Below are positions 1 through 64,000 of a DNA stretch of 64,000 nt, one piece after another. Source of the stretch: Escherichia phage AV110; sequence record OR352940.1; one strand, written 5' to 3'. The notes beneath the pieces were generated by a model, which had not been told where the DNA came from, made no database searches, and saw only the letters and a list, made by a program, of their open reading frames with translations. The position numbers were made by a program, and so were the translations under genes. Numbering within the stretch: position 1 is the stretch's first letter; each line of letters opens with the position of its first letter.

Positions 1-96
1 AATCTTTACATATCTTTCACTAATTTCCATTATGTCATTAATGAAAGTTGTTTTACCAGCATTATCCGGGCCATCTACTAAAATAATTTTAGCCAT
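1..96 (-). CDS. P-loop NTPase/kinase-like protein, N-terminal fragment (gene runs off window start)
   Basis: Minus-strand ATG at 94-96; translated N-terminus MAKIILVDGPDNAGKTTFIN has a Walker A motif (GxxxxGKT). Not UvsX-like. Confidence 0.5.
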   Translation of the reverse strand, partial: MAKIILVDGPDNAGKTTFINDIMEISERYVKI

Positions 97-97
97 T

Positions 98-997
98 TTA
101 TTCCTCGATTACGACATCTTCATATTTAGGTATATTATACGGCGAAGAAATTAAAGCATTAAAGTAGATGAACTCACCAAGACCTGGATGGAATACTTCT
201 TCAGGATTTTCGAAATATTGAATTTTCGGACGCCCTTTAAGAATTTGATAGTACTCTGTTTTAGTTGGTTTAAAAATTCGAATCAGCGCTTCTTCAGGAT
301 ACTTATTTCTGTCGAAGCTATTATTTGGATCGGTTATATAAAGCGGTTGGCCTAATTGAATTGCACATTCAACCACTTGTTCAAAACGATAGCACGGGTC
401 ACTAATTCGAAATGGATGAAAAATACCATCTAGATAAATAGGAGCCAAATCACCTACAAGACGCTGCATGATGGAAGGACGTATAACTTTCTGCGTTACG
501 ATAATCTTATTACCATCTGCACCTGCGTTAACCAGCACTTCTTTTTGACGTTCATTCAACACAGTAGTTTGAAGTGAACGATTAACCGACAACATATCAG
601 TTTTTAAGAATTCATCAATATAAAAACGTGGTTTATTAGGGTCTGCAGTGATATTGAAATTGAATTCCACATCAAAAGCGCCGTCATATCCAGTGATATC
701 TGTGATTAGAAAATCACAGTCATAATAAGCAATTAATGAATCAACCACAAATCCATTTTCAGACCAGAAATATTTACGAGTGTTATACGCGTTATCTTTA
801 TACCATAATGGAACAAACTTAAATTCTGGAAAAAGACGTTCGCATTCTTTAATATCAGATGCATTACGTGGATATGTAATCACATCACCCGGATTAGCAC
901 GGTGCAAATGAAGTTGGAAGTTGCCATCCTTAAGGATAGCATACTGTCCAGTTTCATAAGACCGCATACTCAAGATTGGTACGCGGAAAATAGCCAT
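98..997 (-). CDS. hypothetical protein (299 aa); positional candidate for the hmC-DNA glycosyltransferase (T4 beta-gt slot)
   Basis: Long minus-strand ORF next to gene 42 homologue; no motif recognised; function inferred from synteny only. Confidence 0.55.
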   Translation of the reverse strand: MAIFRVPILSMRSYETGQYAILKDGNFQLHLHRANPGDVITYPRNASDIKECERLFPEFKFVPLWYKDNAYNTRKYFWSENGFVVDSLIAYYDCDFLITDITGYDGAFDVEFNFNITADPNKPRFYIDEFLKTDMLSVNRSLQTTVLNERQKEVLVNAGADGNKIIVTQKVIRPSIMQRLVGDLAPIYLDGIFHPFRISDPCYRFEQVVECAIQLGQPLYITDPNNSFDRNKYPEEALIRIFKPTKTEYYQILKGRPKIQYFENPEEVFHPGLGEFIYFNALISSPYNIPKYEDVVIEE

Positions 998-1713
998 TAG
1001 TCAAGGAATCCTTTAACATAATCAAAATCACGTTCAAACACATGGGCACTTACCATGGTATGAGTATAATCACCAACTTCTACACCGCATTCGTTAGCGA
1101 TATAATGAAGTAATTTTCCTTGGAGATAAAAATCCAACTGCATAACAACAGCACAGTTCTGAGAACGCATATGACAGTGGGTATAAAGCTTACCATCACG
1201 AATATAATAAGTCACTGAGTCAGTACATGGATATTCAAGTGTTTCGTCTGAATCAAGCAAAGCCTGATCAGAACTTTCTAGAATTTGGAACACAACTCTT
1301 CGGGAGTTAGGCTTCTCTTTAAGTTCTTTTAGAAGAGCTGGTAATTGAGCCGCAATGCGAGGACCATAGAAAGTGTTGAAGTTCGCCGGCAAAACATCTG
1401 ATTTTGGTTTAGAAATAAATTTAGCGACATTAGGATATGTCTTAAACGCTTCTTCTGCGTTGGTACCACCAGAAATCATAAACTTCCAGAAGTCTTCGGC
1501 ATATTCATAAGAGATGCGGTTAATACGTGGGTCGGTCATTTTGAATGATGATGGAGTGTCAACAACTACTGTCATAGACCCAATTTCATTACAACGTCCA
1601 ATACGAGAATCAGTTACGAATTCCGGGTTTTCTAAAATTTCACGATTGACTGCTTTAAATGCGGTTTGAAAATCTGCGGCTTTGATATATTTCATTGTGT
1701 TATGTTTTCCCAT
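997..1713 (-). CDS. 42: dCMP hydroxymethylase-like (thymidylate synthase superfamily)
   Basis: 238 aa; segment YPCTDSVTYYIRDGKLYTHCHMRSQNCAV resembles the T4 gp42 catalytic-Cys region as I recall it; sits upstream of gene 43 as in T4. Confidence 0.75.
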   Translation of the reverse strand: MGKHNTMKYIKAADFQTAFKAVNREILENPEFVTDSRIGRCNEIGSMTVVVDTPSSFKMTDPRINRISYEYAEDFWKFMISGGTNAEEAFKTYPNVAKFISKPKSDVLPANFNTFYGPRIAAQLPALLKELKEKPNSRRVVFQILESSDQALLDSDETLEYPCTDSVTYYIRDGKLYTHCHMRSQNCAVVMQLDFYLQGKLLHYIANECGVEVGDYTHTMVSAHVFERDFDYVKGFLD

Positions 1714-1755
1714 GTTTACCTCAATACAATTTATTATATACTCAATTCGTAAAGC

Positions 1756-1995
1756 TTATTTGAATTTCTTGACAATGTTGACATAACGTAAAGCTTCAGC
1801 ATCGATACTTCCAAGAACACTATGAAGAAATGCATCAGCGTAGTATTCCAATTGAACAGGTTCTTTAATCACTTTAGCCGCTTTAGTTTCAAACAGGCCC
1901 ATCAGGGCCTTTTTAAGAATTTGTTCATTAGTGTTCAGATTCATAGTCAAAATCTCTTCATTAAGTTGGTGGTTAAAAGTTTTTCTAGAAATCAT
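1756..1995 (-). CDS. hypothetical protein (79 aa)
   Basis: ORF in operon orientation; 4-nt overlap with next gene. Confidence 0.45.
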   Translation of the reverse strand: MISRKTFNHQLNEEILTMNLNTNEQILKKALMGLFETKAAKVIKEPVQLEYYADAFLHSVLGSIDAEALRYVNIVKKFK

Positions 1996-3152
1996 TCCGG
2001 GTACCTCAAAGCGTCATCAGAGTTAGTTATATCAATAATAGATATAGAGTTTTCTGCTAACCCGTTTTTAGATAATTGACGTTTATAATATCTTTCACAA
2101 TATGTACACGTCGTCCCGCAGATTTCATTAGCACAATCGAAATCTGGATGTCTGAACCACCTTTTTTCTAAAAAGCCATCTAACAAAGAGGTTTCAATAT
2201 TTACTGTATGTGAAAACTCAGTTTCGTTTTCAAGAGTGAAAATAGTCTCTAAAGGCTTCCACAGTTCTAACAAATTACCTTCAAACTTTTCAGAAGCGTA
2301 TGCTTCAAGAACTTTCAAAATGTAGTCTGTGCTACCTGTACGTCCTGAAACTTTGAATTGAGTGATACCAATATCATTATAAAGTTTCAAATCTTGAGGA
2401 CGAACAAAACGAGTTCTCAACCAGTTAAATGGGTCTGTATCACGAGCTTTAATACAGTGCTGCATAGGATATCCGTTTAAGGATTTAGCATCATCAGCTG
2501 TAACATCAGTACTATGGAAAATATAGCAAGAGTCACGATAGCTACAATGTGTTGTATACCCTTTACCAGCATTAGAACAGAACTCATTTACAAGAACTTC
2601 AAATATTATATTGTTCTTATTGCAAAACTCTGCTGCACGCTTCAGGAAAGAAACTGAACGGTTCTTATGAATTCCACAGCAGACCTTTTTGATATTATAT
2701 TGGTCATGCAAGTATTTGATTTGAGTTACAGCATCGACATGTAGAATTGTTGAAACTTCAATCTCAATGTCTTTATTGACTTCACGAACAATTTCCATAA
2801 CAACAGGGTTAGCGATAGTAATACGCCATACGCCTATTGACCAAAGATACTGAACATAATCCTGAATAGCTTTCTTCTTCCACTCAACTAGTTCTCTTTT
2901 TGAACCAGGATTTATCGTGTTGAGTGTATAGTTAAAGCAAATACCTAATTCGTTACAACGTTTAACGTAATCTTCTAACATCTTTTTGTCAACGTCAGGA
3001 AGCCTAAAATCAGGTCTGGCTGCTACAAAAGCCATTTCTCTTGTAGAGCCATATACTTCGTTTATCAAGCTATTAGGATAGGTTTTATTGAGCTCTACGA
3101 TTTTATCAAGAAGAGCTAAATCAAAATTTGTTCCGATTTTAAAAGTATTCAT
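1992..3152 (-). CDS. Cys-rich enzyme-like protein (386 aa) with C-terminal CxxxCxYC motif; function unknown
   Basis: Long ORF; C-terminal ...CANEICGTTCTYCERYY contains a CX3CX2C Fe-S-type motif with the aromatic residue typical of radical-SAM clusters, but at the C-terminus. Confidence 0.65.
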   Translation of the reverse strand: MNTFKIGTNFDLALLDKIVELNKTYPNSLINEVYGSTREMAFVAARPDFRLPDVDKKMLEDYVKRCNELGICFNYTLNTINPGSKRELVEWKKKAIQDYVQYLWSIGVWRITIANPVVMEIVREVNKDIEIEVSTILHVDAVTQIKYLHDQYNIKKVCCGIHKNRSVSFLKRAAEFCNKNNIIFEVLVNEFCSNAGKGYTTHCSYRDSCYIFHSTDVTADDAKSLNGYPMQHCIKARDTDPFNWLRTRFVRPQDLKLYNDIGITQFKVSGRTGSTDYILKVLEAYASEKFEGNLLELWKPLETIFTLENETEFSHTVNIETSLLDGFLEKRWFRHPDFDCANEICGTTCTYCERYYKRQLSKNGLAENSISIIDITNSDDALRYPE

Positions 3153-3211
3153 TTTTTTTGCATCTCACGTTAATTGATGCGATGGTTTTTTTGCAGGTCT
3201 TACTTAAATTA

Positions 3212-3613
3212 TTATAGATTCGGTTTATACGATTTAAATGTTTCGAATTCGCCTTTATTCATAAGAGCTTTGAATTCGTCAGGACGCATAGCTTTGTCGT
3301 CGATAATCCAATCATATACTGGTTTATGTGTTAGCAAATTATGGTACTTCAAGCCAATGTTTGCCAAGTTCTGAATCAGACTTGGGAGAATGTCAATTGC
3401 TATACGACCAGGACCTACTGACTTCATACCGCGAGCAGTGTAAAGCGTTATTGTATGCCCTGCATCATACAGAGCATTAATGGCAGACACCATTTCGACG
3501 TCCGGTTTGAAGTTCACATAATCACGATTGTTATTCCACTCTGTTATACAATCATCGACATCAAAACAAAGATTAAGCATGTTTTCTACACGGTGCATTA
3601 GATTCGTTCCCAT
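3212..3613 (-). CDS. small HAD-superfamily phosphatase-like protein (KdsC-like)
   Basis: 133 aa; motif FDVDDCIT matches HAD motif I (DxDx[T/V]). Confidence 0.6.
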   Translation of the reverse strand: MGTNLMHRVENMLNLCFDVDDCITEWNNNRDYVNFKPDVEMVSAINALYDAGHTITLYTARGMKSVGPGRIAIDILPSLIQNLANIGLKYHNLLTHKPVYDWIIDDKAMRPDEFKALMNKGEFETFKSYKPNL

Positions 3614-5283
3614 TGATGAGTGATATCGCCACCGATTGGACGATAAGAAACACCAGTTTCTTTATCAGTTAGTACCCATTTACCAGGATTTTTTGTAATC
3701 AGAGTAGCCGTTACAGGTTCTGCTACGTCATAACTAATAGAGCCGTCCTGAAGTACACGGCCCATGTTACGTAATTGCTTAGTCAGAAGTTCCATACCTT
3801 TATAATATGCGGCTACCGCTTTAAGTGGATTATTCTTGAAATAACCACCTAATGCAATCCAGATAATTGCTACAGCCAAATGATGATATTCATTAAACGA
3901 ACTCAGCTTTCCATATTTGTAAACTAATGGATTGATGTTAATAGTCACATTACAAGTTGTTTCATCAATAGTAAACTGTCCCCAGGTCGGATTAGCGTTG
4001 AATTCATCATAACCTGAAACAGCGTAAAGCACTTTAGCTTCGTCGTACAATTTCGGCCCGTAAATCTTGGTTTCGCCAAAATATCCACGAGGGTCGATAA
4101 ACTTGACTTCGCCGTTATCAGTAATCATAGTATTACTGAAGTTCGGGTCACCATGAATAACAGAGTACTGTCCCTGAGAACGGTTATGATAACGAATAAG
4201 GTGTTCTAAAGCTTGTTTCAGCATTGGCTTCAGACGTCCAATCTTAGTGTAGTTCACATGTGTGATTTTACCAAATGAATCAATCAATGGTTGAATGCTT
4301 TCACAACGATCAATAACTTTCGTATAGAATTCTTTAGTGAAATCACGACGAACAGTTTCAGGACTTACAAAATAAGTGTCTGCGCTGAATTTCAGTGCAT
4401 CTAAAATTGCATCAATAATTTGTGGACGAGCAAGACTTGATTTTGATTTAATATATTCAAATGCCGGCTTACCTTTAATGCGTTCCATTTCAAAGTTATT
4501 TTCATTAACAGAAACTAACTGAGGAACTGAATCTGATTTCACTTTCAAATACCACGAAATCTCATCTTTCTGAAGAGCTCGACCCTGTTCGGTTAATGCG
4601 AATTTAGTTACAGTTTCTTCGCCAATTTCAACTGCATTAAAACTACGGTTCAGTTCACGAACTTCATGGGCCTTTTCAAGTTTAGGCATATCACCAAGGT
4701 CGATGATATTCATAAGCTCTGATTTATTGAATGCGCCGCTGTAAAGGAATTCTACGAAATCACGTCCTTTGCAGTATTCATGAATTTCCTCATCGGTAGA
4801 ACCCATATAGAATTCCCAGTCTTTGAACTGATAAATTCCTACAACATTACCGCCTGTTTCACCTACATTAGTGATATTTTCACCATCGAAATTATACCGA
4901 CATTCATCACCCTTAACATAGATTGCGTTAACATTCCAAGACCAAGAACCAAAATCGGGAATAATATCACACCAGTTAACAATTACATTATGGCCGTCTA
5001 AATCTTTGTGTAATTTAGCAAGAGCATAAGCAGAACCATACGCTTCATCAACTGTACGAATAGTCACATTGAACCCTTCTTGCTCACAATAAGCTCGAAC
5101 AGTTTCAGCAAATTTTGAATGAACTACTACAATAATTTCATCTGCGCCAAGGTCAGAATAAATTGTATACAAATTGCTCAGAATAGTGTCTTGCTTATAG
5201 TTAACAAGCACCTTAGGAATATGATGCGTTATTGGATACAAACGAGTTGCCAGTCCAGCACCAAGAATAACAGCTTTTTTCAT
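3598..5283 (-). CDS. bifunctional sugar-1-phosphate nucleotidyltransferase / APH-ChoK-like kinase
   Basis: 561 aa; N-terminus MKKAVILGAGLATRLYPIT is the G-x-G-T-R-L NDP-sugar pyrophosphorylase signature; C-terminal half has HGDPNFSN...FIDPRGYFG (Brenner HGD kinase motif plus DFG-like). Confidence 0.8.
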   Translation of the reverse strand: MKKAVILGAGLATRLYPITHHIPKVLVNYKQDTILSNLYTIYSDLGADEIIVVVHSKFAETVRAYCEQEGFNVTIRTVDEAYGSAYALAKLHKDLDGHNVIVNWCDIIPDFGSWSWNVNAIYVKGDECRYNFDGENITNVGETGGNVVGIYQFKDWEFYMGSTDEEIHEYCKGRDFVEFLYSGAFNKSELMNIIDLGDMPKLEKAHEVRELNRSFNAVEIGEETVTKFALTEQGRALQKDEISWYLKVKSDSVPQLVSVNENNFEMERIKGKPAFEYIKSKSSLARPQIIDAILDALKFSADTYFVSPETVRRDFTKEFYTKVIDRCESIQPLIDSFGKITHVNYTKIGRLKPMLKQALEHLIRYHNRSQGQYSVIHGDPNFSNTMITDNGEVKFIDPRGYFGETKIYGPKLYDEAKVLYAVSGYDEFNANPTWGQFTIDETTCNVTININPLVYKYGKLSSFNEYHHLAVAIIWIALGGYFKNNPLKAVAAYYKGMELLTKQLRNMGRVLQDGSISYDVAEPVTATLITKNPGKWVLTDKETGVSYRPIGGDITHQWERI

Positions 5284-5324
5284 GTTGAAGTCCTCATTGG
5301 TAAGTAGGAGTATTGTACACTATT

Positions 5325-5468
5325 CTAGTTAAAGCATTCATACTTTGCCTGTAGACCAATCATAATCCATCCAATTACAAGTGTTGGAATCATTACCGGA
5401 GCCGTTAAGCTCCAGTAGATAGTCATGGCAAGCATCAATAGTAAAAGTCCTATTGTTATTGCTTTCAT
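5325..5468 (-). CDS. small hydrophobic membrane protein (47 aa), below ORF-track cutoff
   Basis: ATG overlaps stop of upstream SIS gene (ATGA); GAGG upstream; product MKAITIGLLLLMLAMTIYWSLTAPVMIPTLVIGWIMIGLQAKYECFN is a predicted TM peptide. Confidence 0.35.
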   Translation of the reverse strand: MKAITIGLLLLMLAMTIYWSLTAPVMIPTLVIGWIMIGLQAKYECFN

Positions 5469-6100
5469 TGTTCGCCTCGTAACATGGCACCTAGTGCACC
5501 ACCTGGATGGAACTTAAGGAAGTCATTAGAGGTAAATCCACGTTCAGACGAAAGGTTGATAGCGAACGTATCGATAAGCGCTAACAACAATGTAGTAGAC
5601 ATTGTCGGAGCTAAAGAGTTCTCGTCAACTTCTACCGCGATACCGGTACAGAACGTATAATCAAAAAGAGCTTCGTATTCTTGTGGAATGTCAGGGTTAC
5701 AATGTAACAGAATCTGTTTAACCTGAGGACGAATCATACGAAGATGTTTAGCAACACCTATCATTTCTTCAGTCTTACCAGAACGACTGATGTGAACTAA
5801 TACATCATTAGGTGCAATAAATCCTGCGTCACCATGAGAATAATGCCCAGTGTTCAAGTACATACTTGGGATACCGAGTGAAGCAAAAGTCTCGGAAGCT
5901 TTAGTTGCGATATTAGCGTTCTTACCAACACCTGTAATAATTACTCGGCTTTCATAATTACTAAGTCCCGGGCGTCGAAGAGTTTCTAGAATAGCATTAT
6001 AACGAGCAGGGTTTTGACTAATTACTTTAGCCATAGTGGCAAGAGATGAAGCTTGTTTTACGATTGCGTCAATAGCGATAGTGATTGGTGTAGTTTTCAT
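5465..6100 (-). CDS. SIS-domain sugar-phosphate isomerase, KdsD/GutQ (arabinose-5-phosphate isomerase)-like
   Basis: 211 aa; ITGVGKNANIATK and HYSHGDAGFI..ISRSGKTEE resemble KdsD SIS motifs; C-terminal FHPGGALG is KdsD-like; no CBS domains. Confidence 0.8.
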   Translation of the reverse strand: MKTTPITIAIDAIVKQASSLATMAKVISQNPARYNAILETLRRPGLSNYESRVIITGVGKNANIATKASETFASLGIPSMYLNTGHYSHGDAGFIAPNDVLVHISRSGKTEEMIGVAKHLRMIRPQVKQILLHCNPDIPQEYEALFDYTFCTGIAVEVDENSLAPTMSTTLLLALIDTFAINLSSERGFTSNDFLKFHPGGALGAMLRGEQ

Positions 6101-6140
6101 ATTTCTCTCATTTAATTAGTTGGCCGTCCTTGGCATTATA

Positions 6141-8852
6141 TCAAAAATCAAACATATCGAACAGAGATGCTTTCTTCTCGTAATCGAGTTTAGCTGCTGA
6201 TGTGAATCCTTCAAGTGGTTTAATAAATGTCTTCTCAAGGAGAACAGTGTAGTCCATCCAATGAAGTACGTCGTCTTTAATTAAATCTGTGATTTCAGTA
6301 CCAGAAGGCCATGCGATACATTTATCACCGAATGGGTTTCCTTCACGTAAAGGCAGAACATATACTTTTTCACCTTCTACAACTTGTGGTGCATCAATAT
6401 TACCTTTGATAGCTCGGTTATATGTCAGAATTCCACGAATATGGAACGGGCATTTAGGACCCGGGAATCCACCTACGTCATATTTAGCAATGTTATTCGC
6501 AGAAGATACCGACGCGATGCTAATATAATTCAATTGACGGAATTCTTTTTCAAACTCTTTAAAATATTCTTGTAATGATTCTTCACCTTCTTGAAGCATA
6601 CGACGAATACATTCTTTAAGAGCTTTCTGTACTGCTTTAGGAGTCGAAGATTTCTGAGTCTCTAGACCCATGATTTTGAGTTTAGGCTCAGCGTAACGAG
6701 TGCCTTCCATATCCCACACGTTTAATGCATAACGTTTCTTACCAGTCCAGAATCCACCAATACCTTTAGAACCGAGCGGAGGGCCAGCAATAGCTTCTCG
6801 GTCCATGAACATTAAGTGTTGTTTATTGTTCATGTATTCACACATTTCACGGAAACCTCTATCAATAGCAGGTTCCATACGTTCACGAGCGAACTTATCT
6901 AAGAAGTCTACCCAATGGTTGGTATCACGGAATTTAGATTCACCAACCTTATCGATAATTTTATCGGCAGATACGTAAATAGAGTCTGTATCACCATATA
7001 GAACGAAAGCTTCACCTTCTGTACCACAAACTTCATTCAGATATTCATTAACTTTACGTTCAATCCACTGTAAAGCCATTTGTCCGAATGTTGTGATTGC
7101 AGTAGCATTACGCAAATCATAATAACGGAACCAAACGTTGCCAAGTGCACCATAAAGTGAGTTGATAAGCAATTTACGGTTAATTTGTGCGGTCATACCT
7201 GCAACTTCAGTACGTTGAGCTCTAAACAACATTTCATTAAGAGATTTAGCAGACAACTTTTTAATCTTTTCTTTAATCTCATCACTGAAGTCGAAACGAT
7301 AATCAACATCTAATGGTTCGTCAACAGAAAGATTAGGATTATGCAATGCCTCTTTAATTATTTCACCATTACGTTGAGCTGCAAGCATATAACCTTTATG
7401 TTCTTTACGTTGATTAAAGACCTTAGTGATTTCAGTTGGAACTACACCATCACGGTCTTTATAATACATCATGCCGTTAGGAGAGCAACTGTACACATCT
7501 GAAGGACGTTCAGCGATTGCGTTAATATAATCATGCAATGGAGCTACTTTAAACGTTCCTGCTATTGTTTCCGGGCTAATATTCACTTGGCGAATAATAC
7601 TTGGATACAGAGATGTAAGGTCGAAACTCATTACATATTTGTATCGATTTGGAATAGGTTCCTTAACAAAAGCGCCAGGATAAGGTTGAACCGGGTGAGA
7701 ACGACCTTGTGGAATCACCTTGTTTTGTTCTTTAAGGCTATTAAAAATAATAGCATCCCAAGTTTTAATTGGACTGAACACAGATTGAATCTGAATTTTA
7801 GCATAATAACCCATGTCCAAGCTCAAGTTGATGAACTGACGCTTAGAATCAATTTGCAATACACGATACACGTCGATAATGTTATAAGAAATATATCGTT
7901 GGTGATTGCTTTCACGAAGCTTAGAAATAGGGCCGTCATATTTCAGTTTACCAACGTTCAATTCAAATTCTGAAATGTAATCCAGAGAATACGACGGTTG
8001 ATTGGTAAAAGAGAATTTTTTGTAAAGGTCAATGTAATCAAGAACAGAGATACCGAACAATGTAATGATTTCACGAGAACCATACATGTTTTCGATAACT
8101 TTAACACGAGTTTTACGATGCGGCGATAAACGTTTCGCAGTAGATTCGCCAAAAATATTCTTGATTCGGTTATACACATATGGAATATCAAATGACTCAA
8201 CGTTCCATCCAGTCAAAATGACAGGAGTTTTCTGTTGCCAGAAGTTGAGATATTCCATCAACAATTCTTTTTCGTTATCGAACGGCATATAAATGATTTT
8301 ATCGATAATTTCAGATGGAACTTCATCACCGCCTTGTTCTTGAAGCTTAGCAGCGATTTCAATAGACCATTCTTCTACATTACCATATGGAGAATTCAAT
8401 AGATCAAATACGTAGAACCTGTCGTCAATTGAGTCATAATGGGTGATAGCATCAATCGGATGTTTTGCTTGTGACGGCTCAGGGAACCCGTCCGGAGATG
8501 TTACTTCGATGTCGAAGTTAGCCACACGAATTTTTGTATGGTCGTATTTGATTTCATAGTTATAAGTGTCAGACAAATACGCCAATTTGAAATCGTCCAT
8601 GCCAAGTGCTTCAAGTCCGATATCTTCCATGCGTTTAATCCATTGGGAGGCATCACGCATATTAGCGAACAACTTACGAGTACACGGCTTACCGTAGATA
8701 TCGAAATATTTCGTAGCCTGACTTTCCGGACAATGAGCAAACAGTGATGGTTTATATTCTACTTCACGAGTACGTTCACGGCCATTAGAATCGATGTAAC
8801 GTTCAAAAATTGAATCACCAATCTGTTCAACCGTTAAGTAAAATTCTTTCAT
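6141..8852 (-). CDS. 43: DNA polymerase (family B), gp43
   Basis: 903 aa; exonuclease motifs (FDIEV, ..FDIPYVY), polymerase motifs (DxxSLYPS, YGDTDS); N-terminus MKEFYLTVEQIGDSIFERY matches RB69 gp43 as recalled. Confidence 0.97.
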   Translation of the reverse strand: MKEFYLTVEQIGDSIFERYIDSNGRERTREVEYKPSLFAHCPESQATKYFDIYGKPCTRKLFANMRDASQWIKRMEDIGLEALGMDDFKLAYLSDTYNYEIKYDHTKIRVANFDIEVTSPDGFPEPSQAKHPIDAITHYDSIDDRFYVFDLLNSPYGNVEEWSIEIAAKLQEQGGDEVPSEIIDKIIYMPFDNEKELLMEYLNFWQQKTPVILTGWNVESFDIPYVYNRIKNIFGESTAKRLSPHRKTRVKVIENMYGSREIITLFGISVLDYIDLYKKFSFTNQPSYSLDYISEFELNVGKLKYDGPISKLRESNHQRYISYNIIDVYRVLQIDSKRQFINLSLDMGYYAKIQIQSVFSPIKTWDAIIFNSLKEQNKVIPQGRSHPVQPYPGAFVKEPIPNRYKYVMSFDLTSLYPSIIRQVNISPETIAGTFKVAPLHDYINAIAERPSDVYSCSPNGMMYYKDRDGVVPTEITKVFNQRKEHKGYMLAAQRNGEIIKEALHNPNLSVDEPLDVDYRFDFSDEIKEKIKKLSAKSLNEMLFRAQRTEVAGMTAQINRKLLINSLYGALGNVWFRYYDLRNATAITTFGQMALQWIERKVNEYLNEVCGTEGEAFVLYGDTDSIYVSADKIIDKVGESKFRDTNHWVDFLDKFARERMEPAIDRGFREMCEYMNNKQHLMFMDREAIAGPPLGSKGIGGFWTGKKRYALNVWDMEGTRYAEPKLKIMGLETQKSSTPKAVQKALKECIRRMLQEGEESLQEYFKEFEKEFRQLNYISIASVSSANNIAKYDVGGFPGPKCPFHIRGILTYNRAIKGNIDAPQVVEGEKVYVLPLREGNPFGDKCIAWPSGTEITDLIKDDVLHWMDYTVLLEKTFIKPLEGFTSAAKLDYEKKASLFDMFDF

Positions 8853-8913
8853 TTAATTTCCTTTAGACGAGTTATTGTCTTTTGTTTGTTGATGAACTTA
8901 TTATACTCCAAAT

Positions 8914-8927
8914 GGGACCGAAGTCCC
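8914..8927 (-). promoter_or_regulatory. GGGAC-UUCG-GUCCC hairpin between regA and gene 43 (possible regA terminator / gp43 translational operator); TATAAT-like -10 just downstream
   Basis: Perfect 5-bp stem with UUCG tetraloop on the minus transcript, followed by AUUU; about 60 nt upstream of the gene 43 ATG. Confidence 0.35.
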
Positions 8928-8933
8928 ATTGCT

Positions 8934-9302
8934 TTAATTACCAATTGTATATTTTGCTTTCAAAGTCCAGTCATCTTTCTGTTTAAAAGAGATAACACGG
9001 AAGTTATTAGTCAGGCCAAACAGATCTTCACGAGCAGAGTCTTCAATAACAATCAAGCCCCAGTCTTCAAGCAACTGAGCAATCGAATCACGTCGCTGAT
9101 AGTCTTCACCATCAATATCAACCTGACGTCCGTCCATACGCAGCATTTCTTTAAAGTGGACGATGTAATATTTACCTTGCTTTTGGAGGATATGACAGGA
9201 CTGATAAAGAACTTTATCCTTGTTATTAGCGATGCCCATACGGGTCAGAGTCTCTTTGACTTTCAGAAAATCTTCGGGGTTCTTCAATTTAATTTCGATC
9301 AT
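8934..9302 (-). CDS. regA: translational repressor RegA
   Basis: Start moved to internal MIEIKLKNPEDFLKVKETLTRMGIANNKDKVLYQSCHILQ, which matches T4 RegA as recalled; synteny 43-regA-62. Confidence 0.85.
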   Translation of the reverse strand: MIEIKLKNPEDFLKVKETLTRMGIANNKDKVLYQSCHILQKQGKYYIVHFKEMLRMDGRQVDIDGEDYQRRDSIAQLLEDWGLIVIEDSAREDLFGLTNNFRVISFKQKDDWTLKAKYTIGN

Positions 9303-9304
9303 TT

Positions 9305-9868
9305 TTACCATTCCAATGCTAATTTTTTAAATTGTTTTTGTTCTTTCACATTTTTTGTAACTTCTTTGAGAAACTCATCAGTGACCATGGCCTTCAGTTC
9401 TTTAAGGACTATTGGCAACTTGTTATTTTTTTCAAGGAGCCGCTTATACTCGGTAGCATCATTCATGTTGATTGTGTAATGTTTCATCAACAGTTTGATA
9501 ACTAGTAACTCTGAAGTGTCTTCGACTAGTTTAGCCCATTTAGAGAATCGTCGGCCACGTGGAATTGCCGCCATCATATAGTTGAAGTGCGCTTCATCAC
9601 TTAATTCAGAACCGACTAAGTTCATCATGTAAACGGCTGGCATACATTCTGGGAACTGGGATAATGAGTTCTCAACCATAAATTTTGAGTAGTCGACCTG
9701 AGCAATTGACATAGATTTCTTTTCATTAATAGCATTAATGATTTTAAAGAATTCATTCTCAGGTTTTTCTTTAAACATGTCAGCACATTTTTGAATCGCA
9801 TCAGCGTCGTTAGACTTCCATGCAATTTGGTGCTCGTTAAGTTGGACGTCATCATCAAATAAGTTCAT
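9305..9868 (-). CDS. 62: clamp-loader subunit gp62
   Basis: 187 aa, same length and position as T4 gp62. Confidence 0.85.
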
Positions 9869-9869
9869 A

Positions 9870-10832
9870 TTATTTCCAAGTCAGTTCGCAGGTCAGTTGA
9901 AGAAGCATATACATAACATGTAATTCAATATTACTTGCTAATCCATGAAACTTATTATTTTCGCCTGCAATTTCATAAAGCGAAATAATACTTTTACCTG
10001 GTGCAACTTTGTCATAACACTCAGAAACTAATTTATCGATGAACCATGAATAATCAGCGGCATATTTTGGAGCTAACGCACGAAGCTGTTTGATATCTTT
10101 ATTTTTCATTGCTTCTATGACATCATCTACCGTGCCACGATCATTGGTTACAATCGACAAAATACCTGCATCAAGAACACCTTTAGACGAGTACTGGTCT
10201 AATTGACCAATTGTACGTCGAAAGTCCGGGAAGTTCTTTTTAACCAGAGCTGCAACAACTTTCATATCAGCGATTTCGATATTTTCGTTCTTACAGATTT
10301 CAACCATGCGATGAATCATTTTCTTCATCATTGAGATTTTATCTTCTTCGGTTGGACGTCCGAATTCGATAACTCGACAACGACTACGTAACGGTTCGAT
10401 AATTCCATCGATGTTGTTGGCAGTAATAATAATAGAACAGTTACTAGAGAATTCTTCCATGAATGTACGAAGGTGACGTTGTGATTCAGCGAGGCCACTA
10501 CGGTCAAATTCATCAATAACAATAACTTTAGGCTTGCCTTCCATTGAGACTGAACGAGCGAATGCAGTTAACGGACCACGCACAAAATCAATCTTACAAT
10601 CAGAACCGTTGACGAACATCATTTCGGCATTGATATCATTACATAATGCTTTTGCTACGGTTGTTTTACCGGTACCAGGAGATGGAGAGTGTAAAATAAT
10701 ATGAGGAAGTTTTCCTTTAGATACTAAAGACTTGAATGTTTCATGGTCATACGCAGGCAGAATACATTCGTCAATGGAAGAAGGACGATATTTCTGTTCT
10801 AGAATGTGTTCTTTGGAATTGATAGTAATCAT
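9870..10832 (-). CDS. 44: clamp-loader ATPase gp44 (AAA+)
   Basis: 320 aa; Walker [11 protein letters not shown], Walker B VIVIDEFD; near-identical to T4 gp44 as recalled. Confidence 0.95.
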
Positions 10833-10907
10833 GTAATTTTCCTCATTATCATTAAACTGGAGGATTTCTCCTCCATAATCGTATCACAATAAACGTAAAG
10901 CTTTGAC

Positions 10908-11594
10908 TTAGAAGTCGTGAGTAGAATCGGCTTCCATCGCAATAACATAACTTACTTGAGAGCTTTCAAACTTAGCTGCAACTTTATCACCAGCTCCCCA
11001 CAACATTACTTTATAGTTACCTGGCTGGATTTTCATATTAGCCATATTGATTACGAAGTTAAAGTTATTAGAACCGTCATAATCAGTAAGAGTCAAAGAA
11101 TACTTAGGACGAGTTAGTCCGGAATCTTCAACTTTATTATAGCCATTGATAACAATTTTACCATCTTTATTTGTAATAGCAATTGTATCAATCTGAAGTC
11201 CACGTGAAACTCGAAGCAATTGTTGAAGGTCTTCAGCTTTAATTTCAGTAATCACAGAAGCCACTGGGAATTGAATTGGCTTATTAGGAAAAACAATGGT
11301 GCTCTTGTCGGCAGCAGGCCAATAAACTGTGGAACGTGTATCTGCAATTTTAATATTGCCATCAGTATGCATTGAAATTTCGGCATCGTCAGACACTAGA
11401 CTCAAAATGCTTAAGAAGCTATTCAAATCATAAAGTGCTACGTCAAAATCAATTTCATCAGAGATATTTGCTTCCGCATAAGTGGTGCCATTAACTGCAC
11501 GAGTCATAATAAATTTACCTTGACTCAGCAGAATGCCAGAGTTAATAGAGGCAAAGTTTTTCAGAATAGCGATAGTATCTTTAGACAGTTTCAT
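10908..11594 (-). CDS. 45: sliding clamp gp45
   Basis: Start adjusted to MKLSKDT (228 aa); strong similarity to T4 gp45. Confidence 0.95.
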   Translation of the reverse strand: MKLSKDTIAILKNFASINSGILLSQGKFIMTRAVNGTTYAEANISDEIDFDVALYDLNSFLSILSLVSDDAEISMHTDGNIKIADTRSTVYWPAADKSTIVFPNKPIQFPVASVITEIKAEDLQQLLRVSRGLQIDTIAITNKDGKIVINGYNKVEDSGLTRPKYSLTLTDYDGSNNFNFVINMANMKIQPGNYKVMLWGAGDKVAAKFESSQVSYVIAMEADSTHDF

Positions 11595-11636
11595 TTTATT
11601 TCCTTTCAAGACAATTCAAAGTTTATAACAAATTTA

Positions 11637-12053
11637 TTATGCAGCAACCATCTGCTTTTTAATAGCTTCAGGCAGTGATTCAATATATTCTGGAATTTTA
11701 GAAGCAACAATTTCGCCAGCTGCAATTAGTTGTTCGTCGGCATCAACACAGTAAAAATCTTCAAGGCGTTCAGAACCGTCTTTATCAAGAACGATTTTAG
11801 CACCTGCTTCGATAGAATCTTTATAGTGCTTACGCATCAAATGAATCCACATATCAGACACATCGTTATCAATAAAACCATAAATCATAAAACGAGTTTC
11901 TTGTGGCAAAGATTGGAGTTTTTTAGCACTTGCGTCATCACAATGCAGGACCCATGCTTTACGAACACGATTATGGTTATGCGGGTTAGCGTCAGTACGG
12001 ATAGAAGTAACTTTCAGATCAGCAGCGGTAAAACCTTTAGCAGTAGTAAACAT
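11637..12053 (-). CDS. rpbA: RNA polymerase-binding protein RpbA-like
   Basis: 138 aa ORF at the T4 rpbA position between genes 45 and 46; synteny only. Confidence 0.55.
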   Translation of the reverse strand: MFTTAKGFTAADLKVTSIRTDANPHNHNRVRKAWVLHCDDASAKKLQSLPQETRFMIYGFIDNDVSDMWIHLMRKHYKDSIEAGAKIVLDKDGSERLEDFYCVDADEQLIAAGEIVASKIPEYIESLPEAIKKQMVAA

Positions 12054-12065
12054 ATTATTTCTCTC

Positions 12066-12266
12066 TTATTCGTAGAAGTCGGTAACTGTCCATGCGGAAT
12101 TGCGATTAGACATTATTTTATTATACTCATCTTTAAAAGCAGATTTGAGCATTTGTTCAGTAACAATATGTTCTTCACCTGAAAACGTATTGGTCAAAAC
12201 ATATTTTTTAATTTCAGGGACAACGAGAAGATGTTGTCCAGTTGAATACTCCATGTTGTTCTCCAT
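12066..12266 (-). CDS. hypothetical protein (66 aa; T4 45.2 position)
   Basis: ORF in operon orientation. Confidence 0.45.
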   Translation of the reverse strand: MENNMEYSTGQHLLVVPEIKKYVLTNTFSGEEHIVTEQMLKSAFKDEYNKIMSNRNSAWTVTDFYE

Positions 12267-12308
12267 TTAATTTGATGTGGTCATTATAACCACATCGTGT
12301 TAAAGCGT

Positions 12309-13997
12309 TTATGAAACAGTCATTACAGTAAATCGTCCAACTTTGCTCATTTGCAAATGTTGTCCATAACGTTGAGGGTCATGGTCCCTATGAGAAATAA
12401 TGAACACGTTAGTATTTTGTAAACTTCCAAGAATGGTATCTATAGCCTTAACAGCTTCAGAATCAACTGCCCCATCAAAAACCTCATCAAGAATCAGAGT
12501 GTTGATTTTAACACCAGAGACCTTTTCAGCAATATCTCGCCATGTAAACAACAACGCGATATCAATGCGTGCTTTTTCACCTTGACTAAATGAAGCATAA
12601 CTAAAATCTTCACGACCACGTGATTTTATAGATTCATTGAATTCTTCATCAATAGAAAACACGTAATCAGCTTCCATAATTTTAAGATAATGGTTAATCT
12701 GCTTGTTGAACAGAGGCACATATTTTTTAATGATAGCACCTTTAATACCAGAATCTTTTAACATATCTGTGATAATACCACGATGGTATTTTTCAAGAAC
12801 GATATCCGATTTTGTTTTAATGATTTTATCAAGTTCTTTTTGAAGCAAAGCTATCTCATCGGCATGGTCGATAAATTCTGCTGAGGCTTGCTCTATTGCA
12901 GCTTTAACTTTCTTAGCTTTATCAATAGTGGCAATCATTGCTTGTTTCTTGGTACGAATATCAGATGCAAGGTCCTGTTTAGTCTTAACATTAGCTCTAT
13001 ATTCGTCCACTAGGACACTCAGATTATCTCTGTGACATGTAAGTTGCTCGAATGAGTGATTACATTCATGAAGCTTATCGGTAATCTTAGAGACAATAGG
13101 ATCACCCTGGTGCAACTGTGATGCGCAAGTAGGACATGTACCGCCGTCATGATACATCTTAATAACTTTGTTGTATGAGTCAATTTTAGATTTAATCAAG
13201 AATGCTTCTTGTCCTATCTTGTTGAATGCCTCAGTAGGGTCTTCATCAAGAACGATATTAAGTAGTCGCTCATTAGCTTCTTCGATTTCTGCTTTTAATG
13301 AACGAGCTTCTTTGGCTAGGTCGTCATACATATTCTGTAGACGCGCTACATTATCACCAGATAATTTCTTTTGACGTTCGATATTCTCGTTATAAATCTT
13401 AATTTGTTGGATAACACCATCTTTCTTGGCATCGAGAACTTGTCCCTGAGAATTAAGTTCGCGAACTTGAGACTTATTGATTTTATCCATTTCAGCGAGT
13501 GTGCCGACTTCTAAAAGGTCTTCGACAAGTTTTCTACGAGCAGGGGTGCTAAGAGCCATGAAAGGGGTATACCCTGCCGTCCCAAGCACAACGATCTGTT
13601 TAAAAGACGCGTATGACATTCCGATGCTACGTTCAAATTCTTCTTGGAAGTCACGACTGCTGGCAGATTCATCGAGACGAACACCGTCAACGGAGATTTC
13701 GAAAATATTGGGCTTTTGGCCACGTTTAATGAAGTATTTTTTATCATCGAATTCCATCCAAAGCTCAACTAAGAGCTCTTTCTTGTTCGTGCTATTAATG
13801 ATTTGTCCTTTCTTAACATCACGAAATGGTTTACCGAAAAGTCCGAAAGTAATGGCTTCTAACATCGTAGATTTACCACCGCCATTTTTACCGGTGATTA
13901 AGGTCTTTTGGACTTTATCTAATTGGATATCGATAGGATTCCCACCTACCGACATGATGTTTTGATAACGAACACGATTTAATTTAAATGATTTCAT
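12309..13997 (-). CDS. 46: recombination endonuclease subunit gp46 (SbcC/Rad50-like ATPase)
   Basis: 562 aa; Walker A GKNGGGKST; coiled-coil middle; C-terminal LILDEVFDG signature/Walker B region. Confidence 0.92.
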   Translation of the reverse strand: MKSFKLNRVRYQNIMSVGGNPIDIQLDKVQKTLITGKNGGGKSTMLEAITFGLFGKPFRDVKKGQIINSTNKKELLVELWMEFDDKKYFIKRGQKPNIFEISVDGVRLDESASSRDFQEEFERSIGMSYASFKQIVVLGTAGYTPFMALSTPARRKLVEDLLEVGTLAEMDKINKSQVRELNSQGQVLDAKKDGVIQQIKIYNENIERQKKLSGDNVARLQNMYDDLAKEARSLKAEIEEANERLLNIVLDEDPTEAFNKIGQEAFLIKSKIDSYNKVIKMYHDGGTCPTCASQLHQGDPIVSKITDKLHECNHSFEQLTCHRDNLSVLVDEYRANVKTKQDLASDIRTKKQAMIATIDKAKKVKAAIEQASAEFIDHADEIALLQKELDKIIKTKSDIVLEKYHRGIITDMLKDSGIKGAIIKKYVPLFNKQINHYLKIMEADYVFSIDEEFNESIKSRGREDFSYASFSQGEKARIDIALLFTWRDIAEKVSGVKINTLILDEVFDGAVDSEAVKAIDTILGSLQNTNVFIISHRDHDPQRYGQHLQMSKVGRFTVMTVS

Positions 13998-14248
13998 ATG
14001 TATTCTCTTCGAATGAAGTCCTCTACATATTTTAACATGTCATCTCTATCAGCAAAATATTCATCTAGTTCTGCATACATAACAACACCTGGTGCATACT
14101 CACAGGTAACATACATTGTTCCAAAGAAACGAGGAGTTGATTCCTCGTAATTCTCAGTCCATTCAACGATACCAATATAACCGTCACCAATACTAAATTC
14201 ATGACGATGGATTTCATAATCAGTCTTCGTCATTATACGCATCCTCAA
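13994..14248 (-). CDS. hypothetical protein (84 aa)
   Basis: ORF between 46 and 47, overlapping start/stop. Confidence 0.5.
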   Translation of the reverse strand: MRMRIMTKTDYEIHRHEFSIGDGYIGIVEWTENYEESTPRFFGTMYVTCEYAPGVVMYAELDEYFADRDDMLKYVEDFIRREYI

Positions 14249-14477
14249 TACACGCTTCAGCCATTTTAAGAATAGAGCCGGGAGTATCGTTGTCCATTAT
14301 ATTAAAGCTAAATTCAATAGCCCAGTCGGTGCAGACATGAACTGCTTTAACTTCATTGCCTTCAACGCGTAATGGCTCAATCCAATACTTGATGGTGTTC
14401 TCGAATCCATCATCGTCTTTAACGTCTATTTCAACTTCAAGCCCGAGCCCAGCATTGTTAAATTCATCTAAAGTCAT
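14220..14477 (-). CDS. hypothetical acidic protein (85 aa)
   Basis: ORF between 46 and 47. Confidence 0.5.
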   Translation of the reverse strand: MTLDEFNNAGLGLEVEIDVKDDDGFENTIKYWIEPLRVEGNEVKAVHVCTDWAIEFSFNIMDNDTPGSILKMAEACIEDAYNDED

Positions 14478-15493
14478 TGTGTTGCCTCAATATAAAGTTC
14501 GTTGGAATATTTGACCAGCGCTTCTCTGTCTTCGTCTGAGATATCTGGAATCGCGTCAATATATTCTTTAATGATATCTTGAAGTGATTTAATCTCAATT
14601 TCCTGGTCATCATCAGATTCAACACTGTTATCAAATTTAGAAACCATACGAAGAGAGTGAACTACTTTTTCAAGTTCAGATTCAAACTTAGTCAACTCTG
14701 AATCAATTTCTGATACTATAACACGTACGGCTAGATTAGTATAATCAGAATAATTAATTTTGCCTTTAAACGGATAAGTGATTCGTCGATGCCATGTTGT
14801 TTCATTAGGAATAAATTCCATACGTTCAACATCAGTGTCAAATACCCAGAATCCGCGTGGGTCGTTCTCATCGCCTGCAGTAAGGGTCCATGGTGTCCCA
14901 ATATATTTGACGTTAGCAGCTTCAGAGATTGTGTGGAAGTGGCCGGACCAGACTTGTTTATAGGTCTTTAAGAAATCAGGTTCAAGCCCATGAGACTTCA
15001 TTCCTTTATAGAAATAAAAGCCATTTAATTCCCAGTGCCCAACACAATACGCGGCGGAAGAAGTCTTGATGTGCTCTAAGATTTCACCTGTATTTTCTTC
15101 ACACATCCATGGAACGATATCAATCAGACATCCGTCAAAATCTACAGTAGTCGGATGCTCGTAAATAGTAAAGTTTTCAAATTGAGTTAACAATTCAGAA
15201 ACAGTGTTAGGTGTTATTGTATTCTTAAACGCCATGTCATGGTTTCCTATCGTGACATGAACGTGAATGCCTGCTTTAGAAATCATATCAACGATTTCAC
15301 GATTGAATTCCATTGTACGATGTGTTATTGCTTTACGGACGTCAAACCAATCACCGTACTGAATCCAAGTTTTAATCCCGTGTTTCTTAGAGTATTCAAT
15401 TGCTTGTTGAATACCATCACGTTGAATATCTTGAACCCATGGGTCGTCTTGTTTGACTCCGATATGGAAGTCGCCTAAGTGCAAAATTTTCAT
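14474..15493 (-). CDS. 47: recombination nuclease subunit gp47 (Mre11/SbcD-like phosphoesterase)
   Basis: 339 aa; MKILHLGDFHIG... calcineurin-like phosphoesterase motifs (GDxH, GNHD). Confidence 0.92.
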   Translation of the reverse strand: MKILHLGDFHIGVKQDDPWVQDIQRDGIQQAIEYSKKHGIKTWIQYGDWFDVRKAITHRTMEFNREIVDMISKAGIHVHVTIGNHDMAFKNTITPNTVSELLTQFENFTIYEHPTTVDFDGCLIDIVPWMCEENTGEILEHIKTSSAAYCVGHWELNGFYFYKGMKSHGLEPDFLKTYKQVWSGHFHTISEAANVKYIGTPWTLTAGDENDPRGFWVFDTDVERMEFIPNETTWHRRITYPFKGKINYSDYTNLAVRVIVSEIDSELTKFESELEKVVHSLRMVSKFDNSVESDDDQEIEIKSLQDIIKEYIDAIPDISDEDREALVKYSNELYIEATQ

Positions 15494-15539
15494 ATTATTT
15501 CCTCATTAGTTAATTCATTTTATCATCCGTTTATAAAGC

Positions 15540-15563
15540 AAAAAAGGAACTCCGAAGAGTTCC
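15540..15563 (-). terminator. intrinsic terminator upstream of gene 47 (minus strand)
   Basis: GGAACUC-UUCG-GAGUUCC stem-loop followed by U6 on the minus transcript. Confidence 0.55.
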
Positions 15564-15775
15564 TATCCACATAGTACACCGTACAGAGGCTCATTTGAAC
15601 TTTTAAATCGAATGGGCTTGTACGTAATAGTTCCTTCGGCAGAAGCTTTATCATAAGACTCTTTAAAACGTCTCATTCTTTCTGCTTTGCCTTTACGGAT
15701 TTTATCGAAATTTTCAGAAGTCGGGATGTTCGTCATGCATAATCACCTCTCAGAAAATACCTAAACCGATTTCTC

Positions 15776-15997
15776 TCATCGTTTCCACCATTTCTTAACT
15801 TGAAATGAATCGACCCACACGAGTTGTTTTGGGTCTGCCTTTACAATAGGCGGACAAATTTCTGTAATAGAACCGTCGTGATATTCCTTTTCAGAAATTT
15901 TAACACAAAGAGGACCTCCCAATTTAAGGGTGAACCCTGCGTTCAGCTTCAGATGTTTAAACTTTGTTTGAACTAGCGCCATTAATGATGTCCTCAA
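15776..15997 (-). CDS. hypothetical protein (73 aa)
   Basis: ORF; start uncertain. Confidence 0.4.
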   Translation of the reverse strand: MRTSLMALVQTKFKHLKLNAGFTLKLGGPLCVKISEKEYHDGSITEICPPIVKADPKQLVWVDSFQVKKWWKR

Positions 15998-16280
15998 TAG
16001 CCTGACGAGTAGTAACCCACTGGATTTTAATTAACTTGTCATTGTATGGTTGTCGTAGAATATCCCGAGATTTCTTAATAGCATATTCGTAAGCTTCGAA
16101 GTTGTTTTGAATTGCTGCTTCTTGAGCATGTGCATAAAGACGGTTTAGTTCAAAACGATTCTTTTTAAGAATCTTTTCGGATTTTTTACGTGCTTCAGCT
16201 TCATTTTTCTTTTGGATTTCTTGTAGCATTTTAGCTACTGCATCTTCTGCTTCTTTATTTTCAATAATCTCGGTAGTCAT
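15957..16280 (-). CDS. hypothetical coiled-coil protein (107 aa)
   Basis: ORF occupying the interval where T4 carries alpha-gt. Confidence 0.5.
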   Translation of the reverse strand: MTTEIIENKEAEDAVAKMLQEIQKKNEAEARKKSEKILKKNRFELNRLYAHAQEAAIQNNFEAYEYAIKKSRDILRQPYNDKLIKIQWVTTRQAIEDIINGASSNKV

Positions 16281-16281
16281 A

Positions 16282-16491
16282 TTATCTCATTAAATTAAAA
16301 TAAAAACGTCCGTCCTCTTCAATACAGAACTCGTACTCAACTGGAGTTCCATTTATCGAAAATGACACGTCATGTGGGTTCAAAGGGTCGATGTCAAAAT
16401 TAATTTTAAATTCTCGACCCAACAGTTTTACCAAATAAGGGATTGCTTCGTCAAAAGGTTCTTCTAAGTAGTTAGAGATGTCAATTGTCAT
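16282..16491 (-). CDS. hypothetical protein (start trimmed to internal Met)
   Basis: ORF-track N-terminus overlaps gene 55 by ~95 nt; likely starts at MTIDIS. Confidence 0.4.
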
Positions 16492-17056
16492 CCTCATATA
16501 AAAAATCCAAACTAGGCGAATCGCTAACAACTTCCTTCTTTTCAGCCCCAGGAGCTTTATAAGCGGATTCTTCATAATGCGTCATTTTATCGTAGATGTC
16601 TTGAATAAACGTTTCATCTACCAACGCTACCATATCATCGTCATGACTGTCGTAGACATTATGAACGAAGTAACTATATTTCTTTGCAACTTCCTTACGT
16701 TCTTTTTTGATACGTTGGACAAAAGCATTAAAACAAGCTCGAGTTATGTATGCATGTGGGTTATTGTACTTAGTTTCGTCGAAATTATGAAGTCCCTTAA
16801 TAGAGGCTTCAATCCCATCTGCAATCATCTCCTGCTTCCAAGACTGGGTATATCCTGAAAAGTTGAAACGTTTGGACAGGCCTTCGGCGATAAGCATAAT
16901 TGCTAAACCGATAGTATCATTCTGACGAATAATTTTGTTTGGGTCTTTATTATTTAAGAGCTCCTTTTTCCACTCGATTATAGCGGCGAGAAGCTCTTTA
17001 TTATTCACATAGTTATTTTTAGGTTTTTGTTCAGTCATAAGTACCTCTTGGCTCAA
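16481..17056 (-). CDS. 55: late-transcription sigma factor gp55
   Basis: 191 aa; [27 protein letters not shown]...[35 protein letters not shown] matches T4 gp55 as recalled; exact start (M1 vs M7) uncertain. Confidence 0.9.
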
Positions 17057-17110
17057 TTCATAGGTCTATTATATCATAATATTTAGAGACCTATCTTAAA
17101 GCACGAGATA

Positions 17111-17380
17111 CTATCGGAGCAAACAATAAGCCTGAAACACTTTTTCCATTAAACGTTTGAACTCATGGATATCGATATAAAGCTCAGTAAGACCGGCATT
17201 ATAAAGAAAATCTAAAAAGTTCTCATGTGTTTCGTTATAGTCGCCTTCGTTTAATTGAGATACATGAGTTTCCCAAAAACCAACACCTTTAACGAATGGA
17301 AAATACGTGACTTTCATGTATTCGTCAACATAAAATTCGCCAAGCTTTTCTTCAGTTATACTGATTCGAGTTAATTTCAT
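17111..17380 (-). CDS. hypothetical protein (89 aa)
   Basis: ORF in operon. Confidence 0.5.
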   Translation of the reverse strand: MKLTRISITEEKLGEFYVDEYMKVTYFPFVKGVGFWETHVSQLNEGDYNETHENFLDFLYNAGLTELYIDIHEFKRLMEKVFQAYCLLR

Positions 17381-17604
17381 TCTAGTTCCTTTGCTGCTTC
17401 AAGAGCAGCATCCAGCGAGTCAAATTGGTCAACGAAATCAATATTCAACGCATCGTCAACCGTAGCATATAACCACCATTGTTTGAATTCGTATTCTAGA
17501 ATAAATCCAGGACCTTCAATCTGAGGAAGACCTAGGCTATTTGTACCAACTTCGTAACCAGCTAGATGCAGGTCATTAATCAAAATTTCTGTTAATACGC
17601 TCAT
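17377..17604 (-). CDS. hypothetical protein (75 aa)
   Basis: ORF, 4-nt overlaps with neighbours. Confidence 0.5.
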   Translation of the reverse strand: MSVLTEILINDLHLAGYEVGTNSLGLPQIEGPGFILEYEFKQWWLYATVDDALNIDFVDQFDSLDAALEAAKELE

Positions 17605-17981
17605 TTTACCGCCTTAACAATTTTCAAGTCAGCGAATTTTTTCTTACGTTGATTTTTCATACGACGGATAGTTTTTTCAGAGATTTCATGTTTCTGATAA
17701 GCTTTAGATTCAACACCAAATGCAGCAACGTCAAATTCAGAAAGAATATATTGTACTAGAATTTCGCGAATAGAATTACGTCCAATTTTCTGGTCGTGTT
17801 TTTGCATGATTTCATAAAGACGGAATTCCCACGCGTCAAGAACTTGAGGAGTAACAATATTGCCGGATTCCAGAAGAGCAACAACTTTATCGAAAGCGAA
17901 AGAATTAACTACGTTTTTGATTTTAGTAGACATATTATTTTCCTCGGTTATTTTATTATCCAACGAGAGAATTATACTCAT
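17601..17981 (-). CDS. hypothetical protein (126 aa)
   Basis: ORF; early promoter-like element upstream (~17985-18000). Confidence 0.5.
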   Translation of the reverse strand: MSIILSLDNKITEENNMSTKIKNVVNSFAFDKVVALLESGNIVTPQVLDAWEFRLYEIMQKHDQKIGRNSIREILVQYILSEFDVAAFGVESKAYQKHEISEKTIRRMKNQRKKKFADLKIVKAVK

Positions 17982-17999
17982 CTCTCAAGAGTTTGTATA

Positions 18000-18239
18000 C
18001 TATTTTTTAAGCATGAAAAGTAAGTAATTTGTATCACGTGGAGTAATATCAACACCCATATCAAAGATGCCTTTATAGATTGGGTATTTGTTTTCGGTTG
18101 TATCGAAGCTGAAACTATTTCCATCACAACTAACAGTAATAGCATCTGTTAAAATGTCATACTCAATCCTAACAATTGAATCCCCAATTTTAACGTCTAG
18201 GTGTTTTTTGAATTTGATAAAATCTAATTCTTGGGCCAT
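18000..18239 (-). CDS. hypothetical protein (79 aa)
   Basis: ORF. Confidence 0.5.
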   Translation of the reverse strand: MAQELDFIKFKKHLDVKIGDSIVRIEYDILTDAITVSCDGNSFSFDTTENKYPIYKGIFDMGVDITPRDTNYLLFMLKK

Positions 18240-18302
18240 GATATTTTCCTCATTTTAAGACGATAGGAAGATAATAACATGTCTTCCTATCGTTGTACAT
18301 TA

Positions 18303-18515
18303 TTAACCGAACTTTTTAGCGCCTTTCCAGCCTTCGTACATAACTGCGCAAGTCAGTAGTACAGCGTGCTGGCATTCTTTGTATTTGTAAATCCAGAACC
18401 AGCGTAAGAAGTCTTCGTCCTCAACACCGTTGAGTTTCATATTGGCAAAGAATTCGGCCCGTTCTTCACGAAGCTTTTGCGATAACATAGATTCAGGATT
18501 CATTTTGTGTTCCAC
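18303..18515 (-). CDS. hypothetical protein (70 aa)
   Basis: ORF. Confidence 0.45.
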   Translation of the reverse strand: MEHKMNPESMLSQKLREERAEFFANMKLNGVEDEDFLRWFWIYKYKECQHAVLLTCAVMYEGWKGAKKFG

Positions 18516-18641
18516 ACCCCATTTTCATCGATGAACTTAATCCAGTCATTTACAGACCATTTAGTTGTATCACCCTTTGGATTAACATTTAAAGTATATA
18601 ATCCCTGCTTAAAAAGCATTCGTTTGATATTCATAATTTCC

Positions 18642-18962
18642 TCAACTGTAACGATAACATTCGTTAGCTTTACGTTTGGCTTCAGTATGAGAAGTATTAT
18701 AATCATAATCTTCTTTACTGTAAACATCTTTTTTCAACTTACGAACTTCTTTGCGGAGTTGTCGATTCATTTCATTCTTGACTTCAGAATCAACGCCTTT
18801 CATACGTTTCCATTTATCTGAGCGGAAAATGTTTTCAACCATGACTTTGTGGCTAACACCGTCAGGAGCTTTACGCTTACCAAAATAGTCGTAATCGCGA
18901 ACTTTCAAATCTTTACGACGATATGTTTTACCCATAAGTACCTCAGAGGTTGATTGATACAA
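18642..18962 (-). CDS. hypothetical highly basic protein (106 aa)
   Basis: ORF rich in K/R. Confidence 0.45.
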   Translation of the reverse strand: MYQSTSEVLMGKTYRRKDLKVRDYDYFGKRKAPDGVSHKVMVENIFRSDKWKRMKGVDSEVKNEMNRQLRKEVRKLKKDVYSKEDYDYNTSHTEAKRKANECYRYS

Positions 18963-19191
18963 TGCGTTTGATAAAATTCACTTCACTTACTGAAAGGTCT
19001 TTAAGACCGATTGATTCTAAACGCTGAGTAAGCGTCAACATTGGGATATAATCCCAATGAGTTTTATTTGCTTGATAAGTACGAACGCCATTAGCAATTT
19101 CAACATACAAATCGGAAATGGTAACGAATACCGGTCGCTCGTTATTTACATTAAGAGATAGAACAACTTTCTTTGAATCTAAACTAATCAT
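18943..19191 (-). CDS. hypothetical protein (82 aa)
   Basis: ORF. Confidence 0.45.
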   Translation of the reverse strand: MISLDSKKVVLSLNVNNERPVFVTISDLYVEIANGVRTYQANKTHWDYIPMLTLTQRLESIGLKDLSVSEVNFIKRIVSINL

Positions 19192-19370
19192 GGCTTAATT
19201 TCCTTCGCAATTGAACAGAAGATACCACGGTCACAAAGCATTTCACCAATTTCTGGATATTTGATTGAACGGTACCAAACATCCAGGTTTGAAACTTTGG
19301 TTATCTGTACTGCATTACCGTTGACAGAATAGTACTGGTCAACCTTAATTTCTTTATCTTCAATTGTCAT
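19188..19370 (-). CDS. hypothetical protein (start trimmed to MTIEDKEIK)
   Basis: ORF-track N-terminal extension contains a promoter-like GTTTAC-N17-TAAGAT element (~19390-19430), so is probably non-coding. Confidence 0.4.
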   Translation of the reverse strand: MTIEDKEIKVDQYYSVNGNAVQITKVSNLDVWYRSIKYPEIGEMLCDRGIFCSIAKEIKP

Positions 19371-19536
19371 TTTATTTTCCTCTATAGTAGATGGTTTAAT
19401 CTTAACACATTTATTGAGGATGTAAACTGTTTTATGAAAATATTTTTTGATTTGAGAGGGGCACAAGGAGATAGTGAAGTGAAGATTCCAATGGATTATA
19501 TTAGAAATGAGATAAAGAAGACCAGGCGGCACCTGG

Positions 19537-19908
19537 TCAATCTTCTATGATATCAGAGTCATATCCTAATGAAATCAAGGACTTTTTAAACTCTGCAATA
19601 TTCTTTTGTTTCTTATCATTTAAAAATATGACAGGATAACGAATATTAAGTGAAGTGAATCCTGCACGTTTAGCAAGAGATACGATTAAAGGACGGTCAT
19701 ATTCAATCTTACCATTGTTAGTGAGGACTTTATAAAATGTATAAGGAGCATTGAGCTCCTTTAAAAGTTTTGTAACAGTATAACATCCTGGACAACGTCC
19801 AACTTCTTCAGGGATGCCATAAACTTCAATTTTATTCTTTGGGTTCGAGTTTTGTTCCACGAGAAATAATTCCTTGATAAGCCCAGTACGGCGGGTTAAC
19901 AGAATCAT
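19537..19908 (-). CDS. glutaredoxin/thioredoxin-like protein (CPGC active site), NrdH-like
   Basis: Contains ...GRCPGCYTVTKLL...; ORF-track N-terminus overlaps upstream ORF, so true start is uncertain. Confidence 0.45.
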   Translation of the reverse strand: MILLTRRTGLIKELFLVEQNSNPKNKIEVYGIPEEVGRCPGCYTVTKLLKELNAPYTFYKVLTNNGKIEYDRPLIVSLAKRAGFTSLNIRYPVIFLNDKKQKNIAEFKKSLISLGYDSDIIED

Positions 19909-20143
19909 CACCAGAATTTTCTTCAGGGAAATAAACCTGAATAACGAATCCGGATTCGTCAAAGGTAAAATACACTGTAGGCAGTTCACCAAGCAATTCG
20001 GAACGAGCGTTAATTTCTTCGAGGTCTTGCTCACGTCCAGCCCAAAAACTAGGATTTAAACTACATTCGTAAAAATAATAGTCATTACCAAACATATCAA
20101 AACCCTTCCAACTCTCTACCACGTACCGCTCAAAACTAATCAT
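19832..20143 (-). CDS. hypothetical acidic protein (103 aa)
   Basis: ORF. Confidence 0.5.
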   Translation of the reverse strand: MISFERYVVESWKGFDMFGNDYYFYECSLNPSFWAGREQDLEEINARSELLGELPTVYFTFDESGFVIQVYFPEENSGDDSVNPPYWAYQGIISRGTKLEPKE

Positions 20144-20145
20144 AA

Positions 20146-20361
20146 TTAAGCCTTTTTATCAAGAACAGAATTCAGTTTATTAGTAATTTTGTCCAAACGT
20201 TCATTGAATTCGCTGGAGGATAAACCCTTTTCCGGAGAAATTAAACTAATCACGAAAAATACACCAGTAAAAGGAATAAGAAAAATAGCTCCAACTGCCA
20301 TAAACAAAAAGAACGTTACAGTTGTAAGAAAATCAGCTAAACCTTTACGAAATTTATACAT
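20146..20361 (-). CDS. small membrane protein (71 aa)
   Basis: Predicted TM helix (FFLFMAVGAIFLIPFTGVFFVISLI). Confidence 0.5.
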   Translation of the reverse strand: MYKFRKGLADFLTTVTFFLFMAVGAIFLIPFTGVFFVISLISPEKGLSSSEFNERLDKITNKLNSVLDKKA

Positions 20362-20471
20362 ATTTACCCTTAATTAACTAAGCATTGATAAGCATTAAAC
20401 TATATTGCGAATAAAATTCTGGACCAAAATTAAAAATCATATCATTTATAGTATCCATAATGTAATTCAAT

Positions 20472-20942
20472 TTAATCATGTTTCCACACCCCATCGGTAT
20501 TTGACCAAAGTCGCTGGTTATCTGATCCTCGCCACAGTTTTTTGGTCGGAAGATTTTTCTCATACTTCCCATCAATAATAACATCAACATATTTAAGCAT
20601 TTCTAGTTGTTTAATATCTTCAAACTTATATCCTGTCCACAACCAAATGCTTTTATTTGGATAAAGATTTTTTACTGTTTGAACAATGCAATGAATAACA
20701 TCTCGGTTATCAGGATAGAGAGGGTCACCTCCGGTTATAGTCAATCCTTCTATATAATCATTATTCAAACATTCAATTAATTGTTCTAGTGTTTCGCCAG
20801 TGAATGGAATACCATTTCTAGCATTCCATGTTGATTTATTATAACACCCTTCACATTTATGCAAACAACCTGTAACGAAAAGAACGACCCTGCAACCAGG
20901 GCCATTCACAAAATCGCAAGGATAAAATCTATCATAATTCAT
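20472..20942 (-). CDS. nrdG: anaerobic ribonucleotide reductase activating protein NrdG (radical SAM)
   Basis: 156 aa; CLHKCEGC cluster motif; overlaps nrdD stop. Confidence 0.9.
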   Translation of the reverse strand: MNYDRFYPCDFVNGPGCRVVLFVTGCLHKCEGCYNKSTWNARNGIPFTGETLEQLIECLNNDYIEGLTITGGDPLYPDNRDVIHCIVQTVKNLYPNKSIWLWTGYKFEDIKQLEMLKYVDVIIDGKYEKNLPTKKLWRGSDNQRLWSNTDGVWKHD

Positions 20943-22756
20943 TGGTGTTTAACCCTATGCATGATTTCTTTATTTTTACCGAGATTAAATCCGCGTTCGT
21001 TCGGATTTCCCAAATAACCACAAGTTCTTCTTATTGTGTTCATCTTTTTAGGATCAGTTTCTCCGCAAACTGAACAAACAAATCCATTTTCAGTAGGAGT
21101 CATTTCATGAGTACTTCCGCATGTAAAACATTTATCTACTGGCATATTAACACCAAAATAATCTAAATGTTGTGCAGCATAATCCCATACAGCCTCAAGT
21201 CCCTTTAAATTGTTTTTCATATCTGGAAGTTCAACATAAGAAATGTGACCGCCTGTCGCAATGAAATGATACGGCGCTTCACGAGAAATCTTTTCAAACG
21301 GAGTAATATTTTCTTCTACTGAAACATGGAAACTATTAGTGTACCAGCCTTTATCTGTAACATCTTTTACACTTCCATATTTTTCTGTGTCGAGTTTACA
21401 AAAGCGATAACAAAGGTTTTCAGCAGGAGTAGAATATAAACTAAAAGCAAATCCGGTTCTTTCAGTCCACTGTTTAAGATGAGCATTCATTTTAGTTAAA
21501 ATTTCTTGTCCAATATCACGACCGACAAGAATATTCAATTCGTGAATACCAATGTATCCCAAAGACACTGAACTTCTACCGTTTTTAAATAACTCAATTA
21601 TATCGTCATCAGGTTTAAGACGAACCCCAAATGCACCTTCTTGGTAAAGAATAGGAGCAACAGTCGCTTTAACTCCTTTTAAGGAACTAATTCTACACAT
21701 CAAAGCTTCAAAACACAGGTCCATTCGTTCGTTAAATAGCTCAACAAATTTCTGTTCATTGAACTGTGTTCCAATATAAGAATCTAACGCAATACGAGGA
21801 AGATTCAGTGTTACAACACCAAGATTATTACGTCCATCAAGAATTTCATTACCAGTCGAATCTTTCCATACGCTCAAGAAACTACGGCAACCCATCGGAG
21901 AAACAGGAACTGAAGAACCGGTAATAGCTTTATTATTCTTAACCGAAATAATGTCAGGATACATTCTTTTGCTTGCACATTCTAACGCAAGTTGTTTAAT
22001 ATCATAGTTCGGATCGTCTTTATAAAGATTAACACCTTCTTCAACGAACATAACAAGCTTAGGGAAAATAGGAGTTATTCCATCACGACCAAGACCTTTA
22101 ATGCGGTTTTTAAGAATTGCCTTCTGAATCATTCGTTCAGTCCAATCGGTTCCCGTACCAAATGTAATTGTTACAAAAGGAGTTTGTCCGTTTGAACTAA
22201 AGAGAGTATTTACTTCATATTCATAAGCTTGGAATGCGTCATAGACATCTTTTTCTGTTTTAGATTGAGCATAATTCAGAATGTCTGGTATTTGCCATTT
22301 TTCTGCATCTTCAACATGTTTAGCGTATGTACGTTTAACATAAGGAGAAAGAACTTTATCGACATTCGCAAATGTAGTTCCGCCATACTGATGTGAAGCA
22401 ACCTGTGCAGTAATTTGTGCCATAATTGCAGTAGCAACGCCAATAGATTTAGGCGTTTCAATTTGAGCATTGCCTAATTTAAATCCATTCTCAAGCATCC
22501 CCTTTAAATCGACTAAACAGCAATTGGTAAACGGAAGAGCAGGAGAATAATCAATATCATGCATGTGAATGATTCCGCTTTCATGCGCATTCATAATAAA
22601 AGACGGGACCATATTTTTGGCAATGTGCTTAGACACAATACCAGCCATAAGGTCCCGTTGAGTTGGAAAAACACGAGAATCTTTATTAGCATTCTCGTTT
22701 AAAAGGTCTTTATTAGTTTTATGAATTAATCCTTCAATTTCTTTTTCAATTTTCAT
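20939..22756 (-). CDS. nrdD: anaerobic (class III) ribonucleotide reductase NrdD
   Basis: 605 aa, uninterrupted (no intron); C-terminal Zn-ribbon CxxC..CxxC and glycyl-radical motif RRTCGYLG. Confidence 0.95.
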   Translation of the reverse strand: MKIEKEIEGLIHKTNKDLLNENANKDSRVFPTQRDLMAGIVSKHIAKNMVPSFIMNAHESGIIHMHDIDYSPALPFTNCCLVDLKGMLENGFKLGNAQIETPKSIGVATAIMAQITAQVASHQYGGTTFANVDKVLSPYVKRTYAKHVEDAEKWQIPDILNYAQSKTEKDVYDAFQAYEYEVNTLFSSNGQTPFVTITFGTGTDWTERMIQKAILKNRIKGLGRDGITPIFPKLVMFVEEGVNLYKDDPNYDIKQLALECASKRMYPDIISVKNNKAITGSSVPVSPMGCRSFLSVWKDSTGNEILDGRNNLGVVTLNLPRIALDSYIGTQFNEQKFVELFNERMDLCFEALMCRISSLKGVKATVAPILYQEGAFGVRLKPDDDIIELFKNGRSSVSLGYIGIHELNILVGRDIGQEILTKMNAHLKQWTERTGFAFSLYSTPAENLCYRFCKLDTEKYGSVKDVTDKGWYTNSFHVSVEENITPFEKISREAPYHFIATGGHISYVELPDMKNNLKGLEAVWDYAAQHLDYFGVNMPVDKCFTCGSTHEMTPTENGFVCSVCGETDPKKMNTIRRTCGYLGNPNERGFNLGKNKEIMHRVKHQ

Positions 22757-23226
22757 TTTAAACTCTTTCTAAGCTGCTTTTTGAATGAAGCTATTAATTG
22801 TGTTTTAGTATCTGATTCATTATATTCAAATCCTCTTTGAAGCATCTCGGTCATCATTTCCTCTTTACCTAGTCTTGAGAACTCTTTAGTTTTGTCTGGA
22901 ACAAAATTAGGATGGATATTATTATCAGAATAATCTTGTTTCAAATAAGCGAGAAGAGCTTCAAGCCATTCTAGGTAGTCGACATCACGGCCTTTAAGAC
23001 CAGAACGGTTGAACTTATGCTTCATTTGACCTTCTGCTGCGTTGCACAGAGAACAGAGTAATCCACGAACTCTACCGGCTTTTGGCCCGTTTAATTCATG
23101 GTCGTGGTCAAGATGGTTACCTTGAACATCAGGGTCTAATTCACGGTGGCAAATAGGACACTTACCGTTCTGTGCATCATAAAATTTTTGTTTTTCTTCT
23201 TTATATTTTGCGCCTGATAATAACAT
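22753..23226 (-). CDS. 49: endonuclease VII (Holliday-junction resolvase) gp49
   Basis: 157 aa; MLLSGAKYKEEKQKFYDAQNGKCPICHREL... near-identical to T4 endo VII as recalled. Confidence 0.92.
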   Translation of the reverse strand: MLLSGAKYKEEKQKFYDAQNGKCPICHRELDPDVQGNHLDHDHELNGPKAGRVRGLLCSLCNAAEGQMKHKFNRSGLKGRDVDYLEWLEALLAYLKQDYSDNNIHPNFVPDKTKEFSRLGKEEMMTEMLQRGFEYNESDTKTQLIASFKKQLRKSLK

Positions 23227-23261
23227 GATAAACCCTTACCTTAAATAGATAAGGGTATTTA

Positions 23262-23675
23262 TTAACTTAAACGTCTTTCTAAATATTCAATGTATTCTGC
23301 GGCTGCTTGCATCAGGTTACCTTCATAGCCGTCGTTATTTTCTTGTCCGGCTAATTTAGCTAAAGCATAAGAAATACGTTCACCTTCGAATTCGCCAAGT
23401 CCACCATCACAAACTACTTGGTCAATTTCTTCGAGTTCATCTATTGAATGGGATTCCCAGAAGCACCAAAGAGAAGTATCACGGTCATAGATGCAAAGTT
23501 TCTCACCTGTGTTCAACAACACTTCGATAATGCCATGGTCGCCATAACCATCTTCGGTAGTAGTACCAATTACCTTGATGATCGTATCTTTCTTTAATTC
23601 AGGAAACTTGACTTGTAGTTCTTCATCTTCTTTAACAATCTTGAACCATTTACCGCGAGTTTCAGAAATATTCAT
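23262..23675 (-). CDS. hypothetical acidic protein (T4 pin region)
   Basis: ORF trimmed to internal Met MNISETRGKW; upstream extension overlaps another ORF. Confidence 0.4.
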   Translation of the reverse strand: MNISETRGKWFKIVKEDEELQVKFPELKKDTIIKVIGTTTEDGYGDHGIIEVLLNTGEKLCIYDRDTSLWCFWESHSIDELEEIDQVVCDGGLGEFEGERISYALAKLAGQENNDGYEGNLMQAAAEYIEYLERRLS

Positions 23676-23975
23676 ATCAATATTCTCTATAAAAGTTACG
23701 ATGAGAACGTTTAGCTTTGCGAAGCTGACGTTTAGTAGGACGAACTGTAAATGGTTGTCCAGAGAAAAAATTCGGATCGGTTTTAATAAGCAAATACCAA
23801 TCATGTTTACCATTTTTTAATAAACGGTACAATAATTTAACTTGCATAATAATCTCTTCCCATTTCCATATCAATTAATTCATTTATTGAAGGTTCATCA
23901 TAACATGGTTCTTCGTCGTTGTAAACCGTTTTGACGTCTGGCTCGACAGTCTCCCATCGAGCAGAATACCACGGT

Positions 23976-24332
23976 TTAACCCCGGAGTTTATTGAGCTCT
24001 TCATAATCAATCCAGGATTCTAGCCCTGACGGCAGGTCACATTCAATGTTCCACAGAAGCTCTTCAATGGCTTGCAGGCGATTATATTCTTCAACGGTAA
24101 TGGTAACCATTGGTGCAACCGGTTCTGCCTTTTTAACCATCATATCGTTCATCAGGACGTAAAGGTCATCACGAACGACAGTGTCGTTCCAACCCCATGA
24201 TTTGGCTTCGTAAGCTAATGATGAAGGGAGCACATTTAAAACTTCAATAATAGTTGGAGCATCAGGACCAAGTTCATTGGCACAAACTTCGTATACATCT
24301 TGGAAATCTTTAAGATTTAATGAATATGTCAT
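23976..24332 (-). CDS. hypothetical protein (118 aa)
   Basis: ORF. Confidence 0.5.
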   Translation of the reverse strand: MTYSLNLKDFQDVYEVCANELGPDAPTIIEVLNVLPSSLAYEAKSWGWNDTVVRDDLYVLMNDMMVKKAEPVAPMVTITVEEYNRLQAIEELLWNIECDLPSGLESWIDYEELNKLRG

Positions 24333-24592
24333 TTAAAATATTCTCGTAGTTGGTCAAAGCCACCGATCGAAGTTCCATCAGGAGCAAACACTTGAGGCAT
24401 AGTCAATCCGACTTGTGATTCACGTCCAAGCTTAGTCAGAAGCTCAGCAATTTTTTCTTCATCGAATACACCTTTTTCTGGCATAACATTAATGAATTCG
24501 AACGGCTGTTTCTTAACAGTCAGCAATCGTTTCGCATTATCACAATAAATGCATTTATGAATAGTAGAGTCATACCCGTACACTTTAAACAT
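24329..24592 (-). CDS. nrdC: glutaredoxin/thioredoxin NrdC
   Basis: Start at MFKVYGYD; CIYC active site; near-identical to T4 NrdC as recalled. Confidence 0.9.
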   Translation of the reverse strand: MFKVYGYDSTIHKCIYCDNAKRLLTVKKQPFEFINVMPEKGVFDEEKIAELLTKLGRESQVGLTMPQVFAPDGTSIGGFDQLREYFK

Positions 24593-24998
24593 TATTTTTC
24601 CTTTCATCGATTAAATATGCAATGCCAAATACAATACATGTAATAAAACCTGTGATACAGATAGAAACCAACAACACCGTACCAAAGAACCAAATCAAGT
24701 TATCTTTAGTAGTTTGTTTGATATCCATCTCACGAATTTCTATAGCTATCGTATCACCTTTATTCAGAAGCGTATAAAATGATGGAGATACACGCCTGTC
24801 AAAAACTCGTCCTTGCTCATCTTTATAAACTGCAATAAATTCTAATTTAGAATATTTTCCTGTAGATTGACCTGAAATTAATTCCACTACCTCCACAGGA
24901 ATTACTTTAGTTTCCATGTAAGTATTCTGGCTGTTCCAAATGAATGGAATGATGGCAAAAACTAAAGCTGCGATAAAACAACGAAGGCTATATCTCAT
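24585..24998 (-). CDS. membrane protein (137 aa, two TM segments)
   Basis: Hydrophobic N- and C-terminal segments. Confidence 0.5.
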   Translation of the reverse strand: MRYSLRCFIAALVFAIIPFIWNSQNTYMETKVIPVEVVELISGQSTGKYSKLEFIAVYKDEQGRVFDRRVSPSFYTLLNKGDTIAIEIREMDIKQTTKDNLIWFFGTVLLVSICITGFITCIVFGIAYLIDERKNNV

Positions 24999-25303
24999 TA
25001 TAATGTTCTCTCAAATTTATGGAAGCATTTACGGCATTTCAATTTCAAGTTATCAGTGGTCCAGTTAACCAGTTGGACTTGGATAGTTCCACATTCCGGG
25101 CATGGATGTTTTGCTGCCGATTTGGCAGCATTTTCACGTCGTTCAACCATTTTCATTATTTCGTTCCATGCCGGAGGAACGAACTCTTCTTCACCGTGGA
25201 TTTTATCTCGCTGAACAAATTCGATCTTTGAACTATCGTCAATAAACTTAACCAAGCCATGATTAGTGCTCATATCAATATCCTCTAAAAGACGTAGTTT
25301 CAT
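24998..25303 (-). CDS. Zn-ribbon protein (101 aa)
   Basis: CPECG...CRKC pair of CxxC motifs. Confidence 0.5.
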   Translation of the reverse strand: MKLRLLEDIDMSTNHGLVKFIDDSSKIEFVQRDKIHGEEEFVPPAWNEIMKMVERRENAAKSAAKHPCPECGTIQVQLVNWTTDNLKLKCRKCFHKFERTL

Positions 25304-26253
25304 TATAACACCTCAATGGCATTTCGTAAACCATCCGCTTTCGCATTCAGAGCTTTTAACGATTTAGTTTGTTCTGCAATCTGGGCTTCGACTTCTTTCA
25401 GACGAGATTTGAGATATTCGCGTTCTTCTCTTAAGTTATCAACTTTTTCTGCTTTAGGCTCTTTAATAGGCTTAGGCTTATACTCGTTAGGGTTCTTCAA
25501 CTTAATTTGAATGCGAGAACTGTATAACATTGAACCATTAGCTTCGGTTTCATCATACATTTCTACCACGTCCATGATTCTTAACATCATGCGAAGTTTA
25601 TAAGACAGCGAACGAACGGTTTTGTTGCGCTTATTAATTTCTTCGGCTTTCATGGTACCGAGATTACGTGAGTAGTAATAAGGAACCTGGATATCAATTG
25701 ATAATGATGCGTTACCATTACCGGTTGGTTTGAATACTGCAGTAACCCAATCTTTAACATGAACTTTATTTGTACGATCATCGCCGCCTGTGAATAATTT
25801 ACGAGAATGTTTAAAAAGCATATTCACTTGGTTATTGAATTCACAAGCAAATTTATCAGCAAATTTAGTTTCAGGAATGGTAGATAACCAATCAGCCAAA
25901 TGAGTCTTTTTAACATCATTAACAATAGTGAATTCAACCAAATCGGTTTTAGATGTCACAGATTTAATAAAGCTCGGCTTCATAAAGTTTTTAATGTTAT
26001 CGCGAGCTACAGTAGAAGATAATAAACGAGAACGTTTAAACCATTGAAGCAACGTCCCTAACGAATGAGAATACGCATTTTGAGTATCTTTACAGATATG
26101 ATTTTCTTGGCCTATGTATGTACCAAAATCGCGAAGAATACCACTTACTACATCTCGGTGTGGAACATCAAATCCTAGTGCACCAGAAGCACGTTGGGCA
26201 TGAACGTTAGCGATAAGACCTGCAAAGTATTCAATGTAATGTGAACGTGTCAT
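25303..26253 (-). CDS. hypothetical protein (316 aa) with C-terminal coiled coil
   Basis: Long ORF; no motif recognised. Confidence 0.6.
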   Translation of the reverse strand: MTRSHYIEYFAGLIANVHAQRASGALGFDVPHRDVVSGILRDFGTYIGQENHICKDTQNAYSHSLGTLLQWFKRSRLLSSTVARDNIKNFMKPSFIKSVTSKTDLVEFTIVNDVKKTHLADWLSTIPETKFADKFACEFNNQVNMLFKHSRKLFTGGDDRTNKVHVKDWVTAVFKPTGNGNASLSIDIQVPYYYSRNLGTMKAEEINKRNKTVRSLSYKLRMMLRIMDVVEMYDETEANGSMLYSSRIQIKLKNPNEYKPKPIKEPKAEKVDNLREEREYLKSRLKEVEAQIAEQTKSLKALNAKADGLRNAIEVL

Positions 26254-26310
26254 AATATTTTCCTCTCGTTAAGATAGATTCATTATACTCCAACCATCCT
26301 TGGTTGTACA

Positions 26311-27306
26311 TCATTCCTTAAGAAGTTTTACTACTTGAATAAGATTAGCTCGTTCTGTTTTATTTTTACCATTTAAGCCTGCTAATCGTGAGATTTCATC
26401 GTCGGTCTGTTGAATAGTTACATTAAGTTCGTTAATCAAAGCTTCAAAGTATTTGATTTGCTCAGCATGTTTTGATTCAAATTTCTGAACAGGAATAACG
26501 TCTTGGTTTAGTTCATCAATAAGGTCTTTAAGAGCATCTTCTTGGTTGATATCATATTCAACTTCTTTTATTTCTTCAACGAGCTCGTCTTTATATCTAA
26601 CGTCTTTTAGTCCTGGTGCTGGTCCTGAAATCTCTTCTTTAAGAGTACAAACATACCCAATACGGTATCCAATGCCGTCTCGCTTGATATCAACTTCGTC
26701 GATAAATCCACAATGTTTAAGACCAGAGCCGATTAGGTCAAAATATCCTTGACGTCGTCCTTCAAACGTTACACGAACTACTAAGACAGTTTTGCCACCA
26801 ACCTTTTGAAGCTCACATTTATAAAAGTCTGTTGAACCTGAATAACTTGGATGAGTTTTAAAGTTCATCTGACGATCTAGGCCCATTTGTAAACGTGCTG
26901 TTACGGCCATAAAACGTGTTTGGTTCTCGTTAAGATGAGCAACAATCCATTTCAAAGGCATTTTACACTGTTCACGACCGAACAAATCGGTACGTCCTAG
27001 ATTACGCAGGATGTTGTTAGAGTTAATCATCGACAGAACGTTAAGTTTATTCAGCGCGCTGAAGATTCCATCAGCCATTGATTTTCCATAACCTTTACAC
27101 GCTTTAATAAGTGCTCGCGGCAGATTAGTATAGATTTCAGACGGCATATGAAAATCAAATTTACTAGTCAGTAATTGATGAACTTGGATAGCAATTTGCT
27201 CATAATTAAGTGCTCTGCGATCGTTATGGTCTTTAAACCACACTTTAATCTGTGAAGCACATAAACCGTTAATTTCATGTTTTACCGCATCAGATGTAAT
27301 GCTCAT
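26311..27306 (-). CDS. hypothetical protein (331 aa) with C-terminal coiled coil
   Basis: Long ORF; architecture resembles the upstream 316-aa ORF. Confidence 0.6.
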   Translation of the reverse strand: MSITSDAVKHEINGLCASQIKVWFKDHNDRRALNYEQIAIQVHQLLTSKFDFHMPSEIYTNLPRALIKACKGYGKSMADGIFSALNKLNVLSMINSNNILRNLGRTDLFGREQCKMPLKWIVAHLNENQTRFMAVTARLQMGLDRQMNFKTHPSYSGSTDFYKCELQKVGGKTVLVVRVTFEGRRQGYFDLIGSGLKHCGFIDEVDIKRDGIGYRIGYVCTLKEEISGPAPGLKDVRYKDELVEEIKEVEYDINQEDALKDLIDELNQDVIPVQKFESKHAEQIKYFEALINELNVTIQQTDDEISRLAGLNGKNKTERANLIQVVKLLKE

Positions 27307-27368
27307 AACTATTTCCTCAGATTGAATTGGAACTCAAAACCATTATAACCCGTCCTTGGGTAAAGCGT

Positions 27369-27896
27369 TTATGCGTGAACCGTCTTTAAACGTTCTTCAA
27401 ATTTCCGAAGAGTACTAATACGTTCTGCTTTCTGTTTTGTATAGTTTGCAATACGTTCTGAAGTGAGAGCGTATCGTTCGTTTACTGTTTCTTTCATGAA
27501 GTCAGGGATTTCACGAGAAGCTTTAATTTCATCAAACTTATCGAGTACTGCCTGGTCTTCAGCGATTAAATTTTCATACATCTCGATATCTTTCTTGATA
27601 AACTCGATATCTTCCTGGGTTACTTTGGATAAACGAGATGCTTTATCCTTTTTGTACTGCTCGTTAGTTTCACGAGACCAGAATAATGTACGTTTTTTGT
27701 TAGTGTTTTTGTAGACTTCCGCAATTCCAACTGAATCGATGATAACAATCCAATTCCAGCGAGATTTGAAAATCTGACCTCCGTCTACGGTAATCTCGTT
27801 ACCATAAGCAACGTCATTAAAGAACTTGCTTTGTGCTTCAGATTTAAATTTTCCGTCGTTATAATTTACCAGGTTGAAAATATCTTTAGCGTTCAT
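27369..27896 (-). CDS. hypothetical protein (175 aa)
   Basis: ORF preceded by an early promoter. Confidence 0.55.
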   Translation of the reverse strand: MNAKDIFNLVNYNDGKFKSEAQSKFFNDVAYGNEITVDGGQIFKSRWNWIVIIDSVGIAEVYKNTNKKRTLFWSRETNEQYKKDKASRLSKVTQEDIEFIKKDIEMYENLIAEDQAVLDKFDEIKASREIPDFMKETVNERYALTSERIANYTKQKAERISTLRKFEERLKTVHA

Positions 27897-27923
27897 GTTT
27901 TACCTCCAGTAGTTGATAGGTCT

Positions 27924-27952
27924 ATAATAACATAACTATAGACCTTGTAAAC
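27924..27952 (-). promoter_or_regulatory. sigma70-type early promoter (GTTTAC-N17-TATTAT on minus strand)
   Basis: rc of gtaaac at ~27947-27952 and of ataata at ~27924-27929; inside ATAGGTCT..AGACCTAT-like palindrome. Confidence 0.45.
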
Positions 27953-27954
27953 AA

Positions 27955-28242
27955 CTAAAAGAAACTTTTTTCGGTATTTTTTCCACTGAACCAAACAGAC
28001 TTCGGGATTTTTTGTAATTTTTCAGATTTAAGTTTCTCTTCCTGTTCTTTCTTATATACACCCTTGTCGTACTGGAGCATCTCTATGGCATTCTTTTGCA
28101 AACGATCTAAGGTAATTAAGGCTTTAGTTTTTCCTTTCAAGGAAGAGTCCTGGCGAACCTCCTCACTATATTGCATCGTAGAACTAACCATACGATGAGC
28201 ATACAGTTCGACTGCGGCTTTATTTTTTTGCATAAAATCCAT
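27955..28242 (-). CDS. hypothetical protein (95 aa)
   Basis: ORF. Confidence 0.45.
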   Translation of the reverse strand: MDFMQKNKAAVELYAHRMVSSTMQYSEEVRQDSSLKGKTKALITLDRLQKNAIEMLQYDKGVYKKEQEEKLKSEKLQKIPKSVWFSGKNTEKSFF

Positions 28243-28379
28243 AACATATCCTCTTTGATTTGTACATCATTATTTTAAATATTTCTATGCCCTCAGTAGG
28301 TTCCTGGTGTCCTTCTTTGAGGTAAGCCATATGATTATTCATCTTTATGGCTTTTGTTACCTCAGAACTTCCTATAAGC

Positions 28380-29381
28380 TTATTTCAGTAAAGTTACTTC
28401 AGAGATTTCCTCCCAACCATCTTTATCAGTTGAAATAAAATCTGCTACATAAAGAGCGGTACGTAATGATACATTGCGAAGACGAGATACATTAGCCTTC
28501 ATCCAGGACAATGCTTTATACGTTTCTGCATCAGTCAGACCACGTTTCTGCATCATGTCAGTAGATAATATTACATCTTCAACTCGAACCATAATCTCTT
28601 CATTAGAGTGTACTCCAAGGTCGAGATACACTGAGCGAGATACTAAAGCTTGAAGGTGTGGAGCAAGTTTCGAACCGCGTTCTAACTCTTTATCGATATC
28701 AACGTTTGTAATGAAAACGATAGTACCTTCAAACTCAAATTCTTTATCAATACCCTTATCATCGAGATAAGATGACGCAGTGCTCCAACAAACTTTGCGT
28801 TTATCTCCAGTATCTAATGCTGCTTTAAGAAGATTCAAGATGTCCATATCTGAGAATACGTCAACGTCATCGATTAAGAGAACGCTGTCTGCATCACGGT
28901 TGAGCCAAAGTTGTTCGTAAAGGCCAATACCAGAGATTTTACCATTAATGCTTTTGTATTTGATGAAACCATTATCATTAGCATTATTAAGTGCTTTATC
29001 CAGAGAATACGTCTTACCAATACCGGCTGCACCTGAAATAATGAGTGAACGAATTTTGCCATCGATAATGCCATTCGTCATCATGTTCATTACTTTAAAG
29101 CGTTTGTTGATACGAGTTTTCATATCTTCAGTGCTTTCAACAACTGCAACTGGTGATGTCTCAACTCCTTCCATTACGATGTCTGATTTGAAGACCCATA
29201 CTCCACGTTCAGAACCATCAATCATAACGAAAATTTTACCGTCACCTAAGTGGGAACATTCAGGATTAAGCTTTGCTGGGAACCAGGTCTTTGTGGCAAC
29301 ATAAGAACCAGAGATTTCGTTATTACGATAGATACCTTTTTTGATTTGAACGTTGAACATTTTATTCTCCAATTTACTCAT
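28380..29381 (-). CDS. P-loop ATPase (333 aa)
   Basis: Walker A GAAGIGKTY, Walker B LLIDDVD. Confidence 0.65.
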   Translation of the reverse strand: MSKLENKMFNVQIKKGIYRNNEISGSYVATKTWFPAKLNPECSHLGDGKIFVMIDGSERGVWVFKSDIVMEGVETSPVAVVESTEDMKTRINKRFKVMNMMTNGIIDGKIRSLIISGAAGIGKTYSLDKALNNANDNGFIKYKSINGKISGIGLYEQLWLNRDADSVLLIDDVDVFSDMDILNLLKAALDTGDKRKVCWSTASSYLDDKGIDKEFEFEGTIVFITNVDIDKELERGSKLAPHLQALVSRSVYLDLGVHSNEEIMVRVEDVILSTDMMQKRGLTDAETYKALSWMKANVSRLRNVSLRTALYVADFISTDKDGWEEISEVTLLK

Positions 29382-29477
29382 TTCGTTTCGATAGGTCTAT
29401 AATAACATATCCTAAAAGCATGTACACTACTTTTTTAAATATTTTAACCCCCTAAAGGGACCCGAAGGTCCCCACAT

Positions 29478-29759
29478 TTACTTATCGCACTTAGCAACAT
29501 AATTAGGCATATCACAGAATACAGAGCGAGTAACTACTCGGCCCTTTGTCCATGCTTCAGTCGCTTGTCCGGCCGTGCTATTAATATAGCTTGATTTAAT
29601 GTTCTCAATACCTTGAGAATGTGATGCATTTACCGAACCATTGGAAGGCCCAGAAGACTGGTTACCACCAGCTCCTGCACTACCGCTGGCTGCACCCGTG
29701 GTAGCACCAACAGAGAATGTCATCATTACTGCGAATAAACCAATTGCTAATTTTTTCAT
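29478..29759 (-). CDS. secreted Gly/Ser-rich protein (93 aa) with signal peptide
   Basis: N-terminal MKKLAIGLFAVMMTFSVGA; late-promoter motif directly upstream. Confidence 0.55.
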   Translation of the reverse strand: MKKLAIGLFAVMMTFSVGATTGAASGSAGAGGNQSSGPSNGSVNASHSQGIENIKSSYINSTAGQATEAWTKGRVVTRSVFCDMPNYVAKCDK

Positions 29760-29790
29760 ATTTACCTCAAGTTAAGGGTTATTTATCTAC

Positions 29791-30780
29791 TTATTTATAG
29801 TAAGAATTATGATTTTCGAGATAGACTTGCTCAAGGAAATCATCCCAGAAACTCATATCTACTTTTTGTTGCATACCATTCTTGGCAGCTTGTTCTGACG
29901 CATGTTCAACTTGGTCAACGATATCTTCTAGGAATTCTTGTACAGTTTTAAACGTATGTTTACCAAGCTTAACATCGAGAATAAATGGAGCATCCTGAAG
30001 TGGGTAAACCAGGTCGCCGGTTTTGTAAATTTCTAATAGTTGAAGTCCACCACGACATGCATGACTCAATGCTTTCCAGTCAATACCTTCGTTAGCTTCT
30101 GCCTTACGAGCACGTTCACCGTAGTTCTCTTCCAGTTTAACCAGGATGGCATTGAACTCTTTATTGGTTAACGTATCTTGGAATTTACGGTCTAACAGAT
30201 TATAGAATGTTTGCTTACCTGTTTTCTCGTTTTCGGTTTCAACCCACGAAGCAAATTCACCTACAGGCAGAACATTCTTCATATGTGATAAACGAATTAC
30301 TGCACCATTATCAAAGTATTGTCCCCATTCATTAGAACGTTTAAGGGCTTGACGAAGAACAGCCAGTCGAGAACCCTTGACACCGTATTTAGAAGCTTGC
30401 TTACGGACATACCCTAAATAAGATTTCATGTTAGTGGTATAGAAGCGAGACCTGTTATCTTGAATATACTTCCATACATCAGGCAAATCAGATTTAACTA
30501 CTAGACTTTGCGGAGTGTGAAGCATATCTAATGCGACGGTTTCACCATCCGCAGCTAGTTTAAAGAAATATTTGAGACTATACAATTCATGGTCTACGTC
30601 GTCTTTTGTGTTCTTAGAAGATGTGTTATTCGTGTTCTTGCTCATGTGTTCTTTAACGTTACCGGTCAAAATATCACGAGCATGAGGGATATAAATTTCT
30701 TTAAAATCTACGTCAGATTCAGGAGTAGACGTTCCATAAAGGTGGCTACCAAAGTAGCCTTTCATAATTGTTTTCATCAT
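29791..30780 (-). CDS. Pol-beta-superfamily nucleotidyltransferase-fold protein (329 aa)
   Basis: N-terminal GYFGSHLYGTSTPESDVDF fits the GS-x9-13-DxD NTase signature; helical C-terminal region. Confidence 0.6.
   Translation of the reverse strand: MMKTIMKGYFGSHLYGTSTPESDVDFKEIYIPHARDILTGNVKEHMSKNTNNTSSKNTKDDVDHELYSLKYFFKLAADGETVALDMLHTPQSLVVKSDLPDVWKYIQDNRSRFYTTNMKSYLGYVRKQASKYGVKGSRLAVLRQALKRSNEWGQYFDNGAVIRLSHMKNVLPVGEFASWVETENEKTGKQTFYNLLDRKFQDTLTNKEFNAILVKLEENYGERARKAEANEGIDWKALSHACRGGLQLLEIYKTGDLVYPLQDAPFILDVKLGKHTFKTVQEFLEDIVDQVEHASEQAAKNGMQQKVDMSFWDDFLEQVYLENHNSYYK
29792..29799 (-). promoter_or_regulatory. T4-type late promoter (TATAAATA on minus strand)
   Basis: Plus-strand TATTTATA about 33 nt upstream of the 29759 start; GAGG SD between. 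Confidence 0.45.
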
Positions 30781-31250
30781 TTAGCCTTATATTCAAGAGT
30801 AGGACAGACTTTTTCTTTACGAGCTTTAAGGTATTCACCTATTAATGATTTCTTACGTTCAATAGGCTCAAGTCCATTTTTAATTCGTTCTTGGTTTTGT
30901 GCAATGAGCTCAACTTCTTTATAATACTTCCGCTCTCTGTATAAGTCGATTAGCCACGGTATGCCTAATACTAAAACTATAGAAATACCAACACATAATG
31001 CAATGAATAAAACACCTACACCAATTGAGGCCGGAACTAATGTCCATAAACTACTAAAGACAAAGAATTTAGTTAAAATTTCCTGGCCAACGATTGTGGC
31101 CGCTGCTAAAATCGCAAATCCAATAATCGAAACAAACAATACCGGGAGAAACGTTTTCCAAAAATAAGCACACAACGTTTTCGGGCGATTCCATGTACTA
31201 TTAAACGCGGTATAAATTTTAAAGTGCCAAGAGTTTTCATTGATAATCAT
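30777..31250 (-). CDS. integral membrane protein (157 aa)
   Basis: Multiple hydrophobic segments; stop overlaps the NTase start (ATGA). Confidence 0.55.
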   Translation of the reverse strand: MIINENSWHFKIYTAFNSTWNRPKTLCAYFWKTFLPVLFVSIIGFAILAAATIVGQEILTKFFVFSSLWTLVPASIGVGVLFIALCVGISIVLVLGIPWLIDLYRERKYYKEVELIAQNQERIKNGLEPIERKKSLIGEYLKARKEKVCPTLEYKAK

Positions 31251-31259
31251 AATAATTCC

Positions 31260-31802
31260 TTATTTCAAAGTTGGGATAATAGAATCGAGATAAGCTTTAA
31301 GAGCAACTGCCTCATCTTTGTCTAATGTAATGATATGTTGACGAAGGTCATCAATTTGGCGAATAACTACGACATCACCGTCTTCATAAGAAGGATTAAC
31401 GCCTAGGACTGTTGTATAGTCAGGGCGGTCCTGATTTGTAATAAAAGCATTACGGCATTTAGCCCATTGAAGTTTGGCCTTTTTGGCTGTTTCAGATTCC
31501 ATTAATTCTTTCACCTTATTGACAAATGTTTTCCAATTATTAATAGAAAAACATTCGTCTTCAGTTTCGATATTAACCCCACTATAAAGTCCGTGATAAA
31601 AACGAACTTGAAGGTCTTCATCAATGTTAATTACAGATGCATGGCCGGGTGGATTGAGTTTCAAAATCTTGTCCAGTTCCATAGGAAGAATAGTAGCAGC
31701 ATCATCTTCTTGTGTCAGAACATACACATAACCACGTTTTTCGATACATAAATCACCAAACAACTCGGTTGTTTCAATTACAGTTTTCATATTATTCACC
31801 AA
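31260..31802 (-). CDS. hypothetical protein (180 aa)
   Basis: ORF. Confidence 0.55.
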   Translation of the reverse strand: MVNNMKTVIETTELFGDLCIEKRGYVYVLTQEDDAATILPMELDKILKLNPPGHASVINIDEDLQVRFYHGLYSGVNIETEDECFSINNWKTFVNKVKELMESETAKKAKLQWAKCRNAFITNQDRPDYTTVLGVNPSYEDGDVVVIRQIDDLRQHIITLDKDEAVALKAYLDSIIPTLK

Positions 31803-31973
31803 TTAAAGTTTCAACAAAATTCACCAAATCATTCAGACAAGCATCAACCTGTTTTTCATAAAAGTCTTCGTTATCATTTACTGCATGATAAGCTACATCA
31901 TTCAAATCTGAATCGGCTTCACGTAAGTCACGGATAAGGTCCATCAATTTATTAGCTTGTTCACGGGTCATTT
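31797..31973 (-). CDS. small hypothetical protein (~59 aa), below ORF-track cutoff
   Basis: MTREQANKLMDLIRDLREADSDLNDV...; downstream of early promoter at 32107-32136. Confidence 0.3.
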
Positions 31974-32106
31974 TACCATACTCGTTTCAATAAGATTCAC
32001 TATGCCGTTTACCATGTTATAAGTAAACATCGGATAATTATATTGTACTACAACATAAGCGATAAGCAAAAGTTTCATTTTGGTCTCCGTTCGTTTTGAT
32101 AGGACC

Positions 32107-32136
32107 ACTATAACATAGTCCTATCAAGATGTAAAC
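32107..32136 (-). promoter_or_regulatory. sigma70-type early promoter (GTTTAC-N18-TATAGT) inside conserved palindrome cassette
   Basis: rc of gtaaac 32131-32136 and actata 32107-32112; cassette ATAGGACCACTATAACATAGTCCTAT. Confidence 0.5.
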
Positions 32137-32351
32137 TACCGATTATGTTTTAAAATACTATAAAGAGCTTCTACTTGGCTTGCATCCAGGTAAATAACAT
32201 CATCATCTTGCTCAATGGAAATTCCGCCAGTATTACCTTCAACGAAATTACATTCGCATACTTCAACAGTGCGATATACATCACCAACTGGATGCTCAGG
32301 CTCCAGAACAATCACACCATCTTCAGAACAACCGCTTGGGTCATATAACAT
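32136..32351 (-). CDS. small acidic protein, MLYD paralogue 1
   Basis: Start trimmed to MLYDPSGCSEDGV; paralogous to 32443-32637. Confidence 0.45.
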   Translation of the reverse strand: MLYDPSGCSEDGVIVLEPEHPVGDVYRTVEVCECNFVEGNTGGISIEQDDDVIYLDASQVEALYSILKHNR

Positions 32352-32442
32352 TACAGTTTCCTCGCTAACCATGAAAAGAATAAACCAATTAAAACAGGTC
32401 CTACAGCCATTGTTAACCAAGCCCAAGGTTCAAGATAATAAA

Positions 32443-32637
32443 TCATCTCATGCTCCTGTGCCAACAGTTTCTTGGTTCACGTTTAAAAATTTCATCATGC
32501 ATTGATTGACAACCAACACAATATATCACCACCGTATCGTCATCTTCAGCGCTTTCAGGTAAAAGTTCAAGTACACCGTCTTCAGATTTTCCAGTATAAT
32601 CGTAAAGCATAATATCCTCACATAATCTCGTTAACAT
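32443..32637 (-). CDS. small acidic protein, MLYD paralogue 2
   Basis: MLYDYTGKSEDGVLELLPE...CVGC. Confidence 0.45.
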   Translation of the reverse strand: MLTRLCEDIMLYDYTGKSEDGVLELLPESAEDDDTVVIYCVGCQSMHDEIFKREPRNCWHRSMR

Positions 32638-32866
32638 ACATTTGCAATTCGGTGTGGGCGTCAGCCATCTTTTTCATAGCTCTGTTAATGTCGATGTCTC
32701 CATCTTCGCAACCATGAGCATTTTCCCAATCAGATACCGCATTAGCGTACTCTTCAATCAAAAACATTAACTTAGAAATTTTTTCTTTACGTGACATAAC
32801 GTTCTCCTCTAGTAAGTAAAGTTTACTATAACACAACCTGAGGAGAAGTAAACTGATAGATGCCAA
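32618..32866 (-). CDS. hypothetical protein (82 aa)
   Basis: ORF immediately downstream of terminator. Confidence 0.45.
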   Translation of the reverse strand: MASISLLLLRLCYSKLYLLEENVMSRKEKISKLMFLIEEYANAVSDWENAHGCEDGDIDINRAMKKMADAHTELQMYVNEIM

Positions 32867-32891
32867 AAAGCCCCAACCATAAGGAAGGGGC
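32865..32891 (-). terminator. intrinsic terminator (conserved GCCCC..GGGGC hairpin + U-tract)
   Basis: Plus-strand AAAAAGCCCCAACCATAAGGAAGGGGC; on the minus transcript a GC hairpin followed by U5. Confidence 0.6.
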
Positions 32892-32898
32892 TAGTAAA

Positions 32899-33201
32899 TT
32901 AGATAGATGTAGGCTCTAATTTTATTTTCATGAACTCGGCAAATTGTCTGGCAGTTTTTATGCCTTGTTCATGACATTCAAATGCATCATCACAGGGGCT
33001 ATTTTTGTAATGCTTTGCCATATACTTATAGAATTTTTCAGAATTCTCGACATTTTGAATTTCAAACAAAGTATATACGTTTTTAATCCCTGATTCCATA
33101 AAGTTATCAAAATATGGGTCAACATATGCAGTGCCAACAATAGGAGTTGTTGCTGCAAAAAACCCCAGCATCGCCATGACAGCTATCGCTCTTAAGGCCA
33201 T
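32899..33201 (-). CDS. secreted/periplasmic protein (100 aa) with signal peptide
   Basis: MALRAIAVMAMLGFFAATTPIVGTA. Confidence 0.5.
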   Translation of the reverse strand: MALRAIAVMAMLGFFAATTPIVGTAYVDPYFDNFMESGIKNVYTLFEIQNVENSEKFYKYMAKHYKNSPCDDAFECHEQGIKTARQFAEFMKIKLEPTSI

Positions 33202-33213
33202 ATAGGCCTCCTG

Positions 33214-33426
33214 TTAATTTTGGCCAGTATTTATTTTTCGCCTTTGGACGGCCTTAACATCTGTGAGGTATTTTTCCAGCTTGCGCTTGCGTGTATAATC
33301 AGCTTTAGAACCAGTTTGACGGATATCCTCGTTTAAATGAGAAATAGAATGTCCTAATTCTCTTCGGATTTCATCCAATTGGGTTACAGTAAGATTACGA
33401 AGTTGTCTTTCGTTTAATTGCTGCAT
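33214..33426 (-). CDS. hypothetical protein (70 aa)
   Basis: ORF. Confidence 0.45.
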
Positions 33427-33453
33427 ATATACCTCTTGGTTAGATATTAGTAT

Positions 33454-34035
33454 TTATAACAACCCTGTCAAATCATTCCAATGCTTCCGGCATAATGACA
33501 CATATCTATCGGTATCACCAATTTCAATTTGACTGCCATCTGTAATTGGAAGTCCGTCTTCCGTGACTCTAGCTACCATTGTGGCCTTTTTACCACAATG
33601 ACAGACACCTTTAAGTTCAACAAGCTTATCAGCAATAGCCATTAATGCTTGAGAACCTTCAAATAGATTACCTTTAAAATCTGTTCGTAGTCCATATGCC
33701 ATTACCGGCACATTGTATACGTCAACAATACGACTAAGTTGATACACCTTTTCAGTAGTTAAGAACTGAGCTTCGTCAACAAATACACAATGAATATCCT
33801 TTTGTGCTGCAGCCCATTTATAGAATTCAAAGATATCCATGTCTTTTGTAATTATATTGGCATCCTGACGAATACCAATACGAGAGACTATTTCACCTTT
33901 TGAATCACGAGTATCAATAGCCGGTTTAAGAACTAATACACCCATGCCACGTTCTTTATAGTTATGTGCGGCAGTAAGTAATGAAGCAGACTTACCAGCA
34001 TTCATAGCGGCATATGTAAAAATTAAACTAGCCAT
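33454..34035 (-). CDS. tk: thymidine kinase
   Basis: 193 aa; Walker A MNAGKS; C-terminal CHCGKKA...CRKH zinc site; TK1-family layout. Confidence 0.9.
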   Translation of the reverse strand: MASLIFTYAAMNAGKSASLLTAAHNYKERGMGVLVLKPAIDTRDSKGEIVSRIGIRQDANIITKDMDIFEFYKWAAAQKDIHCVFVDEAQFLTTEKVYQLSRIVDVYNVPVMAYGLRTDFKGNLFEGSQALMAIADKLVELKGVCHCGKKATMVARVTEDGLPITDGSQIEIGDTDRYVSLCRKHWNDLTGLL

Positions 34036-34044
34036 AAGAGTCCC

Positions 34045-34227
34045 TTATAGTGAATTCACGTAGTCAATGAGTTCTTGTTCTTTCCTGTCAAATGATTCCA
34101 TCAATGCTTGATATTCTTCATCTGTTAAAGGAGCATATTCATCGTACGCATTGGTGGCTGCTTGCTCGTCCAATAGGTCATGGATAAGTTCGAACAGTTT
34201 AGTTTTCTCTTCTTTAGTCAATTTCAT
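34045..34227 (-). CDS. small acidic protein (60 aa)
   Basis: ORF. Confidence 0.4.
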   Translation of the reverse strand: MKLTKEEKTKLFELIHDLLDEQAATNAYDEYAPLTDEEYQALMESFDRKEQELIDYVNSL

Positions 34228-34451
34228 TTAGGTTCACCTTCTTTAACGAAATCCGGGTAAGGGTAAAATCCTGAGTAAAACCCTTCACCTTTATGATTGC
34301 TACAACCTTTGTTCGAACAGTAACACCAATAATCAAAATCACAAGCCATTTCGTCATTGCATAAAGCAAAAACTACAGGCCATTCGCATTTTTCGCATTT
34401 AGCACCTGTAAGAATTTTTGTTTGACTCATAGCCATGTCACCTTTAAGCAA
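34224..34451 (-). CDS. Cys-rich small protein (75 aa)
   Basis: CEKCEW...CNDEMACDFDYWCYCSNKGC. Confidence 0.45.
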   Translation of the reverse strand: MLKGDMAMSQTKILTGAKCEKCEWPVVFALCNDEMACDFDYWCYCSNKGCSNHKGEGFYSGFYPYPDFVKEGEPK

Positions 34452-34654
34452 TATTCTTCTACATGTTGTTTACGGCCTTTCTTATCAATAAAGGTATATT
34501 CAACGAATGTTCCAATGTAGTCTTTATCTACATCATGTGGACTATTAATTGGACATTTGGTACGACAAATGCGTTCCCATTGACGAATAATTACTGCCTT
34601 ATTCTTTGGGTCATATGGATGTGGATAATGTATATTCATAATAATGGTTCCCAA
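34427..34654 (-). CDS. hypothetical protein (75 aa)
   Basis: ORF. Confidence 0.45.
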   Translation of the reverse strand: MGTIIMNIHYPHPYDPKNKAVIIRQWERICRTKCPINSPHDVDKDYIGTFVEYTFIDKKGRKQHVEEYCLKVTWL

Positions 34655-35133
34655 TCAACAATCACAATTTCTAGTTTAGTGGAATACGTATCTAAAATCT
34701 CTTCGATGACATCCCAGTTTCCACCACCAATACCTGCACCAATTCTTGGCATATAAATTACAGGCTTTGTTATCTTATTCTTTCCGAATTCATTTAATTC
34801 TATTATACAATTCATTAAAGCAGAGTACTCAAAATTAGGTCCAGGCTCAAACTGCGTATAAAGATTAAAGCAATAAGCTTTATGGGTCTTAAAATATTTT
34901 TCATAAACCGAATAAGACCCGAGTTTAGACTCGTCTCCGAATTCGGTTTGAAGTTTATCGGCTTCTAAAATTTTTGGATAAGCCTTTGCTAATTGGCCTG
35001 CTACACCGGCGCCCATTGTATGAAAACAATTACACCCATGAGCAATATTATTACCTTTAGAAAACAGGGCGACAATATCGCCCTTGATATAGTTTTTAAT
35101 CACTTGCTGCAAGTCCTCTATTATAAGAGTCAA
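34636..35133 (-). CDS. macro-domain-like protein (ADP-ribose binding/processing fold)
   Basis: GDIVALFSKGNNIAHGCNCFHTMGAGVAGQLAKAYP and PRIGAGIGGGNWD parallel the two glycine-rich macro-domain motifs. Confidence 0.55.
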   Translation of the reverse strand: MTLIIEDLQQVIKNYIKGDIVALFSKGNNIAHGCNCFHTMGAGVAGQLAKAYPKILEADKLQTEFGDESKLGSYSVYEKYFKTHKAYCFNLYTQFEPGPNFEYSALMNCIIELNEFGKNKITKPVIYMPRIGAGIGGGNWDVIEEILDTYSTKLEIVIVDWEPLL

Positions 35134-35443
35134 CTAGACGGTCCACCATAGAATTGCATGCTGCCTTATCTTTAGGTTCCGCCACCGAGCATTCTAATAT
35201 TTGCCATTTTTTATAGTATCTTTTAATTAAGGTAGACGCCTTGAACCTACTAGACGCCCCATCTTTTTCTCCGTCTTTATACGCATATAACAATTTTTGT
35301 GAAAAATCTACTTTACACTCTTGACTTTTACCACAATAATCAGACGCCGTTCTGTTTGTATACTCCGTTACATCAGTATATGTAGTATTAGCAAGAGCGT
35401 TAAATGAAACCAAGCCAACTATTAAAGCCAACATTTTGGTCAT
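35096..35443 (-). CDS. secreted protein (115 aa) with signal peptide
   Basis: MTKMLALIVGLVSFNALA. Confidence 0.5.
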   Translation of the reverse strand: MTKMLALIVGLVSFNALANTTYTDVTEYTNRTASDYCGKSQECKVDFSQKLLYAYKDGEKDGASSRFKASTLIKRYYKKWQILECSVAEPKDKAACNSMVDRLVDSYNRGLAASD

Positions 35444-35982
35444 TCTTTTATTTCCAGTAGTTTATTTGATTTAAGGTAATTAGCCTTTTCTAGGACTTCA
35501 GAAGCATATTTACTTCCAGCACTTGTCTTCCATCCCGCATTATATGAGGATATAGCTTTTCTTATATCCCCGTTATGTATATTTAACCAATAAGAAAATT
35601 CAATATAAGCCCATCTGGCTGAATTAGACCGCTTAGATAGCATTTTCTTAATTTGGGCATCAGTCATATTATAACCAAGCTGGTTAATTCTTGCCCTCAT
35701 TGTTGGTAGATAATTTTGGAACATTCCATACGCATGGTGACCTTTCTTATCTTTAAGATTAATACCGGCAGATGATTCCTGCCATAGTATGGCGGCCATT
35801 ATGTATCCAAGTCCTTTCTTATGCATATTTTCATGCGTTTTAAATTTTCCGTCCTTAGAAAACTGTTCCCCAAACTGATAAGCATAATTCAAGTTATCGA
35901 GTTGGACATTACTAAAAGTATGCTCGGAGCTATGTGCTGATAACGAAAGAGCAAATAGACCAGCGAGTAGTGCTTTTCTCAT
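35440..35982 (-). CDS. secreted lytic transglycosylase-like protein (SLT domain) with signal peptide
   Basis: MRKALLAGLFALSLSAHS; SLT-like motifs LWQESS (catalytic Glu), YGMFQ, YNAGW. Confidence 0.6.
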   Translation of the reverse strand: MRKALLAGLFALSLSAHSSEHTFSNVQLDNLNYAYQFGEQFSKDGKFKTHENMHKKGLGYIMAAILWQESSAGINLKDKKGHHAYGMFQNYLPTMRARINQLGYNMTDAQIKKMLSKRSNSARWAYIEFSYWLNIHNGDIRKAISSYNAGWKTSAGSKYASEVLEKANYLKSNKLLEIKE

Positions 35983-35990
35983 GTTTACCT

Positions 35991-36449
35991 CTAGATTTTA
36001 ATCACTGCTTTAGAAGCTTTTCCTGGTAGTCGTTTACTGTTAATAATAGCCATTCTGCATTGAAGAGTCTTCATTTTGAATGCTGGATTTTCACGACAAA
36101 CTGTAAGACCTAACCAAAGATTTCCATCAGTTATTTCTAAACGGCCTGGGCGATATTCGACACCTTCGACAAAATCTTCATCAACATCTGGACGTGCCGG
36201 CATTGATAAAAATTCTGCAACTTCTTTAACATGATTTTTTACTTTATGAAATAATTCAAAAACGTAATTCTCATCTATTTCTCTCTGGATGGCACGATCT
36301 AAGAGATGTTGAGAATACTTGATATGAAAGCCTGGTAGTCCAAGAGACTTTGCAGCATCTTTTATACCGGCATTTATTTTGCGGAACTCCGTTTCAAAGA
36401 TTCGACGGAGTTTATTACGGCGGATAAAAACGTCTGAATTGATAGTCAT
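35991..36449 (-). CDS. regB: endoribonuclease RegB
   Basis: Start at MTINSDVFIRRNKLRR; 153 aa; closely matches T4 RegB as recalled. Confidence 0.85.
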   Translation of the reverse strand: MTINSDVFIRRNKLRRIFETEFRKINAGIKDAAKSLGLPGFHIKYSQHLLDRAIQREIDENYVFELFHKVKNHVKEVAEFLSMPARPDVDEDFVEGVEYRPGRLEITDGNLWLGLTVCRENPAFKMKTLQCRMAIINSKRLPGKASKAVIKI

Positions 36450-36510
36450 TTTGATTTCTCCTCTAGTTGTCATGTCTATAGTAACACAACTAGAGGAGAA
36501 GTAAACTACT

Positions 36511-36768
36511 TTATTGATAAAATGGAGTTAAAGCCCAAGATTCTTTAGATACCATATTGGCGAAATGCCTCATCTCTTCGATTTGGCGACGACGCTGGTC
36601 AGCATAGTCTTCTTCGCCTTCTTCCTTACAATCTTCAAGGTCTTCTTCAAGATACTTTAAGTATTCACTACAAATTTTGTTGACCTTTTCTTGAAAGTCC
36701 AATAACCCAGTAATAGTAGAAGCCATTAGTATTTTTCCTCGGGTCGAAATACTGCACGACAGGCCCAC
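36511..36768 (-). CDS. hypothetical acidic protein (85 aa)
   Basis: ORF. Confidence 0.45.
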   Translation of the reverse strand: MGLSCSISTRGKILMASTITGLLDFQEKVNKICSEYLKYLEEDLEDCKEEGEEDYADQRRRQIEEMRHFANMVSKESWALTPFYQ

Positions 36769-36992
36769 ATGCTGGCTTCTTTTAGATGTTGCTTAGCGTA
36801 CTTAAGAGCCTGCACTACATCCATATCTTCTTTGGTTTGTTGCTCTGTTTCATTTTCTTTCAAGATATATGCTTCTTCAATCAGAGCATCAAACATCAAT
36901 CCAAGACGGACTTCGGCATCTTTAATAGCGTTCACTTTGCCGATTTTGTCATCGGTGTGCGGTTTGTAACCTTTAATATCTTCAATCGACAT
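36726..36992 (-). CDS. hypothetical protein (start trimmed)
   Basis: ORF-track N-terminus overlaps upstream ORF; likely starts at MSIEDIKGYK. Confidence 0.4.
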   Translation of the reverse strand: MSIEDIKGYKPHTDDKIGKVNAIKDAEVRLGLMFDALIEEAYILKENETEQQTKEDMDVVQALKYAKQHLKEASMWACRAVFRPEEKY

Positions 36993-37206
36993 AAGGAATT
37001 TCCTCATCGGTGGCAAGGTCATATTCGACCAATTGGATAGGCTCATTAATACCATATCCACGCACAGTGATATCAGTTGTCGGATAGTTTCCGGTAATAT
37101 CACCCATTCTAAATGCTTCAGTGAATGATTGCTCGCCTGAGCAACTAAACCAGGCGGCAAAACATTTTAAAACATCTTCAGACCCTTCTATAATCAATTT
37201 AGCCAT
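36982..37206 (-). CDS. hypothetical protein (74 aa)
   Basis: ORF. Confidence 0.45.
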   Translation of the reverse strand: MAKLIIEGSEDVLKCFAAWFSCSGEQSFTEAFRMGDITGNYPTTDITVRGYGINEPIQLVEYDLATDEEIPYVD

Positions 37207-37568
37207 TATAGACTCTCAGTAAAGGTACGAGCGATAACGTCGCGCTGCTGTTCTGGAGTCAGAGAGTTAAAGCGAACTGCATAACCGGATACACGAATGG
37301 TCAGCTGAGGATATTTTTCCGGATGCTTAACTGCATCTTCCAGAGTTTCACGACGCAGAACGTTAACGTTCAGGTGTTGACCACCTTCAATTTTAACTTT
37401 AGGTTGATGTTCAATTTCAATTTCACGGGCATTCAAACCGTAGAAAATTTCCGGGTCTACAATAGCGTCTTCTTTAAAAGTCTTAGAGACAATAATCCGG
37501 GCCTGAGTACCGTCTTCAAAATAAATAGTGCCTTTATGCGCACCTTCAAGAATTTGATATGCTTTCAT
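37206..37568 (-). CDS. autonomous glycyl-radical cofactor GrcA/YfiD-like protein
   Basis: 120 aa; C-terminus ...[33 protein letters not shown] carries the glycyl-radical signature RVSGYAV; resembles E. coli GrcA as recalled. Confidence 0.8.
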
Positions 37569-37574
37569 ATAACC

Positions 37575-37883
37575 TCAATTAGAAAATAAATTTATCCAAG
37601 TTTTTTCTTTAATCAAAAATGGGACGGAATTAAACGCCATTAAACTTTGAGTGATTAATCCCTTAAACGGCCCATCAATAAATTCCATTTTGAAATGCGG
37701 AATACTAGTCATCAACCGTGCATTAGGAGCAGTACAAAGAACCTGCTGACCTGCGAACGGGCCTTTAGTCAAACGATATCGTTTAGGTTTAAAATGGTAG
37801 ATCTCGTAATTTTCTACAAGAGCCCTTTTATTGCATACTGGACTGTTATAACAATATTCAAAAACTTCAATAGTGGTCATCAT
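37575..37883 (-). CDS. hypothetical Cys-containing protein (start trimmed to MMTTIEV)
   Basis: ATG overlaps stop of upstream P-loop ORF (ATGA coupling). Confidence 0.4.
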   Translation of the reverse strand: MMTTIEVFEYCYNSPVCNKRALVENYEIYHFKPKRYRLTKGPFAGQQVLCTAPNARLMTSIPHFKMEFIDGPFKGLITQSLMAFNSVPFLIKEKTWINLFSN

Positions 37884-38419
37884 TGCATTCCAATCACAAA
37901 AAATTGAGGACGAGCAATACCGCCGCTGCAATATTTGCTTTTGCAACAGTGTTGGACTGTTTTGATATGGATGTCGTAAATCTTATCCATATCAGGAGCT
38001 TTAATAGGCTCGTCAATTATGTACAGAATACGAGAAAGCGTTAATCCACGGAATTTATATCCTTCATTACCAATAAAACTACGGACAGAATCAGTAAATA
38101 AACGGAATCGAATATCATCGCTAGAATAACGAGAAAATTCTTTTTCAATGTTGCCAGCAGAAATTTTAGAATAAGCTGAAGTATTAGAAAGAACAATAAC
38201 TGTTCCACCGTCATACAGCCAATTAACAGCAAAATTAGTTACTGCGGTCGATTTACCTGATTGTCTGCCGCCGTCTAAACGAAGTGTACAGTACTGCTTG
38301 AGTACGTCTTCAAATGGTGGGGCATAACCGTTCTTACAAATTTCTTCTACTCTAGCATCAGAATGGTGTGTAAAAGCATTCATCAGGGATAGATAAGGTC
38401 CAGTTAAAAATGTTCTCAT
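37880..38419 (-). CDS. small P-loop NTPase (179 aa)
   Basis: Walker A GGRQSGKST; Walker B-like LYIIDEP. Confidence 0.55.
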   Translation of the reverse strand: MRTFLTGPYLSLMNAFTHHSDARVEEICKNGYAPPFEDVLKQYCTLRLDGGRQSGKSTAVTNFAVNWLYDGGTVIVLSNTSAYSKISAGNIEKEFSRYSSDDIRFRLFTDSVRSFIGNEGYKFRGLTLSRILYIIDEPIKAPDMDKIYDIHIKTVQHCCKSKYCSGGIARPQFFVIGMQ

Positions 38420-38747
38420 ATTATTTCTCTTAAGGTTGGGGCCATTCCATGGCGCATGAATTGTCCATTTCTGTATTTACCCATTACCGCACTTGGGCTC
38501 GACCTTATTACAGGTTGGCGGGAATCCCTCATAGAATCATGAGGTCCAGGTTGTTCCCATTTTATTTGAATGTAAATATTTTTGCCACGCGTTTACGAAT
38601 TATACCAAAAAACACGTGGCAATTCACAGTATTCGGCGATTAAATGTTGATCAGCAAATTTAGATACTAAAGTCAAATTAATATAAGTCATTTACCCATC
38701 CAAGTAATTATGAATATACTATCACAATTCTAGGAGAAAGTAAACTG

Positions 38748-39050
38748 TTATTTACCTTTAATTACTTTAGCTGCTTCGATAGCCGCTTGCTGAAGGTCAT
38801 CCATAGACATACCGAATTTAGAAGCAAAGTTATCAATTTTCTTTTCGACAGCATTCAAAGGCTTGGCCTGTTTACCTTCATTAGCGCCAGGAAGAGCGAG
38901 AATACGCTCTTTGTCAATATAAAGGCTTACAAGTTTCTTACGGTCTTTATCGGACAAATCATGAAATGAATGGGCCTTTTTATTTATAGCGGCTTCTAAT
39001 TTACCTGCACTCACTCGAGCTTCAGTAATAAATTCTTGATATGTTTTCAT
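38748..39050 (-). CDS. capsid-targeted internal protein (IPII/IPIII-like)
   Basis: N-terminal capsid-targeting sequence MKTYQEFITE (T4 IP consensus MKTYQEFIAE, cleaved by prohead protease after Glu). Confidence 0.65.
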   Translation of the reverse strand: MKTYQEFITEARVSAGKLEAAINKKAHSFHDLSDKDRKKLVSLYIDKERILALPGANEGKQAKPLNAVEKKIDNFASKFGMSMDDLQQAAIEAAKVIKGK

Positions 39051-39076
39051 TTTTGTTCCTATTGTTTTAATTTATG

Positions 39077-39391
39077 TTATTCTTTAGGGAAGTTTTTAGA
39101 GTATGCGTCATAAAGTTTATTACCGATGCGACGGAAAACTTTAGCTGCAAAACGGTTTTCAGGGTTTTTAATCATGATTTGCATCATGTAAGTTCCTGCA
39201 TCCGAAAGAGCTTCTTCATAGTACCCATTAATTTCTTTAAGAGTCCTACGTTTACCACCAGGACCATCGACAGTAATTTTCCATTTACCTGTAGAAGTGC
39301 GGCTCGGTGGCTCAACTTGTTCAATCCAAATATAACCACCTTCAACGCGTTGGTTGGCGGATTCTGCAATAAATTCTTTATACGTTTTCAT
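39077..39391 (-). CDS. capsid-targeted internal protein
   Basis: N-terminal MKTYKEFIAE CTS. Confidence 0.65.
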   Translation of the reverse strand: MKTYKEFIAESANQRVEGGYIWIEQVEPPSRTSTGKWKITVDGPGGKRRTLKEINGYYEEALSDAGTYMMQIMIKNPENRFAAKVFRRIGNKLYDAYSKNFPKE

Positions 39392-39454
39392 TTTTGTTTC
39401 CTTGTTTGTTTTGATAGAGTAATTATACCATATTAATACTTAAGCGTAAACAAT

Positions 39455-39715
39455 TTAAGCTTTACCGCCAGAAATAATTCCGAAGTTGTTAAAATCGTAT
39501 CCAATATCGTCAACATCTACTTTAGGACTTGCTACAACATAAGCAATTTCACTACGTTTTGCATAGGTGTTGATTTCTTTACCATCGCCACCTAAGAAAG
39601 AATACCCATTACGTTTTAATGAGCCAAAGTCTTCCGCATCACCAATGAAAGCTTTAACTTTAAATTTAGGACCTTTGGCATCTGCTTCAGCGATAAATTC
39701 TTGATACATTTTCAT
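39455..39715 (-). CDS. capsid-targeted internal protein
   Basis: N-terminal MKMYQEFIAE CTS. Confidence 0.6.
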   Translation of the reverse strand: MKMYQEFIAEADAKGPKFKVKAFIGDAEDFGSLKRNGYSFLGGDGKEINTYAKRSEIAYVVASPKVDVDDIGYDFNNFGIISGGKA

Positions 39716-39721
39716 TTTTCC

Positions 39722-40135
39722 TTAGTAAATTGATTTACCATAGTATTTGTACCAAGTCGGACGTTGAGCAATTTTTTCATCTAAGCGTGCTTGACTTATC
39801 GCAATGGACGCTTCGGACGGGACATAATTATTACGAAATTCGGCAGGGATGTCGGAAATATCCTGGACAGTCGTGTCCTTGATTTTGAAACCACGTTTCA
39901 AGCATTCAGCGATTAGCTCGATTTGTCGTAAACGTAAAAATTCGAGTTTGTCGTAAAAGAATGTTACGTGACCTGTGCCTAAGATAAATGTTGGAGAGAT
40001 TTTAAAATCCTTTACACGTTTACCGTTTTGAACATGTTTACGGACTGCACCAAATACGCGTGGTAATTCACGATACTCAGCCATAAGATGTTGGTCGGCC
40101 AGTTCAGAAACAAGTGTTAAATTGATACGGGTCAT
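39722..40135 (-). CDS. denV: endonuclease V (pyrimidine-dimer DNA glycosylase) DenV
   Basis: Start at [35 protein letters not shown]; near-identical to T4 DenV as recalled. Confidence 0.92.
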
Positions 40136-40193
40136 AATTTCCTCCAAGTAGTTGATGAATGTATAGTATCAAAACCCTTGGAGGAAGTAAACA

Positions 40194-40475
40194 CTATTTT
40201 TCTGAAGCGCCTGAAATATATTTTTCAAGACGTTGTTTCATTAGCGAGCCGTTCTTAGCGATTTCTTCCGGTTTATCGCACATACGCAACAAGGCTTCAA
40301 GCTTAGCGATATCGCTGGTACGTTCAAATTTGCGAGTATCTATCTTACTAGCAAGTTCAGAAATACGTGCTAATAGACTTTCGGCTTCAACCAAAGCTGC
40401 ACCTAGCTTAGTTGCAAATGTGTCAGTAGCTTCGTTAAGAATAGATTCTGATAAAAATTCACTATATGTTTTCAT
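40194..40475 (-). CDS. capsid-targeted internal protein
   Basis: Start trimmed to [13 protein letters not shown]; ATG overlaps lysozyme stop. Confidence 0.6.
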
Positions 40476-40960
40476 ATATACGCTTTCCAAGTTCCTGTTT
40501 TAAATGTTGAGATTACTCGTTTCGCGCGATTAGGTGTCTGACGATACCATTTAGATTGGGCTAGATTTACTGCCGCTTCATCCCAACGTTTCTGTTGAAG
40601 CATACGAAGAGAATTAGTAAAACCGGCGACGCCTGCTACACCCATTTGGAAGACCATATTGACCAATGCACAACGACGAACTGCATCTAAAGAATCATAC
40701 ACCGGTTTAAGTTTAGCATTACCCAAGATTCCGCGAACGGCTTTATCAACGTCTTCATTAAATAGCTTTTCAGCCTCATCAAGGGTAATTGTACCGTTGC
40801 ATTTACGGCCGATCATTCTGTCAAGTTCAGCTTTAGCTACGGCTAAAGACGGGTTCTTTGTTACTAAATGGCCAATGCCAATCGTCCAAAAGCCTTCAGT
40901 GTCTTTGTATAAAGTCAGTCTAAGACCTTCGTCATTACGAAGCATTTCAAATATATTCAT
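40472..40960 (-). CDS. e: endolysin (T4 lysozyme e homologue)
   Basis: Start at [32 protein letters not shown]; catalytic Glu/Asp context; close to T4 lysozyme. Confidence 0.93.
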
Positions 40961-40994
40961 AATACCTCCCACGTTTATAGGAGGTATTTATTAC

Positions 40995-41453
40995 TTATAG
41001 GAGTTTAGTGAGCACCTTATATAATGATTTGCCCATTACATATTCCCATTGAGAAGGTTTAATTAAAGCGAATGCATCAAATTCAGGAATCTGTCGTCCG
41101 TCCGGGAATGTATGATAGGAATTACAAACACTGTTTCTGAATTGCTCGTGCTCTACAGGGATGGTATATTGGAACAGATGAATATTCTTATTGTCTGAGT
41201 AATGATGTTCGCCTAGGTCTTTCAGGAAGGCAGGGTCATATTGTGTAAACCCAGTTTCTTCTTCGCATTCACGAATAGCGGCTTCGATAGGAGATTCGCC
41301 AGGTTCGACACGGCCTTTAGGAATATCCCACCGATGAGCTAATGCACCTTTAGGACGAGAACCAGTTACACGCCCCATGAATAATTCTTTATCTTCGGTA
41401 AGGAAAATAATACCGGCTGATAGTTCTTTCACTTTATTTTTCTTACTCATCAT
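40995..41453 (-). CDS. nudE: Nudix hydrolase NudE
   Basis: Nudix box GRVEPGESPIEAAIRECEEETG. Confidence 0.85.
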   Translation of the reverse strand: MMSKKNKVKELSAGIIFLTEDKELFMGRVTGSRPKGALAHRWDIPKGRVEPGESPIEAAIRECEEETGFTQYDPAFLKDLGEHHYSDNKNIHLFQYTIPVEHEQFRNSVCNSYHTFPDGRQIPEFDAFALIKPSQWEYVMGKSLYKVLTKLL

Positions 41454-41694
41454 CTCGGTCCCATGATTTGGCCATTAATTCGGACATAAATTCTTCAATG
41501 CGCGTTTCTTTAGATGGACTTTCACTATTAGAGACCGCAAGTTTGTAATCTGCAATAGGACAGAACATATCAAGGTCCATATTAAGGACGTCTTTGATTT
41601 TTTCTTCTGACACATCTTTATCGTATGTGTACAGATAACTATCACATGATTCTGATTTAATGTAAATTGCTATACTCATCTCAAATTCCTGCAT
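41443..41694 (-). CDS. hypothetical acidic protein (83 aa)
   Basis: ORF. Confidence 0.45.
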   Translation of the reverse strand: MQEFEMSIAIYIKSESCDSYLYTYDKDVSEEKIKDVLNMDLDMFCPIADYKLAVSNSESPSKETRIEEFMSELMAKSWDRDDE

Positions 41695-42167
41695 TCGGTA
41701 ATAAAACGTTCAACTTCATTATTCTTGGCTTTTATCTTGTCTTTATGTTCTTGTAAACTACTTTTAATAAGATTAATAATGATGGCGGCGGTACCGCCGC
41801 CAATGATGCCACCAACAACACTTATTATACTAGATGCTAATAAGATAGCAATAATATCAACAAAACCGAAAGAACTCACCTTAGTACTAAAAAACCATAC
41901 CGACGGTACAAATATAATCCATCCTGTTATCCATTGGCACTTATTGAAAAACTTTTCAAGCTCAGCTTGAGTTGTTCGTATTACTTCATCGATAGGTTGA
42001 TATCCATTAATGTATCTGTTCACAATAATACCTGCTGGCTGGTCGATTTTAAATTCTTGGCAAATATGTTTCACTAAGTAGAATGGACAGGATGTCCATT
42101 CTACTGAATAGTATGAAATACCTTCGTTGCCATCGTCTATATTAGACCAATATGTTTTGTTAATCAT
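41676..42167 (-). CDS. membrane protein, FIKECR-tail family member
   Basis: TM and glycine-zipper segment; C-terminus ...ERFITECRNLR. Confidence 0.5.
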   Translation of the reverse strand: MINKTYWSNIDDGNEGISYYSVEWTSCPFYLVKHICQEFKIDQPAGIIVNRYINGYQPIDEVIRTTQAELEKFFNKCQWITGWIIFVPSVWFFSTKVSSFGFVDIIAILLASSIISVVGGIIGGGTAAIIINLIKSSLQEHKDKIKAKNNEVERFITECRNLR

Positions 42168-42853
42168 TACCAGCCTTCCATAGGGAATTCCAGATAAACT
42201 TGGGCATTGACACGAATTTCATTGGTAATCTTTTTAACTCGGTCTGTATTACGAGATACACGTCCGAACCAACGCCATCCATTACTAATTGCACGAGAAC
42301 CAGTGTGCCATGTTTGCCAATCAAACTGAAGAAGAGTACGATCTGGAGCTTCCCATTTCTCTAGTTCACCTTTTTCGATTTTTTCGAGGACTTCTTTGTG
42401 CCACTGGCGATAGATAAGTTCGCCATCAGGAATCTGACTGAACTCTGCAGTTCCTGTTGCAAAATGAGTAGGACACACATCAGCGTTAACAAGACCAAGA
42501 ATGTGTTCAGACAAATAGCGAGGATTGTCATAGTCAGGTTGTCCTGCAGTAATAAAGTGTTGACCAACTGGAATATCCGGGCGTGGTACATCGTCATGGT
42601 GATAACCTGGGATAGCAGGGTACCAACCAGGCATCAGCATGTGGACTCGTGAATCAAATACAACCTGGTCGGTGTTCCAATCATCTGGCAAGTTCATGAT
42701 GAAGCTGCGAGTAATAGGACCGCCGTTATTATAAGCAAATTCTAAACTACAGTTGAAGAACATAGGTTCGTTTTTAATCTGGTCGTTTTTAATCGCATGA
42801 GCAAAACCACCTACTGCACGAGCTTGACTATTAAACACTTTAGAACTATTCAT
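42167..42853 (-). CDS. hypothetical protein (228 aa)
   Basis: Long ORF; His/Asp-rich stretch GYHHDDVPRP; no family assigned. Confidence 0.55.
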   Translation of the reverse strand: MNSSKVFNSQARAVGGFAHAIKNDQIKNEPMFFNCSLEFAYNNGGPITRSFIMNLPDDWNTDQVVFDSRVHMLMPGWYPAIPGYHHDDVPRPDIPVGQHFITAGQPDYDNPRYLSEHILGLVNADVCPTHFATGTAEFSQIPDGELIYRQWHKEVLEKIEKGELEKWEAPDRTLLQFDWQTWHTGSRAISNGWRWFGRVSRNTDRVKKITNEIRVNAQVYLEFPMEGW

Positions 42854-42854
42854 A

Positions 42855-43160
42855 TTATTTTCCTCGACATTCTTTAATGAAATTTTCTAGATTGGTAGAT
42901 TCAATAGCTTTTTTACGAGCTTCTGCGTGTTCTTCTTCGGACAATTTACGTTTATAATTGACCCAGACATTATTGTCGAAACCAGACGTGGCATATAATA
43001 ACAAAGCTCCAACGAATAGCAAAAATGGTGATAAAAATATACAACCAGGAACACCATCCATACTGTAAGCCTTTTGTAATACTGCAACAGAAAGAGTTGC
43101 GTAAAAAGGTGATGCAAGTATTGTTAAAAGACCAATTCGATTGGTTTCTGTTAATTTCAT
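42855..43160 (-). CDS. membrane protein, FIKECR-tail family member
   Basis: Two TM segments; C-terminus ...ENFIKECRGK. Confidence 0.5.
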   Translation of the reverse strand: MKLTETNRIGLLTILASPFYATLSVAVLQKAYSMDGVPGCIFLSPFLLFVGALLLYATSGFDNNVWVNYKRKLSEEEHAEARKKAIESTNLENFIKECRGK

Positions 43161-43188
43161 AATATTCTCCTCATGTTTTAATAGGACT

Positions 43189-43218
43189 ACTATAACATAG
43201 TCCTATAATTGTGTAAAC
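43189..43218 (-). promoter_or_regulatory. sigma70-type early promoter (GTTTAC-N18-TATAGT) in conserved palindrome cassette
   Basis: ATAGGACTACTATAACATAGTCCTAT cassette; rc gtaaac at 43213-43218. Confidence 0.5.
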
Positions 43219-43230
43219 AGTTTTGTGAAG

Positions 43231-44187
43231 TTATTTGAAAGGTTTTACCATATGGAAATTTTGTTTGAAACGTTTTACGTAATCGTCATGTCCTAAGCTT
43301 TGGTACATACTTACAACTTTGCTGTAGTTTTCCCAGGCGTATTCACGGAACCAACCGGAGGTGATGCTTGTGCAGACTTTTTCTAATGCCATCATGAAAC
43401 TGGCTTCAGGGTTAATTTTAAAGTCATTAGGAATCTGAGAACGTTCTAATGCTAGTACACATGATTCTTCATATACACCGGCCAATTTGACCATTTCTGG
43501 TAACGATTCGAACTTCTCGCGTGAGGTCATGACTTCAGAACCGTCTTTCATATAAAATGTATACGCTGGGCGGTCTGTTAGCGCAATGGCTTCGTGAATA
43601 GTATCATGGTCATATGTATAGATGTCATCTTTAAAGAACGCACTTTTAGAAGTGTCAAGAACTGGGTGAGCATAGTTCAAGGTTTCTTTCTGGCGTTTCA
43701 GCATAATTTCAGTAAGTTCATCGTTCAGTGTAACACCTTTACCACGAAGATACTGAATATGGTTCATAGTCTTTAAAAAGAATGGATTATTTTTCTTGAA
43801 ACGATGAGACATCTTAATTGCAAGACATATCTCAGGAGTTGCCCAGTAAAACCCGTTCAAACGGTCTTTAGACAAATTTTTCTCGGCGTATTTTAAAAGG
43901 TCATAAGAAGACGTGAAATCTTCAGGAGTGAGTTCACCGACTAATTCACGGACATTAGTGATTGCCGGAACAATATATGCTTCAAAATGAGTTTCGCGTC
44001 CATTATGGAAGCATTTGAAAACTTGGACATCAGGGTTATCTTGGTGAACATATACACCCATCATTTGATTTTTGAATGCATTCCAAGAACATTGGTCCGC
44101 AATAAAGTCCCAATCACTATTTTTGATAGCGCTAGAATCAATAAGACCGTGATAGTGAAGCGCACGAGAACCAATAACTAACATCAT
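43231..44187 (-). CDS. hypothetical protein (318 aa)
   Basis: Long ORF; no motif recognised. Confidence 0.55.
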   Translation of the reverse strand: MMLVIGSRALHYHGLIDSSAIKNSDWDFIADQCSWNAFKNQMMGVYVHQDNPDVQVFKCFHNGRETHFEAYIVPAITNVRELVGELTPEDFTSSYDLLKYAEKNLSKDRLNGFYWATPEICLAIKMSHRFKKNNPFFLKTMNHIQYLRGKGVTLNDELTEIMLKRQKETLNYAHPVLDTSKSAFFKDDIYTYDHDTIHEAIALTDRPAYTFYMKDGSEVMTSREKFESLPEMVKLAGVYEESCVLALERSQIPNDFKINPEASFMMALEKVCTSITSGWFREYAWENYSKVVSMYQSLGHDDYVKRFKQNFHMVKPFK

Positions 44188-44215
44188 AATATTTTCCTCG
44201 GATTAATTCATTAAC

Positions 44216-44467
44216 TTAAATTTCACGACATGCGATATCATATTCATCCCAGAGGTCGTCATGTGAAGCCTCTACCAATGGAACGATTGTACCGTTTATG
44301 TCTTCATTATAAGGACAAATTGTACAGTGCGCATCTTCGAATCGGATGCCTTTGTGTTCAGATTTTTTATAACGCATATCGAATATCTTTGCAAACTTTT
44401 CACGAGTAATAGTTTTAGCAACTACTTCGGTTCCGATACTTTCGTAATAAATCATTGTGGACTCCAT
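44216..44467 (-). CDS. hypothetical protein (83 aa)
   Basis: ORF downstream of early promoter. Confidence 0.45.
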   Translation of the reverse strand: MESTMIYYESIGTEVVAKTITREKFAKIFDMRYKKSEHKGIRFEDAHCTICPYNEDINGTIVPLVEASHDDLWDEYDIACREI

Positions 44468-44483
44468 TTGTTTTGATAGGACT

Positions 44484-44513
44484 ACTATAACATAGCCCTA
44501 TCTTGTTGTAAAC
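44484..44513 (-). promoter_or_regulatory. sigma70-type early promoter in conserved palindrome cassette
   Basis: ATAGGACTACTATAACATAGCCCTAT; rc gtaaac 44508-44513, actata 44484-44489. Confidence 0.5.
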
Positions 44514-44517
44514 TGTT

Positions 44518-44715
44518 TTAGCAAGAATAACTAGATGATACCCAGCCTTGAACAGTGATACTATTGTGGGATAATGAGATCGCGTCCTGGATATTCAGAC
44601 CTGCGTTATCTTCAATCCATAATGTAACTTCTTCGCGTTCTTCTGTTGCAATTTGGAACAGGTTTTCCAGGGCAGCTACTGCCGTACGTACAGCACAATC
44701 TAATTCACGAGACAT
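44518..44715 (-). CDS. small protein, GWVSSSxxC-tail family member A
   Basis: C-terminus ...VQGWVSSSYSC. Confidence 0.45.
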   Translation of the reverse strand: MSRELDCAVRTAVAALENLFQIATEEREEVTLWIEDNAGLNIQDAISLSHNSITVQGWVSSSYSC

Positions 44716-44724
44716 ATTGTTTCC

Positions 44725-44997
44725 TTAGCAAGTGTGAGAAGATGCAACCCAACCACCAGTTTCGAGGCTCAGGTTGTAGTCGTATTGGTAAACGTCAGCC
44801 CATTCAGCATAGCCATTTTTTGTACAACGTTCAAGATCGGCTTTAAGATGTCCGGGTGAATGATAGGTTCCACCCATACCATAAGCTGGGTACAAGTTGA
44901 ATGTTGTGTTTTGTTTATCAGCAATTTCTTTGGCAGCCTCAATAGCTGCATAGATTTTTGCTACAGCTTCAGCCAGTTCGGTTTGTTCTTTAGACAT
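44725..44997 (-). CDS. small protein, GWVSSSxxC-tail family member B
   Basis: C-terminus ...GGWVASSHTC; shares YG.G.TY.(S/P)(P/K)G with member C. Confidence 0.5.
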   Translation of the reverse strand: MSKEQTELAEAVAKIYAAIEAAKEIADKQNTTFNLYPAYGMGGTYHSPGHLKADLERCTKNGYAEWADVYQYDYNLSLETGGWVASSHTC

Positions 44998-45006
44998 AAT
45001 GATTCC

Positions 45007-45312
45007 TTAGCACAACGCAGAAGACGAAACCCAAGCACCTTCAGTAATAACGTATCCATTACCTTCACGCTTAACATCGCCGCCATTATTTTCAATTTCA
45101 TCTTTCATCCACTGGGATACGATTTCACCCTTAGGATAATAAGTACGACCGCTACCATAATCACCTACAGAAAATGATACGGCATATTGGTCTGCGATCT
45201 TTGTTGCTTCTTCTTCGATACGTTCAGCTTGATTCAGAAGTTTATAAATTGCATCTGAAGCGGATTTGGCATCATTAAACTCTGGTACTTTAATTTCAAT
45301 AATCTTACTCAT
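45007..45312 (-). CDS. small protein, GWVSSSxxC-tail family member C
   Basis: C-terminus ...EGAWVSSSALC. Confidence 0.5.
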   Translation of the reverse strand: MSKIIEIKVPEFNDAKSASDAIYKLLNQAERIEEEATKIADQYAVSFSVGDYGSGRTYYPKGEIVSQWMKDEIENNGGDVKREGNGYVITEGAWVSSSALC

Positions 45313-45668
45313 TTTCTACATTCCTTAATAAAGTTTTCGATTGTTTCATTTTCACGTCTAGCTAGGAGTTCATTATAACTAATCATTTGAGAAGCGTAAA
45401 CCTTTTTATTTTTCTTGTTGTGGTTTATAAAACCGTAGTAAAAATAGACTACAGTACAAAATGATGCGATGGATGCAAAGGCTTGGGTATACCGTAAGTC
45501 CTGCCATTGGTCTGTGAATCCACCAGTGTTCCCTATAAATCCTAACACAACGCCGTCAATAAGAAATCCAACTAATCCAAAGGCAAATCCCATGCCAATA
45601 CTCATAATAAAAATTAGAATGTTCTCACCAAGAGAAGGCCATACGGTTAAGAGTTGTGGCTTTTGCAT
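45309..45668 (-). CDS. membrane protein, FIKECR-tail family member
   Basis: TM segments; C-terminus ...ENFIKECRK. Confidence 0.5.
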   Translation of the reverse strand: MQKPQLLTVWPSLGENILIFIMSIGMGFAFGLVGFLIDGVVLGFIGNTGGFTDQWQDLRYTQAFASIASFCTVVYFYYGFINHNKKNKKVYASQMISYNELLARRENETIENFIKECRK

Positions 45669-46072
45669 CTTATCTCCTTAACGAATTCCATAGCTTCTTC
45701 ATATTCATACTTTTTAACAGCTTCATCATACTGAGCTTGGGCTTTTGCGCACTGAACTTTCCACTCACGAACTCGAGCTCTGTGATGACGGCCTTGGTGC
45801 CAATATCCTACCCAATTAATAGGCATTAATAAAAACGGTACAATAAGTGGTGCGACGAACATTAATGAAAACGCTGCATCGGACGATATAACTTTATTGG
45901 AATCTAAAACAGCTCCTATAATCATAAAGATTAAAAATGCTAAAGCTAAAATAGGGCCAAATAGTACTTCGTTTGGGATTAATTTACGTTTGTATTCGTA
46001 TGCCCAGGGCTTACTTGGCATGTATAGGGTTGGCTTTGACATATTCTCTACATTCCATAATAAATTGCTCAA
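45647..46072 (-). CDS. membrane protein, FIKECR-like tail
   Basis: TM segments; C-terminus ...MEFVKEIRCKSHNS. Confidence 0.45.
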   Translation of the reverse strand: MSNLLWNVENMSKPTLYMPSKPWAYEYKRKLIPNEVLFGPILALAFLIFMIIGAVLDSNKVISSDAAFSLMFVAPLIVPFLLMPINWVGYWHQGRHHRARVREWKVQCAKAQAQYDEAVKKYEYEEAMEFVKEIRCKSHNS

Positions 46073-46634
46073 GGATTAAATTGTTAGTGAAATTAGGACT
46101 AACAACCATAGTTTCATAAAGCGCATCAATAGCACTTAAAGCATCAACTCTTTTAAGCAAAGGCTTGCCTTCATACATAGTTTCAGAATCGACGATTAAA
46201 GTGAAGTAGTATTTTTTATTATTGACCAGAACTTCTGTATCAATATAAAACATGTTAGACCTTAAAAGCTTATCTCTAAAACCATAATAATCTTTAGAGC
46301 GTTCGCTGATATATTCCCATTCGGTGTTTAAACAACAAACAGACCATGTAGGAGCAACGAAATCGGTGAATCTAATATCATGGTCTGCAACTAGTTTAGC
46401 AATAGCTCCGATATCATGAATCATAATACCTGGGGCTAATAAAGATTTTCTGCTATGGCTAGCTGTTTTCTCAGTAGTCTCATAAGAAGACGACCAGTAC
46501 CATTTACGCCCAGTTGCAACATATCGTAATGAATCAACTAAAGACGTAGGTGGATTTACCTTATCTCGGAACTCTTCGAACATTGAGTCAATATCATTAT
46601 TTTGGTTTCGCATGTTAACTCCTTTATTATCCAA
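46011..46634 (-). CDS. hypothetical protein (207 aa) with FIMECR motif near C-terminus
   Basis: ...LILEQFIMECREYVKANPIHAK. Confidence 0.5.
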   Translation of the reverse strand: MDNKGVNMRNQNNDIDSMFEEFRDKVNPPTSLVDSLRYVATGRKWYWSSSYETTEKTASHSRKSLLAPGIMIHDIGAIAKLVADHDIRFTDFVAPTWSVCCLNTEWEYISERSKDYYGFRDKLLRSNMFYIDTEVLVNNKKYYFTLIVDSETMYEGKPLLKRVDALSAIDALYETMVVSPNFTNNLILEQFIMECREYVKANPIHAK

Positions 46635-46662
46635 AAGGAGGACCGGAGTCCTCCGTATTATT

Positions 46663-47271
46663 TTATTTCAAAGAGTTAATATATTCTTGTACATCAGCAG
46701 AAGTGGTTTCAACGCCGGCTGGAGTGCCATTGAACGTTTCAACACGAGTCAGAGTGTCTTCGATATCAACCTTAGTCAGTGCAGCGATTTCAATTACATC
46801 ATCGGCCGTAGAGATACCAAGGGCATTGGCTGCTCGAGTTTCACGAATGTATTCGAGTTTGATTGCCAGGTTCTGACGAGCATCGTCAAGTTCAACCACC
46901 TTACGAGCAATTTCAATTCGCATAGCGGCATACCCGTCAGCTTTTGTATTAAGTTGTTCGGCAGTTCGACGATACAGAAGACCAAGCTTAGCATGCATGG
47001 TAACATCTTGTCCTTCAGCCAGGAGCTTACGAATTTCACGTTCCTTAGAAGCGGCTTGCTTGTTCTTTTCATTAACAAGTTCGCGAATACGTTTTTCTTC
47101 ATTAATAGATTTAACAGAAGCCGTTTTTAGTTCTTTGATTTGGGTAATCAACTTATCTGCAGCTGCGTTATACTGTTCTTCGACAGTCAGATTTTTAGCC
47201 ATAGCAGTACCCAGTTTAGTGCGGATGAATTCAACAAGTTTCTTCAGTGTGTTCATATTATTACCTTTCAA
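46663..47271 (-). CDS. coiled-coil protein (possibly PspA/IM30-like)
   Basis: ~200 aa, largely helical/coiled-coil composition; family assignment tentative. Confidence 0.5.
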
Positions 47272-47326
47272 TTGGTGGTTTATTATCCAACGAGAGCATT
47301 ATACTCTGCTCTCAAGAGTTTGTAAA

Positions 47327-47554
47327 TTATTTTTTAATCAAATTGACATAAAACTTGGCGTCTTCGGGGTGCATGCCTTCGCAGTATTCTTCAACCATGA
47401 ACTTCTTAACAGCTTCATAAGGACCACTCAGATTAAGCTCAGTTGCCCAGAACTTGGAATCTTGGACTGAATCGATACGAACTTCGGGGTGGCGGTTGCG
47501 AATAACTTCTTCTGTGTATTCATAATCAACGACATCAATATTAACTTTAGCCAT
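47327..47554 (-). CDS. hypothetical protein (75 aa)
   Basis: ORF downstream of early promoter. Confidence 0.45.
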   Translation of the reverse strand: MAKVNIDVVDYEYTEEVIRNRHPEVRIDSVQDSKFWATELNLSGPYEAVKKFMVEEYCEGMHPEDAKFYVNLIKK

Positions 47555-47582
47555 TTTGTTTTCCTCTTGATTTGATAGGACT

Positions 47583-47612
47583 ACTATAACATAAACTTAC
47601 TTAGATGTAAAT
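47583..47612 (-). promoter_or_regulatory. sigma70-type early promoter in conserved palindrome cassette
   Basis: GATAGGACTACTATAACATAAAC...; rc gtaaat 47607-47612, actata 47583-47588. Confidence 0.45.
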
Positions 47613-56340: not shown

Positions 56341-58073
56341 TGGAAATGATTAGCAGTAGCCTTAATTGGTTCGTGGGTGTTGTCGAGGACAGAATGGACC
56401 CATTAAAACAAGGGCGAGTTCGAGTGCGAGTAGTTGGACTTCATCCCGCACAGAGAGTACAAGGCGACGTGCAGGGTATTCCTACAGAAAAACTTCCATG
56501 GATGACTGTTATTCAACCTATTACGTCTGCATCAATGTCAGGTATTGGTGGTTCTGTTACAGGTCCTGTTGAAGGAACTCGAGTATATGGTCATTTCTTA
56601 GACAAATGGAAAACAAACGGGATTGTACTTGGTACATATGGTGGAATCGTACGTGAAAAGCCTAATAGACTTGAAGGTTTTTCAGACCCGACAGGTCAGT
56701 ATCCGCGTCGTTTAGGTAATGATACGAACGTATTAAACCAAGGTGGTGAAGCTGGTTATTATTCGAACTCTAACGTAATTCAAGATAACAACTTGGATTA
56801 TGGTATAAACCCAGATGATACAGATTTAGCAAATATTCCAGAAGATGATGACCCTAATTTTACAATAACAGAAATGTTACGTCGTGATGAAGGTCTTCGT
56901 GATAAAGTGTATTGGGACCATCTCGGGTATCCTACAGTAGGTATTGGACACCTTATCGTAATGGAAAAGACCCGAGATATGTCTCGAATTAATAAATTGT
57001 TATCTGATCAAGTAGGGCGTGAAGTAACAGGAAATCCGGGAACTATTACATTAGAAGAAGCAACAGCGTTATTTGAGAAGGACCTTGCTAAGATGCAGAA
57101 AGACATTCGTTCTAATTCTAAAGTGGGTCCTGTTTATGCTAAAATGAACAGATCTCGCCAAATGGCATTAGAAAACATGTGCTTCCAAATGGGCGTTGGT
57201 GGTGTAGCAAAATTCAATACTATGCTTAAAGCAATGGCCGAAGGTGATTGGAAAACTGCATACAAATCTGGGCGCGATTCATTATGGTTCCAACAGACTA
57301 AAGGACGCGCTTCACGTGTAACAACAATTATTTTAACCGGTAACATGGAATCATACGGTGTTCCTGTTAAAACACCGCCTTCACCAGGAGTTGGTGCCGA
57401 TTTAGTTACTAGAAATACTGATTCAGAAGACCCGGCTGGTCCTCCTGTTCCATTAGATTCACGCATCCTTTTTAAAGAACCGGAATCAAGTTATCGTGGT
57501 GAGTATCCATATGTTCATGCTATGGAAACAGAAAGCGGTCATATCCAAGAATTTGATGACACTCCAGGTAATGAACGTTATCGTTTAGTTCATCCAACAG
57601 GGTCATATGAGGAAGTTTCTCCGTCTGGGCGTCGTACTCGTAAAACTGTAGAAGACCTTTTTGACATCACTAATGGTGATGGGAACTTCTTGATTTCTGG
57701 CGATAAGCTTGTTAACGTTGGTGCTAATGAAATATATTATAACATGGCAGACCGCCTCCATCAAATAGACGGCAATGACACAATCTTTATTCGTGGTAAC
57801 CAATCTAAAACTGTTGAAGGCGATGGAACTCTTTACGTTAAGGGTAATATCAAAATAGTTGTTGACGGAAATGCAGATATTCTTGTTAAAGGTGATGCTA
57901 AAACTCAGGTCGAAGGGAATCATGATTACACCGTCAACGGAAACGTTAAATGGACCGTTAATGGTAATGTTGATATGACTGTTGCCGGGGATTGGGCAGA
58001 AACAATGTCTACAATGAGCTCAGTAGCTTCAGGACAATACACTGTTGACGGATCTCGTATTGATATTGGGTAA
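56340..58073 (+). CDS. 5: baseplate hub / tail-associated lysozyme gp5
   Basis: 577 aa; OB-fold N-terminus, central lysozyme domain (TEMLRRDEGLRDKVYWDHLGYPTVGIGHL), C-terminal VxGxxxxx beta-helix repeats. Confidence 0.95.
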   Translation: MEMISSSLNWFVGVVEDRMDPLKQGRVRVRVVGLHPAQRVQGDVQGIPTEKLPWMTVIQPITSASMSGIGGSVTGPVEGTRVYGHFLDKWKTNGIVLGTYGGIVREKPNRLEGFSDPTGQYPRRLGNDTNVLNQGGEAGYYSNSNVIQDNNLDYGINPDDTDLANIPEDDDPNFTITEMLRRDEGLRDKVYWDHLGYPTVGIGHLIVMEKTRDMSRINKLLSDQVGREVTGNPGTITLEEATALFEKDLAKMQKDIRSNSKVGPVYAKMNRSRQMALENMCFQMGVGGVAKFNTMLKAMAEGDWKTAYKSGRDSLWFQQTKGRASRVTTIILTGNMESYGVPVKTPPSPGVGADLVTRNTDSEDPAGPPVPLDSRILFKEPESSYRGEYPYVHAMETESGHIQEFDDTPGNERYRLVHPTGSYEEVSPSGRRTRKTVEDLFDITNGDGNFLISGDKLVNVGANEIYYNMADRLHQIDGNDTIFIRGNQSKTVEGDGTLYVKGNIKIVVDGNADILVKGDAKTQVEGNHDYTVNGNVKWTVNGNVDMTVAGDWAETMSTMSSVASGQYTVDGSRIDIG

Positions 58074-58076
58074 TAT

Positions 58077-58592
58077 ATGGCACAAATACTTCCTTTAAAT
58101 ACCGACTTAGGAGAAGACATGGAAGGGGCGTCTATTGACGTCCTTTTTACTCCACAGTTAGAAACAACCGAAACTTTAGTGTCAATAAATATAACAGATT
58201 ATGAACCGACACAAGGCATTACGGTAGATGGTAATCGTTTATATGGAACATATGAAAGTGTGTTTAGCTTTTCTTCGGATGCATTGAAATACCGATTAAA
58301 TGATGATTTTGAAACCGCATCTTCATGGGATGATTTACCAAAAGATGAATCCACACAGTTATATTTGTGGAGAGCTCCTCAGAATCTTCGTAAAGTGTTT
58401 AGTTATACGGTTGAAATGATTTATAACTACCAAGAAGAAAGTTCATCGGGCGGTTCTAGAAGTGACTCTGGTACAGAACCTCCACCGGCTCCAGTACAAA
58501 AAACTCTTACTAAGGTTTATACAAAAACTATAGTAGGAAATTGGAGCAAATGGGCTCATCAATTAAGAAACTATGTTTATGCGAGGCCGTGA
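58077..58592 (+). CDS. 5.1: gp5.1-like protein
   Basis: 171 aa ORF following gene 5. Confidence 0.6.
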
Positions 58593-58594
58593 AA

Positions 58595-58888
58595 ATGTCT
58601 GGCTTAAGTTACGACAAGTGCGTTACAACAGGTCATGAAGCATGGCCTCCTACTGTAATAAATGCTTCCCAATCTAAAGTGTTCACCGGCGGTATTCCTG
58701 TTCTTGTGGCAGGAGACCAAATAACACCTCATACAGAAATTAAAAAACCATACGAGACTCATGGAGGTGTTACTGAACCTCGTACATCTAAAGTATACGT
58801 CACCGGTAAAAAGGCCGTTCAAATGGCCGACCCAATTTCATGCGGGGATACTGTTTCTCAGGCCTCGTCAAAAGTCTTTATAAAATAG
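58595..58888 (+). CDS. 5.4: PAAR-repeat spike-tip protein gp5.4
   Basis: Start trimmed to [17 protein letters not shown]; close to T4 gp5.4 as recalled. Confidence 0.85.
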
Positions 58889-58896
58889 GAATTAAA

Positions 58897-60870
58897 ATGG
58901 CAAACACTCCTGTAAATTATCAATTAACCCGAACAGCGAATGCTATTCCCGAGATTTTTATCGGGGGCACATTTGCCGAAATCAAACAGAACATTATCGA
59001 ATGGCTTAATGGGCAGAATGAATTTCTTGATTATGATTTTGAAGGTTCACGCTTAAACGTATTGTGCGACCTTTTAGCATATAACACTCTTTACATCCAA
59101 CAGTTCAGTAATAGTGCAGTGTATGAAAGTTTTATGCGTACTGCAAACTTGCGTAGTTCTGTTGTACAAGCGGCTCAAGATAACGGATATCTGCCTTCAT
59201 CTAAATCAGCAGCACAAACAGAAATTATGCTCACATGTACGGATGCATTAAATAGAAACTATATCACCATTCCACGTGGCACTCGTTTCTTAGCATACGC
59301 TAAAGATACTTCTGTTAACCCGTATAACTTTGTTTCTACTGAAGACGTCATTGTAGTTAAAGACAAAAATAACCAATATTTCCCACGTCTTCGATTAGCT
59401 CAGGGTCGTATTGTTCGCACTGAATTAACATTTGATAGATTAAAACCTATCATTATTCGTGATAAGAATATTGACCGTAATTTGGTTAAGTTGTATGTTG
59501 ATGGAGCAGAATGGATTAACTGGACTCGTAAGTCGATGGTTCACGCTGGTTCTACGTCAACAATCTATTATATGCGTGAAACAGTTGATGGGAACACCGA
59601 ATTTTATTTTGGTGAAGGCGAAATCTCTATTAACACATCAGAAGGTGCGTTAACATCTAACTATATTGGTGGCCTTAAACCTGTTCAGGGTTCTAAAATC
59701 GTAATTGAGTATATTTCTACTAATGGCGCAGATGCTAACGGTGCTGTAGGATTTTCTTATGCTGATACATTAGCTAATATCACGGTAATCGATATTAACG
59801 AGAACCCTAGCAATAACCCAGACTTTGTCGGGGCCGATGGTGGTGGTGACCCTGAAGATATTGAACGTATCCGCGAATTAGGCACAATTAAACGCGAAAC
59901 TCAACAACGTTGTGTAACCGCTTCCGACTATGACACATTCGTCTCTGAGCGGTTTGGTTCTATTATTCAAGCGGTTCAGACGTTCACTGATTCTACTAAA
60001 CCCGGTTATGCATTTATTGCTGCTAAACCTAAATCAGGTCTGTATTTAACTTCTGTCCAACGCGATGATATCAAAAACTATTTAAATGATTATAACTTAG
60101 GGACTATTACACCTGTTGTTATTTCGCCTGATTATTTGTTTATCAAAATGAATATCAAGGTTACATACGCGTTGAATAAACTCCAAGAATCAGAACAATA
60201 TCTTGAAGGGCAGATTATTAATAAAATAGACCGATATTATATCGAAGATGTAGAAATTTTTAACTCATCGTTTGCAAAATCTAAAATGCTAACTTATGTC
60301 GATGATGCAGATATTTCTATTATTGGTTCTTCAGCTACTATTCAAATGGTTCGCGAAGTACAAAACTTCTATAAAACGCCTGAGGCCGGTATTAAATACA
60401 ATAATCAGATTAAAGATAGATCGATGGAATCTAATATATTCTCGTTTGATTCGCACAGACCTAATCCAGAAAATGCAAACGAAACTATTAAATACGGTGT
60501 TCGCATAGTATCTTCTGACCGTAATGACCGTGGCATAGGTCAAGTTATTATTGGTCCATTTGCAGACGGTGATGTTGTTGAAAACGAAAATATACAACCT
60601 TATACAGGTAATGATTTTAATAAACTTACTGTTACTGACGGACGAAACAAATACTATTCAATTGGTGAAGTGAATTATCCTGCCGATTCGATTTATTGGA
60701 ACATTGCTAAAATTGACCTCACTTCAGACCGTTTTGAAGTTCAAACAATTGAACTTTATTCAGACCCTGCAGATGATATTATTTTTACAAAGGACGGTTC
60801 TTTAATCGTATTCGAAAATGACTTACGTCCTCAGTACTTAACTATAGATTTGGAGCCTATTTCACAATGA
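58897..60870 (+). CDS. 6: baseplate wedge protein gp6
   Basis: Start at MANTPVNYQLTRTANAIPEIF (T4 gp6 N-terminus as recalled). Confidence 0.93.
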   Translation: MANTPVNYQLTRTANAIPEIFIGGTFAEIKQNIIEWLNGQNEFLDYDFEGSRLNVLCDLLAYNTLYIQQFSNSAVYESFMRTANLRSSVVQAAQDNGYLPSSKSAAQTEIMLTCTDALNRNYITIPRGTRFLAYAKDTSVNPYNFVSTEDVIVVKDKNNQYFPRLRLAQGRIVRTELTFDRLKPIIIRDKNIDRNLVKLYVDGAEWINWTRKSMVHAGSTSTIYYMRETVDGNTEFYFGEGEISINTSEGALTSNYIGGLKPVQGSKIVIEYISTNGADANGAVGFSYADTLANITVIDINENPSNNPDFVGADGGGDPEDIERIRELGTIKRETQQRCVTASDYDTFVSERFGSIIQAVQTFTDSTKPGYAFIAAKPKSGLYLTSVQRDDIKNYLNDYNLGTITPVVISPDYLFIKMNIKVTYALNKLQESEQYLEGQIINKIDRYYIEDVEIFNSSFAKSKMLTYVDDADISIIGSSATIQMVREVQNFYKTPEAGIKYNNQIKDRSMESNIFSFDSHRPNPENANETIKYGVRIVSSDRNDRGIGQVIIGPFADGDVVENENIQPYTGNDFNKLTVTDGRNKYYSIGEVNYPADSIYWNIAKIDLTSDRFEVQTIELYSDPADDIIFTKDGSLIVFENDLRPQYLTIDLEPISQ

Positions 60871-63800
60871 CAGTAAAAGCGCCAGCAGTCACAAGTCTCA
60901 GAATATCCAAGTTGTCCGCTAACCAAGTTCAAATACGCTGGGATGACGTTGGTGCTAATTTCTACTATTTCGTAGAAATCGCTGAGACTAAAACGGCAGA
61001 CGGTGGAATAATTCCCCCTGCCAGCTACAGATGGATAAATTTAGGATATACTCCTAATAGCAACTGGTTCGAAAATAGCTTAGACCCATTAACTTCTTAT
61101 ATTATTCGTGTATCAACTGCCGCCGAAGGCTTTGAGAGATCTGATTGGGTATATACCGAAATATTTGAATCATTTCAGACTAACGCGTATACATTTCAAC
61201 ATATGATTGAAATGCAATTGGCTAACACTTTTATTAGAGAAAAATTTACAAATAACAACATGGCTTATGTCGATTTTAATAACGACACTATAATGGCAGC
61301 TCTAATGAATGAATCGTTCCAATTTAGCCCTGCTTATGCGGATATTTCATCTATTAAAAATTTCATTATTGGCGAAAATGAGTATCATGAAATTCAAGGT
61401 TCGATTCAACAGGTGTGTCATGATATAAACCGTGTTTATTTGATGGAATCCGAAGGAATTCTTTATTTGTTTGAACGGTATCAGCCTGTGGTTAAAGTCT
61501 CTAATGATAAGGGACAAACCTGGAAATCGGTTAAATTGTTTAATGACCGTGTAGGGTATCCTGTATCAAGAACAGTGTATTACCAGACAGATTACACCAC
61601 GTATGTTCTTGGGTACGATAAATTATTTTACGGCCGTAAATCAACTGACGTTCGTTGGTCTGCTGATGATGTGAGATTTAGTTCTCAAGATATAACATTT
61701 GCTAAAATTGGTGACCAGTTAAATTTAGGATATGATGTAGAAATATTTGGTAACTATGCATCATTACCTGCTAACGTATCACGTATTGCAGAAGCTATCG
61801 TTTGCAATGACGATTATGTATACGTTGCTGCTCGAGATAAAGTTCGTTTTATTAAAACTAGTAATGCCCCTATTGATTCAGACCCGTTATCTCCGACATA
61901 TTCCGAACGTTTGTTTGAACAAGAAACATTTAACATCACAGGTAACCCTAAGGCAGTTTGCTATAAAATGGATTCTGTCGGTGGTAAAATATTTGCACTG
62001 ATTATCGGTGAAGTTGTTAATCTTAATGACGACCCGAGGACCACTCCTATTGTTGATTCTGCTGATAAGGGTGTTTACGTTCTAGACCATGATGCTGGCA
62101 CATTTAAACGTGTGTTTGGTAATACTGAAGAAGAACGCCGTCGTATTGAACCTGGGTACACCAGTATGTCTACTGATGGTGTTGAGTTATCTATTTCATC
62201 TAGTAATTTTAAATTTTTAGAATCAGATATTGTTGATGACCCAAAAACACAAATCAAGTACGGTTTAATCGGTGCTGTTAAATATGAGTATCCTCGCGAA
62301 TGGTTGGCTGATAAACATTATCATATGATGGCATTTATTTCAACTGAAGACTCTCAATGGGAATCGTTCACTCCTCAACCAATGGAATACTATGCTGAGC
62401 CATTCTTTAGTTATTCTAGAAAGTCTGGTACTCGTTGTTGGATTAATAACTCAGACAAGGCCGTTGTAATTTATTCTGATTTACTTTACACTAAGGTTAT
62501 TGAGAATCATCCACTTAGTTCTTCAGACCGTGAAGTTCATGAATATTGGAAGGACGGTGACTGTACAATAGTGATGCCTAACGTAGATTTCACCGGATTT
62601 AAAAAATATGCATCAGGCATGATTTTCTATAAATCATCAGGTGAGATTATTTCTTATTATGATTTTAGTTATCGTGTTAGAGATAATGTTTCTATAATTT
62701 GGAAGCCTACTAATATATTCTTAACAGCATCGTTACAAAACCAAGAAAAAGATACCACATGGACTCCTGTAGAAGAGAATGGTATTGCAGACCCAGATTT
62801 ACGACCATTGCTCACTACAATGATGCCGGAGTCTTATCTTTTAGATAATTCAAACTTCGAAGCATTCTGTGAGGCTTATATTCAGTATCTTTCTGACGGC
62901 TATGGGACCCATTATAACAACCTTTTAAATCTTATTAAAAATCAATATCCGCGAGAAGAACATGCGTGGGAATATTTATGGTCCGAGATTTATAAACGAA
63001 ACATTTATTTAAACGCCGAAAAACGCGATTTAGTGTCTCGTTTCTTTGAATCAAGAAGTTATGACTTCTATTCAACTAAAGGAACTGAAGCATCATATAA
63101 ATTCTTGTTTAAAGTGCTTTATAACGAAGATGTTGAAATTGAAATTGAATCTAGCTCCGGGACCGAATATGATATCATCATTGAATCTGATTCGTTGACA
63201 GAAGATTTGGTCGGACAAACCATATACACCGCGACAGGACGTTGTAATGTGACGTATATCGAGAGAAGTTACTCTAAAGGTAAATTACAATGGACTGTAA
63301 CAATTCACAACCTCTTAGGACGTTTAATCCAAGGACAGGAAGTTAAAGCTGAAAGACTCCCTGGTTTTGAAGGTGAAATTGTTCGTGGTATTAAAGGTAA
63401 AGAGCTTTCTCAGAACAACATCGATTACATAAATCGTGGTAGAGCATACTACGTAATGAAGATTAAATCTAAACTTCCATCATCTCGTTGGAAATCAGAC
63501 GTATTACGGTTTGTTCATCCGGTTGGATTTGGATTTATCGCAATTACCCTTCTCACAATGTTTATTAACACCGGATTAACACTTAAACATGTTGAAACCG
63601 TTATTAATAAATACAAAAACTATAAGTGGGATTCTGGATTACCGACTAAATATGCAGACCGAGTGGCTAAATTAGACCCACAAGGAAATGTTGAGTTTGA
63701 CCCTATTACAGGTAAAGCGATATATGAAATAGGCCCTATGGCTGGTCAAGATTATCCATTACCTGAAGATTATAACGCTGAAAACAATAACTCCATATTT

Positions 63801-63965
63801 CAAGGTCAACTTCCATCGGAACGACGTAAACTGATGAGCCCATTATTTGATGCGTCCGGAACAACATTCTCTAAATTTAGAGATTTGGTTGAACAGCGGT
63901 TAATCGATAATGTAGGAAATCCAAGAGACCCCGTGAATCCACCACAGGTTAAATTAGATGAATGA
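60867..63965 (+). CDS. 7: baseplate wedge protein gp7
   Basis: 1032 aa, same length as T4 gp7; overlaps gp6 stop. Confidence 0.93.
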   Translation: MTVKAPAVTSLRISKLSANQVQIRWDDVGANFYYFVEIAETKTADGGIIPPASYRWINLGYTPNSNWFENSLDPLTSYIIRVSTAAEGFERSDWVYTEIFESFQTNAYTFQHMIEMQLANTFIREKFTNNNMAYVDFNNDTIMAALMNESFQFSPAYADISSIKNFIIGENEYHEIQGSIQQVCHDINRVYLMESEGILYLFERYQPVVKVSNDKGQTWKSVKLFNDRVGYPVSRTVYYQTDYTTYVLGYDKLFYGRKSTDVRWSADDVRFSSQDITFAKIGDQLNLGYDVEIFGNYASLPANVSRIAEAIVCNDDYVYVAARDKVRFIKTSNAPIDSDPLSPTYSERLFEQETFNITGNPKAVCYKMDSVGGKIFALIIGEVVNLNDDPRTTPIVDSADKGVYVLDHDAGTFKRVFGNTEEERRRIEPGYTSMSTDGVELSISSSNFKFLESDIVDDPKTQIKYGLIGAVKYEYPREWLADKHYHMMAFISTEDSQWESFTPQPMEYYAEPFFSYSRKSGTRCWINNSDKAVVIYSDLLYTKVIENHPLSSSDREVHEYWKDGDCTIVMPNVDFTGFKKYASGMIFYKSSGEIISYYDFSYRVRDNVSIIWKPTNIFLTASLQNQEKDTTWTPVEENGIADPDLRPLLTTMMPESYLLDNSNFEAFCEAYIQYLSDGYGTHYNNLLNLIKNQYPREEHAWEYLWSEIYKRNIYLNAEKRDLVSRFFESRSYDFYSTKGTEASYKFLFKVLYNEDVEIEIESSSGTEYDIIIESDSLTEDLVGQTIYTATGRCNVTYIERSYSKGKLQWTVTIHNLLGRLIQGQEVKAERLPGFEGEIVRGIKGKELSQNNIDYINRGRAYYVMKIKSKLPSSRWKSDVLRFVHPVGFGFIAITLLTMFINTGLTLKHVETVINKYKNYKWDSGLPTKYADRVAKLDPQGNVEFDPITGKAIYEIGPMAGQDYPLPEDYNAENNNSIFQGQLPSERRKLMSPLFDASGTTFSKFRDLVEQRLIDNVGNPRDPVNPPQVKLDE

Positions 63966-64000
63966 TTCAAGTGTTATCTATCGTGCAATAGTTACATCAA
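63958..64000 (+). CDS. 8: baseplate wedge protein gp8, N-terminal fragment (runs off window end)
   Basis: ATG overlapping gp7 stop; translated MNDSSVIYRAIVTS matches T4 gp8 N-terminus as recalled. Confidence 0.8.
   Translation, partial: MNDSSVIYRAIVTS

Follow-up and report, generated by a model that had tools for sequence, protein, structure and literature searches.

A nucleotidyltransferase gene whose start codon overlaps the stop of a gene for an integral membrane protein raises the question as to what the enzyme acts on and whether the membrane protein is its dedicated partner. Such a pair lies in the window, the whole stretch of 64,000 nucleotides of Escherichia phage AV110 (OR352940.1) analyzed here. 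The pair includes the Mosigvirus copy of T4 nrdC.11, and synteny with phage p000v and T4 places it in the nrdC–tk region, where the initial annotation had put it.

Organization of the Locus

The ORF of the 329-residue enzyme starts MMKTIMKGYFGSHLYGTSTPESDVDF and is joined to the membrane gene by a four-nucleotide overlap (ATGA) made up of the enzyme's first ATG and the TGA with which the membrane ORF ends (AAATGATGAAA); the overlap is as first described, and the arrangement suggests translational coupling (Table 1). In many records the second ATG is annotated instead, which yields a nucleotidyltransferase of 328 residues. The immediate upstream neighbor of the membrane gene, transcribed in the same direction, encodes the y05I-like protein, and in Tevenvirinae the gene of the NrdC.10-type ATPase comes after that of the nucleotidyltransferase. 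T4 NrdC.11, annotated as a nucleotidyltransferase, occupies the same slot, flanked by the genes of the NrdC.10 ATPase and of y05I/MobD.1; T4 differs in that the gene of the HNH homing endonuclease mobD lies directly upstream of nrdC.11, replacing the membrane gene, and in that the 93-residue secreted-protein gene downstream of nrdC.11 is missing. A Pfam scan of the four neighboring proteins brought only the y05I-like protein above cutoff (T4_y05I_N/C), with no family at the curated cutoff for the 93-residue protein and the ATPase; none of the enzyme, the membrane protein and the ATPase had a usable match in NCBIfam or PADLOC.

Table 1. Features of the nucleotidyltransferase locus and their positions in the window.
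Feature	Position	Strand	Remarks
P-loop/AAA-like ATPase gene, 333 aa	28380..29381	minus	T4 NrdC.10 orthologue; phrog_1250
Gly/Ser/Asn-rich signal-peptide protein, 93 aa	29478..29759	minus	phrog_2243; 3' of the late-promoter motif
RlaP-family nucleotidyltransferase gene, 329 aa	29791..30780	minus	PF10127; T4 NrdC.11 orthologue
T4-late-promoter-like motif TATAAATA	29792..29799	minus	over nucleotidyltransferase codons Y-K-stop
D61-V-D63	30592..30600	minus	D63 probable third catalytic carboxylate; strand 62–68 of the model
D23-V-D25	30706..30714	minus	first pair of metal-binding carboxylates; invariant across the 105 aligned sequences
GYFGS, hG[GS] nucleotide-binding turn	30745..30759	minus	G11 and S12 invariant
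ATGA stop/start overlap, membrane gene/nucleotidyltransferase gene	30777..30780	minus	translational coupling, suggested by sequence
Membrane-protein gene, 157 aa, predicted inner membrane	30777..31250	minus	phrog_944, E 7.5e-52
y05I-like putative transcription factor gene	31260..31802	minus	T4 MobD.1; Pfam T4_y05I_N E 1.1e-39, T4_y05I_C E 1.8e-19

The late promoter that had been placed just downstream of the pair exists as a motif, though not strictly downstream: TATAAATA lies over the 3' end of the enzyme gene (its two final sense codons and the stop), 32 nucleotides ahead of the ATG of the next gene, and is thus positioned to drive the downstream 93-residue gene. The same site in phage SA79RD is annotated as a T4-late-like promoter. 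Taken alone, the motif shows no statistical enrichment, the window containing 6 copies where chance predicts 8.5, and since the promoter and terminator scan returned no more sites than shuffled controls, the promoter statements made here rest on position and on the SA79RD annotation. The 93-residue signal-peptide protein is probably not part of the enzyme's function.

Family and Active Site of the Nucleotidyltransferase

In Pfam, RlaP (PF10127) is the sole family above its curated threshold for the enzyme (49.6 bits against a cutoff of 23, E 5.7e-13), the match being limited to residues 7–152, which correspond to profile positions 23–148 of 249; the enzyme also matches phrog_388. It is 77% identical over its full length to T4 NrdC.11 (NP_049709), listed as an RlaP, PF10127 cluster 5, in a 2025 preprint (PMC12776372), and homologues are present in 1575 phage records. 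Judged by these matches, the gene is a common and already classified one, encoding a member of the long, T4 NrdC.11-type RlaP subfamily. The initial description of an uncharacterised enzyme with an unknown substrate is thus outdated, as the protein is the orthologue of a named RlaP, other members of whose family extend RNA 3'-OH ends (PMC12776372).

The GS…DxD signature had been taken to point to cGAS/DncV-like, OAS-like or minimal nucleotidyltransferases. Neither NTP_transf_2 (12.8 bits against a cutoff of 21, Pfam) nor MntA (12.9 bits against a cutoff of 60, NCBIfam) reaches its threshold with the enzyme; SMODS, CD-NTase and OAS families give no Pfam match at E ≤ 1, CBASS no PADLOC match, and the PolyA_pol head domain is found neither in Pfam at E ≤ 1 nor among the top fold matches. 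The fold matches listed for the enzyme model include no CD-NTase, cGAS or OAS structure. Membership of the CD-NTase, OAS, MNT or CCA families, against which a comparison of profiles and structures had been proposed, is therefore supported by neither. Neither the enzyme nor a 105-sequence profile retrieved a meaningful match from PDB sequences, the published PfRlaP structure being absent from the PDB copies searched.

While the family has changed, the catalytic core first recognized is intact. An alignment of 105 diverse sequences, obtained from a search of representative sequences (the initial protein search had returned only phage proteins that are 98–100% identical), shows G11, S12, D23 and D25 to be invariant and D61/D63 to be at least 90% conserved. 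In hhalign, D23, D25 and D63 pair with D43, D45 and D82, all three invariant in canonical RlaP, and Y15 of the enzyme falls opposite a tryptophan of canonical RlaP, an indication that the role of this aromatic residue is structural. The AlphaFold model (pLDDT 94.3) has the Pol-beta fold, with an N-terminal core of about residues 1–100 followed by a mainly helical C-terminal domain that carries a β-hairpin insert at residues 177–201; the best two fold matches of the model are nucleotidyltransferases. The Pol-beta call of the initial annotation, with its GS…DxD signature and helical domain, is borne out by the confidently predicted fold and by the aligned acidic residues alike.

Canonical RlaP, as exemplified by the Pseudomonas fluorescens and P. 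aeruginosa proteins encoded in RtcB operons, shares with the phage-type enzyme the Pol-beta core, the GS motif and the three aspartates; in both, a nucleotidyltransferase domain is followed by a helical domain, and both have relatives in RNA-repair operons. A profile of the subfamily aligns with 13 canonical RlaPs over 119 N-terminal columns (hhalign probability 93.7%, E 1.9e-7). The likeness is detectable over the N-terminal 120–150 or so residues only, as the C-terminal half aligns with neither the Pfam model nor canonical RlaPs; the phage-type enzyme is longer by some 60–80 residues and has a different C-terminal domain, which includes the β-hairpin. With a C-terminal domain so unlike that of canonical RlaP, its substrate or product could differ.

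Bacterial and Archaeal Relatives

Full-length relatives of the enzyme, 33–52% identical to it, occur in bacterial and archaeal genomes. A canonical RlaP directly follows in 16 of 71 loci (PF10127, E 1e-73 to 1e-80); the kinase-phosphatase-ligase Pnkp is present in 6, Hen1 in 5 and Ro60/TROVE in 4, so that at least one of these four neighbors accompanies the gene in 23 of the 71 bacterial loci. The other 48 have no clear RNA-repair neighbor, and in the Pfam scan their surroundings are heterogeneous, with no further dominant partner. NrdC.11-type and canonical RlaPs stand in tandem inside bacterial Pnkp/Hen1 operons; their presence side by side argues against redundancy, and the long NrdC.11 type may have an activity of its own, distinct from that of canonical RlaP and not redundant with it.

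The Membrane Protein and Its Genomic Company

The 157-residue protein, first described as multi-TM, is a membrane protein indeed; its number of transmembrane segments is more exactly two, with hydrophobic cores at about residues 35–52 and 76–99 in the hydropathy plot. Both termini carry a net positive charge (+3 at the N-terminus, +5 at the C-terminus), which implies an N-in/C-in topology. An AlphaFold2 model computed with database homologues (pLDDT 88.4) shows a two-helix hairpin, with helices at residues 26–65 and 68–124 and strands at 2–4 and 153–155; the N- and C-terminus are predicted, in this model, to pair into a small cytoplasmic cap. The protein matches the phrog_944 HMM over its full length and has the conserved end motifs. 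In the alignments, these motifs flank the transmembrane hairpin (MxIxKxSWH...LCxYFW at the N-terminus, Y[LI]KA[RK]KxKxCPxIE at the C-terminus), and H9, C27 and C149 are invariant. The strong conservation of the cytoplasmic termini, set against variable transmembrane segments, suggests a specific cytoplasmic partner. Homologues are found in 1289 phage records; Pfam, NCBIfam and PADLOC hold no match, and a Foldseek search of the PDB with the model gave none either (best E 4.8), HalA not being listed. In one relative the membrane protein is 85% and the enzyme 99% identical, the membrane protein evolving the faster of the two.

The coupling to a membrane protein, noted in the initial annotation, does not define the enzyme. 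The slot of the membrane gene is taken by mobD in T4, and none of the 71 bacterial loci has a homologue of the membrane protein, which is thus no obligate partner, its coupling to the enzyme being lineage-specific; its role is not that of a catalytic partner, and the enzyme also occurs where it is absent. Among 44 phage loci with the membrane gene, the order membrane gene–nucleotidyltransferase is kept in 22, eleven loci besides the present one showing a −4 or −1 overlap of the two genes; the remaining 22 have no nucleotidyltransferase within 3.5 kb. Within T4-like phages, the synteny of membrane gene and enzyme may be simple inheritance.

In Pakpunaviruses, which are not T4-like, the membrane gene directly precedes the genes of an Rnl1-like ligase and a Pnk-like kinase; in a further locus (L045) it stands directly before Pnk, and in three others (L032, L047, L050) Rnl2-type ligases lie 0.3–1.1 kb away. 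RNA ligase is the commonest PHROG family among the 117 ORFs neighboring the membrane gene, and an RNA-repair neighbor is present in 5 of 13 independent contexts (rough binomial P of about 0.004 with an assumed background of 0.09). Other genes that stand 3' of the membrane gene have no connection with RNA repair; in several phages they encode, for example, a primase or proteins of unknown function. The proteins of 305 and 292 residues encoded downstream of the membrane gene in L022 and L031 were tested as hidden nucleotidyltransferases or ligases, and they are not. The occurrence of phrog_944 beside Rnl1, Rnl2-type ligase or Pnk in other phage lineages suggests a link to RNA repair, and we infer that the membrane protein serves phage RNA-repair modules in an accessory role, for instance as a tether or regulator of their enzymes at the inner membrane.

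The most serious challenge to such an accessory role is that the membrane protein could be an unrelated neighbor, such as a "moron" concerned with superinfection exclusion or the timing of lysis, with the enzyme repairing RNA alone. PHROGs places phrog_944 in the class "moron, auxiliary metabolic gene and host takeover", and chance company would also be consistent with the retention of NrdC.11 in T4 with a homing endonuclease in place of the membrane gene, with bacterial homologues of the enzyme that are never accompanied by it, with the half of its phage loci that have no enzyme nearby, with neighbors that include a primase, a dNMP-kinase-like protein and proteins of unknown function, and with its faster evolution. 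Against this stand the recurrence of phrog_944 by RlaP, Rnl1, Rnl2-type ligase and Pnk in lineages that otherwise share little, the conserved ATGA overlap, and the strongly conserved cytoplasmic ends of a protein whose transmembrane segments vary. We regard unrelated neighborhood as a real possibility, somewhat short of an even chance.

A more ambitious proposal builds on the same recurrence: phrog_944 would be a dedicated two-TM anchor whose Cys/His cap recruits or regulates RlaP, Rnl1, Rnl2-type ligases or Pnk, with the long NrdC.11-type RlaP being in addition distinct from the canonical one. In this full form the proposal is rather unlikely. What is new at this locus is that a small membrane protein adjoins four kinds of RNA-repair enzyme in unrelated phages, the enzyme family itself having already been named.

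A Probable Role in RNA Repair

RlaP was earlier predicted to function in RNA repair, and in jumbo phages its distribution mirrors that of RNA ligases (PMC7824862). The Pseudomonas RlaPs add one or two NMPs onto RNA 3'-OH ends, with a preference for Mn2+; they are inactive on DNA or protein, leave E. coli proteins unlabelled, and partly restore the aminoacylation of tRNA that is one nucleotide short (PMC12776372). Such addition to RNA 3'-OH ends is so far known from the canonical RlaP type alone. For the phage enzyme, the analysis establishes its place in the family, the integrity of its active site, its fold and the RNA-repair setting of close relatives; that the NrdC.11-type subfamily has the same RNA 3'-OH activity, and what its natural substrate may be, would follow by analogy from other members of the family. 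On this analogy, the most likely task of the enzyme is to restore one or two lost nucleotides at the ends of broken RNA during tRNA repair. Taken as a whole, the locus is probably best explained by an RlaP-family, template-independent RNA 3'-terminal nucleotidyltransferase that takes part in tRNA or RNA repair, with the membrane protein as an accessory.

The proposed pathway would begin with a ribotoxin of the host or of a competitor that cleaves tRNA or another RNA and trims off a nucleotide. The phage Pnk (polynucleotide kinase/phosphatase) would heal the ends to 3'-OH and 5'-P, the enzyme would place one or two NMPs on the 3'-OH by means of a two-metal site formed by D23, D25 and D63, and RNA ligase 1 would close the break, so that a fraction of the molecules would become functional again. 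The enzyme would be produced in co-transcription and translational coupling with the two-TM protein of the inner membrane. The proposed partner is the tRNA repair pathway of T4, in which Pnk and Rnl1 counter the PrrC anticodon nuclease, and the phage lineage has both enzymes: p000v, the closest phage, encodes a T4-type RNA ligase 1 and Pnk (pseT) about 80 kb from the enzyme gene, a distance at which the latter adjoins neither in the window. The classical pathway of Pnk and Rnl1 requires no nucleotide addition; a nucleotidyltransferase step is relevant only to lesions that remove a nucleotide (PMC3458546, PMC12776372), and plain repair by Pnk and Rnl1 is expected to fail on the RloC lesion (PMC3458546). 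On laboratory hosts, the T4 segment nrdC.11–mobD.3 is dispensable for phage survival (PMC9825161).

Other acceptors for the nucleotide have to be weighed against RNA, as the top fold matches of the enzyme model are HalB, the uncharacterised protein 3c18 and the kanamycin nucleotidyltransferase ANT(4'). The last two share the two-domain nucleotidyltransferase fold with the enzyme at 8–12% identity and with weak scores. The acceptor of ANT(4') is a small molecule, and the enzyme could likewise nucleotidylylate a small molecule or, in the manner of the MNT proteins that AMPylate HEPN toxins, a protein, for example to inactivate a toxin of the host or a compound resembling an antibiotic. The context of the gene gives no hint of antibiotic modification and is one of RNA repair; the fold matches remain weak (TM-scores of 0.24–0.31 at the identities given), MntA and NTP_transf_2 score far under their cutoffs, no HEPN family is among the Pfam matches listed at E ≤ 1 for the four neighboring proteins, and the characterised RlaPs do not label E. 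coli proteins. We therefore consider a small-molecule or protein acceptor improbable.

The match to HalB (PDB 9dbh, 217 residues) raises a different prospect. HalB of the Hailong system, as described in a review (PMC13434031), makes tyrosine-primed oligo-dA, and a Hailong-like or anti-Hailong pair would employ oligo-dA, perhaps primed on a tyrosine, to gate the membrane protein or to hold a HalA channel of the host shut. Against this stand the lack of sequence similarity between the enzyme and HalB, a membrane protein that matches neither HalA nor any PDB structure, and the absence of a PADLOC match; Y15, opposite the tryptophan of RlaP, looks structural. In addition, the relatives of the enzyme are set in RNA repair, not in defense islands, its close bacterial relatives standing in Pnkp/Hen1/RlaP operons without a membrane partner, and in other phages the same membrane gene is paired with RNA ligases or Pnk. 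The prospect of such a pair is very slight. Slighter still is that of a cGAS/DncV-like or OAS-like second-messenger synthase with the membrane protein as its effector or sensor, for which only the generic GS…DxD signature and the adjoining membrane protein speak.

Implications for T4-like Phages

Few accessory genes of T4-like phages are as widespread as that of the enzyme. Should the RlaP-family enzyme replace nucleotides that RloC and other "smart" anticodon nucleases remove, it would complete the Pnk/Rnl1 tRNA-repair counter-defense of T4 and account for phages coping with lesions that have been thought irreparable. If the membrane protein does serve as an anchor for the enzymes of repair, tRNA repair in phages would be spatially organized, or triggered, at the membrane.

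Gene Organisation around the Pair

The window is a segment of a Mosigvirus (T4-like) genome, and the 2.5 kb surrounding the gene pair share 95-97% identity with Shigella phage SSE1, Escherichia phage p000v and many others, all genes of this stretch being encoded on the minus strand. The gene pair is real, and the initial annotation was confirmed in its observations, since the open reading frames (ORFs), their overlap and the placement in the nrdC-tk region are all as stated there: the 329-aa enzyme starts MMKTIMKGYFGSHLYGTSTPESDVDF, its first ATG is overlapped by the stop codon of the 157-aa membrane-protein gene (AAATGATGAAA), and the location is confirmed by synteny with p000v and T4. Many database entries use the second ATG, one codon on, which yields a protein of 328 aa. 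The late promoter said to lie just downstream of the pair needs a correction of position; the motif TATAAATA is present, and a T4-late-like promoter is annotated at an identical site in the record of phage SA79RD, but it covers the end of the enzyme gene. The window has 6 copies of the motif against 8.5 expected, which is no enrichment. In the SA79RD record, the gene block is also preceded by a middle-type promoter, and a terminator comes after the 93-aa gene.

Features of the gene pair and other genes in the window
Feature	Position	Strand	Remarks
P-loop ATPase, 333 aa	28380-29381	-	phrog_1250; Walker A GAAGIGKT; weak AAA_22, STAND and HTH_37 matches
Gly/Ser/Asn-rich protein with signal peptide, 93 aa	29478-29759	-	phrog_2243; behind the late-promoter motif; YbgS-like match weak, below cutoff
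Enzyme ORF, 329 aa	29791-30780	-	
Late-promoter motif TATAAATA	29792-29799	-	over the enzyme's last two codons and stop; 32 nt before the next ATG
Membrane protein ORF, 157 aa	30777-31250	-	
y05I-like putative transcription factor	31260-31802	-	T4 MobD.1; Pfam T4_y05I_N and T4_y05I_C; directly upstream of the membrane gene
tRNA-Arg(TCT) and tRNA-Met(CAT), adjacent	50204-50383	-	ARAGORN and Rfam agree

The 93-aa gene is absent from T4; in one relative its product has only 75% identity, against 99% for the nucleotidyltransferase and ATPase on either side, and it resembles a rapidly evolving late secreted protein. The y05I-like gene occurs as two tandem copies in Tequatrovirus loci, and the closer T4-like phages have a NrdC.10-type ATPase gene after that of the nucleotidyltransferase.

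The Enzyme Belongs to the RlaP Family

RlaP (PF10127, “RNA repair pathway DNA polymerase beta family”) is the sole Pfam family to match the enzyme above its curated cutoff (49.6 bits, cutoff 23), NTP_transf_2 falling far under the Pfam threshold; PHROGs returns phrog_388 “nucleotidyltransferase” (E 2.9e-126), and the NCBIfam and PADLOC scans gave nothing usable. The T4 orthologue is NrdC.11 (77% identity), and the ATPase downstream is the orthologue of NrdC.10. Homologues are found in 1575 of 50,697 phage records, T4-like for the most part, variously annotated as nucleotidyltransferase, as “RNA repair pathway DNA polymerase beta family protein” or, in error, as thioredoxin. The last label, carried by many GenBank/UniRef entries and also by the neighbouring ATPase, seems to be a misannotation that spread from nrdC close by. 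Searching the 50%-identity representatives exhaustively yielded 3255 relatives, 745 of them with E<=1e-30, and the match to the enzyme is near full-length in almost all of the best 150 listed of the 3255.

In an alignment of 105 sequences drawn from this search, G11, S12, Y15, S22, D23, D25, N57, Y132, R223 and R243 are invariant, with conservation of at least 90% at D61, D63 and D85. The nucleotidyltransferase fold had been correctly recognised: the confident AlphaFold2 model (pLDDT 94.3, pTM 0.85) has a β/α core and, after it, a largely helical domain that includes a β-hairpin at residues 177-201. Profile-profile comparison of the long, NrdC.11-type sequences with 13 canonical RlaPs from bacterial loci aligns the N-terminal 119 columns (probability 93.7%, E 1.9e-7), with D23, D25 and D63 of the enzyme falling on the canonical invariant D43, D45 and D82, whereas the C-terminal halves do not align. 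The canonical, characterised RlaPs differ from the NrdC.11 type in their C-terminal domain. The enzyme is therefore an RlaP family member and falls into a separate, long subfamily.

Two RlaPs from Pseudomonas, whose genes lie between rtcB and rtcA, have been studied (PMC12776372, bioRxiv, December 2025). They label E. coli RNA and neither DNA nor protein, extend RNA 3'-OH ends by one or two NMPs (or dNMPs), favour the broken end in a cleaved-tRNA mimic and work best with Mn2+; used before ligation, they partly restore aminoacylation to a tRNA lacking one anticodon-loop nucleotide (PMC12776372). The same study explicitly lists T4 NrdC.11 as an RlaP of similarity-network cluster 5, function unknown (PMC12776372). 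According to an earlier prediction, RlaP puts back, prior to ligation, nucleotides taken by nucleases such as RloC (PMC7824862). The same paper notes that, across jumbo phages, RlaP is distributed as RNA ligases are. [quoted passage not shown] T4 tolerates loss of the nrdC.11-mobD.3 region and remains viable (PMC9825161), and in one T4 record nrdC.11 is cut down to its last 39 codons, so a phenotype, if any, has to be host-dependent.

Some Bacterial and Archaeal Relatives Lie in RNA-Repair Operons

A scan of one genome per prokaryotic species recovered 156 stretches with full-length relatives of the phage enzyme (33-52% identity), on often megabase-sized contigs of Desulfobacterales, Nitrospirota, Alphaproteobacteria and some archaea. 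Among the 71 loci with an intact ORF, a canonical RlaP lies immediately downstream in 16 (PF10127, E 1e-73 to 1e-80), the kinase-phosphatase-ligase Pnkp is present in six, Hen1 in five and Ro60/TROVE in four; 23 loci have at least one of these, and the others have heterogeneous neighbours. These counts embed the NrdC.11-type subfamily in recognised RNA-repair operons. The direct tandem (L057, L060, L065, L069, L074-L076, L084, L087, L098, L100, L105, L115, L118, L121 and L123) suggests a two-enzyme step or a heteromer, and the co-occurrence of both types argues against redundancy. Pnkp and Hen1 are both nearby in L084, L100, L125 and L127, the last two without canonical RlaP. Phage p000v, the closest phage relative, has genes for a T4-type RNA ligase 1 and a polynucleotide kinase in other parts of its genome, so this lineage possesses the proposed pathway partners.

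The Membrane Protein

The 157-aa protein falls in phrog_944 (E 7.5e-52), and scans against Pfam, NCBIfam and PADLOC returned no match for it. Initially described as multi-transmembrane, it has two hydrophobic cores in the hydropathy profile (residues ~35-52 and ~76-99), and both termini carry positive charge. In alignments of 28 and 45 diverse family members, the ends are strongly conserved (N-terminal MxIxKxSWH...LCxYFW; C-terminal Y[LI]KA[RK]KxKxCPxIE; H9, C27, Y29, K147 and C149 invariant) and the transmembrane segments variable. The AlphaFold2 model (pLDDT 88.4) is a two-helix hairpin whose terminal strands and short helices would meet as a small cytoplasmic cap. Between the window and close Mosigviruses (L004 and L011), the membrane protein is 85% identical and the adjacent nucleotidyltransferase 99%, reflecting either a mosaic history of the membrane gene or diversifying pressure on it.

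The membrane gene occurs in 1289 phage records, covering T4-like phages, Pseudomonas Pakpunaviruses, Vibrio ICP1, and Aeromonas and Acinetobacter phages. That it is an unrelated neighbour of the enzyme gene is a substantial alternative. The nucleotidyltransferase follows directly, with a -4 or -1 overlap, in 11 of 44 loci examined, lies 0.4-1.7 kb downstream behind at least one inserted ORF of unknown function in another 11, and is missing within 3.5 kb in 22. In T4, a mobD HNH homing endonuclease occupies exactly the membrane-gene slot (L002 56429-57208), with no trace of the membrane gene; Mosigviruses and other Tequatroviruses have the membrane gene at that position, and one of the latter, teqhad, retains the pair. 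This suggests displacement by endonuclease invasion. Nor was the membrane gene ever found in the bacterial loci of enzyme relatives. The enzyme therefore does not require the membrane protein. Two viral contigs have other layouts: L041 (164 kb; 3501-4381) has two tandem divergent membrane-gene copies upstream of the nucleotidyltransferase, and L037 (162 kb; 3501-4581) has a truncated membrane gene, with a 255-aa protein of unknown family (phrog_26189) in the nucleotidyltransferase slot before a NrdC.10-like ATPase.

Outside T4-like phages, six Pakpunavirus loci (L008 1942-5767 of Pseudomonas phage IQPL, L038, L040, L042, L043 and L049) show an apparent compact RNA-repair cluster, in which a metallophosphoesterase gene lies just before the membrane gene, and genes for an Rnl1-like RNA ligase (PF09511) and a Pnk-like P-loop kinase follow it directly; ribose-phosphate pyrophosphokinase and nicotinamide phosphoribosyltransferase genes come next. 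A polynucleotide kinase directly follows the membrane gene in L045, and Rnl2-type ligases lie 0.3-1.1 kb from it in L032, L047 and L050. Among 117 neighbouring ORFs (15 non-redundant loci), no PHROG family is as frequent as RNA ligase, and an RNA-repair neighbour occurs in 5 of 13 contexts taken as independent (rough binomial P ~0.004, on a 9% background of our own estimate). This is moderate evidence linking the membrane protein to phage RNA-repair modules and, indirectly, supports a repair role for the enzyme.

Other Substrates and Implications

A small-molecule or protein acceptor for the enzyme, as in ANT(4'), draws weak structural support. Kinship with Hailong was worth testing because its HalB is the enzyme's best structural match and because the Hailong operon consists of two genes, one for a transmembrane protein and one for a nucleotidyltransferase (PMC13434031); it fails on sequence similarity, on gene context and on the membrane partner, whose model matches nothing in the PDB, HalA included (best E 4.8). 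Neither profile nor fold comparison supports a second-messenger synthase, an MNT antitoxin or a CCA-adding enzyme; the enzyme is neither cGAS- nor OAS-like.

Rather than an orphan with an open substrate question, the enzyme is a common member of a named family, RlaP, represented in T4 by NrdC.11, for which a biochemical precedent has been published and a role in RNA repair is predicted. Two leads slightly raise its interest: the tandem of two RlaP types in bacteria and the repeated association of the membrane protein with RNA-repair genes.

Follow-up and report, generated by a model that had tools for sequence, protein, structure and literature searches.

A predicted stand-alone macro domain in the tk–regB interval of Escherichia phage AV110 and its orthology with T4 Tk.4/AdfM

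Background

The interval between tk and regB of Escherichia phage AV110 (sequence record OR352940.1) contains an open reading frame (ORF) with two glycine-rich motifs, which raises the question of whether its product is a macro domain and, if so, on which ADP-ribose marks it would act during infection. The initial annotation of the 64,000-nucleotide stretch of DNA analyzed here, hereafter the window, put forward several roles for this protein: the reversal of DarT-type ADP-ribosylation, the sequestration or hydrolysis of ADP-ribose-derived signals, and the editing of marks made by phage ADP-ribosyltransferases.

The idea of a macro domain at this locus is already known. The T4 reference genome has long annotated tk.4 as "phosphatase; contains A1pp phosphatase motif", and many other phage records label the gene as "macro domain protein", "ADP-ribose binding module" or "Poa1p-like". 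A functional assignment has become available through HIDEN-SEQ (bioRxiv 10.1101/2025.11.20.689424), in which a T4 transposon library was challenged on a DarTG2 host and tk.4 emerged as the single significant hit. A clean tk.4 knockout sensitized T4 to DarTG2, and the gene was renamed adfM, for anti-DarT factor Macrodomain; the authors propose that enzymatic removal of ADP-ribose from DNA "seems likely". This evidence for T4 comes from a preprint and pertains to one DarTG2 system assayed at 30 °C in minimal medium (10.1101/2025.11.20.689424). A further factor of this kind had been predicted from the AdfN work, since T4 without adfA and adfN was still resistant to DarTG2.

Two other macrodomains are relevant to the interpretation of this gene. 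Phage PhiKZ encodes gp104, also named AdfM, which strips DarT2-installed ADP-ribose from a TNTC oligonucleotide in vitro, rescues DarT2 toxicity and is required on DarTG2 hosts (Cell Rep 2026, PMC13309987). Streptomyces coelicolor SCO6735, the one ALC1-like macrodomain known without a catalytic lysine, carries Gln85, neutralizes DarT and hydrolyzes DarT-made dT-ADPr faster than DarG does; hydrolysis is lost in its Q85A variant and nearly lost in N27S, and catalysis has been proposed to be water-mediated. In this work we delimit the AV110 gene, establish the fold and family of its product, and weigh the functions that have been suggested for it.

Methods

All coordinates are those of the window, and residue numbers throughout refer to the 155-aa form of the protein. 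A family alignment of 90 members, reaching down to 35% identity, was used to derive a profile that was searched against PDB sequences. The register of the active-site strand was taken from the HMMER profile alignment and from hhalign, both of which reproduce the equivalence published on structural grounds. Two other alignments were discarded: a local MAFFT alignment of the phage protein with DarG, TARG1 and gp104, in which the NLYTQ/FPTK strand was two residues out of register, and a single-sequence phmmer alignment to BT1257, in which the same strand was mis-registered and the loop gap was not opened.

Results

The maximal ORF at this locus spans 34636..35133 (−) and would encode 165 aa from a TTG codon. 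Homologs, most of them ~150–160 aa long and some up to ~180 aa, yield alignments that begin at ORF residue 11, and in T4 an in-frame TAG stands immediately 5′ of the tk.4 ATG. RefSeq annotates a 468-nt version of the gene (155 aa) in the near-identical phage APCEc01, and a Shine-Dalgarno-like GAGGA (35114..35118, −) lies 10 nt upstream of a GTG codon, the same motif occupying the same place in T4. Taken together, these observations indicate that translation most likely covers 34636..35103 (−), reading 155 aa from the GTG at 35103 to a TGA stop; the homolog alignments, the T4 TAG and the RefSeq form argue against the 165-aa TTG start. The ORF reported by the initial annotation is hence a real one, on the minus strand, but its 5′ limit was probably set too far out. 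The upstream extension (35104..35133, −) coincides with the 3′ end of vs, and these 30 nt probably belong to vs only and are not translated within the macrodomain protein.

At its 3′ end the macrodomain gene shares an ATGA with tk.3, its own TGA overlapping the tk.3 start codon, and at its 5′ end the start region overlaps the stop codon of vs; such tight packing is typical of T4 early-gene clusters. In the closest GenBank relative, EP32a (OR544954.1, 4237..4617), the gene is annotated as a 381-nt, 126-aa "ADP-ribose binding module" with an internal Met as its start; the HGCNC motif is thereby lost, in disagreement with the 155-aa form of T4 and RefSeq APCEc01. A promoter-like TTGTGA-18-TATTAT (34638..34667, −) that matches the consensus weakly lies in the 3′-terminal 30 nt of the gene, immediately before tk.3, and an early promoter has been predicted at the equivalent place in phage fPS-2. 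A sigma-70 promoter scan of the region returned 17 sites against 17.0 in shuffled sequence, that is, no excess.

The protein is a genuine macro domain. Both glycine-rich motifs invoked by the initial annotation are present exactly in the ORF, HGCNCFHTMGAGVAGQ at 34993..35040 (−) and PRIGAGIGGGNWD at 34711..34749 (−), and the macro-domain call made from them is right by sequence and by predicted fold. The profile matches go far beyond what chance would give. With 27.4 bits (E 3.6e-6), Pfam Macro (PF01661) exceeds its gathering cut-off of 22, residues 32–146 covering profile positions 2–117 of 118, and PHROG 335 matches with an E-value of 1.5e-66. Searched against PDB sequences, the family profile retrieves the solved macrodomains Bacteroides BT1257 (2.6e-17), TARG1 (4.2e-17), SCO6735 (2e-14), Poa1p (6.2e-14), Mtb DarG (5.5e-14) and Taq DarG (6.4e-12), and the sole PADLOC match is to the macro part of the DarG model (E 8.8e-9; positions 4–145 of 329).

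A fold search, which had been suggested as a check, gives the same answer: the AlphaFold2 model (pLDDT 95.4, pTM 0.91) has the three-layer alpha/beta/alpha architecture of a macro fold. Its best Foldseek matches are TARG1, Poa1p, Taq and Mtb DarG, and BT1257, all with probability 1.0 and TM 0.69–0.80, and every PDB match listed by Foldseek is either a macrodomain or a design built on a macrodomain-like scaffold (probability 1.0, TM 0.58–0.80). The segments MGAGVAG (residues 30–36) and IGAGIGGG (121–128) stand in the order expected of the ADP-ribose- and phosphate-binding loops. Each lines up with its counterpart in TARG1 and BT1257, and conservation within the family is 90% or higher.

Within this fold, HGCNCFHTMGAGVAGQ corresponds to the first ADP-ribose loop and includes H22 and N25, which are equivalent to H24 and N27 of SCO6735 and to the catalytic-site Asn of DarG and PhiKZ AdfM. 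PRIGAGIGGGNWD forms the second, phosphate-binding glycine-rich loop, which is conserved and aligned with known macrodomains, and the NLYTQ segment (34852..34866, −) contributes the invariant N80, Y82 and Q84. Among the 90 family members, Q84, N80, Y82 and D49 are found in all, N25 in 89 and H22 in 88, with G31, G33 and A35 conserved in at least 90%; the window protein carries every residue that reaches this level of conservation in the family.

Q84 sits at the position of the catalytic lysine of TARG1 (K84), DarG (K80) and PhiKZ AdfM (FPTK). The HMMER profile alignment places T83 and Q84 of the N-L-Y-T-Q strand opposite T83 and K84 of TARG1, and pairs N80 and Q84 with the first and last residues of NMIGQ in BT1257; hhalign places Q84 opposite the Lys of the gp104 FPTK. 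The BT1257 NMIGQ aligns in turn with NMIGQ in SCO6735, the Gln being residue 85 after subtraction of a 20-residue tag. As judged from these alignments, the T4-type family has an invariant glutamine in place of the catalytic lysine, as does SCO6735. The Lys84/Asp125 catalytic dyad of TARG1 is absent, with K84 opposite Q84 and D125 opposite G126 in the profile alignment, and His23 and Ser30 of Poa1p stand opposite H22 and T29, the same histidine being present also in the DNA-acting SCO6735. At residue 127 (34723..34725, −), in the phosphate loop, 92% of family members have Gly (GAGIaGG) and T4 has Lys (GAGIGKG). The window protein follows the consensus with G127, and it is the T4 allele that is atypical.

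The protein is 85% identical to T4 Tk.4 over 155 of 155 residues without a gap. The 3.1 kb around the gene are 99% identical to Mosigvirus (RB69 group) Escherichia phages such as EP32a and APCEc01, and ~79% identical to T4. Matches to T4 proteins place the genes of the window in the order rI, rI.1, tk, tk.2, a zinc-binding ORF, tk.3, tk.4, vs, vs.1, regB, vs.3, vs.4, vs.5 and vs.6, in which tk.3-tk.4-vs-vs.1-regB is identical to T4. The location first assigned to the gene holds, since tk (33454..34035) and regB (35991..36452) flank it. On the basis of identity and gene order, we assign it as the Mosigvirus (RB69-like) syntenic ortholog of T4 tk.4. Relatives are widespread, with tblastn detecting them in 2,796 of 50,697 phage records from many host genera.

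The 5′ end of the gene contains an 8-bp GC-rich hairpin, AGGGCGAT-ATT-GTCGCCCT, followed by a T-run (35066..35084, −; codons 7–14 of tk.4/adfM). Of the 4,608 synonymous ways to encode KGDIVAL, 99.6% give a less stable structure than this one (−13.0 kcal/mol; top 0.4%). T4 shares the stem base for base, as do many T4-like contigs with as little as 55–61% identity in the protein; the third loop base varies among T4-like contigs, and two lineages have a compensated stem, from U.G to U-A in one (L039) and from C-G to A-U, along with an Ala-to-Ser change, in the other (L042). The fPS-2 record annotates a terminator at this spot, and other lineages lack the hairpin. Such a structure may act as a terminator or attenuator after vs, attenuating read-through from vs into adfM.

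Between tk and adfM lie a DUF7438 protein orthologous to T4 tk.2 (34045..34227, −), a Cys-rich Phage_zn_bind ORF of 68 aa (34224..34430, −; Pfam 101 bits, PHROG 2306) and the tk.3 ortholog, a DUF7202 protein (34427..34639, −). The initial annotation had considered these small ORFs as further anti-defense candidates, but they match only DUF7438, Phage_zn_bind and DUF7202, and no defense link was found for them. T4 has nothing comparable to the zinc-binding ORF in this interval, and the sole match to T4 tk.1 is weak (33%) and lies outside it (31804..31971). The tk.3 ortholog is 100% identical to T4 in amino acids and 97.2% in nucleotides, as against 69–81% nucleotide identity in its flanks (tk 77%, tk.4 81%, vs 69%), which suggests either a recent exchange between the T4 and RB69 lineages or an unusual constraint.

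The kind of anti-defense sponge that the initial annotation placed in this interval of T4 is present in the window, but beyond regB and hence outside the tk–regB interval. It is the ortholog of Vs.4/Acb2, a cyclic-oligonucleotide sponge against CBASS, located at 36726..36989 (−) with 64 bits to Pfam Acb2_Tad1_hairpin and 65.5% identity to T4 Vs.4. The valyl-tRNA synthetase modifier vs (35096..35443, −) is 68% identical to its T4 counterpart, which was the most strongly depleted gene in minimal medium and whose deletion impaired plaque formation on M9-glucose (HIDEN-SEQ, 10.1101/2025.11.20.689424).

Farther along, T4 Vs.8 matches the window in two pieces within 37883..38532 (−), residues 1–35 at 38428..38532 and residues 38–219 at 37883..38428, which meet at 38428 in different frames; the longest ORF (37880..38419) begins at about residue 41, and the break could mean that the gene is frameshifted or split, or that the sequence contains an error. 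An internal-protein cluster (38608..40490, −) comprises four small genes starting with MKTYQEFI, MKTYKEFI, MKMYQEFI or MKTYSEFL, a type of start that we take to be the T4 capsid-targeting leader. These genes are interleaved with denV (39722..40147; T4 denV match at 39725..40135), an extra copy of whose first 28 codons adjoins ipII at 38608..38691, and the order of the region is unlike the vs.8-denV-ipII of T4.

Discussion

Our analysis of the window establishes the domain identity, fold, orthology, synteny and active-site residue conservation of this protein. The gene is the Mosigvirus Tk.4/AdfM ortholog, and we consider it probable that it encodes an orphan-antitoxin-like glycohydrolase that removes ADP-ribose from thymidines in phage ssDNA. 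Reversal of DarT-type ADP-ribosylation, the first of the roles originally offered, has since gained genetic support for the T4 ortholog from HIDEN-SEQ and the knockout. Given its orthology with T4 tk.4, the most likely role of the window gene is to shield the phage from DarTG2 through removal of ADP-ribose from ssDNA thymidines, and by analogy the window allele would have the same activity.

DarT2, the toxin of the host toxin–antitoxin defense DarTG2, ADP-ribosylates thymidines at TNTC motifs in phage ssDNA and thereby blocks replication. In the proposed mechanism, the macrodomain would accommodate the ADP-ribose between the two glycine-rich loops, hydrolyze the thymidine-ribose bond and so restore the DNA. 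Its site would be of the SCO6735/BT1257 type, in which Q84, held by N25, would position the distal ribose in lieu of a catalytic lysine.

Comparison with known systems helps to place the protein. Like T4 Tk.4/AdfM, it lies between tk.3 and vs with the same overlapping start and stop, and all family-conserved residues are common to both; the two differ by 23 substitutions, with G127 for the T4 Lys, and by a GTG rather than ATG start. With SCO6735 and BT1257 it shares the Gln at the catalytic-Lys position and the conserved Asn and His (N27 and H24 in SCO6735), and BT1257 is its best PDB sequence match. However, identity to these proteins, both of them cellular rather than phage-encoded, is only ~25–28%. 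The mobile loop of the SCO6735/BT1257 subclass is ~5 residues longer than that of DarG and TARG1, whereas the phage family has a 6-residue gap with respect to BT1257 directly after QFEPGx, that is, no extended mobile loop. The DNA-positioning lysines of SCO6735, K34 and K89, are likewise replaced, by A32 (S32 in T4) and G88. With these lysine equivalents changed and the mobile loop missing, the way in which the phage protein holds DNA may differ from that of SCO6735.

DarG (PDB 5M31/5M3E/5M3I) resembles the phage protein in fold, in ligand loops and in the expected reaction, the removal of ADP-ribose from ssDNA thymidine. Unlike DarG, the phage protein has no C-terminal DarT-binding domain and has Gln for Lys80 in 90 of 90 family members. 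Its score with the DarG NCBIfam model NF048014 is 32 bits, where the equivalog cut-off is 250, and it covers model positions 4–146 of 338 only; there is no darT beside the gene, whose neighbors are vs and tk.3. PhiKZ gp104 is also a phage-encoded, stand-alone macrodomain countering DarTG2, but it stands close to DarG (Mtb DarG at E 9e-25; catalytic Lys in FPTK), and its identity to the T4-type family is only ~21%, with an hhalign probability of 96.5%. The two AdfM proteins belong to different subfamilies and, though they have a name in common, are not orthologs. T4 AdfN (gp30.3, NADAR) offers a parallel in that a lytic phage carries an orphan antitoxin-like ADP-ribosylglycohydrolase, in this case acting against DarTG1, yet it has an unrelated NADAR fold, is guanosine-ADPr-specific and does not counter DarTG2. 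The fairest description is that of a protein predicted to be DarG-like in its working, chemically closest to SCO6735, and belonging to a phage subfamily of ALC1-like macrodomains.

Protection might instead be mainly stoichiometric, through binding and inhibition of DarT2 ("interaction-inhibition") rather than DNA de-ADP-ribosylation. Catalytically dead SCO6735 Q85A, DarG K80A and TARG1 K84A still inhibit DarT in vitro, SCO6735 most strongly, and AdfA and AdfB, other small phage anti-DarT proteins, work through toxin binding. We nevertheless judge this account unlikely. The 155-aa protein, which matches only positions 4–145 of 329 in the DarG model, lacks the domain with which DarG binds DarT, and its catalytic set (H22, N25, Q84 and the glycine loops) is kept across diverse phages and hosts, hence across different DarT variants, a pattern more readily expected of an enzyme directed at a substrate than of a binder specific for one toxin. 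Protection would thus come through catalysis rather than through toxin binding.

A different substrate for such an enzyme has also to be considered. Likeness to yeast Poa1p (E 1e-8 by sequence, TM 0.80 by fold), the H-x-C-N-C motif common to both, the placement of H22 opposite Poa1p H23, and database labels such as "phosphatase" or "O-acetyl-ADP-ribose deacetylase" would suit an ADP-ribose-1''-phosphate phosphatase or a general ADP-ribose-metabolite hydrolase clearing small molecules. These labels, however, are homology transfers, DNA-acting macrodomains are equally or more similar when the family profile is searched against PDB sequences, and the sole known phenotype of the ortholog is DarTG2-specific. 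We know of no infection-specific source of Appr-1''-p, and on balance regard this function as very improbable. There is a similarly slim chance that the protein erases other ADP-ribose marks or signals, such as those that Alt, ModA and ModB of the phage itself leave, the ADP-ribose that defense toxins such as CmdT attach to RNA, or the ADP-ribose-derived immune signals of Thoeris. ALC1-like macrodomains often act on multiple substrates, and SCO6735 also acts on PARP1 automodification, but the Alt/Mod enzymes modify arginine, and to our knowledge macrodomains do not reverse arginine ADP-ribosylation. The T4 screen, moreover, returned tk.4 under DarTG2 only, and CmdTAC is reported to remain a robust defense against T-even phages carrying the macrodomain gene (PMC11618068).

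Returning to DNA de-ADP-ribosylation as the preferred reading, a broader scenario can be outlined, which we regard as possible but doubtful. The T4-type family could constitute a separate, lysine-independent lineage of DNA de-ADP-ribosylases, Gln-based like SCO6735 but with a short loop, that phages recruited independently of the DarG-like PhiKZ AdfM. Its substrates might extend beyond DarT2-modified thymidine, and its expression might be gated by the hairpin or attenuator in the first 50 nt of the gene.

Conclusions

The finding is already known, through the long-standing annotation of the gene and the 2025 functional assignment of its T4 ortholog, and for a family annotated in thousands of phage genomes the present result is mainly confirmatory. 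It does make apparent that two non-orthologous phage macrodomains bear the name AdfM, the T4/RB69 type with Gln and the PhiKZ type with a catalytic Lys, and that the chemistry of the former probably resembles that of SCO6735. RB69-group phages, which serve as a DarTG1-sensitive model, carry an intact copy of the gene and would therefore be predicted to resist DarTG2.

Follow-up and report, generated by a model that had tools for sequence, protein, structure and literature searches.

Two adjacent genes on the minus strand of the window (the whole 64,000-nucleotide stretch of DNA that was analysed), vs.1 and vs, lie in a regB-vs.1-vs unit and quite probably encode an accessory, non-lytic wall-remodelling module made up of an exported GH23/SLT enzyme and an exported partner. 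T4 vs.1 is already known as an annotated SLT-like ORF, and to that extent we have re-discovered an annotated feature; the conserved pairing of the two genes is the new point of this analysis. Its added value is that it places a gene named for 50 years as a 'valyl-tRNA synthetase modifier', and bearing a conserved secretion signal, beside the gene for a predicted exported wall-cutter. The phage thus has a third, non-lytic predicted muralytic enzyme besides the endolysin e (40472..40960, minus strand) and gp5, whose Phage_lysozyme domain falls within 56340..58073 on the plus strand; both of these had been listed in a first-pass annotation of this DNA and are indeed present.

Gene order and transcription signals

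The genome is that of a Mosigvirus-type T4-like phage, and the region is ~99% identical to Mosigvirus-type phage records. The two ORFs that had been singled out at 35096-35982 are both found there on the minus strand: a 180-aa ORF (35440..35982), the vs.1 orthologue and precursor of a predicted exported single-domain lytic transglycosylase, and a 115-aa ORF (35096..35443), the vs orthologue, likewise a precursor. As read from the sequence, the stop codon of vs.1 and the start codon of vs overlap by 4 nt, ATGA (35440..35443, minus strand), an arrangement that likely couples their translation. The first gene of the unit is regB, for the site-specific endoribonuclease (35991..36449, minus strand; Pfam REGB_T4, E=7e-69; PHROG 1323). 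The REGB_T4 match begins at residue 11 of the 160-aa regB ORF, and the true start is likely the ATG at 36449, which is preceded by GAGGAG (36463..36458).

An early-promoter-like site was read by eye 5' of regB (36478..36506, minus strand), comprising GTTTAC (36506..36501), a 17-nt spacer and TACTAT (36483..36478). It scores under the 9-of-12 threshold of the consensus promoter scan, which found nothing upstream of the unit, and no MotA-box match occurs between regB and vs. At the other end, 12 nt past the vs stop codon, lies a terminator-like hairpin, AGGGCGATATTGTCGCCCT, with a T-rich tail (35066..35084, minus strand), and the record of phage NBG1 has a 'terminator' annotated at this position. 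Together, regB, vs.1 and vs appear to form one unit that extends from an early-type promoter 5' of regB to the hairpin after vs. The earlier suggestion of early expression agrees with the T4 data, in which vs.1 and vs are transcribed as early RNA and classed early-RNA/middle-protein, with both proteins detected by mass spectrometry (PMC9697503 supplement).

Vs.1 as a predicted single-domain lytic transglycosylase

The 180-aa protein is the orthologue of T4 Vs.1 (vs.1, T4p112, UniProt P13311 / Y06E_BPT4), with 82% identity over the full length. The two share the signal peptide, the motifs and the regB-vs.1-vs position, and differ by sequence drift only, apart from the overlap with vs, which is 8 nt in T4 and 4 nt here. 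Its match to PHROG 600 (E=3.7e-67, residues 1-178), along with its position beside vs, places it in the T4 Vs.1 family. The motifs QESS, YGMFQ and YNAGW, which had been picked out by the first-pass annotation, are all present as WQESS (residues 67-71), YGMFQ (85-89) and YNAGW (147-151). They belong to an SLT/GH23 catalytic core spanning residues 59-172 (35467..35808, minus strand), with the predicted catalytic Glu69 (codon GAA, 35776..35778, checked directly), GMFQ at 86-89 and YNAG at 147-150. An alignment of 39 diverse homologues shows E69, S71, G86, Q89, N90, Y147, N148, G150 and Y159 to be invariant, such that the family-1 motifs E69-S70-S71, G86-M-F-Q89 and Y147-N-A-G150 are invariant or nearly so throughout these sequences.

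The similarity of this member to family-1 lytic transglycosylases is weak: Pfam SLT (PF01464) scores 18.8 bits (E=0.0013) over residues 61-154, under the gathering score of 21.3. Of the 39 homologues, 36 match it at E<=0.01, the best of them at 1.3e-7, and for many a PF01464 assignment was already precomputed. A marginal SLT similarity has already been published for T4 Vs.1 and five relatives (PMC1524935). Profile alignment with hhalign brings the motifs into line with the catalytic motif of Slt70, setting WQESS of Vs.1 on RQESA and AYGMFQ on ASGLMQ. Searching the PDB by sequence, whether with the single Vs.1 protein or with its profile, returned only noise, such as a metacaspase at E=0.06, and a comparison of folds was therefore needed. 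Foldseek paired the AF2 model (pLDDT 90.6, falling to 67-71 over the signal peptide) with a GH23 chitinase, MltD and Slt at a probability of ~1.0, and the model has a goose-lysozyme-like alpha-helical fold. NCBIfam gave no match for Vs.1 or Vs, and in the searchable literature we found no reports of enzymatic activity, localisation or cleavage for members of either family.

Compared with the family-1 enzymes (Slt70, MltC and MltE of E. coli; Slt, MltD and MltF of P. aeruginosa; CAZy GH23, PF01464), Vs.1 is a bare domain of 160 residues, which is phage-encoded and lacks the superhelical, LysM and ABC-type modules or the lipid anchor of the Gram-negative family-1 transglycosylases.

Predicted export signals of both proteins

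The N-termini of Vs.1 and Vs both have the n/h/c layout of Sec signals followed by a small-x-small site. In Vs.1 the predicted signal peptide comprises residues 1-18, MRKALLAGLFALSLSAHS (35929..35982, minus strand), with cleavage between AHS and SE; in Vs it likewise comprises residues 1-18, MTKMLALIVGLVSFNALA (35390..35443, minus strand), with cleavage between ALA and NT. These calls come from a crude heuristic other than SignalP, namely a positive n-region, 10-15 hydrophobic residues as h-region and, within ~25 residues, a small-x-small site. Of the 169 ATG-initiated ORFs in the window that are 60 aa or longer, only three pass it, the adjacent Vs.1 and Vs among them. As for controls, the periplasmic T4 Spackle passes (the positive control), whereas e, RegB and rI fail. 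Cleavage would leave a mature Vs.1 of 162 aa (18.7 kDa, pI 9.6) from a precursor of 20.6 kDa.

All 39 aligned Vs.1 homologues retain the layout though the sequence varies, and the heuristic is passed by 62 of 70 Vs.1 ORFs from IMG/VR; those that fail are mostly ORFs whose start differs from that of the tblastn match, or two very divergent relatives on jumbo contigs. For Vs it is kept in every homologue examined (36/36 aligned, 58/58 IMG/VR profile matches), and the residue before the predicted cleavage site is a nearly invariant Ala. The N-terminal sequence of Vs drifts while its layout and small-x-small site stay constant, which is the signature of a signal peptide rather than of a binding surface. 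Additionally, AF2 leaves residues 1-18 of Vs outside the fold, with block-mean pLDDT of 48 and 53 over residues 1-20. The picture of the 180-aa protein as a signal-peptide-bearing SLT enzyme distinct from e and gp5 is borne out by the profile matches of the family, the motifs, the fold and the heuristic signal, and its 115-aa neighbour also looks exported by the heuristic, the conserved layout and the low AF2 confidence at its N-terminus.

Two other kinds of membrane association were considered and rejected. A lipoprotein (SPase II) reading finds no lipobox, with Vs.1 devoid of cysteine and Vs having none in residues 1-30. A signal-anchor-release (SAR) muralytic enzyme is contradicted by the hydrophobic run of Vs.1, which is only ~13 residues long (A4-A16) and is followed by a canonical AHS-S site, and by e and t remaining essential in T4.

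Vs and its invariant cysteines

The 115-aa protein is the orthologue of T4 Vs (tau factor, PF26829, PHROG 1256), with 68% identity, and differs from it in no matter of kind, sharing the four cysteines and the C-terminal motif. It belongs to PHROG 1256 (E=2e-35; 1.8e-35 before rounding), and its homologues carry the precomputed Pfam assignment PF26829 ValRS_modifier. Everywhere it is annotated as a valyl-tRNA synthetase modifier, down to the Pfam name. Apart from the features it described, the first-pass annotation had missed this ValRS-modifier annotation, the identity of the two genes with T4 vs.1 and vs, and the published SLT similarity (PMC1524935).

The AF2 model of Vs (pLDDT 86.6) has four helices over residues 20-114, and the predicted mature protein has 97 aa. 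In all 36 aligned homologues the cysteines C37, C43, C85 and C96 are invariant, and the C-terminal SMVDRLVDSYNRGL motif is mostly so. The four cysteines probably form two disulfides; alternatively, clustered as they are, they could be a zinc site, which counts against our preferred explanation. An exhaustive profile search of 1.84 billion representative proteins returned 8 matches, all of them small phage proteins and none a cellular relative. Comparing the Vs model with PDB structures by Foldseek turned up no meaningful match (best E=1, probability <=0.35), and none of the Pfam families turns up repeatedly among the 36 homologues. The idea of an LprI-like lysozyme inhibitor was dropped, the DUF1311 structure standing at Foldseek rank 38 without statistical support. 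Likewise, membership among Spackle-like inhibitors was rejected: hhalign aligned 5 columns only, at a probability of 1%, and Spackle is absent from the PDB matches of the Vs model.

Conserved pairing of vs.1 and vs

Among 70 diverse T4-like loci from IMG/VR, 56 have vs as the gene immediately downstream of vs.1, and another 8 have it within 1.2 kb. Their stop and start codons usually overlap or abut; across the 50 loci in which the Vs profile detects the gene downstream, the gap ranges from -8 to +7 nt. Acinetobacter phages keep the pair with an upstream neighbour that is not regB. In Aeromonas-phage relatives vs.1 occurs without vs beside it, implying that Vs.1 does not strictly need Vs, a point against our preferred explanation.

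Fitness of the T4 orthologues

The published transposon data for T4 (HIDEN-SEQ; 10.1101/2025.11.20.689424) supply the fitness figures. Both vs.1 and vs are non-essential in T4, while e (mean count 2.5) and t (0) are essential; hence, Vs.1 cannot drive lysis. In liquid LB the insertion counts of vs (26.6) and vs.1 (22.6) are ~7- to 30-fold under those of their neighbours regB (179), tk.4 (290) and vs.3 (652), though the similar depletion in vs.1 could be a polar effect on vs. On passing from LB to M9, insertions show a log2FC of -2.19 for vs (q=0) and -0.87 for vs.1 (p=0.0055), and on passing from K-12 to the isolate CFE299 those in vs.1 show -1.20 (q=0.015). Unlike vs.1, rI and sp are neutral in these data. 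The plaque-forming defect of a vs deletion is specific to minimal medium (10.1101/2025.11.20.689424).

A proposed wall-remodelling module and its alternatives

We propose that the 20.6-kDa precursor of Vs.1 is exported by Sec and cut after residue 18 to give an 18.7-kDa basic periplasmic enzyme, whose only domain would be a family-1 (GH23/SLT) lytic transglycosylase. By analogy with Slt70 and MltE, Glu69 would be its sole acid/base catalyst, and the enzyme would cut the MurNAc-beta-1,4-GlcNAc bond of the host peptidoglycan to leave a 1,6-anhydroMurNAc end. Vs, translated from the start codon overlapping vs.1, would be exported too, as an 11-kDa helical protein with its four invariant cysteines probably in two disulfides, and would most likely partner or modulate Vs.1 in the periplasm. 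Such a module would be dispensable in rich medium and raise the fitness of the phage, the gain being larger in minimal medium and on at least one wild host, and would be no substitute for the endolysin.

A more specific and tentative proposal, which in its entirety we hold to be somewhat unlikely, is that the role of Vs lies not, or not solely, in modifying ValRS in the cytoplasm. On this view Vs would be exported by Sec, stabilised by disulfides and joined with Vs.1 in the periplasm, the two forming a conserved early wall-remodelling module of T4-like phages that counts for growth on slow-growing or wild hosts; the tau-synthetase complex would be secondary or form after cell breakage. If the two proteins do act jointly in the periplasm, an old T4 puzzle would be explained, the name of the Vs family would need correction, and a class of early phage-directed wall remodelling apart from entry or lysis would be defined.

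The alternative that survives best, a serious possibility even if it falls short of being probable, is that Vs is a cytoplasmic tau factor that binds and stabilises the host valyl-tRNA synthetase. Its N-terminus would be unused or inefficiently used for export, its adjacency to vs.1 would reflect shared early expression only, and Vs.1 would act alone in the periplasm. The universal ValRS-modifier annotation favours this, as does the binding of Vs to the cytoplasmic synthetase, for which PMC8076793 cites Muller and Marchin 1975/1977; the HIDEN-SEQ preprint likewise describes Vs as a valyl-tRNA synthetase binder (10.1101/2025.11.20.689424). The defect of the vs deletion is specific to minimal medium, where amino-acid supply limits growth, and a role in aminoacylation would account for it no less well than a periplasmic one, which argues against our preferred explanation. 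The M9 effect is also larger for vs than for vs.1, and the Aeromonas-phage relatives do without vs. Furthermore, vs mutants reportedly fail when the synthetase of the host is temperature-sensitive, and such a failure would be a cytoplasmic effect in vivo.

Against this stand the signal layout and small-x-small site found in every Vs homologue despite the drift of the N-terminus, the exclusion of residues 1-18 from the AF2 fold, the invariance of the four cysteines, and a tight, mostly overlapping linkage to the gene of an exported enzyme that reaches out to the Acinetobacter phages. As far as the sequence goes, the signal, the cysteines and the coupling to an exported enzyme are at odds with the name 'valyl-tRNA synthetase modifier'. 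Moreover, predicted mature Vs has a mass of 11.0 kDa, which is the reported size of purified tau; the latter would then be a processed form. Full-length Vs with an N-terminal His tag is also insoluble in the cytoplasm (PMC8076793).

The first-pass annotation had suggested that the exported transglycosylase could serve superinfection exclusion or lysis timing; it might do so, for example, by altering the wall that a second phage has to inject through or by pre-weakening the sacculus. The SLT enzyme with its signal peptide and a neighbour that also looks exported has stood up, whereas these two roles appear distinctly unlikely to us. Vs.1 is early and predicted to be exported, the early periplasmic Spackle of T4 offers a precedent in its inhibition of the gp5 lysozyme (PMC7677548), and the gene for the periplasmic antiholin rI is 2 kb from the locus. 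However, we found no direct evidence pointing to either role. A peptidoglycan-cutting enzyme would aid rather than hinder a superinfecting phage. In T4, exclusion is already assigned to imm/sp (Imm/Spackle), lysis timing to rI/t and lysis inhibition to rI/rIII/t (PMC7677548). Insertions in vs.1 are less fit in ordinary competition, in the same data in which rI and sp are neutral, and e and t stay essential with vs.1 and vs dispensable, which speaks against lysis timing.

Of similarly small probability is that Vs is a periplasmic, immunity-like inhibitor of Vs.1 that prevents premature lysis, in the manner of lysozyme inhibitors or of Spackle acting on gp5. An enzyme gene tightly linked to a following gene for a small exported protein would suit this, as would the harm done by deleting vs. 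But it predicts neutral or beneficial vs.1 insertions, whereas these are depleted like those in vs (polarity complicating the comparison); Vs also resembles neither Spackle nor any solved inhibitor, and some phages have vs.1 without vs. Finally, that Vs.1 is a hydrolytic goose-type muramidase or an inactive wall-binding protein is very unlikely: sequence alone cannot separate lytic transglycosylase from muramidase chemistry, which does count against the module as proposed, but the three family-1 motifs (E-S, G-x-x-Q, Y-N-A-G) are invariant, a by-eye reading of the alignment shows no conserved acidic residue after Glu69 to position water, and the invariant catalytic Glu argues against an inactive protein.

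Parallels in other systems

Specialised single-domain transglycosylases such as EtgA of the EPEC type III system, VirB1, IpgF and P19 serve secretion and conjugation machines; no envelope-spanning machine is known to assemble early in T4 infection. Vs has no detectable similarity to EscI or any other solved protein. Among phage proteins, phiKZ gp144, the N-terminal domain of T7 gp16 and phi6 P5 are SLT-type virion entry enzymes or endolysins without Sec signals. Vs.1, in contrast, is early, non-essential and Sec-signal-bearing, and its phage possesses e and gp5 as well. As for Vs, there is no sequence or profile similarity to T4 Spackle (sp, gp61.3). The latter, however, is a small protein made early and exported by Sec to the periplasm, where its target is a muralytic enzyme (PMC7677548), and it has the same signal layout as Vs.

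A T4-like gene neighborhood encoding Vs.1 and Vs

The window derives from a Mosigvirus-group relative of T4, and the 1.9 kb around vs.1-vs shows 98.6-99% identity to phages such as NBG1, APCEc01 and JS09. The two minus-strand ORFs singled out in a first-pass annotation as encoding exported proteins are indeed present, with the motifs and signal layouts it described. They are the orthologues of T4 vs.1 (180 aa; 35440..35982, minus strand; 82% identity) and vs (115 aa; 35096..35443, minus strand; 68% identity), which are matched respectively by PHROG 600 ("unknown function"; E=4e-67) and PHROG 1256 ("valyl tRNA synthetase modifier"; E=2e-35). The local gene order, regB, vs.1, vs, tk.4, is common to T4, VR26 (Gaprivervirus) and Klebsiella phage PWKp16. 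The lytic context noted in that annotation, namely the endolysin e (40472..40960, minus strand) and gp5 with its lysozyme domain (56340..58073, plus strand), was also recovered; the periplasmic antiholin rI lies at 32899..33201 (minus strand).

Vs.1 as a predicted exported transglycosylase

A search of 5.8 billion proteins yielded 128 homologues of Vs.1. Those with a named source all come from T4-like phages, with hosts spanning Escherichia, Salmonella, Citrobacter, Erwinia, Yersinia, Pectobacterium, Serratia, Pseudomonas, Acinetobacter and Aeromonas; the one exception, a record carrying the name Acinetobacter baumannii, sits on a contig of phage size (169 kb). Across 39 diverse members, the residues E69, S71, G86, Q89, N90, Y147, N148, G150 and Y159 are invariant, and correspond to the E-S, G-x-x-Q and Y-N-A-G motifs of family-1 lytic transglycosylases. 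In an hhalign comparison with E. coli Slt70, the catalytic RQESA aligns with WQESS of Vs.1 and ASGLMQ with AYGMFQ. The Pfam SLT profile is matched by 36 of the 39 homologues (best E=1.3e-7), the window protein itself scoring 18.8 bits, just below the threshold of 21.3. AlphaFold predicts the structure with high confidence (pLDDT 90.6), and a Foldseek search with this model agrees with the SLT/GH23 assignment. The N-terminus (MRKALLAGLFALSLSAHS followed by SE) has a canonical Sec layout, which is kept in all 39 aligned homologues while the sequence itself is not conserved, a pattern expected of a signal peptide. The mature form is predicted to have a mass of 18.7 kDa and a pI of 9.6. On these motif- and model-based grounds, we identify Vs.1 as a probable SLT/GH23 enzyme that is predicted to be exported. 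By analogy to Slt70 and MltE, Glu69 would catalyze non-hydrolytic cleavage of glycan strands.

The SLT similarity of vs.1 is already known: Nolan et al. 2006 described it and cited earlier PSI-BLAST matches (PMC1524935), and several GenBank and UniProt records name the protein "SLT domain-containing". The searchable literature yielded neither a functional study of vs.1 nor any mention of a Vs signal peptide or the vs.1-vs pairing.

Vs, its predicted export and its pairing with Vs.1

By its sequence, Vs also looks exported. Its N-terminus (MTKMLALIVGLVSFNALA followed by NT) passes a crude heuristic for signal-peptide layout and a small-x-small site, as do 36/36 aligned homologues and 58/58 profile matches in IMG/VR loci, the residue preceding the predicted cleavage site being almost always Ala. 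Only 3 of the 169 window ORFs pass; among the controls, the periplasmic T4 Spackle passes, and e, RegB and rI fail. The AlphaFold model has four helices over residues 20-114 (block-mean pLDDT mostly 92-97), with residues 1-18 at a pLDDT of about 50. Four cysteines, C37, C43, C85 and C96, are invariant and, in the model, lie at the ends of helices 1 and 3 and in the first turns of helices 2 and 4; were the helices to pack as an up-down bundle, all four would come to the same end. Given an exported protein, two disulfides are the natural reading of this arrangement, though the same cysteines could conceivably form a zinc site instead. No PDB entry matches the fold significantly, Vs shows no similarity to Spackle, and the family is phage-only (8 matches in 1.84 billion representatives). 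N-terminally His-tagged full-length T4 Vs is insoluble in E. coli (PMC8076793), which fits, if weakly, an unprocessed secretory precursor.

The pairing of the two genes is conserved. Among 70 IMG/VR loci encoding a Vs.1 relative, a Vs profile match lies directly downstream of vs.1 in 50 (gap -8 to +7 nt). In six more the adjacent ORF is divergent, 105-118 aa long, and has a signal peptide, four or more cysteines paired in a similar way and a C-terminus of the Acinetobacter type. Eight loci have vs 0.5-1.2 kb downstream, and six, namely two jumbo contigs and Aeromonas-phage relatives, lack it. Acinetobacter phages keep the pair with a GIY-YIG gene, rather than regB, as the upstream neighbor. 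Both proteins would be exported via Sec and cleaved, with Vs acting as a periplasmic partner of Vs.1.

The survey also showed that loci L069-L076 (contigs of 142-180 kb) have a Vs.1 relative of about 39% identity, with a non-adjacent Vs-like ORF 471-1216 nt downstream. T4-like phages of the Acinetobacter and Pseudomonas types carry a third ORF, 137-147 aa long and with a signal peptide (e.g. MKLKAMLLSLLLVSPFASA followed by WEQ), that overlaps the end of vs (L056 2839..3252; L059 2830..3261; L062 2785..3210; L064 2770..3189; L051 2826..3269), making a run of three genes for predicted exported proteins. In Aeromonas-phage relatives without vs beside vs.1, a 146-aa ORF lies a few hundred nucleotides downstream, and its N-terminus resembles that of a lipoprotein (MKKSIATLIAIGMYGC; L006 3868..4308; L066 3109..3549; L068 2856..3296; L077 3031..3471).

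Transcription of the unit

A putative early-type promoter (GTTTAC, 17 nt, TACTAT; 36506..36478, minus strand) lies directly upstream of regB. The listed regB ORF opens with an ATG at 36473, 4 nt after the -10 hexamer, about where transcription is expected to start; within the start region (36447..36506, minus strand), translation most likely begins at the ATG at 36449, which has GAGGAG ahead of it. As this contains GGAG, the motif cleaved by RegB according to a T4 annotation note, RegB might cut its own message. The vs.1 gene begins 8 nt after regB with a GAGG Shine-Dalgarno, its stop overlaps the vs start (ATGA; 35440..35443, minus strand), and 12 nt past the vs stop codon lies a GC-rich terminator-like hairpin with a T-rich tail (35084..35066, minus strand), annotated as a terminator in NBG1. 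A motif scan found no MotA-type middle promoter between regB and vs. The three genes probably form a compact transcription unit. In T4, the vs.1 and vs orthologues belong to the early RNA and middle protein classes, and both proteins were detected by mass spectrometry (PMC9697503 supplement).

Across the whole window, MotA-box-like patterns (TGCTTNA, 10-14 nt, TANNNT) number 15 against 5.95 expected (sd 2.4), a count reached by 0/100 shuffles; the majority are on the minus strand, one of them inside tk.4 (34797..34822, minus strand).

Fitness in T4 and the tau factor

T4 HIDEN-SEQ data (10.1101/2025.11.20.689424, Extended Data Table 6) class vs.1 and vs as non-essential. In LB liquid competition, insertion reads were far lower for vs (26.6) and vs.1 (22.6) than for the neighbors regB (179), tk.4 (290) and vs.3 (652). 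In M9-glucose, vs insertions fell further (log2FC -2.19, q=0), as did those in vs.1 (-0.87, p=0.0055, q=0.155), and in the clinical isolate CFE299 vs.1 insertions were significantly depleted (-1.20, q=0.015), with a similar but non-significant change for vs (-1.04). These data point the same way as the pairing, but a possible polar effect of vs.1 insertions on vs makes them suggestive rather than proof. The tables also class e (mean 2.5) and t (0) as essential, so Vs.1 cannot replace the endolysin. The exported transglycosylase proposed in the first-pass annotation is supported by motifs, predicted fold and signal layout. The roles it suggested, superinfection exclusion or lysis timing, find no support in the fitness data, which favor a benefit to growth in general, larger in slow-growing or wild hosts.

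Sheets S8/S9 also record that in M9 regB insertions rise (+1.17, p=0.049) with the downstream vs.1 and vs depleted, and that in CFE299 pseT (-5.27), nrdC.1 (-4.80), cef (-3.99) and cd.4 (-2.93) are strongly depleted.

Vs takes its name from binding the cytoplasmic valyl-tRNA synthetase as the tau factor (PMC8076793; 10.1101/2025.11.20.689424). This classical role, which the minimal-medium phenotype of vs fits well, is a credible reading that we are somewhat disinclined to favor. Purified tau is reported to have about the predicted mature size of Vs (11.0 kDa); tau would then be the signal-cleaved form, which sits uneasily with an existence confined to the cytoplasm. That tau might be signal-cleaved Vs is the most interesting thread to emerge here.

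Other features of the window

The macro-domain protein gene tk.4 (34636..35133, minus strand; Pfam Macro, E=3.6e-6) has a T4 orthologue recently named AdfM, an anti-DarTG2 factor (10.1101/2025.11.20.689424). The TTG at 35133, its start in the mechanical ORF listing, overlaps the vs 3' end and the hairpin, so translation probably begins further downstream; in NBG1 the annotated product has 127 aa. The sole other window ORF passing the signal-peptide heuristic (29478..29759, minus strand; 93 aa; MKKLAIGLFAVMMTFSVGATTGAASGSAGAGG) is rich in Gly, Ser and Ala past the signal, and its match to the Pfam YbgS-like family falls below threshold (E=1.3e-4, 22.6 bits versus a cut-off of 27).

Follow-up and report, generated by a model that had tools for sequence, protein, structure and literature searches.

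The small minus-strand gene at positions 37,206–37,568 of a 64,000-nt stretch of Escherichia phage AV110 DNA (OR352940.1; the whole stretch is hereafter the window) is very probably the Mosigvirus copy of the T-even gene vs.6 (Y06I), encoding a spare part for pyruvate formate-lyase (PFL), in which a tract at the 3′ end was recently replaced from Escherichia grcA. The gene itself is not new, being known and already annotated, with an ortholog characterized in T4; the genus-specific replacement of its glycyl-radical domain by grcA DNA is possibly a new element. A literature search found no account of a DNA-level vs.6/grcA mosaic, and an earlier description may nevertheless exist.

The vs.6 reading frame (37,206..37,568, minus strand) runs from an ATG start to a TAA stop and encodes 120 amino acids with a mass of 13.8 kDa (13,784 Da). 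Codons 1–60 (37,389..37,568, minus strand) encode a phage-type N-terminal half that is a diverged homolog of the GrcA N-terminal half, and codons 61–120 (37,209..37,388, minus strand) encode the glycyl-radical domain and constitute the putative Escherichia grcA-derived tract, the core of which covers codons 61–115 (37,224–37,388, minus strand). A GAGG ribosome-binding site, read from the sequence (37,573..37,576, minus strand), lies 4 nt 5′ of the ATG and shares bases with the TGA stop codon (37,575–37,577, minus strand) of the upstream neighbor vs.7 (37,575..37,883, minus strand), which belongs with vs.6 to one closely spaced series of minus-strand genes and is without any Pfam match. On the downstream side, the ATG of vs.5 (36,982..37,206, minus strand) overlaps the vs.6 stop codon as TAATG, and this boundary is the point at which host similarity stops. 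A promoter and terminator scan gave six promoter-like sites, against 6.9 expected.

The 3 kb around vs.6 share 98.8% nucleotide identity with Escherichia phage vB_EcoM_JS09 (Mosigvirus, an RB69-like T-even phage) and are matched by >900 phage records; the window as a whole can be assigned on such similarity to an RB69-like T-even phage of the genus Mosigvirus. The gene order regB - vs.3 - vs.4 - vs.5 - vs.6 - vs.7 - vs.8 is common to the window, JS09, and T4, and in RefSeq the vs.6 product of both JS09 and T4 is named “autonomous glycyl radical cofactor GrcA.” The profile phrog_1209 matched the window protein over its full length (210.8 bits, residues 1–120 on profile positions 1–121). By tblastn, homologs of vs.6 were recovered from 1,588 phage records, comprising T-even relatives that infect Escherichia, Shigella, Klebsiella, Salmonella, Yersinia, Enterobacter, and Aeromonas and, outside the T-evens, T5-like phages and one jumbo Erwinia phage; a 100% identical protein was encoded in one partial-genome record.

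An earlier note on this DNA, made without database searches, had read the frame as a GrcA/YfiD-type glycyl-radical protein, with no mention of its minus-strand orientation or of T4 vs.6/Y06I, and the profile and structure searches bear this out. The Pfam Gly_radical domain (PF01228) scored 67.3 bits (cut-off, 22.2), and in a phmmer search of the PDB the top match was to E. coli GrcA/YfiD (6OWR; E = 2e-42), with pyruvate formate-lyase next (3e-26). The note had also described the C-terminal ~60 residues as almost identical to E. coli GrcA and the N-terminal half as diverged, and both descriptions hold: the translation ends with the residues that it quoted, residues 61–120 equal GrcA/YfiD residues 68–127 at 60 of 60 positions, and the aligned N-terminal part (residues 21–60, placed by HMMER against GrcA 27–67) is identical to E. 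coli GrcA at only 14 of 40 positions (∼35%). Despite this divergence, the N-terminal half is homologous to the corresponding region of GrcA; Q5, K29, D34, and R48 are invariant across nine phage and five bacterial proteins, and I6, E49, and P56 nearly so.

Judged by these features, the window protein appears to be a GrcA-type autonomous glycyl-radical cofactor in the structural sense. At 120 aa, and with its own ribosome-binding site, start, and stop, it has the stand-alone size of such proteins (∼14 kDa, ∼120–130 aa), and its C-terminal domain is of the PFL type, carrying the RVSGYAV loop and matching PflB residues 696–759 at 49 of 64 positions. The predicted glycyl-radical site is Gly95, encoded by GGT (37,284..37,286, minus strand) in the context IRVSGYAV and equivalent to YfiD Gly102 and PflB Gly734 in alignments to 6OWR and PflB. 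The NCBIfam GrcA equivalog model TIGR04365 (spare_glycyl) covered residues 18–120 with 159.1 bits, below its cut-off of 170 because the N-terminal half has diverged, and by this model the window protein is a homolog of GrcA rather than a strict equivalog. The phage N-terminal half is conserved across phage genera and bacterial GrcA N-terminal halves are almost invariant among Enterobacteriaceae; the phage version is therefore regarded as a distinct, constrained variant, and vs.6 raises the question of what it does differently from the bacterial one.

The origin of the C-terminal half was addressed with 81 bacterial grcA genes, taken from E. coli and from 80 genomes chosen as species representatives. 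In all 81, out to the Pasteurellaceae, the last 60 residues are identical to those of the phage at 54–60 of 60 positions. Since this block is near-invariant across Enterobacterales and Pasteurellales, amino acid identity alone is uninformative about its source, and the comparison must be made on DNA. The pairwise alignment to host grcA that the earlier note had proposed as a check, run at both levels, gave 174/180 nt along with the 60/60 aa, a resemblance that goes beyond a generic glycyl-radical motif. Over these last 60 codons T4 is closer still to E. coli (177/180 nt), and the window matches Escherichia sp. MOD1-EC7003 at 172/180, Citrobacter amalonaticus and Salmonella at 161/180 each, and most other Enterobacterales at 145–160/180, with Pasteurellales and some outliers down to 135. 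The bacterial genes themselves differ more from one another than does the phage from E. coli: E. coli and Salmonella grcA agree at 165/180 nt while encoding the same amino acids, and E. coli and Citrobacter agree at 167/180. Differences to Citrobacter are additive, numbering 13 for E. coli, 16 for T4 (13 + 3), and 19 for the window (13 + 6), and the phage tract thus branches inside the Escherichia grcA lineage. Within the 165-nt core, the Tequatrovirus phage OES_C-2 is identical to E. coli grcA at all 165 positions, T4 and Shfl2 at 164, and the window at 162.

The Escherichia-like DNA ends abruptly within the gene. A maximum chi-square analysis placed the breakpoint after codon 60, where identity to E. 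coli grcA rises from 49% to 96.7% (χ2 = 94.3, a value reached in 0 of 2,000 permutations); at the DNA level, 60 of 120 nt are identical in the aligned N-terminal part. At residues conserved between phage and host, the same codon is used at 7 of 14 positions in the N-terminal half versus 54 of 60 in the C-terminal half (p = 0.002). E. coli and Salmonella grcA, compared in the same way, show no jump (0.89 in the N-terminal half, 0.92 in the C-terminal half). The third-position GC content (GC3) of the window gene is 0.27 in the N-terminal half and 0.37 in the C-terminal half, and five of the six differences between the window and the E. coli tract are G/C to A/T changes, an excess that fits drift toward the phage’s 37% GC. 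When the E. coli tract was compared with all phage records, the result was bimodal, with 638 records at ≥95%, eight at 90–95%, and 300 at 80–90% identity; those at ≥95% are Escherichia and Shigella T-evens.

These data bear on a reading in which the host-like C-terminus reflects purifying selection for fit to PFL and its activating enzyme, PflA, combined with codon bias, with no recent transfer. Such constraint is real: the 54–60/60 conservation in all 81 bacterial genes extends to near-invariance in T5-like and jumbo phages, and grcA codon usage is biased. The earlier note had named strong constraint and a recent host-derived segment as the two things that the pattern might suggest, and neither has to be given up. 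Yet constraint by itself is a very improbable explanation of the DNA, given that many bacteria with all 60 residues identical and similarly biased codons match E. coli at only 135–167/180 nt, as against 174–177/180 for the phages, and that the OES_C-2 core is identical at 165/165. Phages that infect E. coli and lack the tract (Krischvirus, T5-like) stand at 124–131/165, which provides a constraint-only baseline; the change in identity at codon 60 is abrupt; and Klebsiella phages match Klebsiella rather than E. coli, as described below. Convergence through codon bias was likewise rejected, as bacteria that share these residues and have similar codon bias are still 8–25% apart in DNA. The C-terminal identity is best described as the product of both strong protein constraint and recently acquired Escherichia-derived DNA, the latter being indicated by the Escherichia-like nucleotides (174/180, against 161–165/180 in the Citrobacter and Salmonella comparisons).

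A trivial source of near-identity to E. coli would be an assembly or contamination artifact, in which host reads, plausible given that host DNA is present in phage lysates, polished the phage consensus. This is extremely improbable, however, in view of the 638 independent records, the T4 reference among them, in which the tract carries lineage-specific substitutions, is in frame, and is joined to the phage N-terminal half at the same point everywhere, and in view of the Klebsiella version found in Klebsiella phages.

The history that we favor is that an old phage homolog of grcA would have had its 3′ ∼175–180 nt (codon 61 through the stop region) overwritten recently by recombination with the host gene. 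The 5′ junction of the tract is the same in the window and in T4 and fits a crossover at the start of an invariant 10-residue block, crossovers being feasible only where phage and host genes still resemble each other; the mechanism of recombination is inferred. The 3′ junction falls in the last codons or just ahead of them, at most ∼10 nt from the stop codon, and a crossover there would have had little homology to use.

The direction of transfer appears to be from host to phage. Phage-to-host transfer was rejected, as the distances are additive and put the tract inside the grcA lineages of Escherichia and Klebsiella, its GC3 tracks that of the host while the GC3 of the N-terminal half tracks that of the phage, and E. 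coli and Salmonella grcA are evenly diverged along the gene (0.89 and 0.92). In addition, none of the E. coli genomes searched for the phage-type N-terminal half together with vs.7 carries them.

Synonymous differences between T4 and the window give a relative age. They occur at 25 of 63 codons in vs.7 and 24 of 55 in vs.4, at 12 of 52 in the N-terminal half of vs.6, and at 5 of 59 in the tract; the tract is thus depleted relative to flanking vs.7 and vs.4 combined (5/59 versus 49/118, p = 4e-6), and this deficit implies that it is younger than the split between T4 and Mosigvirus. A single acquisition in the ancestor of T4 and Mosigvirus followed by clock-like decay is disfavored by the same comparison. 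Two routes would account for this: separate conversions of the Escherichia phage lineages by E. coli grcA, or the passing of one converted allele between co-infecting phages. As vs.6 in its entirety, its N-terminal half included, is unusually similar between the two phage genera, the gene may have moved laterally between phages.

A parallel case was found in phages of Klebsiella. With Klebsiella grcA obtained by protein search and contig look-up, the Klebsiella phages of the genus Jiaodavirus were 93.6–96.5% identical to it over 173 nt, compared with 85–88% to the E. coli tract. Their core matches two Klebsiella alleles at 158–160/165, a range that should be read against the 159/165 (six differing sites) by which the two alleles match each other, and the Jiaodavirus tract encodes LLDAVEH, the Klebsiella version of these residues. 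Phage TU02 has a GC3 of 0.22 in the N-terminal half and of 0.62 in the C-terminal half, the latter near the 0.67 of Klebsiella grcA. Together, the two cases indicate that this segment was replaced from the host on two or more independent occasions, at least once in Escherichia phages and at least once in Klebsiella phages.

Host-specific tracts of this kind are not found with every host. The Salmonella grcA tract had no match at ≥95% among phages, the best being 91.8%, to Escherichia phages, and the Enterobacter sichuanensis tract had no match, with a best full-length identity of 86%. No host-specific DNA tract was found in Slopekvirus, Pseudotevenvirus, Winklervirus, or the jumbo Erwinia phage; homologs from these groups, from Krischvirus, and from T5-like phages are identical to their best bacterial match at 124–141/165 positions, with no host specificity. 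Whether the glycyl-radical domain of vs.6 has been repeatedly overwritten by the grcA of the current host genus (that of Escherichia for Tequatrovirus and Mosigvirus and that of Klebsiella for Jiaodavirus), with the N-terminal half inherited through the phage line, is in our estimation an evenly balanced question. If so, gene conversion would be tracking the host at an enzyme-repair module of lytic phages that contain hmC and destroy host DNA, as an enteric counterpart of the cyanophage psbA mosaics. The tract of ∼175 nt, with up to 165/165 identity and sharp junctions, offers a clean and dated case of sequence flow from host to virulent T-even phage; if confirmed on full data, it would mean that host recombination still shapes the metabolic genes of chromosome-degrading phages, and the tract would serve as a natural marker of the recent host genus of T-even phages.

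The function proposed for the window protein is carried over from T4. The window protein is identical to T4 Vs.6 (NP_049730) at 112 of 120 residues (93%); the eight substitutions in T4 Vs.6 relative to the window are A10T, T21I, A35S, I36F, N46H, H54P, K57T, and R73H, seven of them in the N-terminal half. The biochemically studied T4 protein Y06I is presumably the product of vs.6, given the GrcA name of the T4 gene in RefSeq, the single match per record among the relatives listed, and a UniProt name that links Y06I to vs.6. E. coli YfiD and bacteriophage T4 Y06I are the sole experimentally validated spare-part proteins (PMC8683613, PMC13450708), and in the passages of these two articles that cite Wagner et al. 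(2001, BBRC 285:456), both are described as being radicalized by the PFL-activating enzyme and as forming a complex with O2-cleaved PFL that regains activity. Gly734 of PFL is the site of both the radical and the cleavage, YfiD residues 1–60 are disordered, and residues 61–127 reproduce the fold of PFL 693–759; YfiD lacking residues 1–60 shows ∼fourfold lower radical installation and weaker binding to cleaved PFL, with catalysis unaffected (PMC8683613).

By analogy, given its orthology to Vs.6 and its YfiD-identical C-terminal domain, the window protein would likewise accept a radical from PflA, with Gly95 as the radical site, and rescue O2-cleaved PFL. In a microaerobic infected cell, active host PFL would be cut by O2 at Gly734, the cleaved enzyme would be bound by the 13.8-kDa phage protein, the C-terminal domain of the latter (residues ∼55–120, with the fold of PFL 693–759) would supply a new glycine loop, and host PflA would place the radical on Gly95, restarting production of acetyl-CoA and formate. 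The evidence for these steps comes from work on E. coli YfiD and T4 Y06I, and orthology extends them to the window protein. As to why a phage would encode such a protein, T-even phages shut off host expression and degrade host DNA, so that host grcA would not be inducible during infection and the phage would bring its own copy; this copy may keep fermentative production of acetyl-CoA and ATP going through brief exposure to O2. We know of no demonstration that a spare part benefits a phage in vivo.

A different main role in vivo, the activation or modulation of intact, radical-free PFL (or TdcE), with the N-terminal half altering partner recognition, seems unlikely but deserves more weight than the other alternatives considered here. 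It draws on the finding that YfiD’s N-terminal half controls binding and installation of the radical (PMC8683613) and on the phage N-terminal half having moved far from its bacterial counterpart in sequence while staying conserved from one phage genus to another. On the other hand, Y06I is reported in the relevant passage of PMC8683613 to act in vitro like YfiD on oxygen-fragmented PFL, and the sequence has nothing that separates a repair mode from an activation mode.

The earlier note had suggested two possible targets of rescue, host PFL and the phage’s own NrdD. The former agrees with the activity reported for the T4 ortholog in the part of PMC8683613 cited above, and the latter did not hold up. 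The NrdD gene is indeed where the note had put it (20,939..22,756, minus strand; PF13597, 2.5e-171) and is adjoined by nrdG (20,472..20,942), and the idea that vs.6 serves NrdD instead of or besides PFL, with its radical installed by phage NrdG, has some appeal, as the phage encodes both proteins, NrdD is a glycyl-radical enzyme that is likewise cleaved by O2, and the existence of spare parts for other glycyl-radical enzymes has been speculated upon (PMC8683613). Nonetheless, BLASTP of vs.6 against the window’s own NrdD gave an E-value of 6.2, with the alignment falling outside the NrdD glycine loop, and the loops themselves are unlike (RRTCGYLG in NrdD, IRVSGYAV in vs.6); the loop and C-terminal region of vs.6 are instead of the PFL type (49/64 versus PflB 696–759). 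Moreover, the domain appears to have been copied from host grcA, whose demonstrated partners are formate-lyases only (PMC8683613, PMC13450708), and T5-like phages also carry a vs.6-type gene. NrdD was rejected as a partner on this lack of similarity, and we regard a role in its repair as highly improbable. For annotation, the link between vs.6 and NrdD should be dropped and host PFL given as the probable partner.

Among known systems, the closest is T4 Vs.6, which occupies the same place between vs.5 and vs.7 and has the same mosaic architecture and 5′ junction as the window gene; its tract is nearer to E. coli (177/180) than that of the window (174/180), which has drifted slightly more. E. 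coli GrcA/YfiD (P68066; 6OWR; TIGR04365) is also a stand-alone protein of ∼14 kDa, and its residues 68–127 correspond to phage residues 61–120 with 96.7% identity in DNA. It is, however, seven residues longer than the phage protein, the N-terminal halves share ∼35% of their residues where they align, and E. coli grcA lies between ung and eamB, whereas vs.6 lies in an AT-rich gene run of a lytic phage. The C-terminal domain of PflB (residues 693–759; PDB 1H16, 2PFL) is the part that the spare part replaces, and the 49/64 identity over 696–759 includes the 13-residue loop; this domain sits within an 85-kDa enzyme, whereas the vs.6 product is small and autonomous, and the window protein resembles GrcA (60/60) more closely than PflB (48/60).

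Cyanophage psbA, which encodes D1, is reportedly a host-derived gene with intragenic recombination between host and phage, as Zeidner and colleagues in 2005 and Sullivan and colleagues in 2006 are said to have described. The likeness to vs.6 is that a lytic phage brings its own version of whichever host part is lost most rapidly to an environmental insult, D1 to light and the glycyl radical to O2, in the form of a mosaic gene attributed to exchange with host alleles. Unlike psbA, vs.6 would have exchanged only a domain of ∼60 codons beside a phage-specific half, encodes a repair module rather than a full subunit, and is found with enteric hosts. Lastly, the short proteins GrcA2 and GrcA3 (NF008341 and NF038360; 78–80 aa) match the same C-terminal 60–64 residues of the window protein, with 95.7 and 106.6 bits, respectively; they are without the N-terminal half, and these scores are far under the respective cut-offs of 145 and 158, which places the phage protein outside both families.

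Comparison of vs.6 in the window (37206..37568, minus strand) with its T4 counterpart (T4 sequence L003, 5558-5920), together with the flanking genes, revealed that T4 and the Mosigvirus of the window resemble each other much more closely across the entire gene, N half included, than in the genes surrounding it. The phage-specific N half shares 88% nucleotide identity, compared with 70% for vs.7, 65% for vs.4, and ∼50% for vs.5. Because vs.6 is far more alike between T4 and the window than its neighbors, the sequences suggest either that the gene was recently exchanged between phage genera or that it is under unusual constraint.

Homologs were also present in the Slopekvirus Klebsiella phage phiKp_5 (L087, 301-663) and its relative Citrobacter phage Margaery (L086, 301-663). 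The phiKp_5 protein contains the residues LLDAVEH, of the Klebsiella/Enterobacter type, and the Margaery protein contains LEDAVKH, of the E. coli/Citrobacter type; the host-like DNA tract was absent from both homologs, with identities of 139-141/165 in the core (codons 61-115). Host-type residues without the DNA tract could reflect an old conversion that has since eroded or, alternatively, convergent amino-acid change.

In the E. coli genome collection searched, the best matches to phage vs.6 reached 95-99% in five records, and six matches were plasmid-borne, with none of these covering at least 80% of the gene. A search of E. coli genomes for the phage-specific N half plus vs.7 returned no matches. 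The E. coli matches probably represent either extra copies or short segments of the grcA/pflB type. In GenBank, vs.6 is variously named pyruvate formate-lyase, 2-ketobutyrate formate-lyase, formate acetyltransferase, or hypothetical protein, depending on the record; RefSeq assigns phage Vs.6 proteins the name “autonomous glycyl radical cofactor GrcA,” despite a score of 159.1 for vs.6 against the NCBIfam GrcA equivalog model TIGR04365, below the curated cut-off of 170.

Elsewhere in the window, four small minus-strand ORFs (38748..39050, 39077..39391, 39455..39715, and 40194..40490) have in common the N-terminal decapeptide MK(T/M)Y(Q/K/S)EF(I/L).E, which in T4 is the sequence that targets internal proteins to the capsid; the last of these ORFs was called from a TTG located upstream, so that six residues precede the internal Met with which its motif starts. 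Two of the four are named in the annotated relative JS09, as ipII and Ip10, and the set of internal-protein-like ORFs in the window differs from the ipII/ipIII of T4. Three internal-protein genes lie between an intact, full-length denV (39722..40147, minus strand) and a duplicated denV 5′ fragment, a 32-aa ORF ∼1.1 kb away (38593..38691, minus strand), as if they had been inserted together with the duplication of the denV 5′ end. The fragment is annotated in JS09 as an “endonuclease V” CDS in its own right.

Follow-up and report, generated by a model that had tools for sequence, protein, structure and literature searches.

The closest described systems are the internal proteins (IPs) of phage T4, for which an anti-defence role is the accepted reading (PMC3012670, PMC12373910); the original prediction for the genes considered here took the same view. 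Each of the T4 proteins Ip1, Ip2 and Ip3 inhibits a GmrSD type IV nuclease of its own (Silas et al. 2025, PMC12373910), the pairs being IPI*/GmrSD(CT596), Ip2/GmrSD(ECOR21) and Ip3/GmrSD(ECOR17) (Bair, Rifat & Black 2007; Rifat et al. 2008; PMC12373910), and the GmrSD of ECOR21, which is the target of T4 IpII, is equated with BrxU by Silas et al. (PMC12373910). The capsid-targeting sequence (CTS) packages even foreign proteins (PMC3012670), and IPIII without its CTS is active in the cytoplasm (PMC9391042). According to papers citing their work (PMC12373910, PMC3012670), Repoila et al. 1994 described IP loci as polymorphic, the genes sharing a conserved leader and being flanked by promoter/terminator sequences. 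The interpretation proposed for the genes considered here is therefore not new but restates that of Repoila et al. 1994; the phenomenon is established and the locus adds no new concept. As far as the citing papers describe the T-even loci, the arrangement found here is the same in that two IP loci (e-denV and 57B-tRNA) carry unrelated small ORFs behind a conserved leader of ~11 residues, and different in that one more cassette lies directly after rnaC, with duplicated terminator flanks instead of a promoter-stem-loop pair.

We analyzed a 64-kb window, i.e., the whole stretch of 64,000 nucleotides. It comes from a Mosigvirus, an RB69-like phage of the T4 type, and carries a gene cluster for arabinosyl-5-hydroxycytosine. 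Genes 21 and 22, for the prohead protease and the scaffold, lie outside the window but are expected in the phage, given the 95-98% identity of the window to complete genomes of T4-type Mosigvirus phages. A six-frame scan of the window for MK.Y.EF[ILV] gave exactly six matches, all of them ORFs on the minus strand, as are all features discussed below; 200 mononucleotide shuffles of the window gave none. The six predicted ORFs with the T4 CTS are all present at the coordinates given for them. Their N-terminal leader of ~10 residues (common pattern MK[TMS]Y.EF[IL] in 6/6 ORFs) is identical or nearly identical to MKTYQEFIAE, with which both T4 IpII and T4 IpIII begin, and M1, K2, Y4, E6 and F7 are invariant across the six ORFs and these two T4 proteins. 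In all six, the leader ends with the gp21-type motif (L/I)-x-E, an assignment at the level of the motif, which falls at residue 10 in five proteins (predicted sites ITE|A, IAE|S, IAE|A, LSE|S and LTE|Q) and at residue 19 in IpI; the predicted mature proteins have 76-144 aa. Past residue 10, no pairwise similarity is significant (best blastp E=0.021 over 22 residues) and each ORF belongs to a separate PHROG family, so that the cargoes are mutually unrelated, as had been proposed. The best blastp match, between ipE and IpII, was rejected as homology past the leader, the hhalign comparison of the mature-part profiles having a probability of 0.3%. The shared leader spans 30 nt, and its DNA constitutes a repeat family of its own (D3-D5).

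By synteny, five of the six genes occupy the two polymorphic loci of T4, and ipE alone is found at a third site. The first array, predicted as a cluster of four, does contain four CTS ORFs between 38748 and 40475, but it is interrupted by a complete denV. The gene ipA (40194..40475, 93 aa; homologue of RB69ORF127c; phrog_3499, 'internal head protein'; 496 phage records) overlaps the stop codon of the lysozyme gene e with its start codon (ATGA), and has gp21-type sites at residue 10 (LSE|S) and residue 15 (LNE|A). A note in the SA79RD record raised the question whether ipA corresponds to the C-terminal part of IpIII; this identity was rejected, the alignment being confined to the 11-residue leader. 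Upstream of denV lies a GTTTAC-type early-promoter-like element with an overlapping stem-loop (40139..40193; family D6; z=-3.0), with further copies behind ipII (38692-38747) and behind the 154-aa cassette (about 48342-48385). The endonuclease V gene denV itself (39722..40135) is 92% identical to T4 denV and is not an IP gene, although it lies within the IP array. It is followed by ipB (39455..39715, 86 aa, MKMYQEFIAE; homologue of RB69ORF125c; phrog_2667, 'internal head protein'; 217 records), the mature part of which would have 76 aa and a pI of 6.4; RefSeq and PHROGs alike give RB69ORF125c and RB69ORF127c the label 'internal head protein'.

Between ipB and Ip10, an early promoter-like site reads TTTACG N17 TATAAT (39422..39450; 10/12 matches, TG extension), at a place matching a promoter annotated in the SA79RD record. 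Ip10 (39077..39391, 104 aa, MKTYKEFIAE; phrog_3966; 189 records; mature part pI 9.6) is the orthologue of the phage Pol protein Ip10 (CAA84455), to which it is annotated as similar, and the name is used in the JS09, SP18 and PP01 records. Repoila, Tetart, Bouet and Krisch are said to have named Ip10 in 1994, and to have proposed that promoter/stem-loops in the flanks mediate shuffling. The JS09 record cites phage Pol CAA84453, a denV fragment, together with CAA84455. A CsgH/Ig-like fold was considered for Ip10 and rejected, both matches being below threshold (Pfam CsgH, E=0.074; PDB 2N59, E=0.79). The array ends with IpII (38748..39050, 100 aa, MKTYQEFITE; phrog_7857, E=4.5e-55), a full-length orthologue of T4 IpII with 93% identity over 100 aa. 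Beyond it, after a T4-type ipII-to-denV junction, lies a 5' remnant of denV (38593..38691), with 32 codons preceding a frameshift and divergence. The remnant marks the ancestral T4-like gene order; the complete denV inside the array and the remnant at the T4-like position are new details.

The second T4 locus carries ipI (51900..52187, 95 aa, MKTYKEFISP), which is 88% identical to T4 IPI. Its predicted identity is borne out by the Pfam profile IPI_T4 (PF11634; E=1.4e-50, 169.6 bits vs a cut-off of 25), residues 20-95 aligning with profile positions 1-76, and by the match of the same residues to IPI* (PDB 2JUB, E=6e-42). Cleavage at LTE|A after residue 19 is predicted to release a 76-aa IPI*, and residue 20 is precisely where the chain of the IPI* structure 2JUB begins. 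From the 88% identity to T4 IPI, IpI is a putative inhibitor of a GmrSD(CT596)-type nuclease.

Both sides of ipI are occupied by elements of the PeSL type. The upstream copy (52210..52257; family D1; z=-3.3) combines a promoter-like sequence, reading TTTACA N17 TACTAT at 52250-52222, with a stem-loop; the copy directly 3' of ipI (51855..51902; D1/D2; z=-5.0) reads TTTACA N17 TATAGT (51895-51867) and has an 11-bp stem-loop. The six copies of family D1, among them those at the two ipI flanks, are spread over 39410-52257. These repeats contain the sigma-70-like TTTACW N17 TAYWAT, promoter-like by sequence, a stem-loop and a Shine-Dalgarno sequence. They resemble the described PeSL elements in this combination of TTTACW-N17-TAYWAT with an adjoining stem-loop and Shine-Dalgarno sequence, and in being repeats in hyperplastic regions beside indels (Arbiol et al. 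2010, PMC2839356; Comeau et al. 2014, PMC4122927). Unlike PeSL elements, several copies here have a stem-loop that overlaps the -10 region and does not lie upstream of the promoter.

The sixth cassette, ipE (48452..48916, 154 aa, MKSYAEFLTE|Q; phrog_2280, 'unknown function'), is labelled as an internal protein in no record examined; all 40 rows listed, out of 511 phage records that match, call it 'hypothetical', as do all named members of its cluster that were examined. The proposed bracketing of this cassette by terminators is correct: two hairpins, which are imperfect direct repeats of each other, flank it. The upstream rnaC terminator copy (48957..48988, hairpin and T-run) is the left bracket, and the downstream copy lies at 48414..48445. 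T4 has one terminator copy and no gene at the rnaC site, i.e., an empty site, and the sequence past the downstream copy is the one that follows the single terminator in T4. The location of ipE between two copies of the rnaC terminator, with the T4 site empty, is a new detail. The structured region upstream of ipE is the homologue of T4 rnaD/rnaC; an Rfam search of 47500-52500 found nothing beyond two tRNAs. A late-promoter-like site, AATAAATA (48946..48953), lies 30 nt before the ipE start and has one mismatch to the T4 late promoter TATAAATA, which RB32 carries exactly at the equivalent position. No exact TATAAATA is found ahead of any of the six cassettes, and the only exact one in these loci is inside ipII.

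Structure prediction, suggested earlier as a check, yielded an all-helical model of ipE (pLDDT 75) but no functional clue, and the AlphaFold model of Ip10, made from 3 sequences, is unreliable (pLDDT 48). A Foldseek search of the PDB with the ipE model found only ferritin-like helical bundles (E>0.3, TM about 0.25), to which no assignment was made. Among 1.8 billion representative proteins, ipE has ten remote matches, mostly short CTS-type relatives and truncated or chimeric fragments; none has an annotated domain, and one, an unrelated repeat protein, was judged spurious. In a tentative reading, possible though doubtful as a whole, ipE and its relatives are injected internal proteins of an unrecognized family, and their gene occupies a third IP site, having been inserted at the rnaC terminator as a cassette of late promoter, CTS ORF and terminator. 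In this family, a conserved helical domain of ~50 residues after the leader (KAAAI.AI.AGKYSY..S.E.RF.F.RD.KAEGF) would be joined to differing C-terminal halves in more distant T4-like phages, and the protein would neutralize a host defence not yet tied to any IP, possibly one acting on glucosyl- and arabinosyl-cytosine DNA.

A comparison of the loci between relatives, based partly on record annotations, indicates that close relatives differ by entire cassettes, which is likewise a new detail. The window and JS09 share the order e-ipA-denV-ipB-Ip10-IpII-denV', with ipB of JS09 shortened to 38 aa. In Shf125875, Ip10 is missing and Ip7 adjoins IpI; phi25-307 and W143 have IpIII in addition; the array of p000v ends with IpIII, and that of moskry with a different 110-aa CTS protein. 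The order in T4 is e-IpIII-IpII-denV, and the window differs from T4 in having no IpIII.

The likely explanation, in our assessment, is that the six ORFs are T4-type internal proteins that are packaged, processed and injected, and that act against early host nucleases, their genes being carried in shuffling cassettes. Guided by the CTS of ~10 residues, the proteins would enter the scaffolding core of the prohead, and a prohead protease of the gp21 type would cleave them behind the (L/I)-x-E that closes the leader. The small mature proteins would remain in the head with the DNA, would be injected together with it, and would bind host nucleases that act early, neutralizing them ahead of all phage gene expression. 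As orthologues of T4 proteins (88% and 93% identity), IpI and IpII would inhibit two different GmrSD-family type IV restriction enzymes; for ipA, ipB, Ip10 and ipE, the most likely targets are further variants of such defences. For these four uncharacterized cargoes, we infer packaging, processing, injection and anti-defence activity by analogy; the T4 pairs, in which a pre-made inhibitor is injected with the DNA, supply the mechanism assumed. A literature search found no Mosigvirus virion proteome. The genes would be self-contained cassettes, each with a ribosome-binding site, CTS and cargo, flanked by a repeated promoter/stem-loop or by a terminator. The shared flanks and the 30-nt leader may serve as recombination handles, for which reason relatives would differ in cassette number and order. 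The expectation that the cargoes other than IpI are uncharacterized does not hold for all of them: the T4 orthologue of IpII inhibits the GmrSD of ECOR21, and Ip10, by its number, belongs to a set already assayed against GmrSD variants.

The uncharacterized cargoes could instead be injected effectors against non-restriction targets, such as abortive-infection sensors, toxin-antitoxin systems or host transcription, the GmrSD analogy being misleading; this seems unlikely to us, though it has to be taken seriously. T4 also injects the enzyme Alt, which shows that cargoes other than nuclease inhibitors can be injected, and no fold or domain was matched that would narrow down what the cargoes do. 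Further, ip4-10, a set that by its numbering includes Ip10, gave no reproducible inhibition of additional GmrSD variants, and therefore the target class of the uncharacterized cargoes may be other than GmrSD; however, just five additional active systems of a very diverse family were used (PMC12373910). Conversely, all three IPs with known targets act on one enzyme family, and the cargoes are too small and domain-free for enzymes. An improbable alternative is that the packaged IPs are mainly structural, small basic proteins that neutralize DNA charge and aid condensation, packaging or ejection. The T4 head contains about 1000 IP molecules, the lysines of which contact DNA phosphates (PMC3012670), and the mature parts are basic in 4/6 cases (IpI, IpII, Ip10 and ipE; pI 9.0-9.7), but with a pI of 6.3-6.4 those of ipA and ipB are close to neutral, bulk charge leaves the unrelated sequences and the rapid turnover of cassettes between close relatives unexplained, and all three T4 IPs have specific defence targets (PMC12373910). 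That some of the four uncharacterized ORFs are non-functional, with the leader and ribosome-binding site a recombination scar and the products decaying or unexpressed, is very improbable: the debris at the locus (the denV remnant and the 38-aa ipB of JS09) and the repetitive leader DNA (D3-D5) would fit, but each of these ORFs is intact and 95-100% conserved in well over a hundred phage records, more distant full-length homologues (47-77% identity) retain the leader, distant ipE relatives keep a CTS-like start (e.g., MLKFNEFLAE, MLEYSEFLKE) despite low identity, and third codon positions of the leader vary between copies while the peptide is kept, so that selection acts on the peptide.

The favoured reading as injected anti-defence proteins does not extend to a match between the cargoes and the DNA modification of this phage, as originally suggested. 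The arabinosylation cluster is present, and the DNA is predicted to carry arabinosyl-5-hydroxycytosine, unlike that of T4 with its glucosyl-hmC; however, the suggestion is unsupported, since glucosyl-hmC phages of the genus Tequatrovirus have these cassettes too. For example, Ip10 is 96% identical in PP01, the whole IP array is present in W143, and RB32 has an ipE homologue with about 76% identity. These cases, which are few, suggest that the cassette repertoire does not track the type of DNA modification. In favour of the anti-defence reading itself, the Mosigvirus phage NP is sensitive to BrxU, which cuts the ara-modified DNA of NP in vitro (PMC13390438).

The six genes form a genuine, though well-documented, shuffled set of probable anti-restriction proteins. 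Internal proteins are the first phage molecules that meet host immunity, and they help to set the host range of T4-type phages, a group in wide use for phage therapy. The filled site and the empty site at the rnaC terminator provide a tidy example of cassette movement. Four orphan cargoes of a phage with arabinose modification can now be listed in order; one of them, the widespread 154-aa ipE, is not flagged as an IP in databases, and these cargoes could enter screens like those that solved Ip2 and Ip3.

We found that a six-frame scan for the expression MK.Y.EF[ILV] has exactly six matches in the window, each at the start of a minus-strand ORF and reading MK[TMS]Y.EF[IL], and none in 200 shuffles, in agreement with the original prediction of six ORFs carrying the capsid-targeting sequence (CTS) of T4-type internal proteins (IPs). 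M1, K2, Y4, E6 and F7 are invariant when these ORFs are aligned with T4 IpII and IpIII, whose leaders both read MKTYQEFIAE. The 30-nt leader copies vary mostly synonymously (ACA/ACG/ACC, TAT/TAC, ATC/ATT/ATA, TTA/TTG); therefore, selection acts on the peptide, and the leader is not only a DNA repeat. Beyond residue 10, no relation among the six proteins was detected, as had been claimed: the best pairwise blastp match (E=0.021 over 22 residues) was not confirmed by profile comparison, and the proteins belong to six different PHROG families.

The ORF at 51900-52187 (-) is ipI, as originally proposed: its 95-aa product matches PF11634 (E=1.4e-50), is 88% identical to T4 IPI, and aligns over residues 20-95 with 2JUB, the solved IPI* chain. 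IpII (38748-39050, -; 100 aa) is 93% identical to T4 IpII, and Ip10 (39077-39391, -; 104 aa) bears this name in the JS09, SP18 and PP01 records, the first of which notes similarity to phage Pol CAA84455. The ORFs here called ipA (40194-40475, -; 93 aa) and ipB (39455-39715, -; 86 aa) are homologues of RB69ORF127c and RB69ORF125c, respectively, both assigned to PHROG "internal head protein", and ipE (48452-48916, -; 154 aa) belongs to phrog_2280, "unknown function". All six genes are common among phages, with ipA in 496, ipB in 217, Ip10 in 189 and ipE in 511 phage records. Among the ipE matches listed (40 of 511 records), all are hypothetical, gp36 or unannotated, and hypothetical is also the only label among the named members examined in its two protein clusters. 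The exact 154-aa ipE and 86-aa ipB proteins are encoded by phages AV110 and AlbertHofmann.

The window phage is a T4-type, RB69-like member of the genus Mosigvirus, with 98% identity to phages AV117, JS09 and pEK20 in 38400-41000, and 95-96% identity to MM02, Shf125875 and others in 41000-54000. The gene order is T4-like: vs.8, the IP/denV region, e, nudE, the e.x genes, rnaC/rnaD, tRNAs, trna.2-4, ipI, 57B, 57A and gene 1. Only two tRNA genes (Arg-TCT and Met-CAT; 50204-50383, -) are present, compared to eight in T4. T4 and RB32 have tRNA-Arg and rnaD side by side, but in the window two ORFs (49300-50188, -) separate them, one for a 178-aa T5orf172/MUG113 (GIY-YIG-like) protein and one for a 122-aa protein without a Pfam match; this pair of ORFs is probably a mobile-endonuclease insertion, and the longest ORF call there (GTG at 50278) runs into the tRNA.

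The main locus reads e, ipA, denV, ipB, Ip10, IpII, a denV remnant and vs.8, and the ipA start codon overlaps the e stop codon (ATGA). The remnant, a frameshifted denV 5' end after ipII (38593-38691, -; CDS JS09_060 in JS09), aligns together with the preceding 55 bp to the T4 ipII-to-denV junction, followed by a frameshift and divergence; it keeps the T4 order ipII-denV and marks past recombination. The same promoter/stem-loop sequence precedes the remnant and the intact denV (39722-40135). The order in T4 is e-IpIII-IpII-denV; therefore, the Mosigvirus array seems to combine two ancestral arrangements, with the recombination joint in the denV/promoter region. Entire cassettes distinguish close relatives. 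For example, Shf125875 is without Ip10, and Ip7 adjoins its IpI; IpIII is additionally present in phi25-307 and W143, and is last in the p000v array. The last slot in moskry (489-818 of its locus, -) and phi25-307 (494-871 of its locus, -) is taken by a further 110-aa CTS protein (MKTYQEFITEVTLSAEQKAAIEE...), annotated as hypothetical; in phi25-307, an upstream start was called, hiding the leader. The JS09 ipB (2557-2673 of the JS09 locus, -) has an internal in-frame deletion that leaves 38 aa, including the leader and the 23 C-terminal residues, and this stub forms a separate family, phrog_35655.

Upstream of ipE (49045-49305, -), the window has homologues of rnaD and rnaC, which in T4 are small stable RNAs (species 2 and 1; ~95% identity to T4), including a tRNA-like T-arm; Rfam gave no family at E<=1 for this region. 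The rnaC terminator, a hairpin with a T-run, occurs at 48957-48988 (-), ending rnaC, and again, as an imperfect direct repeat, at 48414-48445 (-), directly after the ipE stop codon, so that the description of this cassette as bracketed by terminators holds. T4 has the terminator in single copy, without a gene at the site, and its sequence past the terminator continues like that of the window past the second copy. RB32 has a filled site, where its annotators recorded a "34 bp imperfect direct repeat", and an exact late promoter, TATAAATA, between the first terminator copy and the ORF; the window reads AATAAATA at this position. Judging from sequence, ipE is a putative late-promoter/CTS-ORF/terminator cassette at a duplicated terminator, T4 representing the empty site.

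Promoter-like/stem-loop elements recur in the intergenic sequences. One family, 48 nt long, is present six times within 39410-52257, with ipI flanked on both sides by copies that fold far better than shuffles (z=-3.3 and -5.0), and the repeats carry TTTACA-N17-TATAGT-type promoter-like sites. They match the promoter-early stem-loop (PeSL) elements of Arbiol 2010 (PMC2839356) and Comeau 2014 (PMC4122927), which these authors connect with the 1994 observations on IP loci. PeSL-like repeats of 48-75 nt also extend beyond the IP genes, scattered through the e.x hyperplastic region (43177-43224, 44472-44519, 47571-47618; others at 39410, 51855 and 52210).

In direct analogy to T4, each IP would enter the prohead core by means of its leader, which the prohead protease would then cut off, and the mature IPs would leave the head with the DNA and act immediately in the cytoplasm. 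The cleavage motif of the T4 prohead protease is (L/I)-x-E, with the cut after the E. This motif ends at residue 10 in five of the six proteins (ITE, IAE, IAE, LSE, LTE), and ipA has a second one, LNE|A, at residue 15. IpI has FISP at residue 10, without a cleavage motif; its LTE|A ends at residue 19, exactly at the start of IPI*. In the ipE proteins of Tequatrovirus the leader is longer and contains two cleavage motifs (MKSYAQFLNEAVLNE|AS). Even foreign proteins are packaged when they bear the CTS (PMC3012670), IPIII is active in the cytoplasm without it (PMC9391042), and Ip1, Ip2 and Ip3 each inhibit one variant of the type IV restriction nuclease GmrSD, without cross-protection (PMC12373910). 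Phage NP, also a Mosigvirus, shows sensitivity to BrxU, and in vitro this enzyme cleaves the ara-modified NP DNA (PMC13390438); therefore, an IpII orthologue makes sense in the window phage. By orthology, it is close to certain that IpI and IpII would act as in T4, and packaging of ipA, ipB, Ip10 and ipE, predicted from motif and context, is well supported. ip4-10 showed no reproducible inhibition of five further active GmrSD systems (Silas et al. 2025, PMC12373910).

The mature pI is 9.0-9.7 for IpI, IpII, Ip10 and ipE, and 6.3-6.4 for ipA and ipB; the latter values argue against a purely charge-neutralising role. None of ipA, ipB, Ip10 and ipE has a sequence match in Pfam or PDB. The AlphaFold model of Ip10 is unusable (pLDDT 48); that of ipE (pLDDT 75) has an N-domain at residues 10-75 and a C-terminal hairpin, both helical, joined by a linker rich in Lys, Pro and Ala and modelled with low confidence, and has no structural neighbour in PDB. 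Searched exhaustively with HMMER, 1.8 billion representatives gave only ten matches to ipE, the informative ones retaining the N-domain and a CTS-like start (MLKFNEFLAE, MLEYSEFLKE, MKFKEFLIE). One relative (P0012) is homologous over nearly the full length, and two (P0013, P0015) differ in their C-terminal halves; the family is therefore a modular set of proteins with a leader, which probably come from T4-like phages. A 94-aa metagenomic protein (P0008), in which a trna.3-like N-terminus is fused to the last 31 ipE residues, has arisen naturally by recombination of two genes from this part of the genome.

The original prediction also regarded the cargoes as matched to differently modified DNA. 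The modification was right in substance, because the cluster at the left end of the window (98-6100, -) corresponds to RB69 gp48-gp55, which produces arabinosylated 5-hydroxycytosine (PMC13326640); it includes a thymidylate-synthase homologue (997-1713, -), a U32 peptidase-like gene (1992-3152, -), an NTP-transferase (3598-5283, -) and a SIS isomerase (5465-6100, -). The matching is unsupported, because arabinosylated phages are not the only carriers of these cargoes: the Ip10 of Tequatrovirus PP01 is 96% identical, W143, filed under Tequatrovirus, has the whole array, and RB32 has an ipE with ~76% identity. Repoila et al. 1994 reportedly described ten IP ORFs that share a conserved leader and are flanked by promoter/terminator repeats; the cassettes of the window are the same, already known phenomenon. 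It was restated by Rao & Black 2010 and given a mechanism by Silas et al. 2025 (PMC12373910), and the IP genes of the window are already in hundreds of deposited genomes. The remaining novelty is modest: ipE is widespread, lacks an IP label in databases and sits at a third site, where the insertion signature is clean, and four cargoes (ipA, ipB, Ip10 and ipE) are orphans. The cassettes look like a shared pool exchanged across genera.
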